Assembly (NCBI GenBank): GCA_963664945.1
Contig: OY761822.1
Location: 406,080 to 470,079, forward strand
Direction: 5' to 3'
Source of the DNA: Gammaproteobacteria bacterium
GTDB taxonomy: Bacteria; Pseudomonadota; Gammaproteobacteria; Steroidobacterales; Rariloculaceae
DNA length: 64,000 nt
Part shown: in pieces, positions 1 to 64,000 of the stretch
Layout of the letters: each line of letters begins with the position of its first letter
Numbering within the stretch: position 1 is the first letter of the stretch
Position numbers and translations under genes: made by a program
The notes under the pieces: generated by a model
Seen by the model: only the letters and a program-made list of their open reading frames with translations
Database searches by the model: none
What the model was told of the DNA's origin: nothing

Positions 1-1006
1 CAAGGTGGTCAACAGGTTCCTCACCCGGCATTTTACAAACTATGTGGACTATGAGTTCACGGCCCGCATGGAAGACCGACTCGACGCGGTGTCCCGGGGC
101 GAACGGGAATGGACCCCCCTGCTGGGCGAATTCTGGCAACCGTTCCGGAAGCGCGTCGACGAGATCGAGTCCTCGGTCACCCGCGCCGAGGCCGTCCCGC
201 CCAGACCGCTCGGAACCGATCCCAAGAGCGGCCGACCGGTGTTCGCGCGGATCGGGCGCTACGGACCGATGGTTCAGATCGGCGATGCCGGCGACGATGC
301 CAAGCCCGAGTTCGCCAGTCTGCTGCCGGGCCAGGAAATTGACCGAGTCACCCTTGAGGAGGCGCTGAAGCTGTTCACGCAGCCGCGGCGGTTGGGTACC
401 GATCCAGCCAGTGGCCGGCCAGTGTTCGCCAGCCGCGGCCGATACGGCCCGTTCGTCCAGCTTGGCGCCCGGGGCGACAAACCCAAGCCCGCCTACTCCA
501 GTCTGCTGCCCGGTCAGGAAGTTGACCGCATCGGCCTTGAAGATGCGCTGCAATTGCTGCGGTTGCCGCGAGATCTCGGCGAAACCGAGTCCGGCGAGCC
601 CGTGTCCGCCGGTATCGGGCGGCTCGGGCCATATGTGCGTTACGGCAAAACCTACGTGAACCTGCGCGAAGACAATCCCTGCGCCATCGAGCTGCCGCGA
701 GCGCTGGAACTGATCGCGCAGCACATCGCCAGCGGGGGATCCCGCGGCAGGCGCAAGGCCGCCCGGAAGCCGATAGTGGAATTCGCCGAGGCCGGCATCA
801 CCGTGCTCAACGGCCGCTACGGGCCCTACGTGACCGACGGCAAGAAAAACGCCAGCGTTCCCAAGGACCGCCAGCCGGAAGAACTGACGCTTGAAGAGTG
901 CAGGGAACTCATCGCCGCCGCGCCGCAGCGCCGCGCCCGCGGCAAGCGGCGGACCAAGGGCGGCGCCCGGCGACGGCGGGCCGGAACATCCGCAAAGGAC
1001 ACTTGA
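1..1006 (+). CDS. topA: DNA topoisomerase I, C-terminal part (5' end lies upstream of window)
   Basis: 333-aa ORF with repeated G(R)YGP(M/F/Y)V modules and a basic tail, typical of the bacterial TopA C-terminal domain. The frame is open to the window edge. Confidence 0.85.
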   Translation, partial: KVVNRFLTRHFTNYVDYEFTARMEDRLDAVSRGEREWTPLLGEFWQPFRKRVDEIESSVTRAEAVPPRPLGTDPKSGRPVFARIGRYGPMVQIGDAGDDAKPEFASLLPGQEIDRVTLEEALKLFTQPRRLGTDPASGRPVFASRGRYGPFVQLGARGDKPKPAYSSLLPGQEVDRIGLEDALQLLRLPRDLGETESGEPVSAGIGRLGPYVRYGKTYVNLREDNPCAIELPRALELIAQHIASGGSRGRRKAARKPIVEFAEAGITVLNGRYGPYVTDGKKNASVPKDRQPEELTLEECRELIAAAPQRRARGKRRTKGGARRRRAGTSAKDT

Positions 1007-1082
1007 GCCGTCGGCATTCCCGGAGACGCGCTTGGGGTGTTTACCATGGCGATCATCGCCAATGTGAAAGGGTCGTAGTTCC

Positions 1083-1640
1083 GTGTCACGGGTTCACTTG
1101 GAAAAAGCCGCGCGCATCCTGCACCGGGGCGGGCTGATCGCCTATCCCACCGAGGCCGTCTACGGACTGGGCTGCCTGCCCGGGGAGCGGCGCGCGGTGG
1201 AGCGGTTGCTGGACGTCAAGAACCGCTCGTGGCGGAAGGGCTTTTCTCTCATCGCCGCCAGCCTCGATCAGATCGAGCCTCTGGTCGAACTTCCGGCGGG
1301 TCCGTTGGCCGATGAACTGCGCCGGAGTTGGCCCGGCCCCGTCACCTGGGTGCTGAACGCCCGCCCGGGCGTTCCATTCTGGCTGACCGGAGGCCGGGAT
1401 ACGCTGGCGGTTCGGGTAACTGGCCACCCCCTGTCGCGCCGATTGTGCGGAACCGCCGCGAGCCCGCTGATCTCGACCAGCGCCAATCGTTCACGCCGCC
1501 CGCCCCTGCGCCGGCATCTCCATGTACGGCGCGAGTTCGGCACTCGCGTGGACTACGTCTTGACCGGCGAACTGGGCGGAATGGCGAAACCCACCATGAT
1601 CAGGGACGGGCGCACCGGCGACGTCCTGAGGGCGTCCTGA
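1083..1640 (+). CDS. tsaC: L-threonylcarbamoyladenylate synthase (YrdC/TsaC family)
   Basis: N-terminus GGLIAYPTEAVYGLGC and later STSAN match YrdC/Sua5-domain signatures. GTG start. Confidence 0.85.
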   Translation: MSRVHLEKAARILHRGGLIAYPTEAVYGLGCLPGERRAVERLLDVKNRSWRKGFSLIAASLDQIEPLVELPAGPLADELRRSWPGPVTWVLNARPGVPFWLTGGRDTLAVRVTGHPLSRRLCGTAASPLISTSANRSRRPPLRRHLHVRREFGTRVDYVLTGELGGMAKPTMIRDGRTGDVLRAS

Positions 1641-1722
1641 GCCGGCGCCGTCCGTTGCGGAAGACGATGCCTGCGATTATGTTGATCGATCGACAATTTC
1701 CGATACGGTGCGACGATTGACA

Positions 1723-2625
1723 ATGCCAACCAACCGTCAACGCGATTCGTCCACCGAGCCTGCGGACCCAGCGGGCCGGGGGGGCCGCAACACCAGCCCC
1801 GACCGCTACGCGGTCATCGGCTTTCCGATCGATCACAGCCACTCTCCGCTCATCCACCGGCTGTTCGCCGAACAAACCGGAGAGAACCTGGCCTATACGC
1901 GCCTTGCCGCGAAGCCAGAGGAGTTCCATCGCGCCGTGCGACGGTTCGCCGCCGACGGGGGCAGGGGACTGAACGTCACCGTGCCCCACAAGGAGGCGGC
2001 CTTCGAACTGGCCGACGAAATCGGACCGGAAGCCGGGCGCGCCGGAGCCGTCAACACCCTCTCATTCACCGACGACGGCCGCATTCGCGGCGACAATACC
2101 GACGGCATCGGTTTCCGTCGCGATATTGAGCGCAATCACGAACTTGCATTGCGCGGGAAACGGACGCTGGTGCTGGGAGCGGGCGGCGCCGCCAGGGGCG
2201 TGGTTGCCGCGTTGCTGGATGCACGGCCGGGAGAGCTTGTGCTGGCCAACCGTACTGTCCATCGGGCCACGGATCTGCTGGCCACCCTGGGCGCGCCCGC
2301 CAACTTCTCCGCGTGCCCGCTACCCGCGTTGAGCGATAGGGAGCCCTTCGATGTGGTCGTCAACGCAACCTCGCTGGGGTTGCACGCCGCAAAGCTGCCT
2401 TTCCCGCCGGGCTGCCTTTCAGAGGAGACGTTCGCCTACGACCTCATTTACGGCCCGCAACGAACGCCCTTCGTCGACTGGGCCACCCGGCACGGCGCCG
2501 GCAAGGCCGTCCAGGGCTGGGGCATGCTGGTTGAACAGGCTGCGGAGTCGTTCGCCATCTGGCGGGGCGTTCGGCCCGACACCGCCCCGGTATTGAAACG
2601 CGTACTGGAACAAGTCCGCAACTGA
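1723..2625 (+). CDS. aroE: shikimate dehydrogenase
   Basis: YAVIGFPIDHSHSPLIH, NVTVPHK, NTDGIGF and GAGGAARG motifs. Start uncertain (GTG 1708 or ATG 1723). Confidence 0.9.
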   Translation: MPTNRQRDSSTEPADPAGRGGRNTSPDRYAVIGFPIDHSHSPLIHRLFAEQTGENLAYTRLAAKPEEFHRAVRRFAADGGRGLNVTVPHKEAAFELADEIGPEAGRAGAVNTLSFTDDGRIRGDNTDGIGFRRDIERNHELALRGKRTLVLGAGGAARGVVAALLDARPGELVLANRTVHRATDLLATLGAPANFSACPLPALSDREPFDVVVNATSLGLHAAKLPFPPGCLSEETFAYDLIYGPQRTPFVDWATRHGAGKAVQGWGMLVEQAAESFAIWRGVRPDTAPVLKRVLEQVRN

Positions 2626-2662
2626 ATTCCACCCTTGAACCATATCCGCGCATCCCCATAGC

Positions 2663-2805
2663 GAGGGTGTGTGCGGACAGCCCTTTCGGGCGTCGTGGGC
2701 GAGGAACGGGCCAGGGATGGCGCAGAGTGACGAGCCCCCGATCCGACCCCCGCCAGGGATGGCGGGGGGAGGTTTAGCCCGAAAGGGCTGTCCGCGCGCA
2801 CCCTC
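2663..2805. repeat. MITE/REP-like element, copy 1 (terminal IR GGGTGTGTGCGGACAGCCCTTTC)
   Basis: About 143 bp bounded by near-perfect ~23-bp inverted termini. A second copy at 50445..50583 lies in the opposite orientation. It sits between the convergent aroE and gor genes. Confidence 0.8.
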
Positions 2806-2829
2806 GCCACCACCAGCGCAATAGACCAA

Positions 2830-4197
2830 TCAACGCATGGTGACAAACTCTTCCGCGCTCGTAGGATGGATCGCCACCGTGTTGTCGATATCCGTCTTGG
2901 TCGCTCCCATGGTGACCGCCACCGCGAACCCCTGCAGCATCTCGTCCGCCCCGGTCCCGATCAGGTGACAACCCGCCACCCGCTCATCCTTCCCCACGGT
3001 AACCAGCTTCATCACCGTCCTGGGCTTGTGTTCCGTCAGTGCGTTGTACATCGGCACGAATTCGGACCGGTAAACACGCACCGAATCATCCCCGAACCGC
3101 TCCCGCGCCTGCGCCTCCGACAGCCCGACCGTACCCACCGGCGGGTGGGAGAAAATCACCGAAGGAATATTGTCGTAGCTCAGGCGCCGGTCCGGCTGGC
3201 CGCCGAACAACCGGTCCGCCAGGCGCCGGCCGGCGGCGATGGCGACCGGAGTCAGTTGCGCCTTTCCGGTGACGTCGCCCACGGCGCAGATTCCGCTGAC
3301 ACTGGTATTCTGGTGGGCGTCCACGACCACGTGCCCGCGGGGTCCCGTTGCGACGCCCGCCCCGGGGAGATCGAGTGCCGCGGTGTTGGGGCTCCGGCCG
3401 ATCGCCCACAACAGGCAATCGAACCCTTCGAATTCACGCCCGTCGGCGGTTCGTACGGTCAGGCCGCCATCGCCGGATTGCACCGATTCGGGCACCGCGC
3501 CGGTGACCACGTCAATTCCCGCCGCGCGCATGTGCTCGACGAGATGCCGGCCGAGCGCGGACTCGAAGGCACGCAGGAGGCCGTCGTATCGAACCAGTTG
3601 CACCACCTCGCCGCCCAGCGCTCGCAGCACCCCGGCAAGCTCCACCGCGATATAGCCGCTGCCGATCACGGCCGTGCGGCGGGGTAACGCCTCAAGCTCG
3701 AAAAATCCGTCGGAGGTAATTCCCCGTTCAGCCCCGGGCAGGTCGGGGACGATGGGATAACCGCCCGTGGCGATGAGCACATGGTCGGCGCCAAGGACAT
3801 GGCCGCGGTCCGTCGTGACCCGATTCGCCGCGGTGAAGCGCCCGCCCCCCCGAACCCAGTCGATGGACTTGCGCTCCAGGTTCCGCCGGTAGATCCCGTT
3901 GAGCCTCTTCACATAGGCGTCGCGGCGGAGCTTGAGCGCCGCCCAGTCGTGGCCGTGGCGGGTGACGCTGAAGCCGTAGCCGGCTGCGTCATCCAGGGCG
4001 TGCGCCAGTTGAGCCGCGTTCCACATCACCTTCTTCGGAACGCAGCCGACGTTCACACACGTGCCGCCCAGCCGTCCGGGCTCGACTACCGCCACCCGGG
4101 CACCGTACTCCGCGGCGCGCTGCGCCGCGGCCAGGCCGCCGCTGCCGCCACCCAGAACGACGAAATCGTAAGTCGTCACCGTAAAGCCCCCAGCCAC
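2830..4197 (-). CDS. gor: glutathione-disulfide reductase
   Basis: GGGSGG dinucleotide fold, redox-active [14 protein letters not shown]-terminal [12 protein letters not shown]. Start is GTG 4197 or a GTG about 15 nt downstream. Confidence 0.9.
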
Positions 4198-4310
4198 CCG
4201 AAATCGAGGCGCAGCTTAACAGGAAAGATGGTAGTGTTTCGCTCGGCCCAGGGCGGGTTGATTCTGCTGCTGCGACAGTCCGGCATCGACAAGGGAGGAC
4301 ACAAGGAACC

Positions 4311-5081
4311 GTGAAGATCGCGACCTGGAACGTCAACAGCCTCCGGGTTCGGCTGGAGCACGTCACAGACTGGCTGAAGCAGGCCGAGCCCGACGTGCTG
4401 GGGCTGCAGGAAACCAAGGTGACCGACGACCTGTTTCCCGCGGATGCGTTCGAGGACCTGGGTTACCACGTCGCCTACAGCGGCCAGCCCACCTACAACG
4501 GCGTCGCGATGGTTTCCCGGCTGCCGCCGGCGGATGTCGTCGTCGATCTGGACGGCTTCGAGGACCCCGCGCGGCGGGTGCTGGGCGCCACCTACGGCGA
4601 CGTTCGCGTGCTCAATCTGTACGTCCCCAACGGGCAGAGCGTGGGCTCGGAAAAGTACGACTACAAGCTCGCATGGCTGGCGGCGCTTGCAACCACCCTG
4701 CGGCGCGGTCTGCGGCGCCACAGCCACATGGTCGCCGTCGGCGATTTCAATATCGCCCCGGATGATCGGGACGTTCACGATCCCGTTCTGTGGGAGGGCA
4801 AGATACTGTGCAGCGACAGGGAGCGTGCGGCACTGGGCGATATCCTCGCTACGGGTTTCGAGGACACCTTCAGGCTGTTCGAGCAGGAGGAAAAGAGCTT
4901 TAGCTGGTGGGACTACCGCGCCGGTGGGTTTCGCAGGAACAACGGCATGAGAATCGACCTGATACTGGCGTCGACCGCGATGAGCGCCGCCTGCACCGGG
5001 TGCTCGATCGACATGGCGCCGCGCAGGCTGCAAAGGCCATCGGACCACACGCCGGTCGTGGCCGAGTTTTCGCTGCCTTGA
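4311..5081 (+). CDS. xthA: exodeoxyribonuclease III
   Basis: MKIATWNVNSLRVR..., LQETK, GDFNIAP and SDHTPV match the EEP-family ExoIII pattern. Confidence 0.9.
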   Translation: MKIATWNVNSLRVRLEHVTDWLKQAEPDVLGLQETKVTDDLFPADAFEDLGYHVAYSGQPTYNGVAMVSRLPPADVVVDLDGFEDPARRVLGATYGDVRVLNLYVPNGQSVGSEKYDYKLAWLAALATTLRRGLRRHSHMVAVGDFNIAPDDRDVHDPVLWEGKILCSDRERAALGDILATGFEDTFRLFEQEEKSFSWWDYRAGGFRRNNGMRIDLILASTAMSAACTGCSIDMAPRRLQRPSDHTPVVAEFSLP

Positions 5082-5168
5082 TCGCAGCACCAGGCTCGCT
5101 TTCGCCATGTTGCCGCCGACCGGGCAATGTGGTCTATTCAGTCAACCAACAATAGGGAGGATAGCCGG

Positions 5169-5594
5169 ATGCTGAAGAAAATTGTCGGATACTACCTGGT
5201 CCTGGTGGCGGTGCTGGTCGGCGCACATGCCGTCGTCGAGCCGCTTTACCATGTCTCCACCGAAGCCCGGCCGTACAGTGCGAACTGGGACATTCTGAAC
5301 GCGATGATGATCGTGGCGCTCGTCCTCGGCATCGTCTACGGCTATCTCCGCAAGAGCGCCGCCGACAGCGACGGGGGCGGGGTGACCCGCGAATACCTTG
5401 CCGCGAACACGCTTTTCTACGGCTTCCTGTTCGTGAGCATCCTGTTCTTCTGGAACTGGTTCAATCTCCTGAGCCCGGAATTCACGGCCATTGGGGAGGA
5501 GACGGTTTCGCTGGTGTGGATCGTCATCGACGCGCTGCTGCCGTTGGTCACCGGCGCCATGGGAATCCATCTCGCGCGAAGCGGCGGCGACTGA
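5169..5594 (+). CDS. small integral membrane protein, function unknown
   Basis: ATG 5169 is preceded by a GGGAGGA Shine-Dalgarno sequence. Four hydrophobic segments. No recognisable family. Confidence 0.6.
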   Translation: MLKKIVGYYLVLVAVLVGAHAVVEPLYHVSTEARPYSANWDILNAMMIVALVLGIVYGYLRKSAADSDGGGVTREYLAANTLFYGFLFVSILFFWNWFNLLSPEFTAIGEETVSLVWIVIDALLPLVTGAMGIHLARSGGD

Positions 5595-5688
5595 CGGGCT
5601 TGCATGGAAAACCCTTTTCCGTGTGCGTCAACGCACCGCTCGCCGGGGCGATAACCGCTCCGCACCGGAACCGGCGGCGCGGCCCAGG

Positions 5689-7521
5689 CTATTCGACAGT
5701 GACCGACTTGGCGAGGTTGCGGGGACGATCCGGATCGGTGCCCTTCAGCAGCGCCACGTGATACGCCAGGAGCTGCAGGGGCACCGCGTACAGAAGGGGT
5801 TCCTGAATCGGTTGCACGTGGGCGGGCATGCGCAGAATCCGCACGCCGTCATCGGCGCCGAACTTAACGGCAGGATCGGCAAATACGTACAGCCTGCCGC
5901 CGCGCGCCCGGACTTCCTGAAGGTTCGACTGCAGCTTTGCCAGCAACTCGTTGTTGGGCGCCACGGCCACCACCGGCATGTCGTCGTCGACCAGCGCCAG
6001 CGGACCGTGCTTGAGTTCACCGGCCGCATAGGCCTCCGCGTGGATGTAGGAGAGTTCCTTGAGCTTCAATGCCCCTTCCATGGCCACCGGATTGAGCGCC
6101 CCGCGGCCCAGGAAAAGGGCATGGTGCTTGTCGGCGAAATCGCGCGCCAGTTCCGCGATGGCGCCCTCCAGCAACAGGCTCTGCTCCACCAGGCCGGGCA
6201 TTTCCGCCAGGTGGTTCACAAACAGGCGCTCGTTCTCGGCAGGTGCGCCGCCGTGCCGGGCCAAGGCAATGGTCAGCATTAGCAGCGCCGCCAGTTGCGA
6301 CGTGAAGGCCTTGGTGGAAGCCACGCCGATCTCCACGCCCGCTCGGGTGAGGAGCACCAGGTCCGCCTCGCGGGTCAGTGAGCTCTCCGCCACGTTGCAT
6401 ATCGCGAGCGTCGCGAGATAGCCCAGGTCCTTCGCGGCTCGCAACGCCGCCAGCGTGTCGGCGGTCTCGCCGGACTGGGATATGGCGACGAAGAGCGTAT
6501 TCTCCGGCACCACGGGAGACCGGTAGCGATACTCGCTGGCGATATCCACCGCACAGGGCAGCCGCGCGACCTCTTCCAACTGGTACCGCGCGACGAGTCC
6601 GGCATGGTAGCTGGTCCCGCAGGCGACGATGTGCACGCCCGCGGTACGCGCAAGGATCGATTGCGCGGCCGTGCCGAAGGCTGCATCGGAGACCGCGCCG
6701 TCTTCGATACGGTTCTCCATGGCCCGGGCCAGTGCCGCCGGCTGTTCGTGGATCTCCTTTTCCATGAAGTGGCGGTGATGCCCCAGGTCCACCGCGTCGG
6801 CGGTCTGCTCGCTTTGCCGAACCGGGCGTTGGGCCTCTCGTCCGGCCGCATCGAAAATCGTCACCGCCTCTCGCGTGACGACGGCGACATCCCCCTCCTC
6901 CAGAAACTGGAACCGTCGCGTAACCGGCACCAGCGCGGCCACGTCCGACGCCACCAGGTTGCCGTTGCCGCCCAGGCCCACGACCACCGGCGTGCCGACG
7001 CGGGCGGCGATCAGCGCGTCCGGTTGTTCCGCGCTCAGAACCACCATAGAGGCGTGCCCGCCATCCAGTTCGGGGACCGTGAGGCTCACGGCAAGCCGCA
7101 GGTCGCCGGTGCGCGCAAGGTGATAGTGCACGCGGTGTGCGATCACCTCGGTGTCGGTGTCGGAGCGGAATTCGTACCCTTCGGACTCCAACAGCTCGCG
7201 CAGCGCCGCATGATTCTCGATGATGCCGTTGTGTACGACGGCGACTCCGCCGGATGTATGGGGATGGGCGTTGGCTTCGCTGGGCCTGCCGTGGGTCGCC
7301 CAGCGGGTATGGGCAATGCCCGAGGAGCCGCTCAAGGGGGCCCCGTTCAGTGCGTCCCGCAGCGTCTGGACCTTGCCCAGCCGCCTCAGGCGCCGCAGCT
7401 TGCCGCCACTGGCCAGTGCCACGCCCGCGGAGTCGTAGCCGCGGTACTCCAGACGCCGCAACCCTTCCATCAGGACCGGGGTCACGTCCCGGTCCGCGAC
7501 CATTCCGACGATGCCGCACAT
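5689..7521 (-). CDS. glmS: glutamine--fructose-6-phosphate aminotransferase
   Basis: The canonical N-terminus MCGIVG starts at codon 80 of the 689-aa track ORF (ATG at 7521). It ends ...KSVTVE. The upstream 79 codons are a GC-rich open-frame artefact. Confidence 0.95.
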   Translation of the reverse strand: MCGIVGMVADRDVTPVLMEGLRRLEYRGYDSAGVALASGGKLRRLRRLGKVQTLRDALNGAPLSGSSGIAHTRWATHGRPSEANAHPHTSGGVAVVHNGIIENHAALRELLESEGYEFRSDTDTEVIAHRVHYHLARTGDLRLAVSLTVPELDGGHASMVVLSAEQPDALIAARVGTPVVVGLGGNGNLVASDVAALVPVTRRFQFLEEGDVAVVTREAVTIFDAAGREAQRPVRQSEQTADAVDLGHHRHFMEKEIHEQPAALARAMENRIEDGAVSDAAFGTAAQSILARTAGVHIVACGTSYHAGLVARYQLEEVARLPCAVDIASEYRYRSPVVPENTLFVAISQSGETADTLAALRAAKDLGYLATLAICNVAESSLTREADLVLLTRAGVEIGVASTKAFTSQLAALLMLTIALARHGGAPAENERLFVNHLAEMPGLVEQSLLLEGAIAELARDFADKHHALFLGRGALNPVAMEGALKLKELSYIHAEAYAAGELKHGPLALVDDDMPVVAVAPNNELLAKLQSNLQEVRARGGRLYVFADPAVKFGADDGVRILRMPAHVQPIQEPLLYAVPLQLLAYHVALLKGTDPDRPRNLAKSVTVE

Positions 7522-7535
7522 CTCTAGCGCTCCAG

Positions 7536-8930
7536 TTACGACTCGCGCTTGGTCGGCCGCTTCCAGCCCTTGACCGAACTCTGGCGCTTCCGGGCCACTG
7601 CCAGGGTTTCGGCAGGAACATCCCGGGTAATTGTAGAGCCCGCCGCGATGGTCGCGCCCTCGCCGACCTGCAGCGGTGCGACCAGCATTGAACCGGAACC
7701 CACAAAGACCCGGTCGCCGATCTCCGTGCGGTGCTTGTTGGCGCCGTCGTAGTTGCACGTCACGGCACCGGCGCCGATGTTGCTGTCACGGCCAATGTTC
7801 GTATCGCCGACATAGCTCAAATGGTTCACCTTTACGCCCGAGGCCAGCCGGCCCGCCTTGACCTCGACGAAGTTGCCCACCTTGACGCGCTCGTCGAACT
7901 CGGTCCCGGGCCGCAGCCGTGCGAAGGGGCCGATCTCGCAGTCACTGCCGGCGATGACCCCATCAATGACGCAGTTGGCGTGCACAGTGCAATCGTCGCC
8001 AAGCCAACTTTCCGAAATTACGGCGTTCGGGCCGATGCGGACCCGATCCCCGAGCGTGACATTTCCGCTGAAAACTGCTCCCACGTCGATGAACACGTCG
8101 CGGCCCACGGCCAACCGGCCGCGCAGATCGAACCTGGAGGGGTCGGCAAGCGTGACCCCCCGGTCCAGCAGTTCCCTGGCGTAACGCCGCTGCATGGCTC
8201 GCTCCGCTTGAGCCAGTTGCCGACGGTCGTTTACGCCCATTGCCTCATCCGGACCGGCCACCGGAACACCGCACACCGGCACATCGTCTGCCACCGCCAT
8301 GGCGATCACGTCGGTCAGGTAGAGTTCACCCTGGCTGTTGGCGCTGTCCAGTCGGCCCAGCCAGCGGCGGGCGGCCTCGGCGGGCAGCACCATGACGCCC
8401 GTGTTGATTTCCTTGACGGCAAGCTCCTCCGGGCTGGCGTCGGAATCCTCGACCACCGCCGCGACAGACCCCACCTCGTCGCGCAAAACGCGACCGTAAC
8501 CGGATGGCTCGTCGACCGTCGCGGTCAGCAGCCCCAGCCCTTGGCCATCGGTCTGCTCGATCAGGCGCTCAAGGCTGGTGGGGGAAATCAGCGGCATGTC
8601 GCCGCACAGAACAAGAACCCGATTCCCATCCGGGATACGTGGAAGCGCCTGAGCAAGTGCGTGTCCTGTGCCGAGTTGTTCGGTCTGATGGGTCCAGATC
8701 AGGTCCCGACCTGCGAAAGCGTTGCGCACGGCTCCCCCACCGTGCCCATAGACGATGTTGAGTGTGTCCGGACCAAGTGCCTCCGCTGCATCCAGGGCGT
8801 GGGACAGTATCGGTCGCCCGGCGAGGGATTGCAGCACCTTCGGACGCGAGGAATTCATGCGCCGCCCCTGACCGGCGGCCAACACCACAACAGTCACGGG
8901 GCTGGGTGGATCGCGTTCCGGAGCATTCAT
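7536..8930 (-). CDS. glmU: bifunctional UDP-N-acetylglucosamine pyrophosphorylase / GlcN-1-P acetyltransferase
   Basis: VVVLAAGQGRRMNS nucleotidyltransferase motif and C-terminal hexapeptide repeats. ATG 8930 chosen. The frame stays open upstream to 9131. Confidence 0.93.
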   Translation of the reverse strand: MNAPERDPPSPVTVVVLAAGQGRRMNSSRPKVLQSLAGRPILSHALDAAEALGPDTLNIVYGHGGGAVRNAFAGRDLIWTHQTEQLGTGHALAQALPRIPDGNRVLVLCGDMPLISPTSLERLIEQTDGQGLGLLTATVDEPSGYGRVLRDEVGSVAAVVEDSDASPEELAVKEINTGVMVLPAEAARRWLGRLDSANSQGELYLTDVIAMAVADDVPVCGVPVAGPDEAMGVNDRRQLAQAERAMQRRYARELLDRGVTLADPSRFDLRGRLAVGRDVFIDVGAVFSGNVTLGDRVRIGPNAVISESWLGDDCTVHANCVIDGVIAGSDCEIGPFARLRPGTEFDERVKVGNFVEVKAGRLASGVKVNHLSYVGDTNIGRDSNIGAGAVTCNYDGANKHRTEIGDRVFVGSGSMLVAPLQVGEGATIAAGSTITRDVPAETLAVARKRQSSVKGWKRPTKRES

Positions 8931-9295
8931 GCCATCTCTGCTGGATGGTTGTACAACATCGGTCCGACACAACGGGACCGAACGCTTCCATTTTTTTCTC
9001 AGATCATCCAGTTCGTCTTCTTTGCAGATGACCTTTTCGTACTTTAACAAATCCGGATGCATTTGCTCGTGTGAGAATCCTGTGGGAGTGCGCCTTCGTC
9101 TGTTTACAACCCAAGAAGCTCTGGGTCGCATATCCCAAGATAGCGCGCCACGAAGTTGGCCGGAACTCCCAGGAGCCCTCCCAGCGCACTGTAAGTGCAG
9201 CGGACCTTGACGGCGTTCAGGCAGTCAAGAACCTCATTGGTAACACACTGTCTGTCGTTCTCAGTCACAAGAATTTGTCTTCCGGTCAACCTCAA
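8931..9295 (-). pseudogene. possible frameshifted ATL/MGMT-like (alkyltransferase-like DNA-binding domain) ORF
   Basis: Frame A (9295..9104) reads ...CTYSALGGLLGVPANFVARYLGICDPE.. then stops. Frame B (from 9131) reads ..ASWVVNRRRRTPTGFS..HPDLLKYEKV. Joined, they resemble ..TYG..A...G.P.AAR.VG.....PWHRVVN of YbaZ/Ogt-type proteins. Recognised from memory only. Confidence 0.3.
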
Positions 9296-10184
9296 TGAGA
9301 CGGGGCCTCATCATCGCGTAGCCACGCCCGCTCAACTCCAGATTTCGCGCGAGCTTCTTGGCGAGCACTTCGAGACGGCTCCGAAAATAAGCTCGTTCAG
9401 ATTCATTTGTGAATGCGGTCGGCGCAGCCAGTATCACGTCCGCGTAATACTTGTTTTCACCGTTGATGCCGCTTTGGCGGATTGGTGGACAGGTCATTAT
9501 GTATGCTCCGCTCAAATTCGCCCGCTGAAGCTCGTCGAAACGCCGACCGACCGGATTGAACGGGTCCAGGTTCAGGGCAAACAGCAGGACCGCAGAGCAT
9601 TGCGCGATCTTCCCCATCATCGGGAGAATGCTTTCGGCCCGGTTGTAGCCATTTCCGTTGGGCTTCAGGAAATCGGCATAGGGATCGATCATGATCAGAT
9701 CCTTGCCCGATGTCTCATGTTGAATGACTTCAAGGGCGTCATATGCGTCATATGCGTCGTATGCATCCGAACCTGCAAGCGCAGGGAACTCATCTTCGAG
9801 CATCTTCACTCCCGAGTTTCGAAGCCTGTTCCGGCACCCTTCGTCGCGGTCGGAAGCGACAACGGACAGCCGACCGCCAAACCGATCTCCCATCTTCTGC
9901 GCCAACTTCCGCGCCAACATTCCGCTGCCATAATATCTGCCGAAACTAACGTCGGGCTGGGCCTCATGAAGAGCGCATCCGGACAAACCGTTGACGCGCT
10001 TGATTATTTCTTCACCTACGCCGGTACGGCAAGGCTCTCCCCCGAACAAATCGAGAAAACGAATCGGCTTAGCGGAGCGGAAAATCAGCGACGCGCGAAG
10101 AAATTCGGCAAGGACGCCGTGCTTTAGAAGGTCTCCGGCGTTCCCCATATCGTAGCGAAGAGATGTCTGCCCGGAATTGCCCAT
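9261..10184 (-). CDS. RlmJ-like (DUF519/RsmJ-fold) putative N6-adenine methyltransferase
   Basis: YDMGNAGDLLKHGVL, PIRFLDLFGG, YYGSGMLA and LIMIDPYADF are collinear with E. coli RlmJ motifs (HAGN.ADVLKH, LYLDTHAG, YYPGSP, ILIDPPYE). Start uncertain (10184 or 10148). The track ORF extends to 10502. Confidence 0.6.
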   Translation of the reverse strand: MGNSGQTSLRYDMGNAGDLLKHGVLAEFLRASLIFRSAKPIRFLDLFGGEPCRTGVGEEIIKRVNGLSGCALHEAQPDVSFGRYYGSGMLARKLAQKMGDRFGGRLSVVASDRDEGCRNRLRNSGVKMLEDEFPALAGSDAYDAYDAYDALEVIQHETSGKDLIMIDPYADFLKPNGNGYNRAESILPMMGKIAQCSAVLLFALNLDPFNPVGRRFDELQRANLSGAYIMTCPPIRQSGINGENKYYADVILAAPTAFTNESERAYFRSRLEVLAKKLARNLELSGRGYAMMRPRLIEVDRKTNSCD

Positions 10185-10594
10185 TCGGTAAAGCGCCGCT
10201 GTTCGGAGGCCCGGCGAGACTGCGCTCGACGGTGGATGTCCACGTGCAATTGTAACGCGTGACCGCCCGCACCCGGGGGATACGATGCGGCGGCGAGTGT
10301 TCCTGCCCGACGGGCGTGGACACTCATTCTGGGAGAGCAGGATCACTTGGGAAATCATGGGGACACGCCGCCCCGAAGTCCCTGAAAGAAAATAAATCAA
10401 TGACTTGCACATTTTCCATACAAGGTCTCCCGACAGACCGCCGTGTCGAGTGAGTCTCCCCAAGGTGTTCAAAAGACCGAACCCAAGGCTATCCGGCCCC
10501 ATTTCTCGGCGAATCGCCTCGATAGAAAGGCTGACCTGCCACCGCTTTTTCGTGGACCATCGCGGGCTCTGCTATCATTTTGAATGGATGTCCA

Positions 10595-10921
10595 ATGAGC
10601 GACGCCATGGCCGCGGCGAAGTGAATCGACGACCTGAAAGAGGCGGGCCTCAGTTACGATCAGGCCCGCATTCTGGTCGAATTCATTGTCCGCTCGCAGG
10701 AACACCTCGCGACCAAGGAAGACATCAAAGCGCTGGAAAACAGAATCGGCGGCCTGGAGGTCAATATCGCTGCCCAAGGCGTCAGGATTGACTCTCTGGC
10801 GGTCGAAATGAAGGCTTTCGAAGCAAAATTCACCCGCCAACTGTATGTGTTCGGATTCGGCATCGTCGGATCGATGATCGCCATCATGGGCCTGTTCCTA
10901 TCCTTGCAGATGCCCGGCTGA
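10595..10921 (+). pseudogene. DUF1640-like coiled-coil/TM protein with in-frame TGA at codon 10
   Basis: Own translation: MSDAMAAAK*IDDLKEAGLSYDQARILVEF..LATKEDIKALE.. followed by a C-terminal TM segment. TGA at 10622..10624. Absent from the ORF track because no Met follows the stop. Confidence 0.5.
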
Positions 10922-10962
10922 ATCCAGAGGGCACGATTCACCGACCGGTTCACGCAGGGATA

Positions 10963-11364
10963 CTACAGCTTCCTCGCGTTAGGCAGCGCGGCCATCTTTC
11001 GATCCAGCGTGAAAACCTCCAGGTCCGCGCGATCGTAGCCGTTCGCGATCAGCCGGTCGAACAGACCCGGCTTGCCGGTTGCCATAAGTGCTTGAATGAC
11101 CGCTCTGCCGTTCAGTGGGCGTACCAGCCCGCTATCCTCCAGGAGCATATACAGGGCGGACTTGGCATCGCCCGTGGAAACGCCATAATGATGCTGGACC
11201 GCGATATAGGTTTCGCCGATCACCTGATTGGATGCGAAAAATTCGTAATCCCGCTCATCCACCAGCGAGGCCAGCTTCGCAACGCATCGTTCGTATTCGG
11301 GTCGCGGATCCCTTGTAAGCAACCTGACCAGGACGGAAGTGTCAATCCCGTAACGCCGGATCAT
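10963..11364 (-). CDS. vapC: PIN-domain toxin (VapC family)
   Basis: MIRRYGIDTSVLVRLL.. is a PIN N-terminal acidic motif. 133 aa. Overlaps the upstream antitoxin gene. Confidence 0.8.
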   Translation of the reverse strand: MIRRYGIDTSVLVRLLTRDPRPEYERCVAKLASLVDERDYEFFASNQVIGETYIAVQHHYGVSTGDAKSALYMLLEDSGLVRPLNGRAVIQALMATGKPGLFDRLIANGYDRADLEVFTLDRKMAALPNARKL

Positions 11365-11584
11365 GCGCTTGCTTCCGAAACTCAGCCAGATCGAACGTGC
11401 CTCGCCCCCGCTTGATCTTGTCGTGCAAAGCGCCTACGCGGGAAAGGTCTACTCGCCGTGGCCGAAGAATGAAGCCTTCATCGCCCTCCACCAGTTCCAG
11501 CCGATCGCCTGGTCCGACGCCCAGCGCGTCAAGCACACGGGCGGGAAACGTAACTTGCCGCTTGGAGGTTATCTTTACAACCAC
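11342..11584 (-). CDS. vapB: AbrB/SpoVT-type antitoxin (VapB)
   Basis: ..KITSKRQVTFPARVLDALGVGPGDRL.. is a swapped-hairpin AbrB motif. GTG 11584 lies 6 nt after AAGGAAG. The TTG 11602 start in the track is less likely. Confidence 0.75.
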   Translation of the reverse strand: MVVKITSKRQVTFPARVLDALGVGPGDRLELVEGDEGFILRPRRVDLSRVGALHDKIKRGRGTFDLAEFRKQAHDPALRD

Positions 11585-11660
11585 GACCTGCTTCCTTACC
11601 AAATTTTAAATTGTTGTAAGGAACCTAGTTGAAACTAAGCGCCCGGTCAACCCGCTCGGT

Positions 11661-11714
11661 GGAATTCATCCGCCGCCCCCGGCCAGCCGCCAGGACCACG
11701 ACGGTGAGCGGCAT
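11661..11714 (-). pseudogene. remnant of a second glmU 5' end (18 codons)
   Basis: Encodes MPLTVVVLAAGRGRRMNS, then diverges and stops. Compare ..PVTVVVLAAGQGRRMNSS of the intact glmU. Both copies share GGAATTCAT at the homology breakpoint (8850 and 11661). Confidence 0.7.
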
Positions 11715-11743
11715 GGCCCGAACACGATCCGAAACGTTGCGCA

Positions 11744-12076
11744 TCAATCGAATTCCAGCCGGGCAGGACCCTTGGACAACCAATCTTCTCCCCCGAAGGC
11801 GACAAGCGCGATATAGAGGCATTGCGCGCTTGTATCCGGCCGAAAAACAATAGTGATCTTGTAATCCCACCCGCCGTGGCGCACCGGCCAGCCTTCGAGC
11901 GAAGCGGACAGGCGAACCCCCGAAAATGGGTTTCCCGCGATGTCTTTCAGCAGGTCGTCGATTTCATCGAGCCGACGCTCTGCCGCGGCAACGTTTCCAT
12001 CTGTGGCCTCCACGATGTGCTCGGCTATCGCGATGATGTCCTGCTCGACCAGCGGATGCCGAACCTGACGCATCAC
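11744..12076 (-). CDS. parE: ParE/RelE-family toxin
   Basis: 110 aa. Size, position (GTGATG overlap with the upstream antitoxin stop) and the ..W.YKI.Y(F)R.. pattern fit ParE. Confidence 0.7.
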   Translation of the reverse strand: MMRQVRHPLVEQDIIAIAEHIVEATDGNVAAAERRLDEIDDLLKDIAGNPFSGVRLSASLEGWPVRHGGWDYKITIVFRPDTSAQCLYIALVAFGGEDWLSKGPARLEFD

Positions 12077-12366
12077 CCCCGCAAAGCTTTGTCTTTCGAC
12101 TCGGCGAGCTTTTGCAGATGGCGCCGAGCGCCCCTGGTCACTTCATCGAGCGCGCCGACGGGTACCCACTGGTCGACAGGCAGGCGCAGGCGGCGTTCAA
12201 CTTCGGCGCCCAGAAGCATCCGCTCCCGTTCGCGGACCGCCTTTGCGCGTGCGAGTTCTCCGGATACCGCCGCGCTGACATTCGCGTATTCGCCCTCTTC
12301 GACCAGTTGCCGCGCAAACGCGAACGCCGATTCGGTGAAGGAGACGCTCTGTTTGTGGACAGCCAT
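12073..12366 (-). CDS. parD: ParD-family (ribbon-helix-helix) antitoxin
   Basis: MAVHKQSVSFTESAFAFARQLVEEGEYANVSAAVSGELAR.. is ParD/COG3609-like. ATG 12366. The longer track ORF runs into atpC. Confidence 0.7.
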   Translation of the reverse strand: MAVHKQSVSFTESAFAFARQLVEEGEYANVSAAVSGELARAKAVRERERMLLGAEVERRLRLPVDQWVPVGALDEVTRGARRHLQKLAESKDKALRG

Positions 12367-12514
12367 GAACGGCTCCCTTCGACTCGGTGCTCTATTGGCG
12401 CACCATAGCGCAGAGGCGCGCTTCCCGCAATCGCCGCCGCTTGCAGCCAAAGCGCCGTTCGAGCGGCAAGCTTCTTGCGCCTGACCGCCGCAATATGCGT
12501 CCCGAACCGTCGCC

Positions 12515-12931
12515 TCAGCGCTTGCCCCTGAGCTTCTCGGCCGCGCGGTATCGGGCTTCGGCCTCGACGAGTTCCCGTTGCGCCTGTTCCAGGCCGATCT
12601 CGCCGTGGCGGCCTTCCAGCGCTTCGCGGGCACGCTCGCGCGCCGCCAGCGCCGCGGCCTCATCGAGATCCTCCGCGCGTGCGGCGCTGTCCGCCAGCAC
12701 CGTCACCAGCCGGGGCTGCACTTCCAGAACGCCGCCGGTCACGAAGAACAGCCGTTCCTCGCCTTCGGGTGGCTGGACGCGCACTTCGCCGGGCTTGAGA
12801 TACGTCAACAAAGGCGCGTGGCGCGGTGCTATCCCGATCTCGCCCAGCGCGCCGGGGGCAAACACCATCCGGGCTTCGCCGGAAAAAATCGCGCCTTCGG
12901 CGCTGACGATCTCGACCTGAATGGTGGCCAT
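12515..12931 (-). CDS. atpC: F0F1 ATP synthase subunit epsilon
   Basis: MATIQVEIVSAEG.IFSG... Last gene of the atp operon. Confidence 0.95.
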   Translation of the reverse strand: MATIQVEIVSAEGAIFSGEARMVFAPGALGEIGIAPRHAPLLTYLKPGEVRVQPPEGEERLFFVTGGVLEVQPRLVTVLADSAARAEDLDEAAALAARERAREALEGRHGEIGLEQAQRELVEAEARYRAAEKLRGKR

Positions 12932-13084
12932 GACAAAGACTCCAATCAGCGCGAACCGTCAAACGGGCCGACACGCACCTGAAATGCCGCGACAATTGCG
13001 TTTCGCACCATCGCCACAATTGCTCTCGACCGCATCGCCATGTCCCCGCAGGCGTCCGCCCAGCTCCTCCGAGTCGCCACGGAC

Positions 13085-14497
<1,413 letters not shown>

Positions 14498-15358
14498 CTA
14501 GACGGCTGCCGCGCCGCCGACGATCTCCGATATCTCCTGGGTGATCGCCGCCTGGCGGGCCTTGTTGTAGACCAGTTGCAGCTGATCGATGAATTTCCCC
14601 GCGTTGTCCGTGGCGGCCTTCATCGCCACCATCCTGGACGCCATCTCGCAGGCCACGTTTTCCACCGCGCCGCGATACACCTGCGCTTCAAGATAACGCT
14701 CCAGCACGTTGTTCAGAAGCTCGGCGGCATCGGGCTCGTAGATGTAGTCCCAGTGGTCCTGCAGTTCTTCGGCGTCCACCGGTTCCACCGGCACCAGCGT
14801 GCTGATGGTCGGCGCCTGGGTCATGGTGTTGACGAAGTCGTTGTAGACCAGGAACAACCGGTCGATCGTCCCGTCCTTGTAGGCGTTCGTCATGGTGGTG
14901 ATCGGGCCGATGAGATCCGCCACCCTGGGCACGTCGCCCAGGTGCGTTGCCGCCGACACGATGTTCGTCTTAAGCCGGCGGAAAAACGCCAGCCCCTTGG
15001 CGCCGAGAATGCACAAGTCGGCTTCAACGCCCTGGCCCTGCCAGCGGCCGATGTCATTGAGCAGCGTGCGGAACAGGTTGACGTTCAGCGATCCGCACAG
15101 GCCCCGGTCGGTGGTGACCACCAGGTAGCCGACCCGCCTGATCGCCCGCGTTTTCAGGTAGGGATTGTGGAAATCGGGACCGGCCTGGGACAGATGGCCG
15201 ATCACGCGGCGAATACTTTCCGCATAAGGCTTGGCGGCGTTCATCCGGTCCTGGGTCTTGCGCAGCTTGGACGCGGCCACCATTTCCATCGCCCGCGTGA
15301 TCTTCTGCGTGTTCTTCACGCTGTTGATCTTGGTCCGGATTTCCTTGCCGACCGCCAT
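14498..15358 (-). CDS. atpG: F0F1 ATP synthase subunit gamma
   Basis: [31 protein letters not shown]... Confidence 0.97.
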
Positions 15359-15416
15359 TCAGTTCTTCCTCGAGACCCGCCTTCGGTTCCTGGTGTCGTG
15401 TCCCACAAGTACGTGA

Positions 15417-16958
15417 CTAATACGCGCCCGACGCCTTGAATTCGTCGAGCAGCGCCTTGAGGCCGGCCCGGATTTCGTCATCGTAGGCGCCGGTACTGTC
15501 GATCTTCGCCATCAGGTCCTCGGCATTGGCCCGGGCGTGGGCGTGCAGTGCCGATTCGAAGGGCACGACATTTTCCACCTCGACATCGTCCAGGTAGCCC
15601 TCGTTCACGGCGTACAGGGCTATCCCCATCTCGGCCACCGACATCGGCGCGTACTGGGGCTGCTTCATCAATTCGGTGACCCGCTGGCCGCGCTCCAGTT
15701 GCCGCCGGGTGGCCTCGTCGAGATCGGAGGCGAACTGCGCAAAGGCGGCCAGCTCGCGATACTGCGCAAGGGACAGGCGGATGCCGCCGCCGAGCTTCTT
15801 GACGATATCGGTCTGGGCCGCGCCGCCCACGCGCGACACCGACAGCCCCGCGTTGATGGCCGGCCGGATGCCGGCGTTGAACAGGTCCGTCTCCAGGAAG
15901 ATCTGCCCGTCGGTGATCGAGATCACGTTGGTGGGCACGAAGGCCGAGACGTCGCCCGCCTGGGTCTCGATGATCGGCAGCGCGGTCAGCGAGCCGGTCC
16001 GGCCCTTGACCTCGCCCCCGGTGAATTCCTCAACGTAGCGCGCGTTGACCCGTGCGGCACGCTCCAGCAGGCGGGAATGCAGGTAGAACACGTCGCCCGG
16101 ATATGCCTCGCGGCCGGGCGGGCGCCGCAACAGCAGCGAGACCTGCCGATACGCCCAGGCCTGCTTGGTCAGGTCGTCGTAAATGATCAGCGCATCCTGG
16201 CCACGGTCGCGGAAGTACTCGCCCATGGCGCAACCCGCGTAGGGCGCGATGTACTGCATGGCCGCCGATTCCGAGGCGGAAGCGGCCACCACGATGGTGT
16301 GCTCCATGGCGCCTTCCTGCTCCAGGCGGTTGACCACATTGGCCACCGTGGAATTCTTCTGGCCGATGGCGACGTAGATGCAGACAATGTCGCCGCCGCG
16401 CTGATTGATGATGGCGTCGATGGCGACCGCGCTCTTGCCGGTCTGGCGGTCGCCGATGATGAGTTCCCGCTGGCCGCGGCCGATGGGCACCATGGAGTCG
16501 ATGGATTTCAATCCGGTCTGGACAGGCTGGGATACCGATTGACGGTCGATCACCCCCGGCGCCACCTTCTCGATGGGCGACGATTCCACGGTATCGATGG
16601 GGCCCTTGCCGTCGATCGGGCTACCCAGCGAGTCCACCACCCGCCCGAGCAGCGCCTCGCCCACCGGCACTTCCAGAATCCGGCCGGTGGTGCGAACCGT
16701 GTCGCCCTCGCGGATGTGCTTGTACTCGCCGAGGATCACGGCGCCGACGGAGTCCTGTTCCAGGTTGAGCGCGAGGCCGAAACTGCCGCCCGGAAACTCG
16801 ATCATCTCACCGTACTGGACATCGGCCAGGCCGTGGATGCGGACGATGCCGTCGGTCAACATGACCACGGTGCCGACATCGCGCGCCTCGGCCCTGGCAT
16901 CGAAGTTCTCGATGCGTTGCTTGATGAGTTCGCTGATTTCCGACGCTTTCAATGCCAT
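15417..16958 (-). CDS. atpA: F0F1 ATP synthase subunit alpha
   Basis: Starts [16 protein letters not shown] (ATG 16958). GDRQTGKS Walker A. Confidence 0.97.
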
Positions 16959-16983
16959 GTGATTTCCTCTTGCCCGCGCCAAG

Positions 16984-17538
16984 TCAGGCGGTCAACGCCC
17001 CGGCGAGTTCGGCCAGCCGGGTCCTGACGGAACCGTCGATCACCTGGCCCTCGGCCTGGATGACGGCGCCGCCGAGTAATTCGGGGTCTTGCTGTAATTC
17101 GAGTTCCACGGCCCTGCCCAGCTTCTGTTCCAGGGCCGAGCTGATTCGGCTGACCACGGCCGGCTCCACGCCGGCGGCGGTGATCAATTGCACCTTGACG
17201 GTATTCTCCGCACGGGCCTTCAGCGCGTCGAACCGCGTGGATATTTCCGGCAGAACCTCGAGCCGGCGATTCTCGGCGAGGAGTCGAAGCAGGTTGCGGC
17301 CGTGCCCGGAATCCAGCGCGTTGCCCTCATCGGCGTCGGCGCAGACCGACAGCAGGAAAGAAACCCGCGCCGCGTTGTCGAGTTCGCGCCTGGCCAGAAA
17401 CGCCCTGGCGTCGGGATTGCCTACCACGCCGGCCACGCCGCGCAAGGCCTCCGACCAGCCGGACAGGCTGTCATTTTCCCTGGCCAGTTCGAAGATCGCG
17501 CGGGCGTACGGCCGCGCCAATGTCCCGGTTTCAGCCAT
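16984..17538 (-). CDS. atpH: F0F1 ATP synthase subunit delta
   Basis: ..[13 protein letters not shown].. is an OSCP/delta signature. Operon position fits. Confidence 0.93.
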
Positions 17539-17565
17539 GGCTACACTTCCGCTCCACGCCCGCCG

Positions 17566-18036
17566 CTAAAGCTCCGCGGCGAGACGGTCGAGCAGCTCAC
17601 GATGCGCCTCGGGGTCGATTTCGCGGGCCAGCACCTTTTCGGCGCCCGCCACCGCGATGACCGCCACCTGGTTGCGCAGTTCGTCGCGCGCCCGGTTGAC
17701 TTCCACGTCGAGCTCCGCTTGGGCGCTTTCGAGCCGCTTGCGCTTCTCATCCTCGCCCTCGGAGCGGGCCTCATCGACGATGCCGGCCGCCCGCGCCGAA
17801 GCCTTGTTGAGGATGTCGCGCGCCTGCTCGCGGGCCGCCGCGATGATGGTCTGCGCCTCCGCTTCGGCGGACTCCAGGTCGCTGCGCCCCTGTTCCGCAG
17901 CGGCGAGGCCGTCGGCGACCCGCTGCTCGCGCTCTTCCATGGCCTGGATGATGAGCGGCCAGATGTAGGTCATGGTGAACCACACCAGCAGGGCGAATAC
18001 CAGCATCTGTACGAACAGTGTGACGTTGATACTCAC
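17566..18036 (-). CDS. atpF: F0F1 ATP synthase subunit b
   Basis: N-terminal TM segment followed by a long charged coiled coil. Operon position fits. Confidence 0.93.
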
Positions 18037-18076
18037 GGTTTACCTCCGGGGACGATGTCGGCTTCGTCCAGATTGA

Positions 18077-19692
<1,616 letters not shown>

Positions 19693-19875
19693 ATGCAGAC
19701 CGTGTGCCCGTAAAATTCCGCTGCATCGGATAAAGAAAAAGCCACACCCGAGGCGTCGCTTCTGGGAGGAATTTCTACTGCCTGAACGCCGCCGGTATCC
19801 TATAGATTTGTCGGCCCGCGATCAAGGCGAGCCGGGCCACTGTCCGGGATGGTCGAGGATGCCCGCCAGGATCGT

Positions 19876-20766
19876 TCAGGACCTTGGGCTGCGCCCCAGT
19901 TGCTCGATAATCCCCTCCAGCTCATCGACACCGTGATAGCGAATGATGACCCGCCCTCCCCTGGCGCGGTGGTCGATCCGGACCGTAGCGCCGAGCCGGT
20001 CGCTCAACCGGGTTTCCAGGCGCCGCACATCCGGGTCCCGGGCTGGCGCTGGCGGCTGCTTCTTCGCGGGCTGCGCCAACCGGTTCACGGCGCGTTCGGT
20101 TTCACGCACGCTCCAGCCCTGCTGAGCGGCGCGCCTGGCCAGGGCCACCAGCGCCTCGGGGTCCTCCAGCGCCAGCAGGGCTCTCGCATGCCCCATGTTC
20201 AGCGACCTCCCCTCGACCATCTCCTTGACCTCGTCGGGCAGTTCCAGCAACCGCATCAGGTTGGTCACGGCCGCTCTTGAACGACCGACCGCGTCCGCGG
20301 CCTCGGCATGGGTCATATCGAATTCGTTCACCAGGCGCCTCAGCGCCCCGGCTTCCTCAAGCGGATTCAGGTCCTCCCGCTGCATGTTCTCGATCAGCCC
20401 GACGGCCACCGCCGCGCGATCGGGCATGTCCCTGACGAGGGCGGGGACCGCGTCGAGACCGGCCATTTGGGCGGCGCGCCAGCGACGCTCCCCGGCGACA
20501 ATTTCGTAACGGGTTTCGGCTCCGCCTTCCAAGGCGTTCAAGGGACGTACGATGATGGGCTGTACCAGGCCCTCGGAGCGGATCGAGTCCGCCAACTCCT
20601 GAAGCGACTCCTGGCGCATGTCCACGCGCGGCTGGTAGCGGCCCCGTTCCAGGAGGTCGACGGGCACTTCGCGAAGACCATCCTGCGCGTCGGGCTGCGA
20701 TGCCACCGGTTCGGCGCCCAGCAGCGCCTCCAGGCCGCGGCCGAGGCTTTTTCGCTTAGGCCGCAT
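19876..20766 (-). CDS. parB: chromosome partitioning protein ParB
   Basis: KRKSLGRGLEALLG N-terminus, the GERRWRAA box and an HTH. Confidence 0.95.
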   Translation of the reverse strand: MRPKRKSLGRGLEALLGAEPVASQPDAQDGLREVPVDLLERGRYQPRVDMRQESLQELADSIRSEGLVQPIIVRPLNALEGGAETRYEIVAGERRWRAAQMAGLDAVPALVRDMPDRAAVAVGLIENMQREDLNPLEEAGALRRLVNEFDMTHAEAADAVGRSRAAVTNLMRLLELPDEVKEMVEGRSLNMGHARALLALEDPEALVALARRAAQQGWSVRETERAVNRLAQPAKKQPPAPARDPDVRRLETRLSDRLGATVRIDHRARGGRVIIRYHGVDELEGIIEQLGRSPRS

Positions 20767-20916
20767 CGTTCACCGAAGCCGGTCGCGAATACAACGAGGC
20801 CTTGAGGAGGCGGATATCGCGGCAATCGGGTGAGGCAGGCGAGTTGGCCATGTGTTCCTCTCGTCGGCGGGAGCAGGCGCGAGTCATTGTATCGCAAGCC
20901 TGCCTGCGAGCGGCGT

Positions 20917-21696
20917 TCAAAGTGTCGCCGGCACCGCCTCGCGGCGGTTGATTTCACCGGCCAGCGCCAGGTAGGCCAAAGCCCCCGCGGAGGACTTGTC
21001 GTGATAGAGCGCGGGCTTGCCGAAACTGGGCGCTTCGGCCAGGCGCACATTGCGCGGAATCACGGTTCGGAACACTCCGTCGCCGAAATGTTCCAGAAGC
21101 TGGCTGGATACCTCCCTGGTCAGGTTGGTCCTGCCGTCGAACATGGTGCGCAGGATGCCGTGAATCCGCAGCGCCGGATTCACGCTGCGGCGGATCTCCT
21201 CCACGGTCTCCAGCAGCGCCCGCAGCCCTTCCAGCGCCAGGTATTCGCACTGAATGGGTATCAGGACGCCCGTGGCAGCCGCCAGGGCGTTGAGAGTAAG
21301 CATGTTGATAGCGGGCGGGCAATCCACCAGCACGTAGTCGTAGTCCTCTTTCAGCGGCGTGAGGATCTGCTTGAGCCGCCGCTCGCGCCCGGGGTGGGTA
21401 AGGAGCCTGACTTCGGCCACGGTGAGATCCTGATTGGCGGGAAGCACGCCGAATCCTCCCACGCTTGCGGCCCGAACCGCTGCGGACGCATCGCCTTCAC
21501 CCAGGAGCAGGTCGCAGACGGTGACCTCCATGTCCTCCCGGTCCACGCCGCAGCCCACCGTGGCATTGCCCTGGGGGTCCATGTCCACCACCAGCACCCG
21601 CCGGCGCGTGGCGGCCAGGGACGCGGCAAGATTGATGCAGGTGGTGGTCTTGCCCACCCCGCCCTTGCGGTTGGCTATGGCGATGATCTGTGCCAC
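20917..21696 (-). CDS. parA: chromosome partitioning ATPase ParA/Soj
   Basis: (V)AQIIAIANRKGGVGKTTT deviant Walker A. GTG 21696 preferred over the longer track ORF. Confidence 0.93.
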   Translation of the reverse strand: MAQIIAIANRKGGVGKTTTCINLAASLAATRRRVLVVDMDPQGNATVGCGVDREDMEVTVCDLLLGEGDASAAVRAASVGGFGVLPANQDLTVAEVRLLTHPGRERRLKQILTPLKEDYDYVLVDCPPAINMLTLNALAAATGVLIPIQCEYLALEGLRALLETVEEIRRSVNPALRIHGILRTMFDGRTNLTREVSSQLLEHFGDGVFRTVIPRNVRLAEAPSFGKPALYHDKSSAGALAYLALAGEINRREAVPATL

Positions 21697-22158
21697 GGAA
21701 CCCAAGCCCTTTAGCTTGCGCCACAGGATGAGTCGCGGTCGAAAAAGTCGCGCGGACGGGTGACGAAATCGATCGAGAGAATACGGAAAATGAAGCACCG
21801 GTCACGATTCGGCCGCGCCCAGGCTGGACGCCGTCCCGTGCGCGGAACACAAATCTGTAGAGTCTGCGAACAAATTCGGGATTGATTCTGCGGCCAGTCC
21901 GGCATAATTTCATTCCTCATCCTGTTGCGCCTTGTATGGAACATACGTAACTCATTGATTTACGTCCGCGCAATGTTCCTTCCGCGACAGCGGGGCAGCG
22001 TGTTGCGCCGCCGTGGCACGCTTTAGCTTTTGCATGTTCGACTCCGCATATCTTCGCAAGCCGTCCTTCTCCTACAGCGGTATGATGAACCAAGCGGCCT
22101 GCGCCCGTGTGCCTAAATGGCGGAGCTGGTGGGCGCCGCCATCCAAAGGAGACCAAAG

Positions 22159-23181
22159 ATGCCGGAAAAACAAGCCGTTGTTCAAGTCAGAGAGATAGAC
22201 TTTGACACGGACAACCCTCGGATCAAGAAAGCGATCGAGAAATACGGAGGCCAGTTGACCCCGCAGCAGATTCACTTCGCCCTGAGATCCGCTGCAAACG
22301 GTCCCGCTTCTTCCTTCAGCAGTCTCAAGGACTCAGTCCGTGCCAGCAAGGGCATCCTCTCCCCAATAACGCTCATAAGGAAAGGCGGGCGATACATATG
22401 CATCGACGGGAATACAAGGCTTGCCATATACCGGGAATTCGACAAGGAGAACGTCGCGGGCGACTGGTCCCGAATCAAGTCGCTGATAATTGAGGGTGCC
22501 ACGCAACCCGACATCGAGATGCGCCGCGTCTCCGCACATCTGGTCGGGGCGCGGGAGTGGCCCGCATATGAGAAGGCCCGCTATCTTCACTACCTTCGCA
22601 ACGAAAAGCTGTGGGACTATGGCAGGTTGATCGAATTATGCGGGGGCAACAAGGCCGAAATAGAACGGCAAATCGACGCCTACCACGACATGAACGAGTT
22701 CTACCGGGACGTCGTGGATGACACCGCCTTCCAGATCGACCGCTTCAGCGGCTTCGTCGAACTGCAAAAGCCGCGGGTCAAGCAGGCCATTTTCGGCGCT
22801 GGTCTAGGCTTGGAGGACTTTGGCGAGTGGATTCGCGACGGGAAGATATATCGCTTGGAGGATACGCGGAAACTGCCACAAGTGTTGGCGGACGATGAGG
22901 CAAGGAGCATATTTCTTTCGGGAGGCCCCAGATCTATAGAGGACGCAGTTCGTTCGCTGGAGCAAAAGCGCGCGGCGGACCGCAATACTGACAAACTGCT
23001 CCTAATGGACGCATCGATTGCCGAGCTGGCAGATTTGCTAGTCAAACGGATCAACGAAATGCCCTACTCTGAAATCAGGGTTCTCAGAAACCGGGACCGG
23101 GAGGAATCAAGGGAACAGGTAGCCGTATTGGAGGATCTGGCGGTGCGGCTTGGAGGCTTGCTCCACGATGTCGCAGAGTGA
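22159..23181 (+). CDS. ParB/Srx-fold N-terminal domain protein (paralog 1), first gene of the plus operon of the island
   Basis: ATG 22159 follows AAAGGAG. Motifs ..IDFDTDNPR.. and ..ICIDGNTRLAIYREF.. correspond to ParB-N boxes (xxNPR, DG..R). Shares ..W.AYEKA.. with the 28311..29306 protein. Confidence 0.75.
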   Translation: MPEKQAVVQVREIDFDTDNPRIKKAIEKYGGQLTPQQIHFALRSAANGPASSFSSLKDSVRASKGILSPITLIRKGGRYICIDGNTRLAIYREFDKENVAGDWSRIKSLIIEGATQPDIEMRRVSAHLVGAREWPAYEKARYLHYLRNEKLWDYGRLIELCGGNKAEIERQIDAYHDMNEFYRDVVDDTAFQIDRFSGFVELQKPRVKQAIFGAGLGLEDFGEWIRDGKIYRLEDTRKLPQVLADDEARSIFLSGGPRSIEDAVRSLEQKRAADRNTDKLLLMDASIAELADLLVKRINEMPYSEIRVLRNRDREESREQVAVLEDLAVRLGGLLHDVAE

Positions 23182-23611
23182 TGAACATCGCGTGCTGGTG
23201 CTCCATACAGTCGATGCGCTGATCCATCGCCACCCCGAAGTGAACATTGCGGCGGACATTCAGGCGAGCCCGGGCGACCCTGTCCCGCCTTTGATCGACG
23301 GGTTCAGGCCCGACATCTATGCTTGGCTGCCTCGGACTGGCTCGCTCGTCATCGCGGAAGCCAAGACGCACAGGGACATCTGGAACTCCCATACCCGTAG
23401 TCAGGCGCGCTCCTTTATTGCCCATATCGAAGACTCCGCTGGAGGACGGTTTATTCTGTGCGCTTGGGGCCACAACGCAGACCGCGCTAAAACGCTGCTT
23501 CGATTCTTGATGAGGGAACTCCGTCCTACAGGAGTATCGGCTCAGGTGTTCGACGGCTGCGATTTTTGGACGCTTGACGCGAGCAATGGCATCATATGGC
23601 ATTTAGATTAA
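23168..23611 (+). CDS. small PD-(D/E)xK-type putative nuclease
   Basis: GFRPD-x14-EAK (..RPDIYAWLPRTGSLVIAEAKT..) fits the D...ExK restriction-endonuclease-fold core. Overlaps the upstream gene by 14 nt and the downstream gene by 16 nt. Confidence 0.6.
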   Translation: MSQSDEHRVLVLHTVDALIHRHPEVNIAADIQASPGDPVPPLIDGFRPDIYAWLPRTGSLVIAEAKTHRDIWNSHTRSQARSFIAHIEDSAGGRFILCAWGHNADRAKTLLRFLMRELRPTGVSAQVFDGCDFWTLDASNGIIWHLD

Positions 23612-25053
23612 GAAAACCTCCCAGCTTTTCGGTCAAGCACAAAGCCTACGCCTACCAACTTGACGCGGTTCGGGCGGTACGGGACCTTCGCTATGCCGCC
23701 GTATTTCACGAACAAGGACTTGGGAAAACAAAAATTGCCATCGACCTGATGCTGCAATGGCTGGAAGAGGATGCAGTCGATACGGTTTTCGTAGTCACAA
23801 AGAAGACCTTGGTGCAGAACTGGGTGGAGGAACTCGCCGCCCATTCTTACGTTACACCCAGCGTCTTGTCTCAGGACCGGCGCAGAAACAGCATCGCACT
23901 GAATTCGCCGGTGCTCATTTACGTGATGAACTACGAAGTCATCAGCGCCAACCTGAAACTAATTCAAATGTTCCTTGATACATGCCGCGTAGCGGCCATT
24001 CTGGACGAGTCGCAAAAAATAAAAAACCCCGAATCGAAACTCACGCGGAACATGCATTGCCTGGCCGGGCGATTTGAGCGACGAGTCATACTGACGGGCA
24101 CGCCGGTCGCAAATCGACCTTTCGACATCTGGTCGCAAATCAAATTCCTTGACGGTGGGCAATCGCTGGGGCAGTCGTTCGCCGCTTTCAAGGCTGAGAT
24201 GGATTTGCCGCCAAGTTTGGCCGCGAAGGGTGGCTACGGTCGGAAGTTGGCGGAAGTCATGGCGAACATTGGCGATTTCGCAGTCAGGGAAACCAAGGAA
24301 ACGGCGGGAATCCGGCTTCCAGACAAGACTATCGTGCCTCACTTCGTGTGCATGGAACCGGGGCAGCAGGAAGTCTATGACAACTATAAGATCCGGATGC
24401 GCCATGAGTTGCGAACCGGTGACGACTCCTTCATGGACAACGCGGAGCATGTGCTTAAGCGTCTGTTGCGGCTTGTGCAGTGCGCGTCCAACCCCGCGCT
24501 GATTGATTCACAATATGCCGAGGAGCCAGCCAAGCTGCTCAAGCTGCGAGAAGTTCTCGCAGGAGTTCGGACAGACGCGACAAAGGTCATCGTATGGACG
24601 AGCTTCGTTGAGAATGTCGAGTGGCTCAGGCGCAAGTTGTCCCGCTACGCTCCCGCCACCGTGCACGGGGGACATTCAACAGCGGACCGGAACGGCGAAA
24701 TAGGGCGCTTCAAGCAAGATGAGAAGTGCCGCGTGCTTGTCGCCACGCCAGGCGCGGCAAAGGAAGGCCTCACCTTGACCATGGCAACCCACGCCGTGTT
24801 TTTTGATCGCGGCTTCAGCCTGGATGACTACATCCAGGCGCAGGACCGCATTCACCGAATCTCGCAACATGACGAGTGTTTTGTGCATAACCTGATGGTG
24901 GCGGGAAGCATTGATGAATGGGTCGATGCCCTATTGCATGCCAAGCATCACGCTGCCCGGCTGACCCAGGGAGACATGCGGCTTGCGGAGTTTCGGGAAG
25001 CCTACACCTTGGACATAAGCGATGTGCTGAAAGAGGTATTGGGGGAGACATAG
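23596..25053 (+). CDS. compact SNF2-family (SF2) ATPase/translocase
   Basis: Helicase motifs HEQGLGKT (I), ILDESQKIKN (II), LTGTPVANR (III), AAKEGLTLT (V) and QAQDRIHRISQ (VI). 485 aa, with no obvious extra domains. Confidence 0.88.
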   Translation: MAFRLRKPPSFSVKHKAYAYQLDAVRAVRDLRYAAVFHEQGLGKTKIAIDLMLQWLEEDAVDTVFVVTKKTLVQNWVEELAAHSYVTPSVLSQDRRRNSIALNSPVLIYVMNYEVISANLKLIQMFLDTCRVAAILDESQKIKNPESKLTRNMHCLAGRFERRVILTGTPVANRPFDIWSQIKFLDGGQSLGQSFAAFKAEMDLPPSLAAKGGYGRKLAEVMANIGDFAVRETKETAGIRLPDKTIVPHFVCMEPGQQEVYDNYKIRMRHELRTGDDSFMDNAEHVLKRLLRLVQCASNPALIDSQYAEEPAKLLKLREVLAGVRTDATKVIVWTSFVENVEWLRRKLSRYAPATVHGGHSTADRNGEIGRFKQDEKCRVLVATPGAAKEGLTLTMATHAVFFDRGFSLDDYIQAQDRIHRISQHDECFVHNLMVAGSIDEWVDALLHAKHHAARLTQGDMRLAEFREAYTLDISDVLKEVLGET

Positions 25054-25163
25054 CGGCTATCGGCCCATATTCGCCCAACATGACCGGCGAGCCATGGACA
25101 ATCAAGGGGGGCCTTCCAGAACGCGCCCCTGTTTTCCGTCCAGTGACGGATGTAATCGACAGG

Positions 25164-26627
25164 TCAATGGCCACCACTGCGCACTTCTTCCAGCACGGCA
25201 TCGATCATTTCCTTCGCCGCCCGTGGCGATGGCGACGTCTTGGCCAGCGCCCGGAAGACGTTTCGATAAATGTCCGCGTCCTGTTCTTCGAATAGTGCGT
25301 CGCCGTTACGGACCGCGCGGAAACCGTCCAGGCGCGCTTCAGCAGAATCCAGAATGCTCAGATTGCCGTGCTCTGCCTCGCCGCTCTTGACTATAGCGGT
25401 CCGAGCCTGCCGAACGCGCTGTGCTGCGCCCGCTATCAGGCAAGTGGCATCTCGGTGCGTCAAGTATCCAGAGCCGGCAAGCTCGCAAGTGTCGTCAATG
25501 TCAGCTAACAGGGATTGCAATTTGCGCGTCCTGTTACGCTTTTTCGATTCGTTACGGCAACGGTCCGCGATTTTGCGGCAAACCGCCGCGAGATGATTCT
25601 CGAAGTTACGAACATGCGGCCCGGGCTCAAAGTAATCGCGCCGGGCGTTGGGAACCATTTCCGAATCCAGCACATGGATTTCGCCAACACACCACCGATT
25701 GAAGCGCTCTTCCGGAAACAGGTGATCGAAAATCGACTCGTCTCCTATCTGAATGTTCCCCATGCGCGCCCGTATTCCCCGGATTCCCAATCGCTTGGGA
25801 ATTGCGCCGAGATAGGATGAGTGCATCACCCAGCCCACTGCTGCGGCGTTACCTCCATTCAATGAGGGGATGCGCACAGGCTCCAACGCCTTGAAAGGGT
25901 CACTCTTGCCTTCCGAGAAGTCGATCGCGGGACCGTGCGGACGTGTAACCGGCATCGGGTCGCCCGCTATCGTCACGCGCAGGGACAACGGCGAAACATG
26001 CTCTGCAAAGACTTCATCGATCTCTTTCGCGAATGGGTGTCCCGACCGCATCGGAACGGGGCAGACCTCGCCGATATAGGCACGCACCAGCCGCTCATTC
26101 AGTATCGCTCCGGCGACGTGGCGCCCCACTCCGCGAATCTGCGCCTCGAAAAAATGTCCCGGTCGCTCAGTGCCACTGGGAGAGTCAACAGTTACGCAGG
26201 CACGGAGCGCGTCCCAGGTCGGCTTGGCGCCGCGCATGCGCCGATTGATTTCCAAACCGTCCCAAACCACCCTTGTGACGGGGCCGCCTGCGCTGGAGCG
26301 AGTCAGGAAAGTTACGCTATCCGCAAAAGCCAGCCCGGAAAGGCGCCCAATTCCACGAAACCCCCTGTCGCGGCCCAGCGACTTCCGGCTTTGCGCCACG
26401 GGCAGCAGCGCTTGCTCGGCCTCGCCCGGCGAGAGCCCCGGTCCGTCGTCCAGTATGGTGATGCTGGCCTCCCCGCGGTTTACGGTGACAACGACAGACC
26501 CGCGCCGACCGTCGGACTGGGCCAAGGAGTCTGCGGAATTTTGAATATATTCCCGGTAGACCGCCAGCGGATTGTCGTACATGCCGGAAGTGATCAACCG
26601 GAAAATTCCCGCGCCCACGCTGGTCAT
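25164..26627 (-). CDS. GHKL (Bergerat-fold, Hsp90/MORC-like) ATPase
   Basis: N-box REYIQNSADS, G1 box ILDDGPGL, G2 box GFRGIGRLSG. ATG 26627 avoids overlap with the upstream gene. Last gene of the minus operon. Confidence 0.8.
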   Translation of the reverse strand: MTSVGAGIFRLITSGMYDNPLAVYREYIQNSADSLAQSDGRRGSVVVTVNRGEASITILDDGPGLSPGEAEQALLPVAQSRKSLGRDRGFRGIGRLSGLAFADSVTFLTRSSAGGPVTRVVWDGLEINRRMRGAKPTWDALRACVTVDSPSGTERPGHFFEAQIRGVGRHVAGAILNERLVRAYIGEVCPVPMRSGHPFAKEIDEVFAEHVSPLSLRVTIAGDPMPVTRPHGPAIDFSEGKSDPFKALEPVRIPSLNGGNAAAVGWVMHSSYLGAIPKRLGIRGIRARMGNIQIGDESIFDHLFPEERFNRWCVGEIHVLDSEMVPNARRDYFEPGPHVRNFENHLAAVCRKIADRCRNESKKRNRTRKLQSLLADIDDTCELAGSGYLTHRDATCLIAGAAQRVRQARTAIVKSGEAEHGNLSILDSAEARLDGFRAVRNGDALFEEQDADIYRNVFRALAKTSPSPRAAKEMIDAVLEEVRSGGH

Positions 26628-26658
26628 TCTTCCTCGCTCGCCTCCGACATGGCGACCT

Positions 26659-28314
26659 CTATATCGCCTTGCCAGGTTCTGGCAAGACCCGGGTCGCGCT
26701 GCGCCGCCCGTCGGCTTGTTCCGCCGAGAAAAGGCCGGCATCCTCCACAATTTCCTCTTCGGCAGGCAGGTTGCCGCCAACGTCGAAACAGGGCAGCGAG
26801 GGTTGCGCGCCTTCATTCACGCTCCCGATCTTGTTTCTCGTGTCCAGAACGTAAAATCGAATCACCTCGCGGATGCCGCGGTCCACGCCACCGTCGCAAG
26901 CCCATCGGAGGTAATTTACTCGTCGTGCCCCGGAAGAAGCACCGGAGTTGGCAAGCAGTTGGACCAGTTCGCCCTCCTGGCGTTCCGAGAGCCGCCGCCG
27001 TGCGGCCTCGTATTCATCGCGTACCGCCTTGCCAGCCCCTTTCTCATAGTGTTCCCGGTGGAAAATAAAGCCGTGGGGCAAGGTCAGCAATCGCTCGAAT
27101 TCGTGCCTGCCGCCGCCATAGGCGCGTGCGAAAAAATCCGCGCTACCGCTCACAATGCCCCGCGTCGCCTGCAGCATGATCTGAAAGGACCGCAGGAAGT
27201 AGGGGTTCCAATTCCTTCCCACATGCGAACGGTCCTTGAGGTTGACTGGTTGATACCTCATTGGGAAAGACCAGATGCGAATGCCAAGTTCACGATTAAG
27301 TTCCATATTCATTCGCATGCGTTCGTACAAGTCCGCCGGAGAATCCATGAAGTTGTAGAGCATGTAGTTGGACAAGTTGACGATGGCGTTGTCTGCCGCC
27401 ATGCGCACGGCCTTTTCGTAAATCTTGCGCATGCCCACGTGATCGAATGCGATGCGCAGAGGGCTGATGCAGATGGTTGAGATTTCCTTCAGAAACACCG
27501 GGGACTTGACCAATATTCTGGCATCGACACCCTGATTGAAATCCACCCGCCTCTTGACGGTACCGGCTCCGTCTCGCCTGAGCGTTGCGTCGGGAACAAA
27601 TCCCAGATCGCGTATTTCGGCGATGATCTCCTTGAACCGGGGGGCCGCCGTAACGTTGTTGTCCATTAGTATCAGGTCTTTTTTTTCGCCATGCGCCCGT
27701 GCGATACCAGACACCAGCCGGGAAAGCGGCGGCATGTCGCGCTGCGCGCCTTCCAGTTTCGGAACACCGCAGAATCTACATCGCCGCACGCAGCCGCGCG
27801 AGGCATACCCGAAGTAGGCATCGTAAACAGGGTATCGGTACTCCGCCTGATCCAAAATCGAATAGTCGGGGACGAGTTCCTCGATCGGGGCCCCCTGGAG
27901 GTCGGCCGCGCCGAAGTCGCCATCGCCGTCGCTTAGCTGAAGGGATACTGCGGGCGGGCCACTCAACAGACCCTTGATGAACCGCACTCCCGCCCATCTT
28001 GGCTCCTTCAGGTACTCGTCGTGCATCAAAGACGCGGCAATTCCCCCCACGAACACCCTTTCCGGCTGCCCATTGGCGGCTCGAAGCGCAAAGTCTATGG
28101 CAGTAGCTGTTCGACTCCACTCGAAGCTGAACAGCGTGGTCACATACACCCGGTCCCAGGCTCGGTCGAAAACGTGAGGGTCCTCTCCCTTCACGAAGGC
28201 GACGCGGTCGCCGCGCCCTTGGGGGCCGTGATAAGCGGCAAGCTTCATCAGACCCAGAGGTGGGTACTTATTCCGGTAACCCGGTTCGATAAGCAGGATG
28301 TTGCGGCGGCTCAT
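26659..28314 (-). CDS. radical SAM enzyme with B12-binding-like N-terminal domain
   Basis: N-terminus ILLIEPGYRNKYPPLGLMKLAAY (class-B-type Rossmann domain). Cluster motif YASRGCVRRCRFCGV (CxxxCxxC at 27769..27792). ATGA overlap with the upstream ParB-like gene. Confidence 0.85.
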   Translation of the reverse strand: MSRRNILLIEPGYRNKYPPLGLMKLAAYHGPQGRGDRVAFVKGEDPHVFDRAWDRVYVTTLFSFEWSRTATAIDFALRAANGQPERVFVGGIAASLMHDEYLKEPRWAGVRFIKGLLSGPPAVSLQLSDGDGDFGAADLQGAPIEELVPDYSILDQAEYRYPVYDAYFGYASRGCVRRCRFCGVPKLEGAQRDMPPLSRLVSGIARAHGEKKDLILMDNNVTAAPRFKEIIAEIRDLGFVPDATLRRDGAGTVKRRVDFNQGVDARILVKSPVFLKEISTICISPLRIAFDHVGMRKIYEKAVRMAADNAIVNLSNYMLYNFMDSPADLYERMRMNMELNRELGIRIWSFPMRYQPVNLKDRSHVGRNWNPYFLRSFQIMLQATRGIVSGSADFFARAYGGGRHEFERLLTLPHGFIFHREHYEKGAGKAVRDEYEAARRRLSERQEGELVQLLANSGASSGARRVNYLRWACDGGVDRGIREVIRFYVLDTRNKIGSVNEGAQPSLPCFDVGGNLPAEEEIVEDAGLFSAEQADGRRSATRVLPEPGKAI

Positions 28315-29306
28315 CCGGACTTCCGGCGTTTCGCCATCTTTTCGATGCGGCTGAGCGCATTGCGCAGCTTGCGCAGATCATAGTCAAAAGCGTTGAATTC
28401 GCCAGGCTCCAGTTCGCGCACCTGCCCGTCCGAAATATCCTCCAATATCCCTCTGACCCTCTGAAGCGCTTTCCGCGGTTTGCTGATTGAGGCGCGACTG
28501 TAGGCATCGTCGAGCTCAAGGTTGTCACGGACAAGCTTCCTCAAGATTTTCTTTTTCTTTAGGATGACGGGAAGCTTCTTCCTCATCTCCTGCGCGGAAA
28601 AAGGCTTATCTTGTCTCCTGATGCTGTCCCTGATCCACGAGCAAAACTCGTCATCCCGATCCATGGTTGAATTGATTGCCGGGTTGCGCACGATTACATC
28701 GTAGTAGCTGAAATTGGATTGTTCACCATCTTCATTTTGCCGCATGGCCTCAATCACCTTGACGCGCGTTCTTATCGTTTGCTGCGATTCGCCGAACAGC
28801 TTGGCCATGGAGTTATACGACTGCCCTTTCCCGTGACGGACATAGGCGAAATTTGCCTTCTCATACGCCGTCCACTTTGTTTTCCCCTTGATGTGAATCT
28901 GATTGAGGTAGGCGGCCTGCTGCTCTTCCGTCAGACTGCTGACCATATCGCAATCAATCTCGGCCCACTGGCCTTTCCCATCGTCCTTATGCAAGAGCCG
29001 ATAGACAGCGAGCCGCGAGTTGCCCTCAATGACTTCCATGGTGTCCAGACGAACAAGAATTGGCTCCAGTAGCCCACCGTGGCGCTTGATGTCCTCTTGG
29101 AGATTCTTGACGCTCGGCTCCTTTCTCAGCGCCCGGAACATTTCCGCTTGCTGCTCGTCGGGGGTTCTGCTATTGAAGCGGGGCTGGCCCTGAGTAACCG
29201 TGTACACCCTCGGGTTCTCCTTCAGGAACCGCAGACTGAATATATCCATCCGGCCGCTAGCGACGGGAATGGACTGGCCCAAAATTGCTATTGTCTTGTC
29301 CGCCAT
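28311..29306 (-). CDS. ParB/Srx-fold N-terminal domain protein (paralog 2), first gene of the minus operon of the island
   Basis: ATG 29306 follows GGAGG. Motifs ..RFLKENPR.. and ..VIEGNSRLAVYRLL.., then ..WTAYEKA.. Lys-rich C-terminal region. Confidence 0.75.
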   Translation of the reverse strand: MADKTIAILGQSIPVASGRMDIFSLRFLKENPRVYTVTQGQPRFNSRTPDEQQAEMFRALRKEPSVKNLQEDIKRHGGLLEPILVRLDTMEVIEGNSRLAVYRLLHKDDGKGQWAEIDCDMVSSLTEEQQAAYLNQIHIKGKTKWTAYEKANFAYVRHGKGQSYNSMAKLFGESQQTIRTRVKVIEAMRQNEDGEQSNFSYYDVIVRNPAINSTMDRDDEFCSWIRDSIRRQDKPFSAQEMRKKLPVILKKKKILRKLVRDNLELDDAYSRASISKPRKALQRVRGILEDISDGQVRELEPGEFNAFDYDLRKLRNALSRIEKMAKRRKSG

Positions 29307-29693
29307 ACACCTCCCTGGATATGGACCAAACGTAGATGCGGCTTCCTCGGAGCGTGCCTCAGCGAACAATTCGGACGAAAGGCGGGAGTTAACAGGGACA
29401 CCACCAAGCGCACATACCCTTCCGCAAGCCGGGCGGCCCAATGCTCGGGCTGCCAAGACCTACTTGGTCGCTGGTTTCACCACAGCGTCTGGCAAGCGGC
29501 ATCTTAGAGGAATTTCTCCAGAGACCCAAAACCAAGCGCCCCCGTTGAATCGTAGCGTTGCAACTGGCGGAGTGATTCCCGCGCTGTCCAAATCTTCGAT
29601 CTGAATTCAATTGCTTTTCTCCGCATGCTGCCTCCATCGACCATGCAGACTCCCTTGCCAACCCAAACGTTTACCTCCATGTGCACTGGTTCG

Positions 29694-30350
29694 CTACTCC
29701 CACTTTCTGCGCGCAATCAGCAGGCTGCCTCCGGACCAAGGCCCCGTCGGCACAAAACAGCGGACATCGAACCGACCATCCCGAGGCAGCGGCTCGCCGG
29801 CGGTCCGCTTTCCAACCGGCATCAGCAGCACGGTTTCGCGCCCGAAAAGGCCCGCCGAGAGCCGCAGCACCTCCCCCGGAGACGCGACCGCGCGGGCGAG
29901 CAGGGTATCGAACGGCCCAACGTCGACCATGGACTCGACCCGGCAATGTTTCACAGCAATGTTTCCCAGTCCCAGCCGGCCTTGCACATGCCGTAGGAAC
30001 GCGGCGCGTTTGCCGCGACTTTCTATGAGCGTGAAATGCCTGCAAGGCTCCACGACCGCAAGCGGCAACCCGGGCGCTCCGGCGCCGCTGCCGATGTCGG
30101 CGATGCGGGACCCATCGAGCATGGGGCGCAGCGAGAGGCTTTCGATTACGTGGCGGCGGACCATCGCATCAGGGTCGGCGACCGCCGTCAGATTGTGGAC
30201 GCGATTCCAGCGGCGGATTTCGTCAATGTACCCGGCCAAGGCGGCGGCTTGCCCAGGGGTCGCCATCAGTCCCGCGACGGCAAGCAACCGGTCGAGCCGC
30301 TCCCGCGTGACGCCCCCGACGGCTTCAGGCGCGGCAGGTTGATTTCTCAT
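29694..30350 (-). CDS. rsmG: 16S rRNA (guanine527-N7)-methyltransferase
   Basis: ..IADIGSGAGAPGLPLA.. SAM motif and GidB-family length. Start is ATG 30350 or GTG 30395. Confidence 0.9.
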   Translation of the reverse strand: MRNQPAAPEAVGGVTRERLDRLLAVAGLMATPGQAAALAGYIDEIRRWNRVHNLTAVADPDAMVRRHVIESLSLRPMLDGSRIADIGSGAGAPGLPLAVVEPCRHFTLIESRGKRAAFLRHVQGRLGLGNIAVKHCRVESMVDVGPFDTLLARAVASPGEVLRLSAGLFGRETVLLMPVGKRTAGEPLPRDGRFDVRCFVPTGPWSGGSLLIARRKWE

Positions 30351-30395
30351 GACCGCAGTATAGCCCGCGGCGATTCGGCGAACCGCCTGATCCAC

Positions 30396-32243
30396 TCAGC
30401 CCAGCGCCGCCTCACCCGCCCGATGACAGGCCACTAGGTTGCCCCTCAGCGGTCGAAGTTCGGGGACCTCCATCCGGCAGCGTTCCGCGGCGAATCGGCA
30501 CCGGGTCCTGAAGCGGCAGCCAGAGGGCGGGTCGATGGGTGACGGGAGGTCCCCCGGCAGCAACTCCCGGTCCCGCGCCCGCTCCTTGTCGGGGTCGGGA
30601 ATCGGCACCGCGCTGATGAGCGCCCGCGTATAGGGATGGAGGGGTGTTTCGTACAGCGCCTGGCGCGTCGCCACCTCCATGATCTGGCCCAGGTACATCA
30701 CCATGATCCGGTGACTGATGTGGCGCACCACCGCCAGATCGTGAGCGATGAAGATCAGCGCCAGGCCGAATTCGCCCTGAAGATCCATGAGCAGGTTGAT
30801 GATCTGCGCCTGGATGGAGACGTCCAGCGCGCTCACCGGTTCGTCGCAGATGATGACCCTCGGCTTGAGCACCAGGGCCCTGGCGATGCCGATGCGCTGG
30901 CATTGGCCCCCGGAGAACTCGTGGGGATAGCGGTTCAGTTCGCGGCCGCTGAGCCCCACGCGCCTCAGGACCTCCGCCACCCGCGCCCTCACCTCGTCGG
31001 CGTCGAGTTCCGGGAAGTGGGTCCACAGGGGTTCGCTGACGATGTTACCCACCGTCATTCGCGGATTCAGCGAAGCCAGGGGATCCTGAAAAATGACCTG
31101 GGCATCCCGGCGCATCTCCCGCAGCGCCCGCTTGTCCAGTTCGCCCATGCTTTGTCCCAGCAGGCACACGTTTCCAGCGGTGGTCGGCACCAGCCGGAGG
31201 ATTGCCCGGGCCAGTGTCGACTTGCCGCAGCCCGATTCGCCGACAATCCCCAGCGTCTCCCCGGGGCGCAACTCGAGATCCACCCCATCCACGGCCCGCA
31301 GCGGCCGCTTCTTCCCCAGCCAGCCGCCGGTGCGAACCGGGAAATGGACCTTGAGGTCGTCTACGCTCAAGAGCGAGGAATCCACGAGTGGAGCCGCCGG
31401 TTTGGCGGCGGCGTTCGGCCCGGAGACCTCGGTCGCCGGGGCCAAGCGCTCCACTCGCTCCGCATCCAGTCTCGGCACGGCCCTGAGCAGGGCCTTTGTA
31501 TAGGGATGACGGGGGCGGTAGAAGACATCCCGCACGTTCCCCTGCTCCTTCGATTCCCCGTCGTGCATCACGAGGACCCGTTCGCACAACCCGGCGATAA
31601 CACCCAGATCGTGGGTGATGAGCACGATGGCGGTGCCCAGCCGGCGGTTGAGCTCCCGCATCAGGTCTAGGATCTGCGCCTGGACCGTGACATCCAGCGC
31701 CGTCGTGGGCTCATCGGCCACCAGGATCTGCGGGTCCAGGAGCAGGCTCGCCGCGATCATGACCCGCTGGCGCATGCCGCCGGACAGTTCATGAGGATAG
31801 CAGTCCAGCCTTGCGGGGGCGTCGGGAATCTTGACCGCTTCGAGCATCTCCAGGCAGCGCTCCCGGGCCGCCTTGCGGGTGGCCTTGTCGTGCTCGCGCA
31901 CCACCTGGACCATTTGCTCGGCAATGGTCAGGTAGGGGTTCAGCGAGGTCATCGGGTCCTGGAATATCATCGAGATCCGCCGTCCCCGAATTCGCCGCAG
32001 AGCCCCCGGGGAGAGCCTGAGCAAGTCCTGGCCGTCGAAATGAGCCGTGCCGCTGGCCCTGCCGTTGTCGGCCAGCAGCCCCATCAGGCTCAGCACGGAC
32101 TGGCTCTTGCCGGAACCGGACTCGCCGACCACGCCCAGCGCTTCCCCCTGATCCAGGTCGAAACTCAGGTCCCTGACAGCGTGGACCTCGCCGTCGGGGG
32201 TGTCGAACCGGACACTCAGGTTACGGACTTCGAGCAGGCTCAT
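30396..32243 (-). CDS. peptide ABC transporter ATP-binding protein, fused tandem OppD/OppF-like domains
   Basis: Two Walker A motifs ([16 protein letters not shown]), two LSGG(M/Q) signatures, and a C-terminal oligopeptide-type extension. Confidence 0.9.
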
Positions 32244-32355
32244 GGCCCGACGCCGTGGTCAGCCGGGACTTCCGGCGGACCGATTGCGGCGAAACGCATC
32301 GTGCCGCAGACCCCTTGGTACAGGCTGACATGACAGGCGCTTCCAGGACAGGACA

Positions 32356-33246
32356 CTAGCGGTCCTTCGGGTCCAGCGCATCGCGCATGCCGTCGCCGAG
32401 GAAGTTGAAACAAAACAGCGTCATGGCGAGGAAGACCGCCGGGAAGAGCAGCAGCCAGGGGGAGCTCTGCATCTCGTCGGACCCCTCTTTCACCAGCGCG
32501 CCCCACGACGTCATGGGTTCCTGGACCCCCAGGCCGAGAAAACTCAGGAACGACTCCATGAGAATGACCTGGGGAATGGTCAACGTCACATAGACCGCCA
32601 CCACGCCCAGCAGGTTCGGCACGATGTGCCTGCGAATCACCGCGAACGTCCCTACACCCTGGGCCTTGGCGGCCTCCACGAACTCCCGGTGCTTGAGGCT
32701 CAGGGTCTGGCCGCGAACGATTCTCGCCATGTCCAGCCAGATGATGGCGCCCAGGGCGACGAAGATCAGGAAAAGGTTCCGGCCGAAGAACACCATGAGC
32801 AGGATGACGAAAAACATGAAGGGCATCGCGTAGAGGATATCCACGATGCGCATCATCAGGTTGTCCAGCCGGCCGCCGAAGTAGCCGGCAATGGCGCCGT
32901 AGCTGACGCCGATGAGCAGGCTCACCAGGGTCGCCGCCAGCCCCACCATGAGCGAGATGCGCCCGCCGTACAGGGTGCGGACGAAAAGATCCCGGCCCAG
33001 CGTGTCGGTGCCGAACAGGTGGCCGGTCTGAAGGCTTGGCCCGATGGACAGGTTGCCCCAGTCGGTGAAATCGTAGCTGTACGGGCTGAGCCAGGGGCCC
33101 ACGATGACCAGCAGGCTCATTACGCAGATGATGACTCCGGAAACCACCGCGGCCCGATTCCTGCGCAACGTCCGCCAGGCGTCCACCCACAGGCTGCGGC
33201 CGGCGACCTCCTCCTGAACGTTTGCGAGCGGAGCGGCGGCGCTCAT
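32356..33246 (-). CDS. oppC: peptide ABC transporter permease (OppC-like)
   Basis: BPD_transp_1-type permease with an OppC-like N-terminal segment. Overlaps the oppB stop. Confidence 0.85.
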   Translation of the reverse strand: MSAAAPLANVQEEVAGRSLWVDAWRTLRRNRAAVVSGVIICVMSLLVIVGPWLSPYSYDFTDWGNLSIGPSLQTGHLFGTDTLGRDLFVRTLYGGRISLMVGLAATLVSLLIGVSYGAIAGYFGGRLDNLMMRIVDILYAMPFMFFVILLMVFFGRNLFLIFVALGAIIWLDMARIVRGQTLSLKHREFVEAAKAQGVGTFAVIRRHIVPNLLGVVAVYVTLTIPQVILMESFLSFLGLGVQEPMTSWGALVKEGSDEMQSSPWLLLFPAVFLAMTLFCFNFLGDGMRDALDPKDR

Positions 33247-34166
33247 GAGTACTTGACCTTGGGATCCAGCCAGGCGTAGGCCAGGTCCACCAGCAGGTTG
33301 AAGACGATAATCAACACCCCGTAGAACACCACCACGCCCATCACCAGCGTGTAGTCGCGGTTCAGCGCCCCCTGAACGAAAAACCGCCCAAGCCCCGGCA
33401 CGCCGAAGATCTGCTCGATGACCACGGACCCGGTGATGACCGCCGCCGTGGCCGGGCCGAGGTAGGACACGACCGGCAGCAGCGCCGGCTTGAGGGCATG
33501 CCGAAGCACGATCTTGTGCATCGGCAACCCCTGCGCGCGGGCCGTGCGGATGAAGTTGCTGCGCAGCACCTCGATCATGCTGCCGCGGGTCAGCCGGGAA
33601 ATGTAGGCGATCTGGGGCAGCGCCAGCGCAATCACGGGCAGCACCATGTTGCGCGGCGAGCCGTCCCCCAGCCCGCCGGCCGGCAGCCAGCCCAGATAGA
33701 CCGCGAACACCAGAATCAGCAATGGCGCCATGACGAAGTTGGGGATGGAAATGCCCGTCATCGATGCTGACATCACCGCGTAGTCGGCGCGCGTATTCTG
33801 GCGTAGCGCTGCTATGCTTCCCGCGGTGATTCCCAGCAACAGCGCCAGGGCCATGGCGCTGCCGCCCAGCCTCAGCGAGACCGGGAAGCCCGTCATGATC
33901 AGCTCCGTGACCGAAAAGTCGCGGTATTGGAAGGACGGACCGAAATCAGCGTGCAGGAGGCCCCACAGGTAACGGCCGAACTGCTGATACAACGGCTCGT
34001 CCAGATGATAGGCCGCCCTCAGGTTCGCCTCGATCTCCGGCAACAGCGCCCTTTCCGCATCGAATGGCCCGCCCGGCGCCACGCGGATGAGGAAAAAGGC
34101 CATCGCCAACAGGATCAACAGTGTCGGCAGCGCTCCGAGAAGGCGGCGGGTCGCGTAGCGAAACAC
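33243..34166 (-). CDS. oppB: peptide ABC transporter permease (OppB-like)
   Basis: ..RRLLGALPTLLILLAMAFFLIRVAPGGPF...DFGPSFQYRD.. closely parallels E. coli OppB. Confidence 0.88.
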   Translation of the reverse strand: MFRYATRRLLGALPTLLILLAMAFFLIRVAPGGPFDAERALLPEIEANLRAAYHLDEPLYQQFGRYLWGLLHADFGPSFQYRDFSVTELIMTGFPVSLRLGGSAMALALLLGITAGSIAALRQNTRADYAVMSASMTGISIPNFVMAPLLILVFAVYLGWLPAGGLGDGSPRNMVLPVIALALPQIAYISRLTRGSMIEVLRSNFIRTARAQGLPMHKIVLRHALKPALLPVVSYLGPATAAVITGSVVIEQIFGVPGLGRFFVQGALNRDYTLVMGVVVFYGVLIIVFNLLVDLAYAWLDPKVKYS

Positions 34167-34228
34167 CAGCCTACCCCTGACCCTTCGTGCGCAATTGCTT
34201 TACGAGAACCCCGGCCGCGGCAATCGAA

Positions 34229-35857
34229 CTAATGCTTGAGGATATGGAAGTTCTTGGATCTGTGGTGATCCATGATGTTGGGGGTAAAGCCGCCCACCCA
34301 GGGTCTCACCATGCGCGCGGTGACGTAGAAATACAGCGGCATGATCGGCAGGTCCTCCAGCAATACGCGCTCGGCCTGTTGGAGGAGTTCCGCGCGGCGC
34401 TTCATGTCCCCTTCCGCCGAGGCTTCCCGAAGCAGCCGATCGTAGTCCGGACTCGAGTAGCCGGTATGGTTGAGCCCGCCTCCCGAGGCGAACAATTCCG
34501 CGAATGTGTAGGCATCGTTGTAGTCGCCAATCCACCCGCTCCGATAAATTTCCGTCTCGATCATCTGCTGGCGCGTATCCAGGAAAACCTTCCACTCCTG
34601 GTTGAGAATCTCGACCTCCACGCCCAGGGTCTGTTTCCACATGGACGCAATGGCAACGGCGATCCGTTTGTGATCTTCCTGGGTGTTGTAGAGGATCCGG
34701 GTGCGCAGCGGATTTTCCTCCGAGTAGCCGGCGAGAGCGTAGAGCCGGCGCGCCTCCTGGACCCGCTCTTGCTGGGTCCAGGCAGCTTCGGGCATTTGCT
34801 GGCCCGTGTAGTTCTGCACCGGGGGGACCCAACCGTAGGCAGGCACTTCACCGGCATTGGTGACCTGTCCCGCGATGATTTCCCGATCCACGGCCAGGGC
34901 CAGTGCTCGTCGAAGCTCCGGGCTGTTCTGGAAGGGTGGACGGGTCACGTTGAATCCAAAATAGTAGGCGCCCAGATAGGGCGAGATGACCAGTTCGTCT
35001 CGCAGGTTTTCGCGAATCCAGTCCACCTGCCGCTTGGGAATAGCGTTGGAGAGGTCCAGTTCGCCGGCCCGGAAACGGCTGAGTTCGGCCGTTTGGTCTT
35101 CTGTAGGGTAGTACCAGACTTCGTTGATCGTCGTATTGGCGTCATCCCAGTAATTCTGGTTGCGGACCAGCTTCACGTGGGATTGCACGACCCATTCCTC
35201 GAGCCGGTAGGCGCCATTGGACACCAGATTGCCCGGGCGCGCGTACTGATTGCCGTGCGCTTCGGCACTGGGCGGATGAACGGGATAACTGGCGGAATGG
35301 GTCAGCAGCCCGAGAAAGTATGGCGTAGTGTTCTCAAGCTGAATTTCCAGCGTGTACGTATCAAGCGCCCGGACGCCCACATCGGTTGTGGGAAGCTGCC
35401 CCGCCGCCGCCTCGGCGTTCAGGATCGGATTGAGGATGAACGTGTAATTCGACAGCGTCGCAGGATCCAGGCTGCGCCGCAGGCTGTAGACGAAATCGTC
35501 CGCGGTGACAGGGTCGCCGTTGGACCAGCGCGCCTCGGGGCGCAGGGAAAAGCGGTACGTCTTGCCGTCGTCGCTGATTTCCCAGGATTCTGCCGCGCCG
35601 GCTATGACGGTCCCGTCCGGCGCCTCGCTCATGAGCCCCTCGAAGAGATCGCGGCCGATGTTGGAGCCGGGTACGCCCTGGGTGCGGTGGGGGTCGAGAG
35701 AGCCCGGCTCCGCGCCGTTACCCCACCTAAGCACCTGATTCTCGGCGAGTTCCTGACCGCTCAAGCCACCGACCGGCTGAGCCTGTTCCGTTTCTGCGCC
35801 GCAGCCCCATAACCCGATCGCCACCAGAATCGACGCTGCAAAGTACTTGATTTTCAT
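34229..35857 (-). CDS. oppA: peptide ABC transporter substrate-binding lipoprotein (family 5, OppA-like)
   Basis: Lipobox ..GLWGC.., SBP_bac_5 pattern, 542 aa. Confidence 0.88.
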   Translation of the reverse strand: MKIKYFAASILVAIGLWGCGAETEQAQPVGGLSGQELAENQVLRWGNGAEPGSLDPHRTQGVPGSNIGRDLFEGLMSEAPDGTVIAGAAESWEISDDGKTYRFSLRPEARWSNGDPVTADDFVYSLRRSLDPATLSNYTFILNPILNAEAAAGQLPTTDVGVRALDTYTLEIQLENTTPYFLGLLTHSASYPVHPPSAEAHGNQYARPGNLVSNGAYRLEEWVVQSHVKLVRNQNYWDDANTTINEVWYYPTEDQTAELSRFRAGELDLSNAIPKRQVDWIRENLRDELVISPYLGAYYFGFNVTRPPFQNSPELRRALALAVDREIIAGQVTNAGEVPAYGWVPPVQNYTGQQMPEAAWTQQERVQEARRLYALAGYSEENPLRTRILYNTQEDHKRIAVAIASMWKQTLGVEVEILNQEWKVFLDTRQQMIETEIYRSGWIGDYNDAYTFAELFASGGGLNHTGYSSPDYDRLLREASAEGDMKRRAELLQQAERVLLEDLPIMPLYFYVTARMVRPWVGGFTPNIMDHHRSKNFHILKH

Positions 35858-35879
35858 GCAATAGCCCTCTTCTGCGCCC

Positions 35880-37778
35880 TCAGGCGCTCTCGCGATACTC
35901 GCGTTTCTTGAGGTGAATCAGCAGCAACGATACCGCTGCCGGCGTGACGCCTGAAATGCGCGACGCCTGACCGATGCTCGCGGGCCGCACCCGGGCGAGT
36001 TTTTCCCGCACTTCGTTGGAAAGGCCCTGCACACGGGAATAGTCCAGTCCGTCCGGCAAGGGCATGCTCTGCTGCCTGCGCTGCCTCTCGATATCGCGGG
36101 ACTGGCGCTCGATATAGCCCTGGTAGCGAGCCTGGATCTCCAGTTGCCCGGCTACCTGCGAGTACATCTCCTCGTTCAGTTTCCCGGCATCGCTGCCGGC
36201 GCCCACTCGCGGCAGCGCGACCAGATCACCGTAACGGCACTCGGGACGCCGCAGAAGCTGCTGCGCCTTCGTATCCCGCCGCAACGGCCCGAGGCGGCTG
36301 TCGGCCGGCACATCCTGCGGTCGCACGACAATCCCGGCCAGGCGTTCGGTCTCCTCGCGAATGACGCTCTGTTTGACCTCGAAACTTCGCCAGCGTTCAT
36401 CGTCCACGATACCCAACTCCCGACCCACGGGCGTCAGGCGCAGATCGGCATTGTCCTCCCGCAGCGACAGGCGGTACTCGGCGCGCGAGGTGAACATTCG
36501 ATAAGGCTCCAGGGTGCCGTTGGTCACGAGATCGTCGATCAGCACGCCGATGTACGCTTCGTCGCGGCGCGGATGCCAGGCATCGATCCCTCGACTCTCC
36601 CGCGCGGCGTTGAGCCCGGCGACCAGCCCCTGCGCGGCGGCCTCCTCGTAGCCGGTGGTGCCGTTGATCTGGCCGGCGAAATAGAGTCCCGCGACCGCCC
36701 TGGTGGCCAGGCTCGGCTCAAGCTCCCGGGGATCGAAGAAGTCGTACTCGATCGCGTAGCCCGGGCGGATAATCCGCGCCGACTCGAAACCCACGATGGA
36801 TCGGACGAATTGATGCTGCACGTCGAACGGCAGGCTCGTGGAAATGCCGTTGGGATAGATCTCGTTCGTGTCCAGCCCCTCCGGCTCAACGAAAATCTGG
36901 TGTGAGCCCTTGTCCGCGAAACGCACGACCTTGTCTTCGATCGATGGGCAATATCTCGGACCCGCACCCTCGATGGCCCCGCTGAACATGGGCGAGCGAT
37001 CCAGATTGTCGCGGATGATCTCGTGGGTTCTTTCCGTGGTACGGGCGATGTGGCAGGGAACCTGCCTGGGATGGTCCGCGCGACGGCCCAGGAAGGAGAA
37101 GACCGGCGCGGGTTCGTCCCCCGGTTGCGGCTGCAGCCGGCTGAAGTCGATGCTGCGCCCATCGATTCGCGGCGGCGTCCCGGTCTTGAGCCGGGCCACC
37201 TTCAGATTCATTTCGCGCAGCCGTTCGGCTAGCCTGACCGATGCGGGATCGCCGGCGCGGCCGCCGGCGTGGCTGGCGTCGCCGACGTGTATCCGGCCGG
37301 ACAGAAAGGTGCCCACGGTCAACACCACCGTACGCGCCGGGATCCGAAGCCCCATGCGCGTGACCACGCCCCGGACGCGCCCGCCGCGCAGCAGCAGATC
37401 GTCCACGCCCTGCTGCAGCAGGCTGAGTCCCGGTTGCGTCTCGAGCATCCGGCGGATGGCCCTGCGGTAAAGAACCCTGTCCGCCTGCGCGCGGGTGGCG
37501 CGGACCGCCGGTCCCTTGCTGGCGTTGAGCGTGCGGAAGTGGATGCCCGCGCGGTCCGCGGCCCGCGCCATGGCGCCGCCGAGCGCATCGATCTCCCGCG
37601 CCAGGTGGCCCTTGCCGATGCCGCCGATGGCCGGATTGCAGCTCATCTGGCCGAGCGTATCGAGGTTGTGGGTCAACAGCAGCGTGCGCGCGCCAGCCCG
37701 CGCCGCGGCGAGCGCCGCTTCGGTTCCGGCGTGGCCTCCGCCCACCACGATGCAGTCGAATCGATCAGGATATTCCAT
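35880..37778 (-). CDS. mnmG: tRNA uridine 5-carboxymethylaminomethyl modification enzyme
   Basis: [16 protein letters not shown]... with full-length GidA pattern. Confidence 0.96.
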
Positions 37779-37805
37779 GGTCGCCCACCTTGGCAGAGCC
37801 GAATT

Positions 37806-37965
37806 CTAGCAAGCCCGCGGCAAAAGTCCCGCGGCGTTCAGCGGCCGACGCATCCCGACCGGCTGCGTGGTTCGTCGGTCGAATGTGCCCGATGGTCGCC
37901 CTTCCCGCGCCTTGCCGGCCGTTCTCGCCTGGCAGGGCGGCGCTCTGTCTCGGGCGGGGCCCGGT
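37806..37965. repeat. degenerate copy of the CTAGCAGCCCGTGGCAAAAGTCCCCC-type element
   Basis: CTAGCAAGCCCGCGGCAAAAGTCCCGC... plus downstream blocks (GCATCCCGACCGGCTGCGT, GTCGGTCGAAT, CGCGCCTTGCC) align with the reverse complement of 42050..42215. The far-end inverted terminus is missing. Confidence 0.6.
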
Positions 37966-38012
37966 GCGTTACGGCGCCGCTCTCCACCGTCGCAACGCCC
38001 GTCCGCGTTCCC

Positions 38013-38618
38013 CTACCGGCGCCTTCGCAGCCGATAGACAAAGGCCGGCGGCACGTTCATCGGCGTGAACCGCAGCAGGGAGGCCTCAAGGCCGAGCCGC
38101 CGCAGGACCGCGCGTTCAACCGGGCAACGTCCACCGTAGGTAAATTGGTGGAACGCCCCCTGCTCGCTCAGCGCCGAAAACACCCGATGCAAGAGGCGGA
38201 GCTTTCGCCCGGGCGTGAAGAGCAGCAACGGCAGGCCGCTCACCACGAAGTCCGCCGGGCCAGGCAGCACGTGAGCATGCCGGGTGAGCGCCGACGCGTT
38301 GTCCGTAATCACAGCAACACCGGGAAATCGTTTTCGCAGCATTTCGGAAAAGGCTTCATTCTGCTCGATCGCGAGCAGGTCGGCGGGCGCGACGCCGCAA
38401 GCCAGGATCGCCCGAGTCAGCGCCCCGGTGCCCGCCCCCAGCTCGATGACCCGAGAGCCCGGGGCGATGTCCGCCACCATGTGATTGGCCAGCCGCCGGC
38501 TGCTCGGCGCCACCGCACCGACCGAGCGCGGGTCCCGGACCACGGTGCCCAGGAAACGCCGCTGGCGGTCCAGCGTTGTCGACATGCCTGAAAATACGCG
38601 GCGGCGGTAATTCGTCAT
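38013..38618 (-). CDS. class I SAM-dependent methyltransferase (COG3963/PmtA-like)
   Basis: ..VGAVAPSSRRLA....VIELGAGTGALT.. motif I. Directly abuts the mnmE stop. Confidence 0.7.
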   Translation of the reverse strand: MTNYRRRVFSGMSTTLDRQRRFLGTVVRDPRSVGAVAPSSRRLANHMVADIAPGSRVIELGAGTGALTRAILACGVAPADLLAIEQNEAFSEMLRKRFPGVAVITDNASALTRHAHVLPGPADFVVSGLPLLLFTPGRKLRLLHRVFSALSEQGAFHQFTYGGRCPVERAVLRRLGLEASLLRFTPMNVPPAFVYRLRRRR

Positions 38619-39968
38619 CTACTTGCCGATGCAGAAGCTTGCGAATATCTCGCCGAGCAAATCGTCACTCGTGACCTCGCCGGTCAGTTCCCCCAACGCT
38701 CCCTGCGCCGCCCGCAGCTCTTCCGCGGCGAGTTCCAGCGCGCGTTCCGCCTGGAGTCGATTCAAGCCGGCGCCGATATGGGTCCTGGCCCGCAGCAGTG
38801 CGTCCAGATGGCGGGACCGTGCGCTGAAGGTGCCGGGAGATTCGCCTCCGAAACCCGAGACGCGCTTGAGGTGTTCCCTGAGCAGTTCGATTCCGTCTCC
38901 TGTCAAGGCTGAAAGGCGTATCGCCGACAGTCCATCGCACTCTTCGAGACCGGGCTCCTTCGGGACCAGGTCCACCTTGTTCCGAACCATCGTGAGCGCC
39001 GTATCGCCGGCAACTTCAGCGCGTGCCCGGCTCGCTTCGGCGGTCAAATCCTCCCGTATGTCCACCAACCACAACACCAGGTCAGCGCGCTGGACCGCTC
39101 GCTGCGCCCGCCGTACGCCCTCGGCTTCCAAGGGGTCGGTAGCCGGCCTGAACCCGGCAGTATCGGTAATGCAGACCGGCAAGCCGTCCACCGACAGGTA
39201 TTCGCGCAGCGGATCGCGCGTGGTCCCCGGGATCCTGGTGACGATGGCGGCATCGTATCCGGCCAGGCGGTTCATGAGGCTCGACTTGCCTGCATTGGGC
39301 GGTCCGGCGATCACGACGTTGAGGCCGTCCCGGAGCACGGCGCCTTGCCTGGCTTCGCCCAACAGCCGTTCGAGTCTTTCCGAGACGGAGATGAATCCGG
39401 CTTCGAGACCGGCGGCGGAATCCAGTTCCAATTCCTCCTCCGGAAAGTCCAGCCAGGCCTCGACGCGAACTCGCAGCGAGGTCAGCGCTGCCTGCAGTTC
39501 CTCTACCCTTTTGGAGAACGCGCCGCAAAGCGAGCGTGCCGCCGCGCGCGCGGCCGCTCGTGAACCGCTGTCAACCAGGTCCGCAACCGCTTCGGCCTGG
39601 GCCAGGTCCAGCTTGTCGTTCAGGAATGCGCGCAGCGTGAACTCCCCGGGTTCCGCCGGCCGCGCGCCGAGTCGGAAGGCCTGGTTCAACAGCCAGTCGC
39701 TGACCACCATGCCGCCGTGACCGTGCAGTTCGACCACGTCTTCACCGGTGAACGACCTCGGCCCGGGAAAAAACAGCACCATGCCCTGATCCACCGGCTG
39801 TCCCGCGTCATCCCGGAACGTACACACTTGCGCACGGCGGGGATTCAGCCGCAGGCCAGCCAGTTCCATGCCGATGTTCAACGCCTCGGCGCCGGAAACC
39901 CGAACGATCGAAACCGCCCCCCTTCCCGGTGGGGTGGCAAGCGCCGCTATCGTGTCGTGGTATGCCAA
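38619..39968 (-). CDS. mnmE: tRNA modification GTPase
   Basis: DTIAALATPPGRGAVSIVRVSG, GPPNAGKSSL, C-terminal ..FCIGK. Confidence 0.96.
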   Translation of the reverse strand: MAYHDTIAALATPPGRGAVSIVRVSGAEALNIGMELAGLRLNPRRAQVCTFRDDAGQPVDQGMVLFFPGPRSFTGEDVVELHGHGGMVVSDWLLNQAFRLGARPAEPGEFTLRAFLNDKLDLAQAEAVADLVDSGSRAAARAAARSLCGAFSKRVEELQAALTSLRVRVEAWLDFPEEELELDSAAGLEAGFISVSERLERLLGEARQGAVLRDGLNVVIAGPPNAGKSSLMNRLAGYDAAIVTRIPGTTRDPLREYLSVDGLPVCITDTAGFRPATDPLEAEGVRRAQRAVQRADLVLWLVDIREDLTAEASRARAEVAGDTALTMVRNKVDLVPKEPGLEECDGLSAIRLSALTGDGIELLREHLKRVSGFGGESPGTFSARSRHLDALLRARTHIGAGLNRLQAERALELAAEELRAAQGALGELTGEVTSDDLLGEIFASFCIGK

Positions 39969-40029
39969 GAGACCCGTCCTTCGCTCGCACGGCAGGCTGC
40001 AAACCCCTTATGCGGACAGCATGAATCCG

Positions 40030-41676
40030 TCAGTCGGCAGCGATGACCTTGTTGATCCGCCACTGCTGCAGGATGGAGAGCCCGGTGTTGGTCAGCCAGT
40101 AGAGGACCAGGCCGGCCGGAAAGAACGCGAAGAAGGCGGTGAACGCGATCGGCATGATCTGCATGATCCGGGCCTGCATGGGGTCCGGAGGGGCCGGATT
40201 CAGGCGTGTCTGGACGAGCATCGCCGCGCCCATCAGCAGCGGAAGGATGAAATAGGGATCCCGGGCGGACAGGTCCGAGATCCACAGCATGAAGGGCGCC
40301 TGGCGCAATTCGACGCTCTCGATCAATACCCAGTAGAAGGCGAAGAAAAAGGGCATCTGGATCAGGATGGGCAAACACCCGGCCGCCGGGTTGACCTTTT
40401 CCTTCTTGTACAGCTCCATCATGTGGCGGCTGAGCTGTTCGCGATTGTCCTTGTAGGTCTCCTGAAGGACCTTCATGCGCGGCTGCAGCTTGCGCATCTT
40501 CGCCATCGAACGGCCGCTGGTTTCGGTGAGCTTGTAGAACGCCAGCTTGATCAACAGGGTCGTGATCACGATCGACCAGCCCCAATTCCCCACAAACCCG
40601 AAGATCTTGTCCAGAACCCAGAACAGCGGCAACGCCAGGAAGGTGAAGATACCGTAGTCGACGGTCAATTCCAGGCGGGGTCCGGCTTCGGCAAGCTGAT
40701 TCTGCAACTTGGGGCCGACGAACAGGGTGAAGGCGAAGTCCCGCCTCTCACCGGGCGCCACCTCGACCACGTTCGTCACCGCGCTCAGCACATAGTCCGC
40801 GCCCCGGGCGGAAGCCTGGTAATGGATTTCGTCGGCGGGAGGGGGCACCGCCGCGGCCAGAAAATGGTGCTGGATACTCGCATGCCAACCGCCGGCGAGG
40901 CTCTGGCTGATGGGCTGCGTGCGCAGATCGTCCACATCGAGCTTGTCGAATTGGTCGCCATCGTAGAGCACGGGTCCTGTAAAGGAGTAGGAATCGACGG
41001 ACGTGAATGAGCGCCCCACGGGGTTGTGGCGCCTCAGGAGCTGCGCGTACGCCGCCCCGCTCCAGGCGGCATCGCCGTCATTCTCGACGATAAGGCTCAC
41101 GTCCACGGCGTATTGTCCGCGCCGAAACGTGTAGACCTTTCTGGCCCGCAGCGGGCCGGCTGCCTGCCAATCCAGGCTGACGGTGAGTTCGTCCCCCGAT
41201 TCGGAAAGCTCGTATTCGCCGCGCTCGGCGGTGAATGCGGCGAGGTGATTCGGTTCAGCCTCCCCGGAGGTGCCGCGCAACCCGGTCTGATAGACCCATC
41301 GGTCGTCGCCCGCGAAGTCCAGCAGCCTCGTCGGCACCAGGGGGTCGGCATTCTTGTCCACCGGGTACTCGGGCAGGTCGACTCGCACAAGATCGCCGCC
41401 CTGGGCATCGATGACCGCATCGAAAACGTCCGTTCGGACCCGGACCGGACGGCCGGGCCCGGATGCCTGGCTGGCGGGCAAGGTCAGTTGGGGCGCCGCC
41501 TGATCCAACTGTGGAAGGTCGGCTTCCCCGCCGGGGGCGGCGGGACCGCCCGCCGTCTGTCCTGCCGGGGCCGGTTCCACCGGCGCTTCGGGTGGATACT
41601 GGAGCAACCACGCCCGGTAGGTAAACCAGAGCGCGAGACCGAAGGTCGCCCAGAGAATCAGCCGGATGTTATCCAT
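40030..41676 (-). CDS. yidC: membrane protein insertase
   Basis: 548 aa with a large periplasmic domain and the conserved 60-kDa insertase C-terminal core. Confidence 0.95.
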   Translation of the reverse strand: MDNIRLILWATFGLALWFTYRAWLLQYPPEAPVEPAPAGQTAGGPAAPGGEADLPQLDQAAPQLTLPASQASGPGRPVRVRTDVFDAVIDAQGGDLVRVDLPEYPVDKNADPLVPTRLLDFAGDDRWVYQTGLRGTSGEAEPNHLAAFTAERGEYELSESGDELTVSLDWQAAGPLRARKVYTFRRGQYAVDVSLIVENDGDAAWSGAAYAQLLRRHNPVGRSFTSVDSYSFTGPVLYDGDQFDKLDVDDLRTQPISQSLAGGWHASIQHHFLAAAVPPPADEIHYQASARGADYVLSAVTNVVEVAPGERRDFAFTLFVGPKLQNQLAEAGPRLELTVDYGIFTFLALPLFWVLDKIFGFVGNWGWSIVITTLLIKLAFYKLTETSGRSMAKMRKLQPRMKVLQETYKDNREQLSRHMMELYKKEKVNPAAGCLPILIQMPFFFAFYWVLIESVELRQAPFMLWISDLSARDPYFILPLLMGAAMLVQTRLNPAPPDPMQARIMQIMPIAFTAFFAFFPAGLVLYWLTNTGLSILQQWRINKVIAAD

Positions 41677-42040
41677 TGCGCGCCGCCTTCGCCTTGCGGG
41701 CGATGCGACTGAAGTGACCCTTCAGGCTCCGTTGTAACACCCTGTTCTCCACGCGGGGGGCATTGGCTTTCGCCATGACCACAAAATCCCAGGCCGGCAG
41801 TTCCAGGCAGCGAAAGGTCTCGCGGCTCAGCCGACGCAGCCGATTCCTCGCACAGGCCTTCCTGGCCACGCGTTTGGAGATCGCCAGCCCCAAGCGTGGA
41901 TTATCGCAGGTACCGGGCCTGGCGAGTACCGTAAAATACGCGTCCGTGGATCTTACGGGACGGGCGAATACGCGCCCGAACTCGCGGGGCAGCGTGAGGC
42001 GTTTCCGGCGGCTGAATGTGGCCGGCGGCCGCATGGCCAC
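41669..42040 (-). CDS. rnpA: ribonuclease P protein component
   Basis: ..FSRRKRLT...F..VF... RNase P protein motif. Start is GTG 42040 or ATG 42034. Overlaps the yidC start by 8 nt, and no yidD lies between them. Confidence 0.9.
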   Translation of the reverse strand: MAMRPPATFSRRKRLTLPREFGRVFARPVRSTDAYFTVLARPGTCDNPRLGLAISKRVARKACARNRLRRLSRETFRCLELPAWDFVVMAKANAPRVENRVLQRSLKGHFSRIARKAKAARNG

Positions 42041-42049
42041 GCAACCCTT

Positions 42050-42215
42050 CTAGCAGCCCGTGGCAAAAGTCCCCCGTCGCACCGAGACCGGCGCGGCGCC
42101 CGGTCGGCAAGGCGCGAGGAGGGAGAATATCGGGAATATTCGACCGACTAGCAACGCAGCCGGCCGGGATGCCGCGCCGGTCGAATGCAGGGGGACTTTT
42201 GCCACGGGCTGCTAG
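42050..42215. repeat. 166-bp inverted-repeat (MITE-like / long hairpin) element filling the rpmH-rnpA spacer
   Basis: Perfect 26-bp termini: CTAGCAGCCCGTGGCAAAAGTCCCCC (42050..42075) and its reverse complement (42190..42215). Further internal complementary blocks are 42086..42097/42171..42182 and a central GAATAT/ATATTC pair. Confidence 0.85.
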
Positions 42216-42346
42216 GGAGTGAGCCGCGTGCGTCCCTTCGCTCGCCGGCGCTTGAGCACGAGACGGCCGCCCTTTGTCGCCATACGCGCCCTGAACCCAT
42301 GGGTACGTTTGCGCCTGAGGTTGCTCGGTTGAAAGGTTCTCTTCAT
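42212..42346 (-). CDS. rpmH: 50S ribosomal protein L34
   Basis: Own translation: [44 protein letters not shown]. Too short for the ORF track. Confidence 0.97.
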
Positions 42347-42482
42347 GGGTTGTCCGCATCCCGGTCATGGCCGGTCAGAAAAAGTTTCAAGAAAAACAAG
42401 GACATGTGCTTCGCCAAGGAGGGCAAAACTGTACGCGCGCGAAGTAGGCCTGTCAATAGCGATATGTCAAGACCCCAGGGCT

Positions 42483-44557
42483 ATTTCACGCTAGCCGGAA
42501 GTCGGTGATTTGAGGGATTGGTCGCGGGGGTCTGGCTTTTCGGCGTTGTTTGGTGTACAACGTGCTGCATGTCGGTGGAATTCGACAAGGCGGCGGTGCT
42601 GGTCGGGGAGGTTGAGGTGCGTCCGGTCCGCGCGGACGAGCGGCGGCGCTGGGATGCGCTGATGGACGAGCACCACTACCTGGGCTTCCGGCAGTTTGCG
42701 GGGCGCGGTCTGCGCCATGTTGCGGAGTGGCGCGGCCACTGGCTGGCGCTGCTGGGCTGGCAGTCGGGGGCGTTCAAGTGCGCCCCGCGGGACCGCTGGC
42801 TGGGTTGGCACCGTTCGGTGCAGTTTCGGCGCCTGCACCTGATCGGGAACAACACGCGGTTTTTGGTGCTGCCGGCGGCGTCGGGGGTGTCCAACCTGGC
42901 GTCGCGGGCGCTGTCGCGGAGCGTGCGGCGACTGAGCGGGGACTGGGCGGCGCTGCACGGCCATCCGCTGGAGTTGGCCGAGACGTTCGTGGACCCGGCG
43001 CGGTTCCGGGGCACGTGCTACGCCGCGTCGAACTGGACGCGGGTGGGCCGCACGAAGGGCTTCGCGCGCCACAACGGGTCGTACACGGACCCGCACCGGG
43101 TGCCGAAGATGATGTACGTGCGGGTGTTGCGCCGGGATGCGCGGGGGCGGCTCGCGGACCCGGCGGACCGCCCGGAGTGGTCGTGCCGGGCGGTGCCGGT
43201 GCGCTACACGCGCGCCGAGTTGCGTTCGCTGCGCGACCTGTTCGCGGAGGTGCCGGACGCGCGCCGCGGGCAGGGCCGCAAGCACCGCCTCGCGACAGTG
43301 CTGGCGATCTGCGCGCTGGCGCGGCTCGCCGGGCAGCACGGCCCGGTGGCGACTGAGCGCTTCGCGAGGAACCTGGAGCAGAAGGAACTGCGCGCGCTGG
43401 GCGCGTGGCGCGACCCGGCGGCGGGGCGCTGGGTGGCGCCGTCGGACTCGACCGTCTGCCGGGTGCTGATGAACACCGACCCGGACGCGTTGCAGGAGGT
43501 GCTGTCGCGGTGGGCGGCGCCGCGCCTCGCGGCGGCGGACGACCCGCCGGCGCTCGCCGCCGACGGCAAGCGCATCCGCGGCGCCAACCGGCACACCGAC
43601 GACGCCACGTACTTCGAGACGGTGACGCTGGTCACCCACGGCGGGCGCCCCGTCGCGAGCCGCTGCTGCCGCGACGACGGCGGCGAGATCGCGGCCCTGT
43701 GCGCCCTGCTCGAGGATGTTGACCTGCGCGGCTGCGTACTCACCCTGGACGCCCTGCACGCCACCCGCGACACCGCGCGGGCCATCGTCGAGACGCACGG
43801 CGCCGACTACGTGCTGTCGGTCAAGGCGAACTGCCCCGACACCTTCGCCCAACTCGCGGCGATCGACTGGGACGGTGACGACGTGCGCCGCCACGCCGAC
43901 GAACCCGCGAAGGCGCACGGGCGCATCGAGGCGCGCCGCATCGCGGCGCGCGACCTGCCGCCGAAGACGCTCGGACCCTTCCCCAGCGCCCGCCAGGCGT
44001 TCCGCGTCGTGCGCGAACGCACCGACGCGAAGACCGGCGCAACCTCGGCCGAGACCGCCCACGGCATCACGACGGTGCCCGCCGAACGCGCCGGTCCGGC
44101 GCGGCTGCTGGCCTGGAACCGCGGCCATTGGCAGGTCGAGAACGGCAACCACTACCGCCGCGACGCCACCATGGGCGAGGACGCCAGCCGCGTCCGCAAG
44201 GGCCACGCGCCCGCCAACAACGCCATCTTGAACAACATCGCGCTCGCCGTCGTGTTCCACCGCGGCTTCCGCTACCTGCCCGAGGCGAACCTCCACTTCA
44301 TGATGCGCCGCGCAGACGCGCTCGACGCCATCCTGTCCCCGCACTGAGACACCCGGACCCGCCGCCGCAAAAACCCCACACCCCCCCGGCATACGCCGCC
44401 GGCGACCCCTCGCGACGCGTTCCCGGACCCGCTTCCCCACCCGCCCGCTCGCGACCAGGCCGCGTTCCATGCCTCGACACGGCACCCTCGACACGCCTTG
44501 TCCTCCGAGCGGCCCGCGGAACGCCGCTTAGCCCGGCGTCGATCCGTAGCGTGAAAT
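42483..44557 (+). mobile_element. ISAs1-family-like insertion sequence (~2.1 kb)
   Basis: Terminal inverted repeat core ATTTCACGCTA (42483..42493) and TAGCGTGAAAT (44547..44557). Single transposase ORF. Markedly higher GC than the surroundings. Confidence 0.7.
42569..44347 (+). CDS. ISAs1-type DDE transposase with DUF4338-like N-terminal domain
   Basis: C-terminal half has ..FAEVPDARRGQGRKHRLATVL.. and ..TLDALHATRDTARAIVETHGADYVLSVKAN.., which are H-repeat/ISAs1 patterns. The N-terminal ~200 aa (..HHYLGF....RFLVLP...ETFVDP.RF.GTCY.A.NW..) resemble DUF4338. ATG 42569. Confidence 0.75.
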   Translation: MSVEFDKAAVLVGEVEVRPVRADERRRWDALMDEHHYLGFRQFAGRGLRHVAEWRGHWLALLGWQSGAFKCAPRDRWLGWHRSVQFRRLHLIGNNTRFLVLPAASGVSNLASRALSRSVRRLSGDWAALHGHPLELAETFVDPARFRGTCYAASNWTRVGRTKGFARHNGSYTDPHRVPKMMYVRVLRRDARGRLADPADRPEWSCRAVPVRYTRAELRSLRDLFAEVPDARRGQGRKHRLATVLAICALARLAGQHGPVATERFARNLEQKELRALGAWRDPAAGRWVAPSDSTVCRVLMNTDPDALQEVLSRWAAPRLAAADDPPALAADGKRIRGANRHTDDATYFETVTLVTHGGRPVASRCCRDDGGEIAALCALLEDVDLRGCVLTLDALHATRDTARAIVETHGADYVLSVKANCPDTFAQLAAIDWDGDDVRRHADEPAKAHGRIEARRIAARDLPPKTLGPFPSARQAFRVVRERTDAKTGATSAETAHGITTVPAERAGPARLLAWNRGHWQVENGNHYRRDATMGEDASRVRKGHAPANNAILNNIALAVVFHRGFRYLPEANLHFMMRRADALDAILSPH

Positions 44558-44633
44558 CATCCTGGTCAAGACCCTGGTGTCAGACCCTGGTGTCAACCCT
44601 GGGACGCTTGAGAAGAGCGGAATCAGTGGCACG

Positions 44634-44969
44634 ATGATCGGCAGAACGATTCTGTCGATTGTCGCGGTCTTCTTGACGTGTGCATGTCAGAGTGGTCTCT
44701 CGATGCGGGACAGTGCCGCTTTCTTGTCCATGGACGTGGCTGTGCCGAACAACGCGCCATTGTCGACACACGAGTTTGAGTCACCCGTGCGGGCGGGACG
44801 TTTTTCTTACAAGCCGGGAAGGGCCCGAAGGCCGGGGTGGAGCGTACCCGACTCAGAAATGGACTTGAATGGGCATGTCTTGTCAAGGACTGATTCAAGG
44901 CCCTCACGGCGGGCAGTGGCGACAACGCGAGCAAGTGACGACTGTCAACCGGCAGCGACCTTCAGTTGA
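44634..44969 (+). CDS. hypothetical small lipoprotein (weak call)
   Basis: MIGRTILSIVAVFLTCAC.. resembles a signal peptide with lipobox. Overlaps the purK 3' end by 25 nt. No family recognised. Confidence 0.25.
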   Translation: MIGRTILSIVAVFLTCACQSGLSMRDSAAFLSMDVAVPNNAPLSTHEFESPVRAGRFSYKPGRARRPGWSVPDSEMDLNGHVLSRTDSRPSRRAVATTRASDDCQPAATFS

Positions 44970-46027
44970 TCGAGTGCCTCGATGGCTTCGTTCCGGGTTG
45001 GGCGGAGAATGGTGCAGTGACCCAGTTTGCGGCCGGGGCGGGGCGTCTTGCCGTAGTCGTGGAGGTGGGCGCCGGGGATGGCGAGGACGGCGGTCGGGGC
45101 GGGCATCCGGCCGATGAGGTTGAGCATGGCGGCGTGGCCTCGGGTCCCGATGCTGCCAAGGGGCAGGCCGAGCACTCCGCGCAGGTGGTTCTCGAACTGG
45201 CTGGTTTCGGCGCCTTCAATGGTCCAGTGGCCGGAGTTGTGGACCCGGGGGGCGATCTCGTTGGCGACGAGTCCGGCGCCGGTGTGGAAGAACTCGACCG
45301 TGAGCACGCCGCGGTAGTTGAAGCGGTTCATCAGTGCCGTCAGCCATGCTTCGGCGGTGCGTTGCAGTTCGGCGTCCTGGTACGGGGCCACGGTGGTGCT
45401 CAGGATTCCACGGATGTGGACGTTTTCCGAAAGCGGGTAGAAGGCCGTCTGTCCGGCGCCGCCGCGCACGCCGATGAGGGACAGCTCCCGGTCGAAGCGC
45501 ACCCAGCCCTCGGCGATGGACGGGACGTGGTTCAGCTCCGACCAGGCGGCGGCAAGTTCCGCCGCCGAATGGACGATGCGCTGGCTCTTGCCGTCGTAGC
45601 CCAGGCGGCGGGCCTTGAGGACCTGCGGCCAGCCCAGTTCCGCCTCGGCGCGGCGAAGGTCGGCGTCCTCGCTCACGGCGACGTACGGCGCCGTGGGAAT
45701 GCCCGCACTGCGCAGCAGGCGTTTCTCCTCCAGGCGGTCCTGACCGGCGGCGAGGGCGTCGACGGAGGGATGGACGGGGGCGCCGGCGCCGGCTCGCTTC
45801 AGGGCCTCGACCGGCACGTTCTCGAATTCGAAGGTCACCACGTCGGACTGGCCGGCGAGGGCATCCAGCAGGGCGTTGTCGTCGAGTCCGCCCTCGAGTA
45901 TCCGGCTCACCTGGCCGGCGGGCGAATCCTTCCCGCCGCCGGCGAATACGCAGTCGATGCCGAGCGGGTAGCCGGCCAATGCGAGCATTCGGCCCAGTTG
46001 GCCGGCGCCGAGGATGCCGACCCTCAT
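44945..46027 (-). CDS. purK: 5-(carboxyamino)imidazole ribonucleotide synthase
   Basis: MRVGILGAGQLGRMLA.. ATP-grasp fold. Followed by purE upstream. Confidence 0.93.
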   Translation of the reverse strand: MRVGILGAGQLGRMLALAGYPLGIDCVFAGGGKDSPAGQVSRILEGGLDDNALLDALAGQSDVVTFEFENVPVEALKRAGAGAPVHPSVDALAAGQDRLEEKRLLRSAGIPTAPYVAVSEDADLRRAEAELGWPQVLKARRLGYDGKSQRIVHSAAELAAAWSELNHVPSIAEGWVRFDRELSLIGVRGGAGQTAFYPLSENVHIRGILSTTVAPYQDAELQRTAEAWLTALMNRFNYRGVLTVEFFHTGAGLVANEIAPRVHNSGHWTIEGAETSQFENHLRGVLGLPLGSIGTRGHAAMLNLIGRMPAPTAVLAIPGAHLHDYGKTPRPGRKLGHCTILRPTRNEAIEALDQLKVAAG

Positions 46028-46028
46028 T

Positions 46029-46523
46029 TCAGGAGCTGTCGGTGGGAGTCGGGTTGCTCAGCACGCCGGAGGTCTGGGCCTCCCGGTACGCCCTGAGCGC
46101 GGCGCCGACTCTCGGGTGTTTGATGGCGAGAATCGCGCCCGCCAACAGCGCCGCGTTGATCGCGCCCGCCTTGCCGATGGCCAGTGTGCCCACGGGAATG
46201 CCGGCAGGCATCTGGGCGATCGAAAGCAGCGAGTCGATGCCGCTGAGCATCCGCGACTGAACCGGAACGCCGAGTACGGGCAGCAACGTCTTGGCCGCGG
46301 TCATCCCCGGCAGGTGAGCTGCGCCCCCGGCGCCGGCAATGATCACTTCGAGCCCCCGGTCGGCGGCGGCGCCGGCGTATTCGAACAGCAGGTCGGGCGT
46401 TCGATGGGCGGAGACGATACGGACCTCATGGGGAATCTCCAGCGTCTCCAGCGTCTCCGCCGCGTGGCGCATGGTGTCCCAGTCGGACTGCGATCCCATG
46501 ATGATCCCGGCCAGCGGCTTCAT
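46029..46523 (-). CDS. purE: 5-(carboxyamino)imidazole ribonucleotide mutase
   Basis: ..[12 protein letters not shown]....VSAHRTP....[10 protein letters not shown].. Start is ATG 46523 or 46541. Confidence 0.95.
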
Positions 46524-46746
46524 CGCGGCATTGTACCGCACAGGGGGGAGAGTTTTCGCCGCGGGCGGTCCACGAAGTCACGCTTGCCGGCAACCTCAAG
46601 GATGTATTCAAGGGCGTCCTGAAGGTGGGTTCCGATGTGGATACGCGCGGCGGCATCCGCTGCGGTTCTGTGCGGGTGGAGGGATTGACCGTCGCAGGAA
46701 CGTAGCCAGGCACACGAGCGACAAACCGCGCAATGACAACGCGCAA

Positions 46747-46986
46747 TCAGTGGCCTTCCATTGCGGCATGGAGTTCTTCACGACTTGCGATGTCGACCTG
46801 GGTGCCGCCGCTGGACCAGGAGGGTGACCTTGGCAGACTCTTGCCATCGCCCCCTGGATCCTCTCTCTCGTCCAATACGCGCCGAAGGCCGGCTTCCACC
46901 AGCGCCGACATGGTTACGCCCCGACGGGCTGCTTCTTCACGGAGCCGGTGCATGACGCCGTCATCAATGTTCAATGTGGTATTCAT
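46747..46986 (-). CDS. orphan VapB-type (DUF2191-like) antitoxin
   Basis: MNTTLNIDDGVMHRLREEAARRGVTMSALVEAGLRRVL.. No intact PIN or other toxin ORF lies in the 205 bp downstream. Confidence 0.65.
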   Translation of the reverse strand: MNTTLNIDDGVMHRLREEAARRGVTMSALVEAGLRRVLDEREDPGGDGKSLPRSPSWSSGGTQVDIASREELHAAMEGH

Positions 46987-46999
46987 ATGGAAACCCCTA

Positions 47000-47737
47000 T
47001 CAACGAGATGGAAATCTGTCAAACCAAAGCTCAATCACGTGGCCGTCGATGCGGATCACCGATCGCGGGTGCCTTGAAGCCTTCGAGTCGGCTTCGTATT
47101 TCCGCTTGTCTGCGTACTTTCTCTGAAGTCGCGGTACCTCCTCCTTGGCTCCCTGAACCGCCAAGTCTCGACGTGACTGCCGGTAGAGCCGCAGAAATGC
47201 CTTCCCTCGTCGCCCATCGCCAGCTTCCAGCCACTTGAAGCGTTTCCGAATATCCCCGGAAATCCTGAATCGGCTTTCAACCTGCTCCAGAGTCGCTGCC
47301 ACACGGGCGGCAAGCTCGTCGGCATCCGTTTCCGGATTTACCGTGAACGAAAGCTGGGATTTCGGGCCAAGGCGCCGCCAAGCGTTTCCCGCAAGTTCGA
47401 GTTTCTTCCGTGTGGGCATTCGGGGAGGCAGCAAATCGAACAGGCGCTTTTCGACAGGGTCGGGAATCCTGACCGAGCGCGCGCGCCACTTGGGCAGCCA
47501 TTTCCTGGCGTACGCGTCGGCGTCGGCTCCATATCGCTCCTTGTAGTCCATCAGGACCGGGCGCAACTCCCTGTAGGTCAGGCTGAAAAAGTACTCCCGG
47601 ATATCGGCATCAGTCTCAACGGCGTCATCCGGGGCCAACATGACCTGCCCGAATAGCAACCCTACGGCTTTCAATATCCAGTGGACCGGTGCGTACCAAA
47701 TGCGGTCGCTCAGGAATTCTCCGCGACGTGGTCTCAA
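47000..47737 (-). CDS. hypothetical protein
   Basis: 245-aa ORF with lower GC than its neighbours and no motif recognised. Start uncertain (TTG 47737 or internal ATG). Confidence 0.5.
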   Translation of the reverse strand: MRPRRGEFLSDRIWYAPVHWILKAVGLLFGQVMLAPDDAVETDADIREYFFSLTYRELRPVLMDYKERYGADADAYARKWLPKWRARSVRIPDPVEKRLFDLLPPRMPTRKKLELAGNAWRRLGPKSQLSFTVNPETDADELAARVAATLEQVESRFRISGDIRKRFKWLEAGDGRRGKAFLRLYRQSRRDLAVQGAKEEVPRLQRKYADKRKYEADSKASRHPRSVIRIDGHVIELWFDRFPSR

Positions 47738-47800
47738 TCGGTCATCTCCATGGACGGCCGCCTGGAAGCTGGCGACGCTGACATCACGGCAAGCGGCACT

Positions 47801-48727
47801 TCAGTCGTCGCCCGTCAACCGCTGCAGCACTTCCCGGTACTTGTCGCACGTGCGCCGGATCACGCTTTCCGGGAGTCGAGGGCCGGGCGGTTTCTTGTCC
47901 CAGTCCAGCGTTTCCAGGTAGTCCCGGACGAACTGCTTGTCGAAGCTCTCCGGCGAGCGTCCGGGCGCGTAGGTGGCGGCGGGCCAGAAGCGCGACGAGT
48001 CGGGGGTGAAGACTTCGTCGATCAACAGCAACCGGCCGTCCTCGTCCAGTCCGAATTCGAACTTGGTGTCGGCGAGGATGATGCCGCGCTCGCGGGCGTA
48101 GTCGCTGGCGTGGGCGTAGAGTTCCAGGGACAGCGCCTCGATCCGGTCGGCAAGCTCGCGGCCGATCAGCGTTCTGACCGTTTCCATGGAGATATTCTCG
48201 TCATGTGCGCCCTGGGCCGCCTTGGTGCTGGGCGTGAAGATGGGCTCGGCGAGTCGCTCTGCAATCTCCATACCCGCAGGCAGGGCGATTCCGCACACCT
48301 GCCCCGTGGCGCGGTAGTCCTTCCAGCCGGACCCGATGAGATATCCGCGAACGACCGCCTCCACCAGCAATGGCCGCGCACGTCTGACCACCACCGCCCG
48401 GTCGCGCACGATGGTGCGGTCCGAGGGGTCGTCGAGCACGCTCGCCGGGTCGATGCCCGTCAGGTGGTTGGCGACGATGCCCCCGAGCCGGGCGAACCAG
48501 AAATTGGCCACGGCGGTGAGCACGATGCCCTTGCCGGGGATCGGGTCGGGCAGCACCACGTCGAAGGCCGACAGCCGGTCGGAGGCGACGATCAGCAGGT
48601 GTTCGGCGTCCACGCGGTAGATGTCCCTGACCTTGCCGCGATGCAGCCGTTCAAGGCCGCGGAGGCGGGATTCGAACAGCAGTTCGGGGAGGGAATCGAT
48701 CATGGGTCCGGGACCATCCTTGGGCAT
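47801..48727 (-). CDS. purC: phosphoribosylaminoimidazole-succinocarboxamide synthase
   Basis: ..GKVRDIY......ASDRLSAFD.. Long-form SAICAR synthetase. Confidence 0.93.
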
Positions 48728-48850
48728 GGAATCGTGCGGGGGTTATCCGGCAGCGCGCAAAGTCGGGATAATGGCCCGGCAGATGGCCATTCAGCAACAC
48801 CTGGGAACAATTCCGCGCGTGCGTGGCGCGAATTCGCAGTCGGTGACCGG

Positions 48851-49636
48851 ATGATCTGGGTCGGCAAGGCGGTGGGCGGCGTGCTGGGACTGATGGTCGG
48901 CAGCTACGTCGGCGCGGCGGTGGGCCTCCTGGTCGGGCACCAGTTCGACCGCGGCCTGGCGAAGCAGACCCGGGCCGGGCAGTCGGCCGCTTTCACGCCG
49001 GAGCACATCCAGGCGGCCTTCTTCCGCGCGACCTTTGCCGTCATGGGCCACATCGCCAAGGCCGACGGCCGGGTGTCGGAGACGGAAATTCGCGCCGCGC
49101 GGCTGGTCATGCACGGCATGAAGCTGTCGCCGGCGCAGGTGGAAAGCGCGGTCGGGCACTTCACCGAAGGCAAGAGTCCGGGCTTTCCGCTGGATGCGAC
49201 GGTGAGACGGCTGCACGGTCTGTTGGCGGACCGGCCGGACCTGACCCGGGCGTACGTGGAAATCCAGATGCAGGCGGCGGTCGCCGCGGGCTCCATCGGC
49301 CGGACCAAGCGGGATCTGCTGTGGCAGGTGGCCCGCGGCCTGGGACTGGGGCGGGTCGAACTGGCACAGATCGAGGCGCTGGCGCGCGCGCACCAGGCGC
49401 GCGGCGCGGGCAAGGATTTCGTGAGTCTTGAAGACGCCTACAGCGTCCTCGGGGTCGAGCCTGGCGCCAGCGACCACGAGGTCAAGACGGCCTATCGCCG
49501 GCTCATGAACCAGCATCACCCGGACAAGCTGGTTTCACGGGGATTGCCCGAGTCCATGATGGGCGTGGCGGAACAAAAGACCCAGGAAATCCGCGCCGCC
49601 TACGACCGGATCAAGTCTCGGCGGGACTTCAGGTGA
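48851..49636 (+). CDS. djlA: co-chaperone DjlA
   Basis: N-terminal TM segment, TerB-like middle region, C-terminal J-domain (..YRRLMNQHHPDKL..). Only the 3' third of the 651-aa track ORF is real. Confidence 0.9.
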   Translation: MIWVGKAVGGVLGLMVGSYVGAAVGLLVGHQFDRGLAKQTRAGQSAAFTPEHIQAAFFRATFAVMGHIAKADGRVSETEIRAARLVMHGMKLSPAQVESAVGHFTEGKSPGFPLDATVRRLHGLLADRPDLTRAYVEIQMQAAVAAGSIGRTKRDLLWQVARGLGLGRVELAQIEALARAHQARGAGKDFVSLEDAYSVLGVEPGASDHEVKTAYRRLMNQHHPDKLVSRGLPESMMGVAEQKTQEIRAAYDRIKSRRDFR

Positions 49637-49774
49637 AGTGACCGAGCGGCTTCTCCGGCCCTTGCCGCCCGGGGGACATCGTTCGCGGTGGCGTGTCTCG
49701 CGCGCGGGCAGGACCGGTGATCCGCGTGGGGCGCCGACGATATCGACGAGCTGCGCGTCGCGCCCGCGGGCGGC

Positions 49775-50413
49775 TCAGATCCAGAGCGAGGAGTTACGCA
49801 GCAGGTTGCCCCCAAACGCCATGATCCGCCGCACGGGGTACGGGAGTTCGGCGCCACCGGCAAGCTCGGCGGCGGCGCCATGGTGGGCTTCGTCCTCGCT
49901 CATCTGTTCGAGGATGGCCTTGCTCCTGGCGTCGTCTCCGGACAACCTCGAGAGGTGGTCGTCGAGGTGCGCCTCCACCTGCCGCTCGGTCTCGGCGACG
50001 AAGCCGAGGCTGACACGGTCTCCCGGGACGCCGGCGGCCATGCCCAGGAGGAAACTGCCGGCGTACCAGATCGGGTCCAGCCGGCTTGGCCGGCCGTCGA
50101 GTTCCTCGAGCCGTTGCGCGCACCACGCGAGGTGGTCCTGTTCCTCTTCGGCGGCCTGGAGCAGGTGGCGCCTGGTTTCCTCGGAACGCGCCGTCAGCGA
50201 CTGGCCGCGGTAGAGCGCCTGGGCGGAAATCTCGCCGGCATGATTGACCCGCATCAATGCGATGCTGTTGCGGCGGGCTTCGGGGGTGAGATCGCTGTCG
50301 GGTATTTCCGCGGCTGGTGAGGGACGGGCGGCGGGCGGCGGCGTGGTGAGGGTGCGCAGGGCCTGATCGGCGGCGGCGATCAGGAGGTCGAGTTTATCGC
50401 TTGGGGGGAACAT
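49775..50413 (-). CDS. coq7: demethoxyubiquinone hydroxylase (Coq7 family)
   Basis: ..RVNHAGEISAQALY.. and ..EE.DHL.W.. are the di-iron motifs. Confidence 0.9.
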   Translation of the reverse strand: MFPPSDKLDLLIAAADQALRTLTTPPPAARPSPAAEIPDSDLTPEARRNSIALMRVNHAGEISAQALYRGQSLTARSEETRRHLLQAAEEEQDHLAWCAQRLEELDGRPSRLDPIWYAGSFLLGMAAGVPGDRVSLGFVAETERQVEAHLDDHLSRLSGDDARSKAILEQMSEDEAHHGAAAELAGGAELPYPVRRIMAFGGNLLRNSSLWI

Positions 50414-50444
50414 GGGGGGATTATATCTATTGGGTTTGGTGGGG

Positions 50445-50583
50445 GGGTGTGTGCGGACAGCCCTTTCCGGCTAAAGCGTGCCCCGCCATCCCTGGCGGGG
50501 CACGCATCGGGGGCTCCTCGCTAGTGGCCGTCCCTGGCCCGCTCGTCGCCCACGACGCCGGAAAGGGCTGTCCGCACACACCC
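50445..50583. repeat. MITE/REP-like element, copy 2
   Basis: Same termini as 2663..2805. The reverse complement aligns along the full length with scattered mismatches. Lies in the divergent coq7/rplM promoter region. Confidence 0.8.
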
Positions 50584-50677
50584 TTTTGGGCGCCGCCGGC
50601 GTCTGGCCTTGCGGGGGGGCGCGTCGGCGCGTAATATCGCGCCTCCTCGAAAGGGGGAGCCACGGCTCGGTTGCACA

Positions 50678-51106
50678 GTGAAAACGTTTTCCGCAAAACC
50701 GCACGAAGTTGAGCGCGACTGGTACCTGGTCAACGCGCAGGGCAAGACCCTGGGGCGTCTGGCCAGCGGGATCGCGCGCCGGCTGCGCGGCAAGCACAAG
50801 CCCGAGTACACGCCGCACGTGGATACCGGCGACTACATCGTCGTGGTCAATGCGGAGAAGATTCGGGTCACCGGGACCAAGCTCAAGGACAAGATATATC
50901 ACCGGCATACGGGGTATGTCGGCAATCTCAAGTCCGAAACGCTGCGGGACAAGCTGAAGCGCGAGCCGGAACAGGTGCTCAAGCTGGCGGTCAAGGGCAT
51001 GATGCCGCGCAACCCGCTGGGGCGGCAGATGCTGCGGAAACTCAAGATCGTTCGCGGCGAGGACCATCCTCATGGGGCGCAACAGCCTCGGCCGCTGGAG
51101 TTATAG
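50678..51106 (+). CDS. rplM: 50S ribosomal protein L13
   Basis: (V)[17 protein letters not shown].. with GTG 50678. Confidence 0.96.
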
Positions 51107-51109
51107 GGT

Positions 51110-51502
51110 ATGAGCGAGCAAGTTTGCTACGGCACGGGCCGCCGCAAGACCTCCACCGCACGGGTATACCTCAAGCCGGGGGCCGGCAGGATCGTGGTGA
51201 ACGGCCGCGAGCTGGACAAGTTCTTCGGCCGCGAGACCGCCCGCATGATCGTGCGCCAGCCGCTGGAGCTGGTTCAACTGGATGGGCGGTTCGACATCGA
51301 CGTGACGGTACGCGGCGGCGGCACGACCGGCCAGGCCGGCGCGATCCGTCACGGCATCACCCGCGCGCTGCTCAAGTACGACGACATGCTCAGGCCGCCG
51401 CTGCGCAAGGCGGGCTTCGTGACCCGGGACGCGCGCGAGGTCGAGCGCAAGAAGGTCGGGCTGCGCAAGGCCCGCAAGGCGACGCAGTACTCGAAGCGTT
51501 AG
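51110..51502 (+). CDS. rpsI: 30S ribosomal protein S9
   Basis: ..[12 protein letters not shown]... and ends ..KATQYSKR. Confidence 0.97.
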
Positions 51503-51576
51503 CGCGGGACCGGACGCCGCGCTGCGGCGCCGGCATTGCGGGTGCTATAGTCCGGATTCACCGGCGCCTGTGCCAC

Positions 51577-51650
51577 TGGGGGATCGTCTAGTGGTAGGAC
51601 TGCGGACTCTGACTCCGCCAGCGGGGGTTCGAATCCCTCTCCCCCAGCCA
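51577..51650 (+). tRNA. tRNA-Gln (anticodon CTG)
   Basis: Hand-folded cloverleaf: acceptor TGGGGGA/TCCCCCA, anticodon stem GCGGA/TCCGC with loop CTCTGAC, T-loop TTCGAAT, encoded CCA. Confidence 0.9.
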
Positions 51651-51684
51651 CTTCAGCCAGTGCCCATACCGGAAACGCTTGGTT

Positions 51685-52341
51685 TTACCTGATCGACTTG
51701 ACGCCATCGTCGCTCGCGATCAGCAGTTCGTCGGCGGGGCGGTGGGCGAAGATGCCCGCGCTGACCACGCCGGGGATCTGGTTGAGATCGGTCTCAAGTT
51801 CCGGGGGGTCGATGATCTTCAGGTTGTGGACATCGAGGATCTCGTTGCCGTTGTCGGTGATGAAGCCCTCGCGCCAGATGGGCTGTCCTCCGTACTTGAA
51901 CATCTGCCGGGCGACGTACGAGCGCGCCATCGGTATGACCTCCACCGGCAGCGGGAACTTTCCGAGCACGCCGACCAGCTTGGAGTCGTCGGCGACGCAG
52001 ACGAAACGTCGGCTGGCCGCGGCGACGATCTTCTCCCTGGTCAGCGCGCCGCCGCCGCCCTTGATGAGGTGGCGATGCCGGGTCGCCTCGTCGGCGCCGT
52101 CGACGTAGAGGTCGACGTCGGCGGTCCGGGCCAGTTCGGTCACCCGTATCCCGTGTCCCCGCATCCGGGCCGTGGAGGCCTCGGAGCTTGAGACGACGGC
52201 CTTCAGATCCGGCGCGCGCGCTGCCAGCGCGTCGATGAAGAAATTGACCGTGCTGCCCGTGCCCACACCCAGTGTCATGCCGCCGCGAACCTGTTCCAGG
52301 GCGGCGAGGGAGGCGAGTTCCTTCTTTTCGTCCGATGTCAC
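51685..52341 (-). CDS. rpiA: ribose-5-phosphate isomerase A
   Basis: ..[16 protein letters not shown].. and ..DGADE.. GTG 52341 lies 7 nt after AAGGAG. Confidence 0.92.
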
Positions 52342-52499
52342 GATGGCTCCTTTTCCCGGGTGCTCAGGTGGCCGAACCGGGTGCGTTGCAGTTTGCCGGG
52401 CCACCCCATGTTCCCGGCGAGTCCTTGTGTGGAACATGTGCAAGTTAGTGGATTTATGTTCCTTCAGGGACTGCGGGGCGGCTTGCCGCCATGATCGCC

Positions 52500-52960
<461 letters not shown>

Positions 52961-52964
<4 letters not shown>

Positions 52965-53572
52965 GCCGTTGGTCCCTCAGTGTGAAAACGGTAGGCGCCC
53001 CGCTCCGTGACCGCGGCCCAGAGCGGGATGTCCCAGGCGCTGCGGGAAATTGCCCGCAGCCGCTGAAATTCAAAGGCGAGCCCGACAAGCCTCGGCCTGA
53101 GCCAGTGCGTGCGTTCCTTCAGGAAGCTGAAACAGCGGTCATAGTGGCCGCCGCCCATGCCGACCCGCGTGCCCGAGCCGTCGAACGCCACCAGGGGGGT
53201 GATCACCACGTCCAGATGCCGCGGGTCGATGCAGTCGGCGGTGGCCGGTTCAAGGATGCCGTAGCGGTTTCGCCGCAGCGGAGTATCCTCCGTGAGGCGG
53301 GCGAATCGTAACGTCTGCCCGTGCAGCACCGGCGCGTAGATTCGCTGCCCCCGCGCGAGCGCATCGGCCGCTGCCGCCGCCGGATCGGCTTCGCCGTCCG
53401 CCGCCATGTAGACCGCCACGGCGCCGGCGCGCCACATCGGCGCCAGCCGCCGCAGCCGGCGCCCTGCCCGCCGTTGCGCGGCCTGCCGCTGCTCCCCGGA
53501 CAGGGCCCCGCGCCGTTGCCGAATCCGGCGGCGCAGGGCGGCGCGGGAGTCTGCGCCCTCCGAGCCGCTCAC
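52961..53572 (-). CDS. ygfA: 5-formyltetrahydrofolate cyclo-ligase
   Basis: Family pattern ..LR..IR..R..L.......A.. and ..YDR... GTG 53572 is proposed because the 279-aa track ORF would run through the 6S RNA gene. Confidence 0.75.
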
Positions 53573-53690
53573 CGCGCGGCGCCCGGGCGCGGAGGCCGGA
53601 AGATCGCGGAAGCGGAAACGCTCCCGGCGGGCGCGGCGTTCCTGGCAGGCGACAAGCTCCCGGCGGGCGCGGCGTTCCCGGAAGGAAAAA

Positions 53691-53876
53691 CGCTCCCCGT
53701 TGGCGCCGTTGCGGACTGTTGCCCTCGAACCGGAGCACCAGGTGGGGTAAGCCGTGGTGGTTGCAGGCTTCCCGGCCGGGCCGGATCTGCACAACGCCAC
53801 CGACAGAACACAACCCCGAGGTCAGGATTTAGGGTCGAAAGTCTGTCCAATCCGCATCGCACGCTACAGGGAGCGC
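53691..53876 (-). ncRNA. ssrS: 6S RNA
   Basis: Lies between zapA and ygfA, as in E. coli. The 5' CGCUCCCUGUAGCG.. pairs with the 3' ..ACGGGGAGCG. Internal GGAAGCCU and GGUUCGAGGGCAACAGUCCGC blocks match E. coli GAGAAGCCU and GGUUCAAGGGUUACAGCCUGC. Ends are approximate, within about 5 nt. Confidence 0.8.
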
Positions 53877-53882
53877 CGTTAC

Positions 53883-54197
53883 CTATGAGTGTAACCGCTG
53901 GCCGGGCTTCAGCGCCTCATCGAGGCGTTCGCTCATGGCCCGGACCCGCGGAACGATGATGTCCTTCAACTGGCGCTCGTCCCCGGACCGTTTCAACAGT
54001 TCGTTGGCCAGGTTGAGCGCCGCCATGATCGCGATGCGGTCCAGCCCGATCACCTTGCCGCTGTCGCGGATCTCGCGCATTTTCTTGTTGAGCAACTCCA
54101 CCGACGCCAGCAAGTTGGTTTTTTCTTCCGCCGGACAGGAGACTTGGTACTCCTTCTCGAGAATCCGGATCGTGATGTGCGCGAACATCTCGCTCAT
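53883..54197 (-). CDS. zapA: cell division protein ZapA
   Basis: 104 aa. ..ILEKEYQVSCP..E...L......L.. is a ZapA pattern, and synteny with ssrS fits. Confidence 0.88.
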   Translation of the reverse strand: MSEMFAHITIRILEKEYQVSCPAEEKTNLLASVELLNKKMREIRDSGKVIGLDRIAIMAALNLANELLKRSGDERQLKDIIVPRVRAMSERLDEALKPGQRLHS

Positions 54198-54427
54198 GGC
54201 GAGGTCTCCATGGCCTTGAGGCGGGTGATCATGGCCTCGACCCGCGACCGCACCTGGTCATTCAACTGGATCAACCTGGCCCGCTCCGCCATCAGGCCGT
54301 CCTGCCGCTGCTTCAGCGAAACATTCTCATCCTGAAGTTGCCGGCAGATGGCCAGCAACTCGTCGAGCCGTTTTTCCAGCCGCGCAAGTTCCAGCTCGAA
54401 GTGATGGTTGCCAGCCCCGGAGTTCAT
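54194..54427 (-). CDS. small coiled-coil protein (TIGR02449 / ZapB-like)
   Basis: 77-aa heptad-rich ORF (MNSGAGNHHFELELARLEKRLDELL...) overlapping the zapA start. The rest of the 758-aa track ORF is antisense to pepP/ubiH. Confidence 0.7.
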   Translation of the reverse strand: MNSGAGNHHFELELARLEKRLDELLAICRQLQDENVSLKQRQDGLMAERARLIQLNDQVRSRVEAMITRLKAMETSP

Positions 54428-54517
54428 CGAATCACTATAGAACCGGGTAGCCACAAGGGTCAACAAAGCGCCGCGCAGTGGTAGCATTGTCCGCCCCGCA
54501 CGTTGGAGAGGGATCCC

Positions 54518-55840
54518 GTGACTGCGCAAACCGCGGCATCCAAGGAATACGCCAGGCGCCGCCGTCACCTGATGGAACTCATGGGAACCGGCGGGATCGC
54601 CGTGCTGCCGGCGGCCCCCGAGCGACAACGCAGCCGCGACACGCGTTACGTGTACCGCCAGGACAGCGATTTCCATTACCTGACGGGATTCGACGAGCCC
54701 GAAGCGGTGGCGATACTCGCGCCCGGGCGGCCCGAGGGCGAATATATCCTGTTCTGCCGGGACCGCGACCCGCGGCGGGAGCTGTGGGACGGTCGGCGCG
54801 CGGGGCCCGAGGGCGCGGTGGCCGACCATGCGGCGGACGACGCCTTCCCGATCGACGACATCGACGAGATCCTGCCCGGCCTGCTGGAGCGCAGCGAGCG
54901 GGTCTACTACGCCATGGGCGCATCCGACGCCTTCGACGGGCGCCTGATGGAGTGGATGCATCGGCTGCAGGCCAACCGGCAGCGGGGCGGCGCACCCGAC
55001 GAACTGGTGTCGCTGGACCACCTCCTGCACGAGATGCGCCTGTTCAAGAGCCGCGCGGAAGTCGGGATCATGCGGCGTTCGGCCCGGCTCGCCGTGGCCG
55101 CGCACCGGCGGGCGATGACGGTCTGCAAACCCGGAATGCGCGAATACGAACTTGAAGCGGAGTTCCTCCACGAATTCGCGCGCCACGGCGCCCGGTGCTC
55201 CTATACCCCCATCGTCGCCTCCGGAGCCAACGCCTGCATCCTGCATTACACCGAGAACCGGGCCCGGCTCGAGGCAGGGGACCTGGTGCTCATCGACGCG
55301 GGATGCGAGTACCGCATGTACGCATCCGACGTGACCCGCACCTTTCCCGTCAGCGGCCGCTACAGCGAACCCCAGCGGGAACTCTACGACATCGTCCACG
55401 CGGCCCATGCCGCCGCGGTGGACAAGGTGCGGCGCGGCAATCACTGGAACGACCCCCACGACGCCGCCGTGCGCGAAATCACCCGCGGCCTGAAGGAACT
55501 GGGCATTCTCGGGGGCCGGCTCGAGGACCTGGTGGGCAAGGAGGCCTACCGACCGTACTTCATGCACCGGACGGGGCACTGGCTGGGCATCGACGTGCAC
55601 GACGTGGGCGACTACAAGGTCGCGCGGCAATGGCGGCTGCTGGAACCGGGGATGGTCATGACGGTGGAACCCGGCATCTACGTCGCGCCCGATGCCGGCA
55701 AGGCGGCCGCCCGCTGGCGGGGCATCGGAATTCGGCTCGAGGACGATGTGCACCTGAGCCGGGACGGACCCAGGATCCTCAGCAGGGACCTGCCATCGAG
55801 CGCCGAGGAGATCGAGGCGTTCATGGACCGGGTCCACTGA
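54518..55840 (+). CDS. pepP: Xaa-Pro aminopeptidase
   Basis: ..YRQDSDFHYLTGF.. plus the M24 metal ligands (DAG, HGTGHWLGIDVHD-like, EPG). GTG 54518 lies 6 nt after GGAGAGG. Confidence 0.92.
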   Translation: MTAQTAASKEYARRRRHLMELMGTGGIAVLPAAPERQRSRDTRYVYRQDSDFHYLTGFDEPEAVAILAPGRPEGEYILFCRDRDPRRELWDGRRAGPEGAVADHAADDAFPIDDIDEILPGLLERSERVYYAMGASDAFDGRLMEWMHRLQANRQRGGAPDELVSLDHLLHEMRLFKSRAEVGIMRRSARLAVAAHRRAMTVCKPGMREYELEAEFLHEFARHGARCSYTPIVASGANACILHYTENRARLEAGDLVLIDAGCEYRMYASDVTRTFPVSGRYSEPQRELYDIVHAAHAAAVDKVRRGNHWNDPHDAAVREITRGLKELGILGGRLEDLVGKEAYRPYFMHRTGHWLGIDVHDVGDYKVARQWRLLEPGMVMTVEPGIYVAPDAGKAAARWRGIGIRLEDDVHLSRDGPRILSRDLPSSAEEIEAFMDRVH

Positions 55841-55870
55841 GTTCCGCGGGCCGGACGGGGAACGCGATTC

Positions 55871-57103
55871 ATGCCAACCGAGTGCGACGTGCTCATCGTC
55901 GGCGGCGGGCTGGTGGGCTCGACGCTGGCCCACGCCCTGGCGCAGATTTCCGTCTCCACGGTGTTGGTCGAGGAGCGCGACCCCGGGCGGCTGGAGGAGC
56001 CGGGATTCGATGACCGCTCCACGGCGCTGGCCAGCGGCAGCCGGCGGATTCTCGAGGGTCTCGGGCTGTGGGACGAAGTCGCCGCGGAGGCCGAGCCCAT
56101 CCGGACCATTCACGTTTCCGAACGCGGCCGTTTCGGCGCAGCGCGCCTGGACGCCGTCCGGGAAGGCGTCCCCGCGCTGGGCTACACGGTGGAGAACCGC
56201 GTACTGACCGCGGCCGTCTGGCCGAAGATCCTCGCGGCCGGGGCGGTGACCTGCCTGGCGCCGGGCCGGCTGGAGGACTTCAGGACCGGGGCGTCGGGCG
56301 TGACGGCCAGCGTGAGCACGGGCGGAGCCTCCCGGACGATCCGGGCGCGCCTGCTGGTGGCGGCCGACGGCGCTCGCTCGCGGGTGCGCCGCGCTTTGGG
56401 CATTGGCGCGCGCACGGACGACTATGGCCAGAAGGGCATCATCCTCAACTGCGAAACCGGGATCCCGCACGACGGCCGCGCGTTCGAGCGCTTCACGACC
56501 AATGGCCCCCTGGCCATGCTGCCGCTGTCACGGGGCCGCATGGCCGTGGTCTGGACGTTGCCGCGCGACGAGGGGGATCGCATCGGCGCCCTCGGCGACG
56601 AGCCGTTCCGTGACGCGCTGCAGCGGGCGTTCGGCTACCGGCTCGGCCGGATCCGCCAGGTGGGCGCGCGCAGCGCCTGGCCGCTGCACCGCGTCCGGGC
56701 CGACTCGCTGACGGCAACGCGCGCGGTGTTGGTGGGCAATGCCGCGTTCAGCCCGCACCCGGTGGCGGGCCAGGGGTTCAACCTGGCGCTGCGGGACATC
56801 GCGGCGCTCGCCGAGTCGATCTGCGACGCCCGGCGCGGCGACGCCGGCGCCGACCCCGGGGAGGCGGCGCTGCTGGAGCGCTACGGGAGCTGGCGGGCGC
56901 ACGACCAGCGGCGGGTCGCCGGATTCACCCACGGGCTGATGAAGCTGTTCACCATCGAGGCCGCGCCCGTGGCGGTCTCCCGCGGCCTTGGCCTGATGGC
57001 TTTCGACCTGCTTCCGGGCACCAAGCGCTGGCTGGCCCGCCACGCCATGGGGCTTGGCGGGCGGGTGTCGCGCCTGGCCCGCGGTTTGCGGCTGACGCCG
57101 TGA
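55871..57103 (+). CDS. ubiH: 2-octaprenyl-6-methoxyphenol hydroxylase
   Basis: FAD fold ..DVLIVGGGLVG.. and the UbiH/COQ6 pattern. pepP-ubiH-ubiI synteny. Confidence 0.88.
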   Translation: MPTECDVLIVGGGLVGSTLAHALAQISVSTVLVEERDPGRLEEPGFDDRSTALASGSRRILEGLGLWDEVAAEAEPIRTIHVSERGRFGAARLDAVREGVPALGYTVENRVLTAAVWPKILAAGAVTCLAPGRLEDFRTGASGVTASVSTGGASRTIRARLLVAADGARSRVRRALGIGARTDDYGQKGIILNCETGIPHDGRAFERFTTNGPLAMLPLSRGRMAVVWTLPRDEGDRIGALGDEPFRDALQRAFGYRLGRIRQVGARSAWPLHRVRADSLTATRAVLVGNAAFSPHPVAGQGFNLALRDIAALAESICDARRGDAGADPGEAALLERYGSWRAHDQRRVAGFTHGLMKLFTIEAAPVAVSRGLGLMAFDLLPGTKRWLARHAMGLGGRVSRLARGLRLTP

Positions 57104-58338
57104 GCGTTTCGGGCCGAACCCCGCCTACCGTGGTCATCGCCGGCGGCGGGCCGGTGGGCCTGGCGCTGGCGGCCATGCTCGACCGCGGTCCGCATGACCT
57201 TGACGTCCGCTTGTATGAACCTCGACCGGCACCGCGGTGGAGCCCGGACGAGATGGATCTCAGGGTCTACGCGCTGTCGAGGGCATCGCAGAACATCCTC
57301 GGAAATCTGGGCGCCTGGGAGGCGATTGCGGAGGCGCGCGCCAGCCCGTACCGCCTCATGCGGGTCTGGCACGGCGATTCCCATGCCGGCGGGGCCGGCA
57401 CGCTCACCTTCGACAGCGCCGACGCCGGCGAGCCCGATCTCGGGCACATCGTGGAGGATGTGCTGTGCCGCGACCGGATATGGCAGGCCTTGCGGGGTAC
57501 GCCGGTCAAGGTGTCGTTCGGCGCCAGGATTTCCTCGGTTGAACCCGGCGACCGTGCCGTGCGGGTTGCCACCGAGGCGGGCGAGACGATTGCCGCCACG
57601 GTCTTGATCGCCGCCGACGGCGGCGCGTCGCCGATTCGCGAGCGGCTGAAGTACCCTGTCACCGAGTTTTCCTACGGCCAGCGCGCCGTGGTCACCCATG
57701 TGGCGACCGAGCGCGGCCACGGGGAAACCGCGTGGCAGCGGTTCCTGCCCGACGGTCCGGTGGCGTTTCTGCCGCTCCTGGATGGCCGCAGTTCGGTGGT
57801 CTGGTCCACCGGGACAGGGCATGCCGAGTCATTGTGCCAGGCAAGCGAGGAGGATTTCCTGGGCGAGCTGGAAACGGCCGGAGGCGGTGCGCTGGGGCGC
57901 ATTCTGTCCGCATCCCGGCGAGCGAGCTTTCCGCTGCGGGCCATCCATGCGGACCGGTACTGCCGCGCGCGGGTGGCGCTGGTGGGGGATGCCGCCCACA
58001 CGGTGCATCCGCTGGCGGGGCAGGGGATGAACCTGGGGCTGCTGGATGCGGCGGTGCTGGCGGAGGAAATCCTCGCGGCGCTGGGGCGCGACGAAGACCC
58101 GGGCGACCTGCGGGTCCTGCGCCGGTACGAGCGCCGCCGCAAGGGGGAGAACCTGAAGATGCTGCTGGCGCTGGACGGGCTGCACAGGCTGTTCCGGCTG
58201 TCGGCGCCGGTCATGCCCCGGTTGCGGTCGCTGGGATTGAGCGCGGTCGATTTCGTGCCGTTGCTGAAGGGGCTGTTCATGAACGAGGCGCTGGGGTTGC
58301 GGGGGGATTTGCCGGAGGCGGCACGGTCTTCGGGGTAG
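57100..58338 (+). CDS. ubiI: UbiH/UbiF/VisC-family flavin monooxygenase (UbiI-like)
   Basis: ..VVIAGGGPVG.. and ..GDAAHTVHPLAGQGMNLG.. GTG overlaps the ubiH stop. Confidence 0.85.
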   Translation: MSVSGRTPPTVVIAGGGPVGLALAAMLDRGPHDLDVRLYEPRPAPRWSPDEMDLRVYALSRASQNILGNLGAWEAIAEARASPYRLMRVWHGDSHAGGAGTLTFDSADAGEPDLGHIVEDVLCRDRIWQALRGTPVKVSFGARISSVEPGDRAVRVATEAGETIAATVLIAADGGASPIRERLKYPVTEFSYGQRAVVTHVATERGHGETAWQRFLPDGPVAFLPLLDGRSSVVWSTGTGHAESLCQASEEDFLGELETAGGGALGRILSASRRASFPLRAIHADRYCRARVALVGDAAHTVHPLAGQGMNLGLLDAAVLAEEILAALGRDEDPGDLRVLRRYERRRKGENLKMLLALDGLHRLFRLSAPVMPRLRSLGLSAVDFVPLLKGLFMNEALGLRGDLPEAARSSG

Positions 58339-58407
58339 GTGGTTTGGTGGGGGGTTGGCGGGCAGAAGCGAAATTATCGAGTTCCGACAATATGATAATA
58401 TAGTAAC

Positions 58408-58698
58408 GTGATAGAGTCGTTCGGAAACGATCTGGCAAGCGATCTGTTTGACGACAGGCGAACGAGAGCAACCGGGTCGTTTCCGCCCGAACTTCGGCGT
58501 GCCGCGCGGCGGAAGCTGCTTTACCTGCATGACGCGGCTGTATTGAGCGATCTGCGAGTGCCTCCGGGCAACCGCCTGGAGCGGTTGAAGGGGGACTGGA
58601 AGGGCCACCATTCGATTCGCGTTAACGATCAGTGGAGATTGGTCTTTCGTTGGATGAGCGGTAACGCCCTTGATGTCCGCATCATCGACTACCATTGA
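58408..58698 (+). CDS. higB: HigB-type toxin (RelE/ParE superfamily, 'plasmid maintenance system killer')
   Basis: (M)IESFGND...........L..L........DL..PPGNRLE.L.GD..G.HSIR.N.QWR..F.W. Confidence 0.85.
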   Translation: MIESFGNDLASDLFDDRRTRATGSFPPELRRAARRKLLYLHDAAVLSDLRVPPGNRLERLKGDWKGHHSIRVNDQWRLVFRWMSGNALDVRIIDYH

Positions 58699-58710
58699 AG
58701 GAGCATGACG

Positions 58711-58980
58711 ATGGCCAGACAACCAGGGAATCCATTCCATCCCGGCGAGATTCTTCGGGAGGAGTTTCTTGAGCCCGGGGGAATCACCCAGGCAGCATTG
58801 GCAACCAGGCTCGGGTGGACGACTACCCGGCTGAATGAACTGATTAACGGCAAGCGGGGCATTACCGCGGCAGCGGCGCTCGATCTTGCCGAAGTATTGG
58901 GGACCTCCCCGAAGTTGTGGATGAATCTCCAGGCGACGTTCGATCTGGATAAAGCCATCGAGGCGCGCCGCGTTGCATGA
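58711..58980 (+). CDS. higA: HigA-type HTH antitoxin
   Basis: ..HPGEILREEFLEP.G.TQ..LA..LG.....LNE.INGKR.IT...AL.L...LG.S...W.NLQ. ATG 58711 is better spaced from GAAGGAG than ATG 58705. Confidence 0.85.
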   Translation: MARQPGNPFHPGEILREEFLEPGGITQAALATRLGWTTTRLNELINGKRGITAAAALDLAEVLGTSPKLWMNLQATFDLDKAIEARRVA

Positions 58981-59022
58981 TCCGGCCCGCCCGGCGGCCG
59001 GGCTCAGGAATCTCCTGCCGGC

Positions 59023-59070
59023 GCGACCGGCAACGCGACCGGCAACGCGACCGGCAACGCGACCGGCAAG
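59023..59070. repeat. 12-bp tandem repeat (GCGACCGGCAAC x4)
   Basis: Three perfect units and a fourth with one mismatch, directly downstream of higA. Confidence 0.9.
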
Positions 59071-59114
59071 GCAGGTATCCGGGGTAGAAATAAGTTAAAA
59101 TGACCGCATCAATC

Positions 59115-59316
59115 GGACGAATCGGTCGGAGAGACTTCGCTCGACAGCGCCCCTGAAGGGTGCCGTGGGCGAAGCGCCGAAGGCGCAACCTCCGCTTGGA
59201 AACGCTCAGGCAAACGGACGGCGGATTCTGATTGGCTCTGGAGAGCGGCCCCGCGGGGCCCACCGAAGGTGAGCGGCGCAACGCGCCTAATCTCTCAGGT
59301 AACCGGACAGAGAAGC
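59115..59316 (+). promoter_or_regulatory. tandem glycine riboswitch
   Basis: Two aptamers, each with GGAGAG ... (C)ACCGAAGG..GCAA ... CTCAGG(C/T)AA..GGAC(G/A)G signatures, upstream of gcvT. Confidence 0.85.
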
Positions 59317-59372
59317 GGCGGATCGAGCAGGCACGTGGGTCCATGTGCGGCGCGCGATTCCGCCGCTTTTTT
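59314..59372 (+). terminator. riboswitch expression platform: intrinsic terminator
   Basis: AGCGGCGGATC (59314..) pairs with GATTCCGCCGCT (59356..59367), followed by a T6 run. The left arm overlaps the 3' side of aptamer 2. Confidence 0.6.
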
Positions 59373-59444
59373 GTGTCCGGAAAGCGGCCGGACGGGAATG
59401 AACAGGGGGGGGGGCGGGCCGCCTCCCCGGAAGGCCGGAAAACG

Positions 59445-60587
59445 ATGAGCGACCTGAAACGCACGCCACTGCACGCGGCGCACCTGAGCGCCGGAGCCCG
59501 CATGGCTCCGTTTGCAGGCTGGCACATGCCGGTGGCCTATGGCAGCCAGATCGGCGAGCATCACGCCGTGCGCCGCGCCGCGGGCATGTTCGACGTATCC
59601 CACATGACCATCGTGGATGCAGCCGGCCCGGGCGCGAAGGCGTATCTGCAACGGCTGCTGGCCAACGATGTGGCCAAACTGTCCCGCCGGCGCGGCAGAG
59701 CCGACTGCACGGCGCTCTATAGCTGCATGCTGGACAAGAGCGGCGGGATCCTGGACGACCTGATCGTCTACCGGTTCGCCGATGACAGCTACCGGCTGAT
59801 CGTCAACGCCGGTGCCCGCGACAAGGACCTGGCCTGGCTTGGCGATCAGGCGGCCGGTTTCGATGTGGAACTGGCAGAACGTAACGACCTGGCGATGATC
59901 GCGGTGCAAGGTCCGGAGGCCCGCCGGGCCGTGGCGCCCCTGGTTCCCGGTTTGGCGGAAACCGGCGCGGCCAATACCGGAGAGGCCGACATCTCCGCGC
60001 TGCCCCCATTCACGGCCGCACGCGCCGGCGCGTGGATGGTGGCCAGGACCGGCTACACCGGCGAGGACGGCCTGGAAGTCATGTTGCCGGCGCAGCGGGC
60101 GGAAGCGTTCTGGGACGCGCTCAAGGCCGCCGGCGTCGCGCCCTGTGGCCTGGGCGCGCGGGACACCCTGCGCCTGGAGGCCGGGATGAACCTGTACGGC
60201 CAGGATATGGACGAGTCCGTCACCCCGCTCGAATGCGGGCTCAAATGGACCGTGGACCTCGGCGGCGACCGCGCGTTCATCGGCCGCGGGGCCCTGGAGG
60301 AGCGGCTCGGCGCGGGTAACTCCCTCGTGCAGGCGGGCCTGATTCTCGAAGGACGCGGCGTGCTCCGGTCCGGCTACCCGGTGGTGTCGGCGGCCGGTGA
60401 AGGCGTGGTCACCAGCGGCACGTTTTCTCCCACGCTGGGCCGGGCCATTGCGCTGGCCCGGGTGCCTCCGGGCACGGCCGGTCCCTGCCATGTCTTCATT
60501 CGCGGGCGCAAGCTGCCCGCACGCATTGTCAATCCACCGTTCGTGCGCAACGGCAGGATTCTGGTCAACCCTGAACCGACTGACTGA
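59445..60587 (+). CDS. gcvT: glycine cleavage system aminomethyltransferase T
   Basis: MSDLKRTPLH..H...GA.M..FAGW.MPV.Y. ATG 59445. Upstream track-ORF codons cover the riboswitch. Confidence 0.94.
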   Translation: MSDLKRTPLHAAHLSAGARMAPFAGWHMPVAYGSQIGEHHAVRRAAGMFDVSHMTIVDAAGPGAKAYLQRLLANDVAKLSRRRGRADCTALYSCMLDKSGGILDDLIVYRFADDSYRLIVNAGARDKDLAWLGDQAAGFDVELAERNDLAMIAVQGPEARRAVAPLVPGLAETGAANTGEADISALPPFTAARAGAWMVARTGYTGEDGLEVMLPAQRAEAFWDALKAAGVAPCGLGARDTLRLEAGMNLYGQDMDESVTPLECGLKWTVDLGGDRAFIGRGALEERLGAGNSLVQAGLILEGRGVLRSGYPVVSAAGEGVVTSGTFSPTLGRAIALARVPPGTAGPCHVFIRGRKLPARIVNPPFVRNGRILVNPEPTD

Positions 60588-60599
60588 GGAAACATATCC

Positions 60600-60995
60600 A
60601 TGAGCGAGATTCCGGAACACTTGAAGTACACGAAGGACCACGAGTGGGTCGCGGAGGCGGACGACGGCGCCGCGGTCGTGGGCATCACCGATCATGCGCA
60701 GGAGGCGCTCGGGGATCTTGTCTTCGTGGAATTGCCCGAAGTCCACAGGGATGTCGAATCGGGCGACGTCTGCGCGGTGGTGGAGTCGGTCAAGGCCGCC
60801 TCCGAAGTCTATTCTCCGGTGGCCGGCAATATCGCCGAAGTCAACACGGCCCTTGACGAGTCGCCGGAGCTCGTCAATTCGGATCCCTACGGGGAGGGCT
60901 GGCTGTTCCGGCTGAATCCTTCGTCACCGGCGGAGCCGGAAGATTTGCTCGATGCCGATGCCTACGGGCGGGCCGTGGCGGAAATGGACGACTAG
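60600..60995 (+). CDS. gcvH: glycine cleavage system protein H
   Basis: ..Y...HEW.......VGIT..AQ..LGD.VFVELP.....ESVKAAS.. with the lipoyl-Lys motif. Confidence 0.96.
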
Positions 60996-61260
60996 TGCTG
61001 CATCAACCTTATAATGTCGTATCAGCGCGTCCGCAAGCGCGCAGATGCGCGGCGCCGGCTCGCCGACGTATCGGGCATACGTCAAGAGACGGCAACAAAG
61101 CGGATGCGCGCTTGTGGACGCGCCCTTCGGGTGGCCGCAGGCCCGCCCCTGGCGGTGTTGCGCCCCTTGACAATGGACCCACCATTGACTGCGGGACGCG
61201 CCTTGCCAGAGGCGGGCCTGCGGTCACTGATACGACATTACAAGGTTGATGCAGCACTAG
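60992..61260. repeat. 269-bp inverted-repeat structured element filling the gcvH-gcvPA spacer
   Basis: 34-bp termini (60992..61025 and 61227..61260, 1 mismatch) start and end with CTAG. They enclose two further long hairpins (61025..61043/61105..61123 and 61133..61147/61211..61225). Confidence 0.85.
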
Positions 61261-61263
61261 GCC

Positions 61264-62640
61264 ATGCCGTTCATTCCACACACCCGGGCCGATACCGACG
61301 CCATGCTAGGGGCCATCGGCGTCGAATCGATCGATGACCTGTTCGCGGAGATTCCCGGCGAACTGAAGCTGGACACGCTTGACGGCATTCCCGATGCGAT
61401 CACCGAATCCGAAGTGGGACGCCTCATGCGCCGGCGCGCCGGCCGCGACGAGATGGTCCTCAATTTTCTCGGCGCCGGCGCCTACGAGCACCACATACCG
61501 GCGGCGGTCTGGGAACTGACCACCCGCGGGGAGTTCTACAGCGCCTATACGCCGTACCAGGCCGAGGCCAGCCAGGGCACGCTGCAGGTCATCTACGAGT
61601 ACCAGACCATGATGGCGAGCCTCACGGGGCTTGAGGTGTCCAACGCGTCGCAGTACGACGGCGCCTCGGCACTCGCCGAAGCGGTGCTGATGGCCGTGCG
61701 GGCCAACCGCAAGTCCCGGTCGCGCCGCGTCCTGGCGCCCCGCACCCTGCACCCCCACTACCGCACCGTGGTCGAGACGATCACCTCGACCCAGGGGATC
61801 GACCTGGTGGATCTGCCCTGCGGTCCGGCGGGCGGGCACACCGACGTTGCGGCCCTGGACGACTTCGCCGGCGAGGACATTACCGCCGTGCTGATCCCGC
61901 AGCCCAACGTCTTCGGCGTCCTCGAACCCGTCGACGCGATGACGGACTGGGCCGCCGCCAACGGCGCCATCGCCATCGGCGTGGTCAACCCCATGGCGCT
62001 GGGCCTGCTCAAGCCGCCCGGGGAGTGGGGCGCGGAGGGCGCGCCGATCGCCTGCGGCGAGGGCCAGCCCCTGGGTGTGCCGCTGAGTTCCGGCGGACCG
62101 TACTTCGGCTTCCTCACCTGCCGCCAGTCCCTGATGCGCCAGCTTCCGGGCCGCATGGTGGGCCGCACGGTGGACCTGGACGGCAAGGCGGGCTTCACGC
62201 TCACGCTGCAGGCCCGCGAACAGCACATCCGCCGCTCAAGGGCCACGTCCAACATCTGCACCAACCAGGGCCTGATGGTCACCGCCGCCACCATCTACAT
62301 GAGCCTGCTGGGGCCGGTCGGGCTCAGGCGGGTCGCCGCCACCTGCCACGCCCGCACGGCGGCGCTGGCGGACGGCGCGGCGGCCATCTCCGGCGTGTCC
62401 GCGGCGTTCGATTCGCCGCGGTTCCACGAGGTCGTATTGCGCCTGCCCGTTCCGGCGGACGTCGTGCTGCGGCGGATGCGGCCCCGGGGCATCCTGGGCG
62501 GGGTCAACCTTGCGGGCTGGTACCCGGAACTGGGCGACGCCATGCTGGTCTGCGCCACGGAGACGAAGACCGGGGAGGACATCCGGACCTGGGTCGCGGC
62601 GCTCCGCGACGCCATCGGAGCGACGGAGGAGGGCACATGA
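61264..62640 (+). CDS. gcvPA: glycine dehydrogenase (decarboxylating) subunit 1
   Basis: MPFIPHT..D...ML..IG........IP. Split-type P-protein, alpha part. Confidence 0.94.
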
Positions 62641-64000
62641 CCGAGCCGCTGGTATTCGAACTGGGGCGCCCCGGGCGCGTGGCGGGCGCGCAGTTGCCCG
62701 CGGCGGATGTCGCCGTGGACCTGCCGCCGGAGATGCTGCGCGAGTCCGCGCCGCAGTTGCCCGAGGTCACCGAACTGGATGCCGTTCGTCACTACACGCG
62801 GCTTTCCCAGCGGAACTTCTCCATCGACACGCACTTCTACCCGCTGGGCTCGTGCACCATGAAGTACAACCCCAGGGGCTGTAACACCTACGCGATGCTG
62901 CCGGGTTTCCTGGGCCGGCACCCGCTGGCGCCCGAAGACGTCTCGCAGGGTTTTCTGTCCTGCATGTACGAGCTTCAGCAGATGCTCTGCCATGTCACGG
63001 GCATGAAGGCGTTCTCGCTCACGCCCATGGCCGGCGCCCAGGGCGAACTCGCCGGCGTGGCGATGATCCGCGCCTACCACCTGGACCGAGGCGACACGGA
63101 GCGCACCGAGATATTGGTCCCGGACGCCGCCCACGGCACCAATCCCGCCACCGCGGTGATGTGCGGCTGCACGGTCCGGGAATTCCCGACGGCGGCTGAC
63201 GGGGACATGGATATCGACGCGCTTCGCAAGCTCGTCGGCCCGCGCACCGCGGGGATCATGCTGACCAATCCGTCCACGCTGGGCGTGTTCGAGCGGCGTA
63301 TCCGGGAGGTGCGGGAGATCATCCACGGCGCGGGCGGACTGCTCTACTACGACGGCGCCAACCTGAACGCGATTCTCGGCAAGGTGCTCCCCGGCGACAT
63401 GGGATTCGACGTGATCCACATCAATCTCCACAAAACCTTCTCCACGCCCCACGGCGGCGGCGGCCCGGGGTCCGGCGCGGTGGGCGTGGGCGAGCGGCTT
63501 GAGCCGTTCCTTCCCACGCCGTTCGTCGGCATGGGCCCCGACGGATACCGCTGGGTGGATGCCGCGGGCCATCCGAAGAGCATCGGCCGGCTGTCGGCCT
63601 TCATGGGCAACGCCGGGGTGCTGCTGCGGGCCTACATTTACATGCGGATGCTCGGCCGGCGCGGGATGGAGCGCGTGGCCGACTACGCGGTGTTGAACGC
63701 CAACTATGTCATGGCGCGGCTGGCGGCGGCGGGATTCGATCTTGCGTATCCCGAGCGGCTGGCGTGCCACGAGTTCATCGTCACGCTCAAGCGGCAGGCC
63801 AGGGAACATGGCCTGACCGCCATGAACCTCGCCAAGGCGCTGCTGGACCGTGGTTTCCACGCTCCGACGACCTATTTCCCCTTGCTGGTGCCGGAGTGCC
63901 TGCTGATCGAGCCCACCGAGACGGAGAGCAAGGAAACGCTTGACCGGTTCGTGAACGCCATGGCGGAGATTCTGGCGGAGGCGCAGGTGGACCCGGAGCG
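62637..64000 (+). CDS. gcvPB: glycine dehydrogenase (decarboxylating) subunit 2 (3' end beyond window)
   Basis: Own translation from ATG 62637 (ATGA overlap): [14 protein letters not shown]...[39 protein letters not shown]... Open to the window end, hence absent from the ORF track. Confidence 0.92.

Follow-up and report, generated by a model that had tools for sequence, protein, structure and literature searches.

The glmU locus of this gammaproteobacterial genome carries a two-step scar, in which DNA from another species of the same genus was probably imported with one end anchored by homology (HFIR) and the product was later shortened by a deletion at microhomologies; we put the probability of this reading at roughly 0.7. 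The window analysed was a stretch of 64,000 nt (GCA_963664945.1 OY761822.1:406080-470079), in which the initial annotation had described a 2.8-kb islet at 8850-11714 as an element that integrates into the 5' end of glmU and supplies a replacement 5' end. What had been taken for the att scar of an integrase-less element appears instead to be an import between species of one genus, followed by deletion, and the main value of the result is corrective. The scar is clear and ordinary, and implies no new mobile element, mechanism or system. It belongs to an unusually complete natural series in uncultured sponge symbionts, which comprises the empty site (contigs L092-L102), an early stage with a 446-nt glmU stub (L103) and the trimmed 54-nt stub of the window.

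Displaced start of glmU and the empty site

Two copies of the glmU start, at 8850-8894 and 11661-11705, both coding on the minus strand, were aligned, and 36 of 45 nt were identical. The copies share the end ATGAATTCC; identity over the whole block is 80%, with 9 nt at its end matching fully. Within the imported glmU now in use, the paralogue of the stub (8850-8903, minus strand) covers codons ~10-27 and belongs to repeat D1, the biggest direct repeat within 8700-12600 (78 nt, 71%). The orphan copy, or stub (11661-11714, minus strand), holds codons 1-18 of the resident glmU and opens a 29-codon ORF at 11625-11714. Its translation, MPLTVVVLAAGRGRRMNS, matched the glmU start in tblastn with 83% over 18 amino acids (E ~1e-6). 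The nucleotide-level match between stub and glmU is weak: BLAST of the stub against the whole genome left the glmU copy unlisted, and the same search turned up no second place in the genome with the stub sequence. The glmU origin of the stub was settled by synteny with related contigs.

Positions 11659-12430 showed 97.5% nucleotide identity to metagenome contig L092, unbroken from parD into the stub, and the 19 amino acids of the stub are the start of the intact glmU in L092 (19/19 identical) and likewise in L093-L102. In at least 24 related sponge-metagenome contigs, parD-parE (94-97.5% nucleotide identity) runs into an intact glmU starting with the stub residues; over 11659-12931, L092 and L093-L102 are 94-97.5% identical to the window. 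The comparison of related genomes suggested in the initial annotation thereby found its empty site, which is the atpC-parDE-glmU arrangement of these contigs, and 11661-11714 is the displaced true 5' end of the resident glmU. With the alignment and this synteny, the duplicate of the first glmU codons proved real; the intact glmU of L092-L102 and the continuous 97.5% identity support the earlier claim that the orphan copy is the original 5' end, and the claim that the present 5' end is non-ancestral and arrived together with the islet is supported as well. The GC3 contrast described between orphan and present copies is also real but modest (89% vs 78% in the block); the imported 1 kb of glmU has a GC3 of 73.8% vs 79.3% in the resident allele.

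On the resident side of the stub, parE (11744-12076) and parD (12073-12366), both on the minus strand, gave weak family hits (ParE_toxin 19.9 bits with a Pfam cut-off of 23; ParD TIGR02606 18.2 bits vs 46.2). Gene sizes, order and overlap fit ParDE, and the pair sits between atpC and glmU in L092-L104 and in the genomes G006 and G016. The right flank continues with atpC (12515-12931, minus strand; Pfam ATP-synt_DE). In the atp operon, identity is 95-96% with L093/L094 and 99% with L103; on the other side of the islet, glmS is 91-95% identical to the L093/L094 lineage and the 3' end of glmU 88-94%.

Chimeric glmU and the secondary deletion

The working glmU (7536-8930, minus strand; Pfam NTP_transf_3 and Hexapep) is chimeric, with the 3' ~330-390 nt (7536 to ~7870) of resident type and the 5' ~1.03-1.09 kb imported. 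Sliding identity to L093/L094 fell from 88-94% in the 3' part to 74-82% over the 5' ~1 kb, which was no closer to L093/L094 than to other congeners. The change point was placed at ~7902-7915 of the window (gene nt 1016-1029; 2dlnL 104-117), with a divergence from the empty-site lineage of 21% on its 5' side and 7.5% on its 3' side. The homologous (left) crossover interval of the import lies at 7843-7902, where 60 nt are identical in the window, L103 and L093. Above 7902 (5' in the gene) the window equals L103 and both differ densely from L093, and below 7843 (3') the window is close to L093. The foreign tract passes GGAATTCAT and reaches ~1.03-1.09 kb into glmU. In trees of the separate partitions, the stub grouped with the L093 clade (support 1.0, the 446-nt L103 version included), nt 470-1029 of the working glmU with the congeners G001, G013 and G015 (0.96), and the 3' part again with the L093 clade (0.99). 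The whole GlmU is 86% identical to that of G013 vs 76.5% to that of L092.

Contig L103, a very close relative, is 99.06% identical to the window over 11659-20366 and 97.9% over 5238-11664, and carries the same islet with 1170 nt more, comprising a 446-nt resident-type glmU stub and a second coiled-coil gene. This longer stub is 95-96% identical to L093 and of resident type throughout, without a donor-type tail. The observation that homology between the two glmU copies stops at GGAATTCAT was correct, but the point is only where the stub was truncated: because L103 keeps the 446-nt resident stub, the boundary represents a later deletion and no crossover core. Comparison of L103 with the window located a GT junction at 11659-11660. 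With the break marked by a slash, the left edge in L103 is ...CGCGGT/TGAAGTT and the right edge ...ATACGT/GGAATTCAT, and the window has ...CGCTCGGTGGAATTCAT. The 54-nt stub and its edge are the product of a later 1170-nt deletion at GT microhomology. L103 keeps the original joint: 2-4 nt beyond the stop codon of the second coiled-coil gene, the sequence passes into resident glmU at nt ~446. Resident nt ~447-1030 are missing, and what remains is nt 1-446 (in L103) and everything from nt ~1090 on; the loss of resident DNA was coupled to the insertion. Small mosaic patches between the window and L103 were seen at 7638-7838 and 9038-9234 and belong to further recombination outside the import model.

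Proposed history and competing explanations

The common ancestor of the window genome and L103 would have carried atpC-parD-parE-glmU-glmS, as the sister lineage L092-L102 still does. In the first step, this ancestor probably acquired DNA of another species in its genus, on a fragment with the first ~1.03-1.09 kb of the donor glmU and the content of the donor's atpC-glmU gap, namely the ATL-like remnant, the RlmJ-fold gene, a coiled-coil gene, vapBC and the second coiled-coil gene. One fragment end would have been resolved by homologous recombination inside glmU at 7843-7902, and the other, 2-4 nt beyond the second coiled-coil gene's stop codon, by illegitimate joining to resident glmU ~nt 446; resident nt ~447-1030 were lost and nt 1-446 left as a stub beside parE. 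In the second step, confined to the window lineage, 1170 nt between two GT(K)GAA microhomologies were deleted; the second coiled-coil gene disappeared, the stub shrank to 54 nt, and the GGAATTCAT edge came into being. The data show where the stub comes from, how far the foreign tract reaches, that resident DNA was lost along with the insertion, and that the later deletion took place. How the event was catalysed (RecA anchoring plus an illegitimate joint), how the DNA entered the cell and how the promoters were affected is what we infer around these steps. With the import, the locus gained vapBC and a methyltransferase-like gene, glmU expression presumably came to rely on donor-derived upstream sequence, and the former promoter region of glmU, together with its old start codon, is now turned towards vapBC, with a presumable effect on promoter use. 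The case illustrates that the essential glmU can turn chimeric and gain a new upstream region while toxin-antitoxin cargo is acquired, and that orphan gene ends decay via microhomology deletions.

HFIR was defined in Streptococcus pneumoniae, Acinetobacter baylyi and Pseudomonas stutzeri (reviewed in PMC3240628; the primary papers are refs 41, 42 and 47 of PMC5361080). It has one homologous and one illegitimate end, couples insertion with deletion, uses 3-10 bp of microhomology, and gives laboratory inserts of ~1 kb on average (PMC3240628). The glmU import resembles it in having one junction in shared sequence, the other apparently without homology, and the loss of resident nt ~447-1030. It differs in that it was deduced from natural genomes of uncultured sponge-associated bacteria rather than from a transformation assay, in that the microhomology of the original joint is unreadable with an unsampled donor, and in that ~3.5 kb of foreign, non-homologous DNA exceeds the ~1-kb laboratory average, which was counted against HFIR. 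Also counted against the import model was the unsampled donor itself, the best match of the GlmU N-terminus outside the lineage being 81-84% identical among 5.8 billion proteins. ComEC and DprA are present; both are near-universal in the control genomes and uninformative on competence.

Natural analogues with displaced orphan genes were proposed in PMC5361080. In the orphan immunity-gene arrays of Vibrio cholerae T6SS clusters and in orphan 3' fragments at Rhs/CDI loci, the incoming module is anchored by a conserved gene, as at glmU, the resident part is pushed sideways and kept as an orphan, and intermediates survive in relatives (PMC5361080). At glmU, in contrast, an essential housekeeping gene serves as the anchor, and what was displaced is a 5' stub without function, which lacks selective retention of the immunity-gene kind and is being deleted away (446 to 54 nt). 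Variable accessory islets flanked by conserved core genes, which are swapped through homologous recombination in the flanks, are similar in that the atpC-glmU gap is empty or variably filled; two-sided exchange, however, leaves no duplicated gene end, whereas the glmU event left one.

The same final gene order would result from a Campbell-type event, in which a circularised fragment or non-replicating plasmid (glmU nt 1 to X plus cargo) entered by a single crossover near glmU nt ~1030-1090 and the long resident/donor hybrid stub was cut by successive deletions to 446 nt (L103) and 54 nt (window). That such a crossover with a deletion yields the present structure was counted against HFIR; one big secondary deletion is already documented at the spot, and in E. 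coli, ligation of linear DNA with integration by single crossover is commoner than HFIR (PMC3240628). This course of events is nevertheless unlikely, as it needs one extra unobserved deletion that ended exactly 2-4 nt past the coiled-coil stop and at resident nt 446, and the L103 stub is all resident-type without a donor-type tail. A reversed polarity, with glmU-islet-atpC as the original state and the atp operon-parDE-glmU' imported from an L093-like donor (anchored in the atp operon and joined illegitimately upstream of vapB), gives the same gene order too. We consider it extremely unlikely, since both outer flanks are L093-like (atp operon 95-96%; glmS and glmU 3' end 88-95%) and divergence is limited to the 5' kilobase of glmU and the islet, with a sharp change point inside glmU.

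The mechanism offered in the initial annotation, an element that integrates into the 5' end of glmU, was weighed as a site-specific integrative element of the type of SXT/R391 in prfC: the element would target the 5' end of glmU at the core ATGAATTCC, supply a 5' end and promoter, and have since lost its integrase. The occurrence of the gene's 5' end as a direct repeat at the two borders, the 9-nt identical end and the lower GC content of the islet (56% vs 65%) agree with this. In SXT, as at glmU, the 5' end of the target gene and its upstream region come from the incoming DNA; SXT however relies on a tyrosine recombinase and on attP and attB sites that are nearly identical, whereas the glmU islet has neither a recombinase nor a conserved core, and the glmU event replaced ~1 kb of the gene in a non-reciprocal exchange. 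Donor-type sequence runs ~1 kb past the supposed core, where an att model expects resident-type glmU, and the edge of this core was made by the later 1170-nt deletion, the L103 stub being 446 nt long. Pfam detected no recombinase domain among the islet ORFs, in line with the earlier statement that the islet has none, and the tyrosine recombinases (PF00589), with 93 hits in the genome, had 0 inside the window; the hits nearest to the locus lie ~80 kb away. The absence of further stub copies in the genome and the non-unit nature of the islet (relatives of its largest gene, orfX, adjoin glmU in 0/50 loci, and its parts are separate in congener gaps) likewise contradict a site-specific element, which is thus extremely unlikely. 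An att core (attL/attR) at the borders was rejected, the block being 80% identical and its 9-nt end having arisen by the later deletion.

The atpC-glmU gap and the islet cargo

Among the 12 genus genomes read across the atpC-glmU gap, it was empty in 4, as in the outgroup genera, and filled with differing toxin-antitoxin cassettes in the other 8 (the window's included). Parts of the islet occur singly in this gap in congeners, and the islet is not one unit. Because these parts sit in the same gap, the cargo was taken as the donor's version of it. L095 has a comparable leftover: a perfect 74-nt repeat of the 3' end of atpC borders another insert, 3.35 kb long and of Panacea type, at the opposite gap edge. 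Since the glmU 5' stub lies at one edge and the L095 repeat at the other, the gap was also considered as a dedicated capture site, into which a recombination system acting in trans, with copies of flanking-gene ends as its targets, would repeatedly insert toxin-antitoxin and other conflict cassettes; this seems very unlikely. For such a system, the 93 tyrosine-recombinase hits of the genome could act in trans on the gap.

The upstream region that arrived with the imported glmU (8931-9295, minus strand) contains two overlapping frames, one of them open into glmU. Its sole homology is with the stretch preceding glmU in the congener G001 (70.7% over 8700-9491; tblastn). The label 'ATL-like' given to these frames was unconfirmed, with no Pfam match in 8931-9295. 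The largest islet gene, orfX (9261-10187, minus strand), is methyltransferase-like with an RlmJ fold according to profile and predicted structure: its profile matched RlmJ 4blu in the PDB (E=1.1e-4), and its AlphaFold2 model (pLDDT 90.8) matched RlmJ 7p9i and 4blu in Foldseek (E ~2e-10, TM 0.64/0.71; 0.64-0.72 in all fold comparisons). The DPPY sequence is the catalytic motif of RlmJ. The earlier label 'RlmJ-like' holds for profile and fold but not for family membership, as orfX had no match in Pfam, NCBIfam or PADLOC, and directly after the invariant D168-P169 comes Y or F (DPY/DPF), without the second Pro of DPPY. It shares with RlmJ, the 23S rRNA m6A2030 methyltransferase (DUF519), the fold of its predicted model, and neither the sequence family nor the motif. 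Homologs of orfX are patchy across phyla.

Beyond orfX, 10354-10425 is a copy of a dispersed ~70-nt repeat without an Rfam match, of which at least 5 other copies at 82-85% occur in the genome and others in G001. A small coiled-coil/TM gene (10595-10921, plus strand) is broken by a TGT-to-TGA change at 10622-10624, a codon that is Cys (TGT/TGC) in the L103 ortholog and in the homologs of G001, G011 and G006. It gave no significant Pfam match, which leaves its earlier 'DUF1640' label unconfirmed, and its homologs lie in the same atpC-glmU gap of G001, G011, G006 and L104. The vapBC pair (10963-11602, minus strand) consists of vapC (10963-11364) and vapB (11342-11602), with the palindrome I9 at 11592-11623. 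Pfam bore out the VapBC label, with PF01850 PIN for VapC (27.5 bits vs a cut-off of 23.6) and PF04014 for VapB of the MazE/AbrB type (MazE_antitoxin, 43.4 bits vs 24.7); the two ORFs overlap at 11342-11364, as fits a VapBC type II toxin-antitoxin pair. The same vapBC cassette lies between glmU and atpC in G012, G013 and G015, at 81-84%.

The displaced glmU start and the empty site

The working glmU lies at 8930 to 7536 on the minus strand, and its codons ~10-27 (8850-8903) have a second copy at 11661-11714. The two copies are identical at 36 of 45 nt, share the terminus ATGAATTCC and form the largest direct repeat of the region. From an ATG 30 nt downstream of parE, the second copy, hereafter the stub, encodes MPLTVVVLAAGRGRRMNS and then 11 unrelated codons. 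When the stub was compared with the whole genome by BLAST the glmU copy was not listed; since the nucleotide match is weak by itself, the meaning of the duplicate rests on its context.

Scanning metagenomes with ParE gave contig L092, in which the order is parD-parE-glmU. It is 97.5% identical to 11659-12430 and the match stops exactly at 11659. Its intact glmU opens with the 19 residues of the stub, but in the body of the gene it shares only 77% identity with the window. At least 24 contigs (L093-L102) carry the exact ParD of L092, and the sponge Sarcotragus foetidus is the source of one (LXNI; PMC5099237); L093-L102 all have the order atp operon-atpC-parDE-glmU-glmS. The empty atpC-glmU site that the initial annotation had hoped to find in related strains is thus present in L092 and L093-L102, where parDE runs directly into intact glmU, and the duplicate it described is real.

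Compared with L093 and L094, the window was 95-96% identical in the atp operon, 94-97% at 11659-12931, 91-95% in glmS and 88-94% in the last ~400 nt of glmU, while the first ~1 kb of glmU reached 74-82%, which is no closer than to any other congener. The whole GlmU was 86% identical to that of congener G013 and 76.5% to that of L092. A two-rate change-point model put a break at glmU nt 1016-1029 (7902-7915; 2dlnL 104-117), where divergence drops from 21% in the 5′ part to 7.5% in the 3′ part. Partition trees placed the stub (support 1.0) and the 3′ part of glmU (0.99) with the L093 clade, and nt 470-1029 of the working glmU with congeners G001, G013 and G015 (0.96). From the identities, the change point and the three trees, both outer flanks are resident, that is L093-like, and the foreign tract consists of the islet and the 5′ kilobase of glmU. 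The proposals that the stub is the original glmU 5′ end and that the present 5′ end is not ancestral both held, the latter being donor-type up to the change point. An import of opposite polarity is excluded, as both outer flanks are L093-like and only the glmU 5′ kilobase and the islet are foreign. With much the same distance to the window in every case (81-88%), the congener genomes gave the event no polarity, and for the same reason the breakpoint search with GTDB congeners alone gave no signal, which appeared only with the L093 lineage.

The intermediate form and the mode of import

The exact ParD of the window occurred on one other contig, L103 (3.28 Mb, from a different sample), which is 99.06% identical to 11659-20366 and 97.9% to 5238-11664. 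Between these blocks L103 has 1170 nt more than the window, comprising a second coiled-coil gene and a 446-nt resident-type glmU stub (95-96% to L093). Since the remainder of this stub is contiguous with the 54 nt of the window, the window is the deleted form, and since L103 is an independent assembly, misassembly is ruled out. At the deletion junction L103 reads ...CGCGGT/TGAAGTT on the left and ...ATACGT/GGAATTCAT on the right, and the window reads ...CGCTCGGTGGAATTCAT; the microhomology at this point is GT or, imperfectly, GTKGAA. Homology does stop abruptly at GGAATTCAT, as the initial annotation noted, but this edge is a deletion endpoint and not a crossover core, because L103 holds a longer contiguous stub. 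The motif GGAATTCA was dropped as joint microhomology in view of the pre-deletion sequence of L103 (...CGCGGT/TGAAGTT); in G013 and G015 it lies ~5 nt past the end of the vapB-upstream homology to the window. GGAATTC was also discarded as a recurring junction motif, its excess being unconvincing (17 window sites, 9.2 expected, 17 reached in 3 of 100 shuffles) and the motif unneeded.

The original joint can be seen in L103, where resident glmU takes over at nt ~446, 2-4 nt beyond the stop codon that ends the second coiled-coil gene. Because it is atpC that the 3′ end of this gene faces in G001 and G011, the donor fragment stopped shortly before the donor atpC. On the other side, window, L103 and L093 are identical at 7843-7902, and above 7902 window and L103 agree and are both unlike L093; the left crossover therefore fell within 7843-7902 and is common to window and L103. 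Outside the lineage, the N-terminal 340 aa of GlmU had no match better than 81-84%, and the donor is unsampled. P0002 was rejected as donor, its locus (L104) being atpC-coiled-coil gene-parDE-glmU.

One end of the import recombined homologously inside glmU and the other would have been joined illegitimately, and resident nt ~447-1030 were lost in coupling with a gain of ~3.5 kb. These features match homology-facilitated illegitimate recombination, the probable mode of import, which is defined by one homologous and one illegitimate end and by deletion coupled to insertion (PMC3240628). Orphan immunity genes in V. cholerae T6SS clusters, and Rhs orphans as well, have been proposed to arise in this way (PMC5361080). 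ComEC and DprA are present in the genome of the window, but likewise in most control genomes, and are therefore no evidence of competence. A Campbell-type single crossover followed by deletion is unlikely, as it predicts a stub of at least 1 kb with a donor-type tail and requires an extra deletion. The initial annotation had favoured an element integrating at the glmU 5′ end, and site-specific integration of the SXT/R391-prfC type (PMC2791158) would be its model. This model fails on all four defining features tested: the islet ORFs have no recombinase domain and the window no tyrosine recombinase (PF00589); no core is conserved; exchange was non-reciprocal, extending 1 kb into glmU; and the islet does not recur as a unit, none of 50 loci with its RlmJ-like gene being next to glmU. 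The scar is real and well documented, and its mechanism is ordinary.

As a consequence of the homology-facilitated import, glmU would be a donor/resident chimera whose joint falls in the hexapeptide domain at about codon 343-363, and would now depend on donor-derived upstream sequence; the sequence upstream of glmU is common to G001 only. The old glmU start region would now open a 29-codon ORF reading towards vapBC. Apart from the import, window and L103 (98-99%) differ densely at 7638-7838 and 9038-9234 (24 and 26 mismatches per 200 nt), and in the former patch the L093-lineage matches are split site by site between the two, which suggests further small recombination tracts.

Occupants of the atpC-glmU gap and islet genes

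The gap was readable in 12 genomes of the genus, among them that of the window (G000:C1:406080-470079). G002, G005, G007 and G010 have an empty gap (~75-160 nt), as do outgroup genera; the gap holds vapBC in G012, G013 and G015, the coiled-coil gene in G011, and parDE with a coiled-coil gene fragment in G006. G001 has the ATL-like remnant, a C-terminal remnant of the RlmJ-like gene and the coiled-coil gene, and G016 has parDE and a 6-kb insert (IS66, Panacea-type pair). As each islet part is held in the same gap by one congener or another, the islet is a set of known occupants and not a unit.

At the opposite edge of the gap a second gene-end duplicate was observed. In the sister lineage (L095:4339-4412 and L095:7779-7852; also L098), a 3.35-kb insert immediately after atpC has on either side a perfect 74-nt copy of the atpC 3′ end, in direct orientation, and encodes a 192-aa SocA/Panacea-like protein (weak Pfam match, below cut-off) and a 443-aa protein. 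G016 (L034:1000-7055) has this insert at 89-92% identity plus IS66, with ~9 nt left of the second repeat. The repeat may come from one-sided recombination or an att-like site.

The GC content is 56% in the islet and 65% in the window. Of the gene content originally assigned, VapC (PIN) and VapB (MazE/AbrB type) both passed Pfam, ParE and ParD gave weak family matches, and the labels "DUF1640" (10595-10921, plus strand) and "ATL-like" (within 8931-9295, minus strand) were not confirmed by Pfam. The 308-aa RlmJ-like gene (9261-10187, minus strand) had no match in family searches and matched 4blu in a profile search (E=1e-4); its AlphaFold2 model (pLDDT 90.8; Foldseek TM 0.64/0.71) predicts an RlmJ fold, so that this label stands. 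No matches were found with Rfam over 8000-13000 or with PADLOC on the islet genes, the promoter and terminator scan gave no informative signal, and exact-protein look-ups (window ParE, VapC and VapB; L092 ParE; P0008) returned no record.

The RlmJ-fold family (L042-L091) is patchy over phyla, including Thermodesulfobacteriota (60%), Alphaproteobacteria and Vicinamibacterales, the last with multiple copies per genome, and at three alphaproteobacterial loci a relative of the 63-aa "ATL-like" ORF comes directly after the gene. The family behaves as accessory or mobile genes do. In the Pseudomonadales MAG L043 (8001-8867; 12421-13039) a 55%-identical relative and a vapBC pair with 57-68% identity to that of the window are 3.5 kb apart, which may be chance or recurrent linkage.

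The coiled-coil gene has an in-frame TGA at 10622-10624. The L103 ortholog, 98% identical, has TGT (Cys) in its place, and G001, G011, G006 and the L103 paralog likewise have Cys (TGT/TGC), so the TGA is a genome-specific single-base nonsense change (or sequencing error), and recoding was ruled out by these homologs. At 10354-10425 there is a dispersed ~70-nt repeat (consensus ~GATCATGGCGGCACGCCGCCCCGCAGTCCCTGAAGGAAC..AATCAATG.CTTGCACATGTTCCATACAAG), unmatched in Rfam, with at least 5 further copies in the genome of the window and several in G001. Elsewhere in this genome there are 93 PF00589 matches, none within the window, many of them in trios of neighbouring genes that recur identically 5-7 times and resemble recombinase-in-trio elements.

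Follow-up and report, generated by a model that had tools for sequence, protein, structure and literature searches.

Within the window, by which we mean the whole stretch of 64,000 nucleotides that was analysed, six genes occupy positions 22159-29306, and all six open reading frames proved intact, as the original prediction had it. On the plus strand lie gene A (a predicted open reading frame at 22159-23181, 340 aa), coding for a ParB_N-like protein, gene B (23168-23611, 147 aa), for a small putative PD-(D/E)xK nuclease with a RecB/Cas4-like order of motifs, and gene C (23596-25053, 485 aa), for a minimal SNF2-family ATPase/translocase. The minus strand carries gene F (28311-29306, 331 aa), coding for a second ParB_N-like protein, gene E (26659-28314, 551 aa), for a radical-SAM enzyme, and gene D (25164-26627, 487 aa), for a GHKL (Bergerat-fold) ATPase. 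The overlaps agreed with those first described (14 nt between A and B, 16 nt between B and C, and a 4-nt ATGA in which the stop of F overlaps the start of E), as did the 110 nt (25054-25163) separating the stop codon of C from that of its convergent neighbour D, a gap with no consensus terminator and zero matches in Rfam.

The cassette is flanked by parA, parB and atp genes on one side and by rsmG and opp genes on the other. The left boundary, between parA and gene A (21799-22158), contains a terminator-like hairpin on the plus strand (21997-22022) and the ribosome-binding site AAGGAG (22146-22151), 7 nt 5' of gene A; the right boundary, between gene F and rsmG (29307-29693), contains on the minus strand a Shine-Dalgarno-like GGGAGG (29310-29315) directly upstream of the start of F. 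We found no direct or inverted repeats of an insertion flanking the cassette, and a related genome, L090, shares the junction between F and rsmG. The cassette was indeed lower in G+C (0.51-0.64) than most of its flanks (0.64-0.70).

The two ParB-like proteins had been proposed to be paralogs, which profile comparison bore out (hhalign probability 99.7%, E-value 2.6e-27); Pfam ParB_N matched 10 of 25 members of the A family. Protein A carries the motifs FDTDNPRI and IDGNTRL and a helical C-terminal half; its family alignment retained D16, N19-P20-R21 and G84-N85-T86-R87 as invariant residues, its match to a ParB structure in the PDB was weak (4umk, E-value 0.011) and its dN/dS relative to L090 was 0.067. 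Protein F contains FLKENPRVY and EGNSRL followed by a helix-turn-helix region, with HTH/sigma70_r4 matches among members of its family, and matched a PHROG family of ParB-like partition proteins (7e-8). It was the fastest diverging of the six (78.9% amino acid identity to L090, dN 0.12). All the motifs listed in the original prediction were recovered, among them RPD-x14-EAK in B. In an alignment of 30 homologs of B, H7, P48-D49, E64 and Q79 were invariant and K66 and F83 nearly so, and its dN/dS relative to L090 was 0.24. Since Pfam, PADLOC, NCBIfam, PHROG and the PDB gave zero matches, the fold call follows from the motifs, and B is a putative PD-(D/E)xK-type nuclease. Protein C, with the motifs GLGKT, DESQ and QAQDRIHR, matched SNF2-rel_dom (8.5e-27) and Helicase_C (4.8e-15) in Pfam and the DNA helicase family PHROG_62 (5e-96).

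At the N-terminus of protein E is a Rossmann (B12-binding-like) domain; its CX3CX2C core reads CVRRCRFC, and it further has a helical C-terminal domain and a conserved acidic tail (IVEDAGLF). The three cysteines of the SAM cluster (C175, C179 and C182) were the only invariant cysteines in the family alignment. The sequence matched PHROG_9298 radical SAM (1.3e-39) and, only under the curated cut-off, Pfam Radical_SAM. The closest Foldseek matches of its AlphaFold model (pLDDT 86.3) were MgmA (9ccb, 1.3e-11) and TsrM (6wte, 1.6e-10), followed by MiaB/RimO; E is thus predicted to fold like these cobalamin-type radical-SAM methylases. The proposed B12-type fold was therefore supported by the model, whereas the Pfam B12-binding profile found no match in E. 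Homologs 64-93% identical to E occurred in many lineages, and no other component was nearly as conserved (mean identity 63% for E, 39-56% for the remaining five). Protein D, with EYIQNSADS, DDGPGL and GFRGIGRLSG, adjoined E at all loci. Its assignment as a GHKL ATPase held (Pfam HATPase_c_3, 6e-9), but the suggested MORC-like affinity was not shown. HtpG/Hsp90 was nearest by sequence: D matched HtpG in the PDB over the N-domain only (2.7e-11) and the HSP90-family model PRK14083 of NCBIfam far under its cut-off (5e-9). Residues E26, N30, D33, D60, G62, G64 and G92xG94 were invariant, and the C-terminal region was conserved too, with the motif RWCxGEI...PNxRRDYFE.

Conserved co-occurrence had been put forward as a decisive point, and we found all six genes together at 80 fetched loci, an association far above chance. 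Searches anchored on E or on A recovered the partners wherever the contig was long enough, the exceptions being a few contigs that were short or of variant type (L104, L160 and L166). Besides the order of the window, which was matched in L090 only, we observed the orders ABCFED (56), EDABCF (11), divergent (8) and convergent (5), and at 56 of the 80 loci the genes formed a single co-directional operon. In L090 the gene caller returned products of the same lengths as in the window, and the dN/dS of 0.07-0.24 between the two indicates that all six genes are under purifying selection. The six did not evolve as the two trios first proposed: A, B, C and F co-diverged (r 0.89-0.96; 0.90-0.96 for F with the other three) and remained contiguous, E and D co-diverged with r 0.85, and correlations across the modules fell to 0.40-0.56. 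By co-divergence and contiguity, the evolutionary modules are thus ParB1-nuclease-SNF2-ParB2 and radical SAM-GHKL, and the apparent split into trios arises because the gene order of the window is unusual.

Adjacency of the radical-SAM and GHKL genes was kept down to 45% identity, and elsewhere this pair was joined to NurA, HerA and a second GHKL protein, to PIN_8 and a GHKL protein, or to a DndB/DpdB-like-HEPN fusion; at one locus (L001) HEPN was the sole effector. Among the loci that seemed to hold E and D only, 20 of 24 had another nuclease module, so that the two were almost never an orphan pair. Between effector variants in similar hosts E remained 64-68% identical. Judging from these comparisons, the invariant core is the radical-SAM/GHKL pair and A-B-C-F is an exchangeable module. 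One variant of the core, variant (ii), was without any ParB-like protein, and the core therefore needs none. In variants, the gene directly upstream of E matched DpdB (PADLOC, 7e-11 and 1.7e-17), the ParB-like ATPase on which the DNA modification of Dpd systems depends.

Relatives were found in at least 10 lineages but patchily, in about 556 of 185,579 species genomes. Twelve plasmids carried one, seven of them conjugative; on pNL1, which has a PIN_8 effector, the neighbours were accessory genes of the plasmid, encoding a reverse transcriptase, DUF3768 and an SOS-response-associated peptidase. A further 49 IMG/VR contigs, predicted to be viral, had a relative, the six-gene type among them, and in Marinitoga camini virus 1 the radical-SAM relative adjoins HerA/NurA. 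Flanks bore no relation to one another from locus to locus, 346 of the 382 clusters of neighbours being singletons, and immediate neighbours were mostly housekeeping genes; only the window and L090 had the cassette beside parAB, the other loci being flanked differently. In the window and at most MAG loci the cassette was chromosomal, and its surroundings lacked integrase, transposase and conjugation genes. Its dS values relative to L090 (0.23-0.71, against 0.43-0.71 for flanking genes) were those of a cassette that appears vertically inherited since the two organisms split. Judged from the sequences, the family shows transfer across phyla, and a single co-inherited, horizontally mobile unit is supported.

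We tentatively favour, at somewhat less than an even chance, a mechanism in the style of Dpd and Dnd, in which the radical-SAM enzyme would mark host DNA and a ParB-guided SNF2 motor and nuclease would attack DNA that is unmarked. Next to its nuclease and translocase the cassette encodes, as originally noted, no methyltransferase (ORF list and Pfam), which leaves E as the only candidate for self-marking. By radical-SAM group transfer, as in B12-type methylases, E would covalently mark the DNA of the host itself, with D assisting through ATP-driven clamping and the translationally coupled F delivering E to DNA. ParB-fold proteins are NTP binders, and the NTP-binding paralogs A and F would load onto DNA, possibly as a heterodimeric clamp, and recruit the motor and the nuclease to translocate along and cut DNA without the mark. 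A role in defence, the action of E on DNA, the self/non-self logic and the pairing of A with F are all inferred here. The structural matches of E to C-methylating enzymes, the DpdB match in variants and the similarity of C to helicase parts of DpdE, ZorD and DrmD speak for modification, and the very high conservation of E would fit an invariant substrate such as DNA. However, MgmA acts on a protein and TsrM on free tryptophan, not on DNA; we know of no radical-SAM enzyme that marks DNA for self/non-self discrimination. The near absence of orphan E-D pairs, the lack of a ParB-like protein in variant (ii) and the HEPN and PIN effectors, domains more typical of abortive-infection systems, also argue against it, and with mostly housekeeping genes as immediate neighbours a defence-island context was not evident.

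The main alternative, only somewhat less probable, is that the core acts without DNA self-marking, sensing infection or making a small molecule or modified nucleotide that switches on, or works together with, the nuclease module present at the locus. A conserved core with interchangeable nucleases, HEPN as sole effector, PIN_8 on pNL1, the rarity of orphan pairs and carriage on prophage-like contigs would all suit such an abortive-infection design. Viperin-type radical-SAM enzymes make ddhNTPs, and the NTP binding of the ParB fold makes a nucleotide-derived ligand conceivable. Yet E does not resemble viperin (the cassette had no viperin match in PADLOC, and the folds closest to that of E are B12-type methylases and methylthiotransferases), and Pfam, PADLOC and NCBIfam revealed no domain of known signalling function such as a cyclase or receptor. 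Modularity cannot separate this reading from modification, because the modules of phosphorothioate (PT) modification, too, are found with different restriction modules (PMC10853773).

Carriage on plasmids and viral or proviral contigs and the setting on pNL1 could instead point to a weapon of mobile elements against competitors, or to an anti-restriction or protective device for incoming element DNA, and conflicts of conjugative plasmids with one another are known to be mediated by ParB/Srx proteins (Maindola et al. 2014, as cited in PMC10853773). The chromosomal location among housekeeping genes in the window and at most MAG loci, away from mobility genes, and the apparent vertical inheritance since the L090 split make this unlikely. 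A mobile machine for DNA repair, replication restart or chromosome maintenance is quite improbable: spore photoproduct lyase is a radical-SAM DNA repair enzyme, GHKL MutL, SNF2 and NurA-HerA are repair-type proteins, and housekeeping neighbours, parAB in the window and strong purifying selection with a very conserved E would agree, but the patchy distribution, cross-phylum transfer, low G+C, plasmid and prophage carriage, swapped HEPN and PIN effectors and the restriction of parAB adjacency to two genomes do not. Least probable by far is a chance juxtaposition of two operons or a RiPP/natural-product cluster around E. Two convergent operons in the window, nearest solved folds that modify a protein or an amino acid, and the B12-type radical-SAM RiPP clusters for which sponge symbionts are known could suggest it, but it is effectively ruled out by the co-occurrence of the six genes, often as one operon, and is opposed by partners that are all DNA or NTP enzymes and by unrelated flanks in which no conserved precursor peptide, protease or transporter was found.

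Neither PADLOC, NCBIfam, Pfam and PHROGs nor full-text literature searches yielded a named system for the cassette, in keeping with the claim that it matches none, and the view of its parts as building blocks of nucleic-acid conflict systems was likewise upheld. The PADLOC matches of C were confined to the helicase portions of ZorD (3e-41), DpdE (9.5e-35) and DrmD. The cassette is most likely a new anti-phage/anti-plasmid system with an uncharacterised radical-SAM enzyme and an Hsp90-like ATPase at its centre, whose proposed logic would resemble the modification-restriction of Dpd and Dnd.

ORF reading of the window recovered the six genes of the cassette (A to F, 22159-29306, between parA and rsmG) at the coordinates of the original prediction. 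On the plus strand, the ParB_N-like protein A (22159-23181, 340 aa) is followed by a small putative PD-(D/E)xK nuclease, B (23168-23611, 147 aa), and by the SNF2 ATPase C (23596-25053, 485 aa). The minus strand carries a second ParB_N-like protein, F (28311-29306, 331 aa), then the radical-SAM enzyme (rSAM) E (26659-28314, 551 aa) and the GHKL ATPase D (25164-26627, 487 aa, from an internal ATG). An AAGGAG motif lies 7 nt 5' of the ATG of A at 22159 (a longer ORF, from 22117, also exists). The overlaps of 14 and 16 nt, the ATGA shared by F and E and the gap of 110 nt between the convergent C and D were all correctly predicted, every motif quoted for these proteins was found in them, and their predicted catalytic motifs are all intact. 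The lower G+C attributed to the cassette was also recovered (0.51-0.64, versus 0.64-0.70 in most of the flanks). The flanking genes are parA/parB/atp on one side and rsmG/opp on the other. In L090, located on a related 4.6-Mb contig with an rSAM 93% identical to E, an independent gene call recovered all six products, each as long as its counterpart in the window, at the corresponding position between gidB/rsmG and parA. In the window (19876-32243) and in L090, the usual mnmG-rsmG-parA-parB-atp cluster is broken twice in the lineage, by the cassette between rsmG and parA and by an opp-type ABC peptide transporter operon between mnmG and rsmG.

The cassette ends in the window bear neither integrase nor transposase, as originally stated, and no flanking direct or inverted repeats or tRNA that could represent insertion scars. 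A 22-nt inverted repeat (22556-22577 and 28855-28876, 86% complementary), considered as a mobile-element end, was rejected: it lies inside A and F and encodes the W-x-A-Y-E-K-A segment common to these two paralogs on opposite strands. Between parA and A, a spacer of 360 nt contains a terminator-like hairpin on the strand of A (21997-22022, plus strand, 11 pairs, T-rich tail); no terminator was found in the 110-nt gap between C and D, and no sigma-70 consensus promoter in the cassette. An Rfam search of the cassette gave no match; the matches elsewhere in the window, a tRNA (51577-51647, plus strand), 6S RNA (53690-53875, minus strand) and a glycine riboswitch (59116-59231, plus strand), are unrelated to it.

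The genes co-occur in other genomes: we recovered six-gene sets in 80 loci. An E-anchored scan of 185,579 species genomes identified 556 relatives, of which the best 80, with rSAM identities of 64-69%, belong to at least 10 lineages (Dehalococcoidia, Binatia, Nitrospirales, Latescibacterota, Poribacteria, Gemmatimonadota, Acidobacteriota, Acidimicrobiia, Thermodesulfobacteriota, Alpha- and Gammaproteobacteria). D adjoined E in nearly all of these best 80, and the full set was present in about 55 of them (tblastn with the six window proteins). In A-anchored metagenome loci, A-B-C-F were always contiguous and E-D were present on sufficiently long contigs, barring a few short or variant ones (L104, L160, L166). 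The 80 complete loci exhibited four arrangements: A>B>C>F>E>D (56), E>D>A>B>C>F (11), E-D divergent upstream (8) and E-D convergent downstream (5). The order A>B>C> <D<E<F was found only in the window and L090. Rearrangement has left the set of six complete, and the flanks of one locus are unrelated to those of another, with singletons making up 346 of 382 neighbour clusters; we consider this strong evidence for functional coupling. Between the window and L090, dN/dS was 0.07-0.24 for all six genes, F being the most diverged, and synonymous divergence (dS) in the cassette was comparable with, or lower than, that in the flanking housekeeping genes.

The original division of the cassette into two trios was only partly retained. 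The two convergent operons are real in the window; the modules defined by covariation across the 80 loci are A-B-C-F and E-D. Identities to the window proteins co-varied within each block (r 0.89-0.96 for A/B/C/F and 0.85 for E/D) and less so across blocks (0.40-0.56). E was the most conserved protein (mean 63%), F and B the least (around 40%). The rSAM+GHKL pair persisted down to 45% rSAM identity. Because this pair also persists with other partner modules, we identify it as the invariant core of the system, the ParB-nuclease-SNF2-ParB set being one of several interchangeable nuclease modules.

A sister system, found in 12 MAG loci and 9 IMG/VR contigs (L018 at 5584-13147; L087; L188, L191, L194, L196, L197, L199, L204, L205 and L216), associates a NurA-like protein and HerA (PDB 7f6d, 2e-26) with a full-length GHKL paralog (hhalign, 5.7e-44), the rSAM and usually a second GHKL, without ParB or SNF2. 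PADLOC detected nothing in it beyond a weak partial TmtA match of the second GHKL. Marinitoga camini virus 1 encodes a shortened rSAM relative adjoining HerA and NurA. In another variant, the core is accompanied by a 770-aa DndB/DpdB-like-HEPN fusion. On pNL1, a conjugative plasmid of the cultured Novosphingobium aromaticivorans (L091, record 114946-125348), we observed PIN_8, GHKL, DndB/DpdB-like, rSAM and GHKL genes, with the DndB-HEPN gene on the opposite strand; similar loci are present on plasmids of Rhizobium, Mesorhizobium, Bradyrhizobium, Agrobacterium and Roseomonas. The DndB-HEPN gene of pNL1 probably corresponds to Saro_3948, a ParB-HEPN fusion that PMC3710099, in its available portion, only lists. 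The DndB-type proteins directly upstream of E in variants matched PADLOC DpdB (7e-11 and 1.7e-17). PGAP labels the plasmid copies only as 'radical SAM protein', 'ATP-binding protein' and 'DGQHR domain-containing protein'. Some IMG/VR loci (L174 at 8995-17600 and L214 at 4965-13200) have seven genes, with a DndB/DpdB-type protein between F and the rSAM, and three ParB-fold proteins each.

Relatives of the rSAM numbered more than 7,000 at the 90% clustering level. They were present on 12 plasmids, 7 of them conjugative, and on 49 predicted viral or proviral contigs, some with complete six-gene sets. Together with the low G+C and the lineage spread, these plasmids and viral contigs are evidence that the system is mobile cargo. 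The 77 immediate neighbours in other genomes, counted as raw matches, were mostly housekeeping genes, so that enrichment in defence islands was not evident; isolated matches were to AbiEii, a type II methyltransferase, TmtA, PDC-S01, DpdB, LmuB and a transposase. ORF reading and Pfam agree with the initial statement that the cassette contains no methyltransferase. An N6/N4 methyltransferase encoded upstream on the opposite strand in L004/L005 (4451-5449) was considered as an associated enzyme; since other loci do not conserve it, it is probably an unrelated neighbour. Several records among L007-L086 bear sponge-symbiont names (Ca. Poribacteria, Ca. Spongiihabitans thiooxidans, Ca. Poriferihabitaceae). 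The 64-69% rSAM identity over at least 10 lineages suggests niche-wide horizontal spread, in sponge microbiomes in so far as the partly inferred sponge link holds, most MAG record titles giving no source.

The two ParB-like proteins are paralogous (hhalign E-value 2.6e-27). In the window, neither A nor F reaches the Pfam thresholds; ParB_N is matched by 10 of 25 members of the A family, F matches a ParB-like PHROG (7e-8), F-family members have HTH matches, and invariant NPR and G-N-(T/S)-R motifs are kept in both proteins. The family ParB_N and PHROG matches, the homology of A and F and these motifs place them in the ParB/Srx group, defined by the ParB fold with the NTP-binding arginine motif GxxR. 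A PDB sequence search with F gave no informative match. The alternative assignment of A and F to DndB/DGQHR, prompted by a DGNTR motif, was not supported: Pfam DndB matched neither A, F nor members of their families, and hhalign of the F profile found no similarity to the pNL1 DndB-type protein.

B had no match in profile searches or in a PDB sequence search. H7, D49, E64 and Q79 are invariant and K66 and F83 nearly so, a RecB/Cas4-like PD-(D/E)xK pattern with the Q79xxxF83 order, from which we infer a putative nuclease fold. C consists of the SNF2 helicase core alone (Pfam 8.5e-27; SNF2-rel_dom 94.4 bits for a cut-off of 24.9, Helicase_C 56.2 for 23.5) with the GLGKT, DESQ and QxxDRxHR motifs of this family.

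D belongs to the GHKL ATPases (Pfam HATPase_c_3, 6e-9, 36.5 bits for a cut-off of 25), with invariant E26, N30, D33, D60xGxG and G92xG94 (N-box, G1 and G2). Its N-domain is nearest to HtpG/Hsp90 (PDB 2.7e-11; NCBIfam HSP90-family 5e-9), and its conserved C-terminal 350 residues had no database match. The C-terminal half (25164-25900) contains the conserved segments GIRGIRARxGNIQIGD, RFNRWCVGEIHxLD and VPNxRRDYFEP, common to the second GHKL paralog; PNxRRDxFE appears to resemble the catalytic-arginine loop (LNxSRE) of the Hsp90 middle domain.

The match of E to Pfam Radical_SAM is sub-threshold (23.4 for a cut-off of 29.5), and a PDB sequence search gave no informative match. Its membership in the radical-SAM superfamily, whose hallmark is a CX3CX2C motif holding the [4Fe-4S] cluster for SAM in a partial TIM barrel, follows from the invariance of C175, C179 and C182 across 45 sequences, some only 32% identical, and from a predicted barrel fold matching solved rSAM enzymes. 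This model was obtained with 45 diverse homologs (pLDDT 86), a shallow-alignment model being unusable (pLDDT 54.6). The best Foldseek matches were 9ccb (MgmA, 1.3e-11), 6wte (TsrM, 1.6e-10) and 7mjz (1.4e-9), with identities of 13-16% and TM-scores of only 0.4-0.58; MgmA and TsrM are both cobalamin-dependent (class B) rSAM methyltransferases, and MiaB/RimO rank behind them. Taken by itself, the N-domain matches AerR, which binds B12, as well. The modelled architecture resembles class B enzymes (Rossmann N-domain and rSAM barrel), and cobalamin use is hypothetical, Pfam B12-binding giving no match to E. In MiaB and RimO, three conserved N-domain cysteines bind an auxiliary [4Fe-4S] cluster, and the C-terminus forms a TRAM domain. 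E was rejected as a methylthiotransferase because C175, C179 and C182 are its only invariant cysteines, leaving none outside CX3CX2C for an auxiliary cluster. Unlike that of MiaB/RimO, its C-domain is all-helical in the model, and this extra helical domain and an acidic tail distinguish E from both class B rSAMs and MiaB/RimO. E closes with a disordered stretch of about 55 residues that includes, at the C-terminus (26659-26760, residues ~517-529), a nearly invariant acidic-hydrophobic segment, (E/D)-I-V-E-D-A-G-L-F. This segment recalls known docking tails, that of SSB for example, and is a candidate tether of E to D, A or F. The rSAM family forms a group of its own, with 252 clusters (50% identity, E-value below 1e-30), or 1,683 at E-values below 1e-3.

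From the gene content, motifs, folds, co-inheritance, selection and mobility established here, we tentatively favour, as one plausible function, a modification-restriction system of the Dpd/Dnd type. E, together with D acting as an ATP-driven clamp and delivered by a ParB-fold partner (F here, which is translationally coupled to E, or a DpdB-like protein in the variants), would mark resident DNA covalently. A and F, as NTP-binding paralogs, would load on DNA and recruit C (the SNF2 motor) and B (the nuclease), which would destroy unmarked DNA. We consider modification because the fold class of E is that of group-transferring B12-type rSAMs, because the exceptional conservation of E fits an invariant substrate, because the gene immediately upstream of E in variants encodes a DpdB-like protein, because C resembles the DpdE/ZorD/DrmD helicases, and because the cassette lacks a methyltransferase despite its translocase-nuclease pair. 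Several observations argue against it: the nearest solved folds of E act on protein or amino acid, E-D are almost never orphan, HEPN and PIN effectors occur, and one variant is devoid of ParB protein. The main rival, a core that senses or produces a signal and thereby activates swappable effectors, is possible if rather doubtful; it would accommodate these effectors and the variant devoid of ParB protein.

A role in conflicts between one mobile element and another appears unlikely, and a repair or maintenance machine somewhat more so. A chance juxtaposition or a RiPP cluster is highly improbable, and effectively excluded by the co-occurrence of the six genes across loci. Within modification-restriction, the more specific proposal that the rSAM-GHKL pair covalently modifies genomic DNA, for instance by alkylating an unactivated base or sugar carbon, as a restriction-like self-mark, is possible and held with little confidence. 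If true, epigenetic DNA marking would gain a chemically new class, with the first 'modification subunit' of radical-SAM type; the system would have spread horizontally via sponge-symbiont, soil and plasmid gene pools, with ParB-SNF2-nuclease, NurA-HerA, PIN and HEPN as plug-in restriction modules.

Should it prove to be a defence system, the cassette would add a widespread family to the prokaryotic immune repertoire, with rSAM relatives in at least 556 species genomes. It may bring to light a radical-SAM reaction on DNA or a new route of immune signalling. Its near-identical core in many lineages, several records of which bear sponge-symbiont names, would make a clear case of niche-wide horizontal spread. 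Three questions become testable: radical-SAM chemistry as writer of a DNA self-mark, the role of paired ParB-fold NTPases outside chromosome partition, and the rewiring of one conserved core to four nuclease effector modules. Variants have cultured carriers (Novosphingobium aromaticivorans DSM 12444 pNL1; Rhizobium leguminosarum WSM1325; Rhizobium and Mesorhizobium plasmids), and experiments are therefore feasible.

The claim that the cassette corresponds to no named system stood: PADLOC-DB v2, NCBIfam r20 (June 2026), Pfam and PHROGs name neither the gene set nor the rSAM+GHKL core. PADLOC called no system, with only partial ZorD/DpdE/DrmD helicase matches to C; NCBIfam matches were all far under cut-offs, Pfam returned generic domains only, and the variant modules matched no named system either. 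We found no account of a radical SAM with this gene set in the freely readable literature, and the available portions of PMC10853773, PMC7641849, PMC2292703, PMC3710099, PMC3226654 and PMC3632139 do not tie this rSAM to these partners. By PADLOC, Pfam and NCBIfam, the cassette belongs to none of Dpd, Dnd/Ssp, Zorya, DISARM or viperin. To our knowledge, viperins (pVips) are the sole radical-SAM enzymes in a named anti-phage system; they are single genes with a different rSAM subfamily fold without N-terminal Rossmann domain, and E had no PADLOC viperin match.

Dpd systems perform 7-deazaguanine DNA modification-restriction with DpdA/B/C and DpdD-K. The cassette is similarly a multi-gene assembly with a ParB-fold NTPase beside the putative modifier, as in Dpd and the rSAM variants, and C matches the SNF2-type DpdE in the C-terminal helicase region only (9.5e-35; NCBIfam 38.7 for a cut-off of 500). 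In contrast to Dpd, the six proteins include no DpdA/TGT, DpdC or preQ0 synthesis enzymes (PADLOC, Pfam, NCBIfam), A and F have no DpdB match, which is restricted to the DndB-type proteins of other variants, and the putative modifier is a radical-SAM enzyme with a GHKL ATPase. The resemblance to Dpd is architectural. Dnd/Ssp systems combine DndABCDE with DndFGH, PbeABCD or SspE. Like them, the cassette has a ParB-superfamily partner (DndB in Dnd; partners in cassette variants match Pfam DndB), is horizontally mobile and pairs its core with alternative modules, phosphorothioation systems being described, in the accessible part of PMC10853773, as a conserved modification module with alternative restriction modules. 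It differs from them by the absence of the cysteine desulfurase DndA/IscS, PP-loop DndC, DndD/E, DndFGH and SspABCD (PADLOC, Pfam, NCBIfam), and its tie to Dnd/Ssp is a distant ParB-fold kinship only, the A/F family being ParB_N and not DndB.

The SNF2 protein C beside a nuclease gene recalls Zorya and DISARM (PADLOC ZorD 3e-41 and DrmD 1e-16, helicase region only), with NCBIfam scores of 65.6 for a cut-off of 1500 (Zorya) and 37.8 for 610. However, ZorA/B/C are missing, and none of the ORFs in 22159-29306 resembles the membrane proteins ZorA and ZorB; DrmA, DrmB (DUF1998), DrmC and a methyltransferase are likewise missing, and C is a 485-aa core without fused Mrr nuclease. D shares with the GHKL ATPases of restriction-modification contexts (paraMORC/MORC) the Bergerat fold, intact motifs and linkage to helicases and nucleases. 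The hallmarks of MORC/paraMORC are a GhXhhpXXRhl motif and an S5-fold domain (PMC2292703, available portion). The nearest relatives of D, by sequence comparison, are HtpG/Hsp90 N-domains; the same portion of the MORC work (Iyer, Abhiman and Aravind, 2008) mentions no radical-SAM partner. The association of a B12-type-fold radical-SAM enzyme with an Hsp90-like ATPase is without precedent among described systems. Since no described system shares this core, we rate the composition of the cassette as categorically new among them, its building blocks and likely logic being familiar.

Follow-up and report, generated by a model that had tools for sequence, protein, structure and literature searches.

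Paired ParB-like paralogs in a mobile nuclease, SNF2 and radical SAM gene cassette that resembles a DNA-marking or defence system

What might two ParB-like proteins be doing in one small gene island, in the company of a putative nuclease, a SNF2-family ATPase, a radical SAM enzyme and a GHKL ATPase? The question is raised by six genes in the window, by which we mean the whole 64 000-nucleotide stretch of DNA analysed here. These genes, called A to F, are laid out as two convergent three-gene runs, each with one of the paralogs (A or D) as its first gene, and together with the genes around them they are as follows.

19876..20766, minus strand: chromosomal ParB, canonical (ParB_N 5.5e-36, HTH_ParB, ParB_C), outside the system and used as comparator
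20917..21798, minus strand: chromosomal ParA (AAA_31 5.5e-60), left island flank; given as the longest ORF, with the true start probably downstream of 21798
22159..23181, plus strand: A, ParB-like paralog 1, 340 aa, with a ParB/Srx N-domain (NPR, GNTR), an HTH and a helical C-terminal domain
23168..23611, plus strand: B, putative PD-(D/E)xK nuclease, 147 aa, with a PD...ExK motif
23596..25053, plus strand: C, compact SNF2-family ATPase, 485 aa
25164..26627, minus strand: F, GHKL (Bergerat-fold, HSP90/MutL-like) ATPase, 487 aa counted from the conserved start
26659..28314, minus strand: E, radical SAM enzyme, 551 aa
28311..29306, minus strand: D, ParB-like paralog 2, 331 aa, with NPR, EGNSRLA, an HTH and a helical C-terminal domain
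29694..30395, minus strand: rsmG (gidB; GidB 8.5e-39), right island flank

Within the runs the genes are tightly packed, B sharing 14 nt with A and 16 nt with C, and the D stop overlapping the E start as ATGA. The island adjoins the chromosomal parAB genes, and the ParA left flank was also found in three other loci (L051, L052 and G001). Border repeats, tRNA genes and promoters were sought for the island, and none was convincing.

A preliminary description of this DNA had read A and D as collinear proteins sharing a ParB/Srx fold. Both ORFs (340 and 331 aa) are borne out, as are all of the motif pairs by which the two had been matched (IDFDTDNPR and RFLKENPR; SPITLIRKGGRYICIDGNTRLAIYREF and EPILVRLDTMEVIEGNSRLAVYRLL; EWPAYEKARY and TKWTAYEKANF). 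Direct pairwise alignment gave 25% identity over 183 aa (BLASTP, E 1e-15), and comparison of the two family profiles gave a probability of 99.9% (E 1e-33, 273 columns), a level well above chance. A and D are true paralogs. In a tree of the two families a single branch parts A from D (support 99/100), each locus carries one copy of each, and the subclades of the two halves mirror one another. The pair is accordingly read as the outcome of one ancient duplication of a canonical-type ParB, followed by co-diversification, and this is part of the explanation we favour below.

The fold, only inferred in the preliminary description, is that of the ParB family in AlphaFold models (pLDDT 90.3 for A, 86.6 for D) compared with the PDB by Foldseek. 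The top 34 matches of A and the top 39 of D are all ParB family members (ParB, Spo0J, Noc, KorB, pNOB8 ParB and PadC), with sulfiredoxin (6ky4, 3cyi) and the serine kinase SbnI appearing lower down the list for A. These alignments, 200–290 columns in length, cover the N-domain and HTH of ParB, Noc and KorB, and the best TM-score target, with scores normalised to target length, is the KorB-KorA repressor complex 8qa9 (D 0.60, A 0.55). The HTH directly follows the N-domain in both proteins (Sigma70_r4 and HTH_3 matches occur among D-family members), and the C-terminal halves are all-helical in the predicted structures, as had been claimed, the last ~140 aa forming a predicted domain that differs from ParB_C. 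Because direct searches with the window's A and D gave nothing significant against Pfam, NCBIfam or PADLOC, including no match to Pfam ParB_N at E<=0.1, the ParB assignment rests on family members and structure. Pfam ParB_N (PF02195) is matched by 27 of 38 A-family members (best E 2e-9; the A relative P0154 scores 27.6 against a cutoff of 26.3) and by five of 24 D-family members (best E 0.008), and D matches PHROG ParB-like families at 7e-8 and 3e-6. The only PADLOC models matched by both A and D, PD-Lambda-5_A and PDC-M38A, are matched very weakly (E 7.7e-5 to 0.02) and only along the ParB-N/HTH stretch of profiles 454–715 positions long, and the rest of the cassette has no match to these two candidates. 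Searching the D-family profile against PDB sequences returned only a chance SpoVG match, and N-terminally extended A-family relatives carried no informative fusion domains.

How do A and D compare with known ParB clamps? Like ParB/Spo0J, Noc and KorB, they have a ParB/Srx N-domain, then an HTH, then a further C-terminal domain, and they share with those proteins the Arg of Box I (xPR) and, in Box II, the Gly and the last Arg. Both NPR and G-N-(T in A, S in D)-R are conserved without change in 60–61 of 61 systems, and the G and R of the GxxR phosphate-binding motif in 61 of 61. Unlike in the ParB clamps, however, Box II reads GN[T/S]RL, with one Arg, instead of GERRxRA, Box III (ENxQR) is replaced by Q/N-x-H ((S/Q)AHLVG in A, NQIHVKG in D), and the ParB_C dimerization domain has no Pfam match in either protein. 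Given the single Arg and the replaced Box III, CTPase activity may be absent or altered, and nucleotide binding by A and D is something that we infer from two motifs only. The invariance of the pocket residues also bears on the idea that A and/or D are themselves ParB/Srx-type effectors, degrading DNA or depleting nucleotides as Osa-like nickases or NTPases, since nuclease or ATPase activity is known for some ParB/Srx members (Maindola 2014, cited in PMC10853773 and PMC12839542). We regard such a role as very improbable, as the cassette always brings along a dedicated PD-(D/E)xK protein whose motif is intact, and the structural neighbours of A and D are HTH-bearing clamp-type ParBs as opposed to the Osa, DUF262 or GmrSD types.

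With a ParB fold, an HTH and an island beside parAB, A and D might also be ParBs of the usual kind, serving the partition or segregation of a plasmid or an integrated element. They are clearly distinct from the chromosomal ParB, as the preliminary description had it: both lack the GRGLEALLG and GERRWRA motifs that are present in 19876–20766, and their matches to that protein (E 0.04 and 0.02) extend over 21–33 residues alone. Across ~100 cassettes there is no ParA gene and no ParA-binding N-terminal peptide (GRGLxALL occurs only in the chromosomal ParB), and thus A and D are not plasmid-partition proteins. Further, they lack GERRxRA and ParB_C, the cassettes are found at unrelated sites of Mb-sized chromosomes, and the partners are always a nuclease, a SNF2 ATPase and a radical-SAM enzyme. 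A search for parS-type repeats in or beside the island, made without a site model, found none convincing. No partition role for A and D is evident, and we consider this reading effectively refuted. The ParA-binding peptide, ParA partner and evident parS missing here, and the occurrence of A and D as an obligate paralog pair in a nuclease/SNF2/radical-SAM cassette, further set them apart from the ParB clamps.

Of the partner genes, B, E and F keep their catalytic motifs. In the putative nuclease B, the D and E of the motif are present in 61 of 61 systems and the K in 60 of 61, though B had no sequence match in Pfam, PADLOC or the PDB, and its profile matched nothing meaningful in the PDB. C carries Pfam SNF2-rel_dom (8.5e-27) and Helicase_C (4.8e-15) and matches PADLOC ZorD (3e-41) and DpdE (9.5e-35) along the motor core only. 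E has an N-terminal Rossmann/B12-binding-like domain (its diverged homologues match B12-binding) and a CX3CX2C motif that retains all three Cys in 61 of 61 systems; it matches PHROG 9298 at 1.3e-39, but Pfam Radical_SAM at only 7.5e-5, under the curated cutoff, and in the PDB its profile matched only the CX3CX2C stretch of RimO. A methylthiotransferase, a candidate prompted by RimO/MiaB matches, was rejected for E, as only one further Cys beyond the radical-SAM triad is invariant, leaving E with no auxiliary cluster. F matches Pfam HATPase_c_3 (7.3e-9) and, as a family profile, HtpG in the PDB (1e-9), with ExxxNxxD, DxGxG and GxxGxG invariant. Known defence models in PADLOC gave no match for B, E or F, and among curated family and defence-system models there was none for A, B or D and, for E, one at the cluster-binding stretch only. 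Phage records held no match to D and two distant, solitary homologues of E, one of them in Marinitoga camini virus 1, where it lies beside HerA and NurA-like genes.

The gene order A-B-C-D-E-F recurs in ~100 related loci from at least 10 phyla, and is collinear in 33 genome loci and 23 metagenome or viral loci; a variant (L044) is carried by the cultured Geobacter argillaceus ATCC BAA-1139. A and D are both present in every locus with enough flank; two loci with A only are decayed, the rest of the cassette having been replaced by an MTase-HNH gene and an AAA ATPase in one (G001), and a transposase-associated (DDE_Tnp_1_assoc) ORF standing at the place of B in the other (L063).

Does each enzymatic module then have its own ParB-like loader, A for B-C and D for E-F, as the preliminary description had proposed? 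Seen from the window this is attractive. In the main clade, to which the window belongs, 25 of 37 loci have a D stop that runs into the E start; the C-D gap there has a median of 22 nt, and the D-F correlation of pairwise distances is 0.76. In addition, D-E-F is inverted as a unit, with the split at C|D, in the window and in L051 and L052, although in the window's own lineage only, and one locus (L032) tolerates an IS21-like element in the C|D spacer. Across the wider family, however, the break point lay at D|E in 16 of 16 rearranged loci outside the window's lineage, and at C|D in none of the 16, with E-F, plus the gene X (described below) where present, having moved without D. In diverged systems D is the last gene of the A-B-C-D operon, the C-D spacing being tight (median 2 nt) and the D-E spacing wide (median 317 nt, never overlapping), and in the L121-type variant a short radical-SAM gene lies upstream of A, leaving D at the opposite end of the operon from it. 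Co-evolution is in line with this: Spearman correlations of pairwise distances, which as distance-matrix correlations are affected by shared ancestry, were 0.81–0.86 for D with A, B and C but 0.68–0.73 for D with E and F (bootstrap difference 0.135, 95% interval 0.05–0.22), and in the diverged subset 0.57–0.74 as opposed to 0.22–0.24. Thus the rule of one ParB per enzymatic module holds locally, in the window's lineage and the main clade, but break points, spacing and co-evolution do not support it as a general rule, and we rate it as a possible but rather unlikely account of A and D. Over the wider family, A, B, C and D form a single rigid block, from which E-F can come apart.

The radical-SAM module does, nonetheless, often have a ParB-superfamily leader of its own. 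In ~20 diverged loci the E-F pair is headed by X, a DndB-like gene (1e-12 to Pfam DndB); this part of the earlier proposal therefore stands for those loci, with the leader being X and not D, and as X so often leads E-F, a ParB-type leader for the radical-SAM module is a recurring theme. Two loci (L015 and L016) carry a DndB-HEPN fusion after F. X has been lost from the window's wider clade, where the D stop overlaps the E start; from this loss and the translational coupling of D to E, D there probably also bridges to the radical-SAM module.

That A invariably opens the A-B-C-D block, that an HTH is present, and that the best TM-scores of both proteins are to a KorB-KorA complex might point instead to transcriptional regulation, with A and/or D as KorB- or DndB-like regulators timing toxic modules in the manner of restriction-modification controller proteins; DndB itself has been reported as a negative regulator of dnd (PMC10853773). 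Yet two proteins of ~335 aa, each with an invariant nucleotide pocket and a long, conserved C-terminal domain, would be more than a controller role calls for, and D is the last gene of its operon in diverged systems. Moreover, A and D are as conserved as the enzymes (mean pairwise distances of 0.51 and 0.60, as against 0.63 for B and 0.62 for F), and no conserved operator-like repeat was found. We therefore think a regulatory role distinctly unlikely.

Comparison with known systems places the cassette near, but outside, several of them. In Dnd, the DNA-modification module can be separated from the restriction module and comes with a ParB-superfamily protein, DndB (PMC10853773), and a DndB-family gene occurs in ~20 of our related cassettes. 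The cassette differs from Dnd (DndB with DndACDE; DndFGH) in having no homologues of DndA, C, D or E and, in the window, no DndB-family gene; A and D have neither the DGQ(H/Q)R motif nor a Pfam DndB or GmrSD_N match, carrying (D/E)GN[T/S]R instead. In Dpd, the ParB-superfamily ATPase DpdB works with a DNA-modifying enzyme, and the SNF2-type DpdE belongs to the restriction part (PMC12839542). Like Dpd (DpdA-DpdB-DpdC modification plus DpdD-K restriction), the cassette is multi-gene and restriction-modification-like, with C matching DpdE models and a DndB/DpdB-like X preceding the radical-SAM gene in many relatives. In contrast to Dpd, the six cassette genes include no DpdA (TGT), DpdB or DpdC domains, and the part of modifier would fall to a radical-SAM enzyme paired with a GHKL ATPase. 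A and D, for their part, are ParBs of the canonical, HTH-bearing type instead of the DGQHR type, and C resembles the far longer DpdE in its helicase core alone. Finally, in Menshen NsnA, GmrSD and SspE, a ParB-superfamily NTPase domain together with a DNA-binding domain has been proposed to sense DNA and switch on an ATPase and a nuclease (PMC12065111). Those proteins differ in belonging to the DUF262 branch (DGxQR), in having ABC ATPase and HNH or BECR effector partners, and in being single ParB-like proteins with no radical-SAM enzyme.

The cassette is horizontally mobile. It is sporadic, with the D family in none of 60 relatives and a single match that is an A-only remnant; identity across phyla is 50–65%; IMG/VR contigs carry eight cassettes; and clusters from many phyla number 639 for D (at 90% identity) and 651 for A (at 50%). 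Neighbours of cassettes include N6_N4 methylase, Fic and toxin-antitoxin genes, although a scan of the flanks of 33 cassettes found no recurrent genes other than occasional DndB-type genes and methylases, and the flanks are mostly housekeeping genes as opposed to classic defence islands. The preliminary description had remarked that the architecture seemed undescribed, and indeed our literature search found no published description of the cassette or its architecture, for which PADLOC, Pfam and NCBIfam hold no models. The cassette is widespread and apparently undescribed, and looks like a DNA-marking or defence system.

The most likely explanation, to which we give an even chance of being right, is that A and D jointly serve as nucleotide-gated DNA-binding subunits of a nuclease–motor module in a restriction-modification-like system. 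They would be obligatory subunits of one nuclease–translocase module (A, B, C, D), which partners with the separable E-F pair in a mobile restriction-modification-like cassette for DNA marking or defence. On DNA, A and D would act jointly as a clamp or sensor gated by NTP, perhaps in heterodimeric form, and would in this way load or license the B nuclease and the C motor on target DNA. The E-F pair (with the DndB-like X, if present) would provide a chemical DNA mark or a nucleotide product. In the window's clade, D would probably also bridge to the radical-SAM module. A more specific form of this explanation, in which a heterodimeric, ParB-type nucleotide-gated A/D clamp tells DNA that bears a radical-SAM-installed mark from DNA that does not and licenses the nuclease and SNF2 motor, making the cassette a new class of restriction-modification-like immunity built on radical chemistry at DNA, is speculative and in our judgement unlikely.

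DNA-modification and defence systems are known to use ParB-superfamily proteins singly, as accessory subunits (DndB, DpdB, NsnA), and clamp-type ParBs have known roles in segregation, nucleoid occlusion and KorB repression. In the present cassette an HTH-bearing clamp-type ParB is duplicated, and both copies, with invariant pocket motifs, are fixed in a nuclease-SNF2 module that is always accompanied by a radical-SAM enzyme. If the proposed function is true, ParB clamps would come to include heteromeric forms with a part in immunity, and an A/D heterodimer, if it exists, would be the first heteromer among ParB clamps. The proposed function would also make the cassette a testable candidate for radical-SAM chemistry on DNA or nucleotides in defence, and the swappable (X)-E-F unit beside a constant A-B-C-D block would offer a natural experiment on how ParB types and enzyme partners are matched.

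The island lies between the chromosomal parA and rsmG genes, with a G+C content of 0.56–0.60 against ~0.65–0.67 in its surroundings in the window, and consists of six genes in two convergent runs, listed here with the chromosomal ParB as comparator:

22159-23181, + strand: A, ParB-like protein of 340 aa
23168-23611, + strand: B, putative PD-(D/E)xK nuclease
23596-25053, + strand: C, SNF2-family ATPase
25164-26627, − strand: F, GHKL ATPase
26659-28314, − strand: E, radical SAM enzyme
28311-29306, − strand: D, ParB-like protein of 331 aa
19876-20766: chromosomal ParB, with the GRGLEALLG and GERRWRA motifs and each of the three Pfam ParB domains

A and D are the only copies of their families in the window's genome. 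The preliminary description took them for diverged paralogues set apart from the chromosomal ParB, and this is borne out: all of its shared motif pairs were found, pairwise alignment gave 25% identity over 183 residues (E 1e-15), comparison of family profile with family profile gave a probability of 99.9% (E 1e-33), and the chromosomal ParB matched either protein only marginally. Neither of the window's two sequences had a convincing match in Pfam, NCBIfam or PADLOC models. The D family comprises 639 clusters at 90% identity, none of them named or assigned a Pfam domain; the A-seeded search (E ≤ 1e-3) returned 651 clusters at 50% identity, the weakest of which may be D-family. ParB_N was matched by 27 of 38 A-family members, and D-family members gave weak ParB_N matches and matched HTH models more often.

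Confident AlphaFold models of the two proteins (pLDDT 86.6 and 90.3) had as top Foldseek matches exclusively ParB, Spo0J, Noc, KorB, pNOB8-ParB and PadC, in alignments covering the N-domain and HTH, which argues that A and D are, by predicted fold, canonical-type ParBs and not members of the DUF262/DndB branch. A role as KorB/DndB-like regulators has a low but real probability. The xPR and GxxR motifs are invariant in both families, the variant residue of GxxR being nearly always T in A-family and S in D-family proteins, and the GERR and ENxQR signatures of ParB are absent from A and D. On this mixed motif picture, nucleotide binding by both proteins is plausible. A role as Osa-like enzymatic effectors is less likely. 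That they are partition proteins is effectively refuted, as both the ParA-binding peptide and ParB_C are missing. In a tree of the N-terminal halves, one branch parts A from D (support 99/100), each locus has a single A and a single D, and the subclades are mirrored, which indicates that the two arose by a single ancient duplication and then co-diversified.

The cassette is both conserved and mobile. Among 41 genome loci with D homologues, the co-directional order A-B-C-D-E-F occurred in 33 genomes, from groups including Nitrospirota, Binatia, Gammaproteobacteria, Alphaproteobacteria, Thermodesulfobacteriota, Acidobacteriota, Latescibacterota, Gemmatimonadota and Nitrospinota, with identities of 40–69% and unrelated housekeeping genes as flanks; IMG/VR contigs carry eight cassettes. 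The main clade, to which the window belongs, consists nearly entirely of MAGs from at least 10 phyla (L004-L040) with names that point to holobionts of sponges or corals (Poriferihabitaceae, Spongiihabitans, APA_bin, Plut_), and these record titles suggest habitat-linked horizontal spread.

The preliminary description also proposed one ParB-like leader per enzymatic module, A for B-C and D for E-F. This fits locally, but is contradicted across the family. Starting from A, metagenome and viral contigs were screened and scored with an HMM for each of the six families, which gave 48 classifiable loci: 23 co-directional A-B-C-D-E-F, seven with ABCD then inverted F-E, five with divergent F-E then ABCD, four with EF then ABCD, three with ABCD lacking standard E-F, and six truncated or odd variants (e.g. 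ABCDE ended by a contig edge). In the rearranged loci the break fell between D and E in 16 of 16 cases and between C and D in none. Spacing in the diverged systems, the more distant cassettes, follows the same division, with median gaps of 2–4 nt for A-B, B-C and C-D, and a median of 317 nt, never an overlap, for D-E. Pairwise-distance matrices from 58 non-redundant systems gave Spearman correlations of 0.81–0.89 within {A, B, C, D}, 0.88 for E versus F and 0.68–0.73 between blocks; for the 20 diverged systems the contrast was 0.57–0.74 versus 0.22–0.29. For D, the bootstrap difference between blocks was 0.135 (95% interval 0.05–0.22). The two-block pattern is clear, though shared ancestry inflates all distance-matrix correlations. 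Break points, spacing, distances and tree all assign D, over the family as a whole, to the A-B-C group.

What stands of the one-leader scheme is confined to the window's relatives. In 25 of 37 main-clade loci the stop of D and the start of E overlap, the median C-D gap in this clade is 22 nt, and in the window's own lineage (window, L051, L052) D-E-F is inverted as a unit; L051 and L052 occupy the identical site, with D 88% and 79% identical to the window's. In L032 the remains of an IS21-like element (6074-9000), with fragments of IstA and IstB, occupy the C-D spacer of a cassette that is otherwise intact. D therefore behaves as a hinge, an ABCD member by co-evolution and by arrangement elsewhere, newly coupled to E-F in the window's clade.

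The radical-SAM module often does have a ParB-superfamily leader of its own, and this is X rather than D, since X heads E and moves with E-F. X, a DndB-family protein (Pfam DndB 1e-12, DGQHR-type motif), is encoded by a 330–350 aa gene directly upstream of E in ~20 diverged loci (e.g. L119:13032-14090), accompanies E-F in every arrangement, and occurs in cultured Geobacter argillaceus (L044:10044-11048); the main clade, including the window, is without it.

Among the other components, B retains PD…ExK, C amounts to an SNF2 motor alone, similar to the cores of ZorD and DpdE, and F retains all Bergerat motifs, with HtpG its nearest relative. E retains CX3CX2C, lacks auxiliary-cluster cysteines and has a B12-binding-like N-domain. 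It has phage homologues (PHROG 9298, 1.3e-39); the temperate Marinitoga camini virus 1 (L146, KP836355.1 37383-38465) carries a solitary 360-aa homologue, 30% identical, adjoining a HerA helicase and a NurA-like exonuclease near lysogeny genes. In the three loci that lack standard E-F, A is directly preceded by a short radical-SAM gene with the CX3CX2C motif. A variant (L121:3114-4418, L135, L142, L127) has a 434-aa radical-SAM protein (GFTTRGCIRHCDFC) at that position, no GHKL gene, and uncharacterised 805-aa and 511-aa proteins after D. In L112:5741-9445 a shortened radical-SAM gene is followed by a second SNF2 helicase, of 1235 aa. Occasionally, genes for methylases, Fic and toxin-antitoxin systems lie nearby. 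In two main-clade loci (L015:13247-15559, L016:13453-15738) a ~770-aa protein directly after F joins a DndB-type ParB domain to a Swt1-like HEPN domain at its C terminus; such an architecture is typical of defence effectors, and the gene may be a seventh member of the cassette.

Decayed loci retain A. A search of 60 relatives of the window's genome found no D-family member, the sole match being the A orthologue of the congener G001. There A is kept (90% aa identity) at the identical parA|rsmG site, and an N6_N4 methylase-HNH fusion and an AAA ATPase stand in place of B to F (L050, G001:C1:866000-885999, 10797-13641; window counterpart 23198-29692). The parA|rsmG junction differs between the congeners; in G001 an additional insert of 2.6 kb separates parB from parA, and the region upstream of A recurs as an inverted 93-bp copy (L050 5879-5971 = window 22023-21932). 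At L063, a second A-only locus, a transposase-associated ORF (DDE_Tnp_1_assoc) follows A in B's place.

As the preliminary description supposed, the architecture appears undescribed: neither literature searches nor the four model libraries yielded the cassette or paired clamp-type ParBs in a nuclease/SNF2/radical-SAM context. The nearest analogies are the ParB-DUF262 sensors (PMC12065111) and the Dpd and Dnd systems, in which a ParB-like protein works with the modifier and SNF2 helicases belong to the restriction part (PMC12839542, PMC10853773). We infer a defence role for the cassette. On the evidence, A and D are best read as a pair of DNA-binding subunits, gated by nucleotide, that would act jointly, possibly as a heterodimeric clamp, within the nuclease-SNF2 module of a restriction-modification-like system. 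The swappable (X)-radical-SAM-GHKL unit would supply the system's chemistry, presumably a DNA mark, and in the window's clade D may additionally link the nuclease-SNF2 module to that unit.
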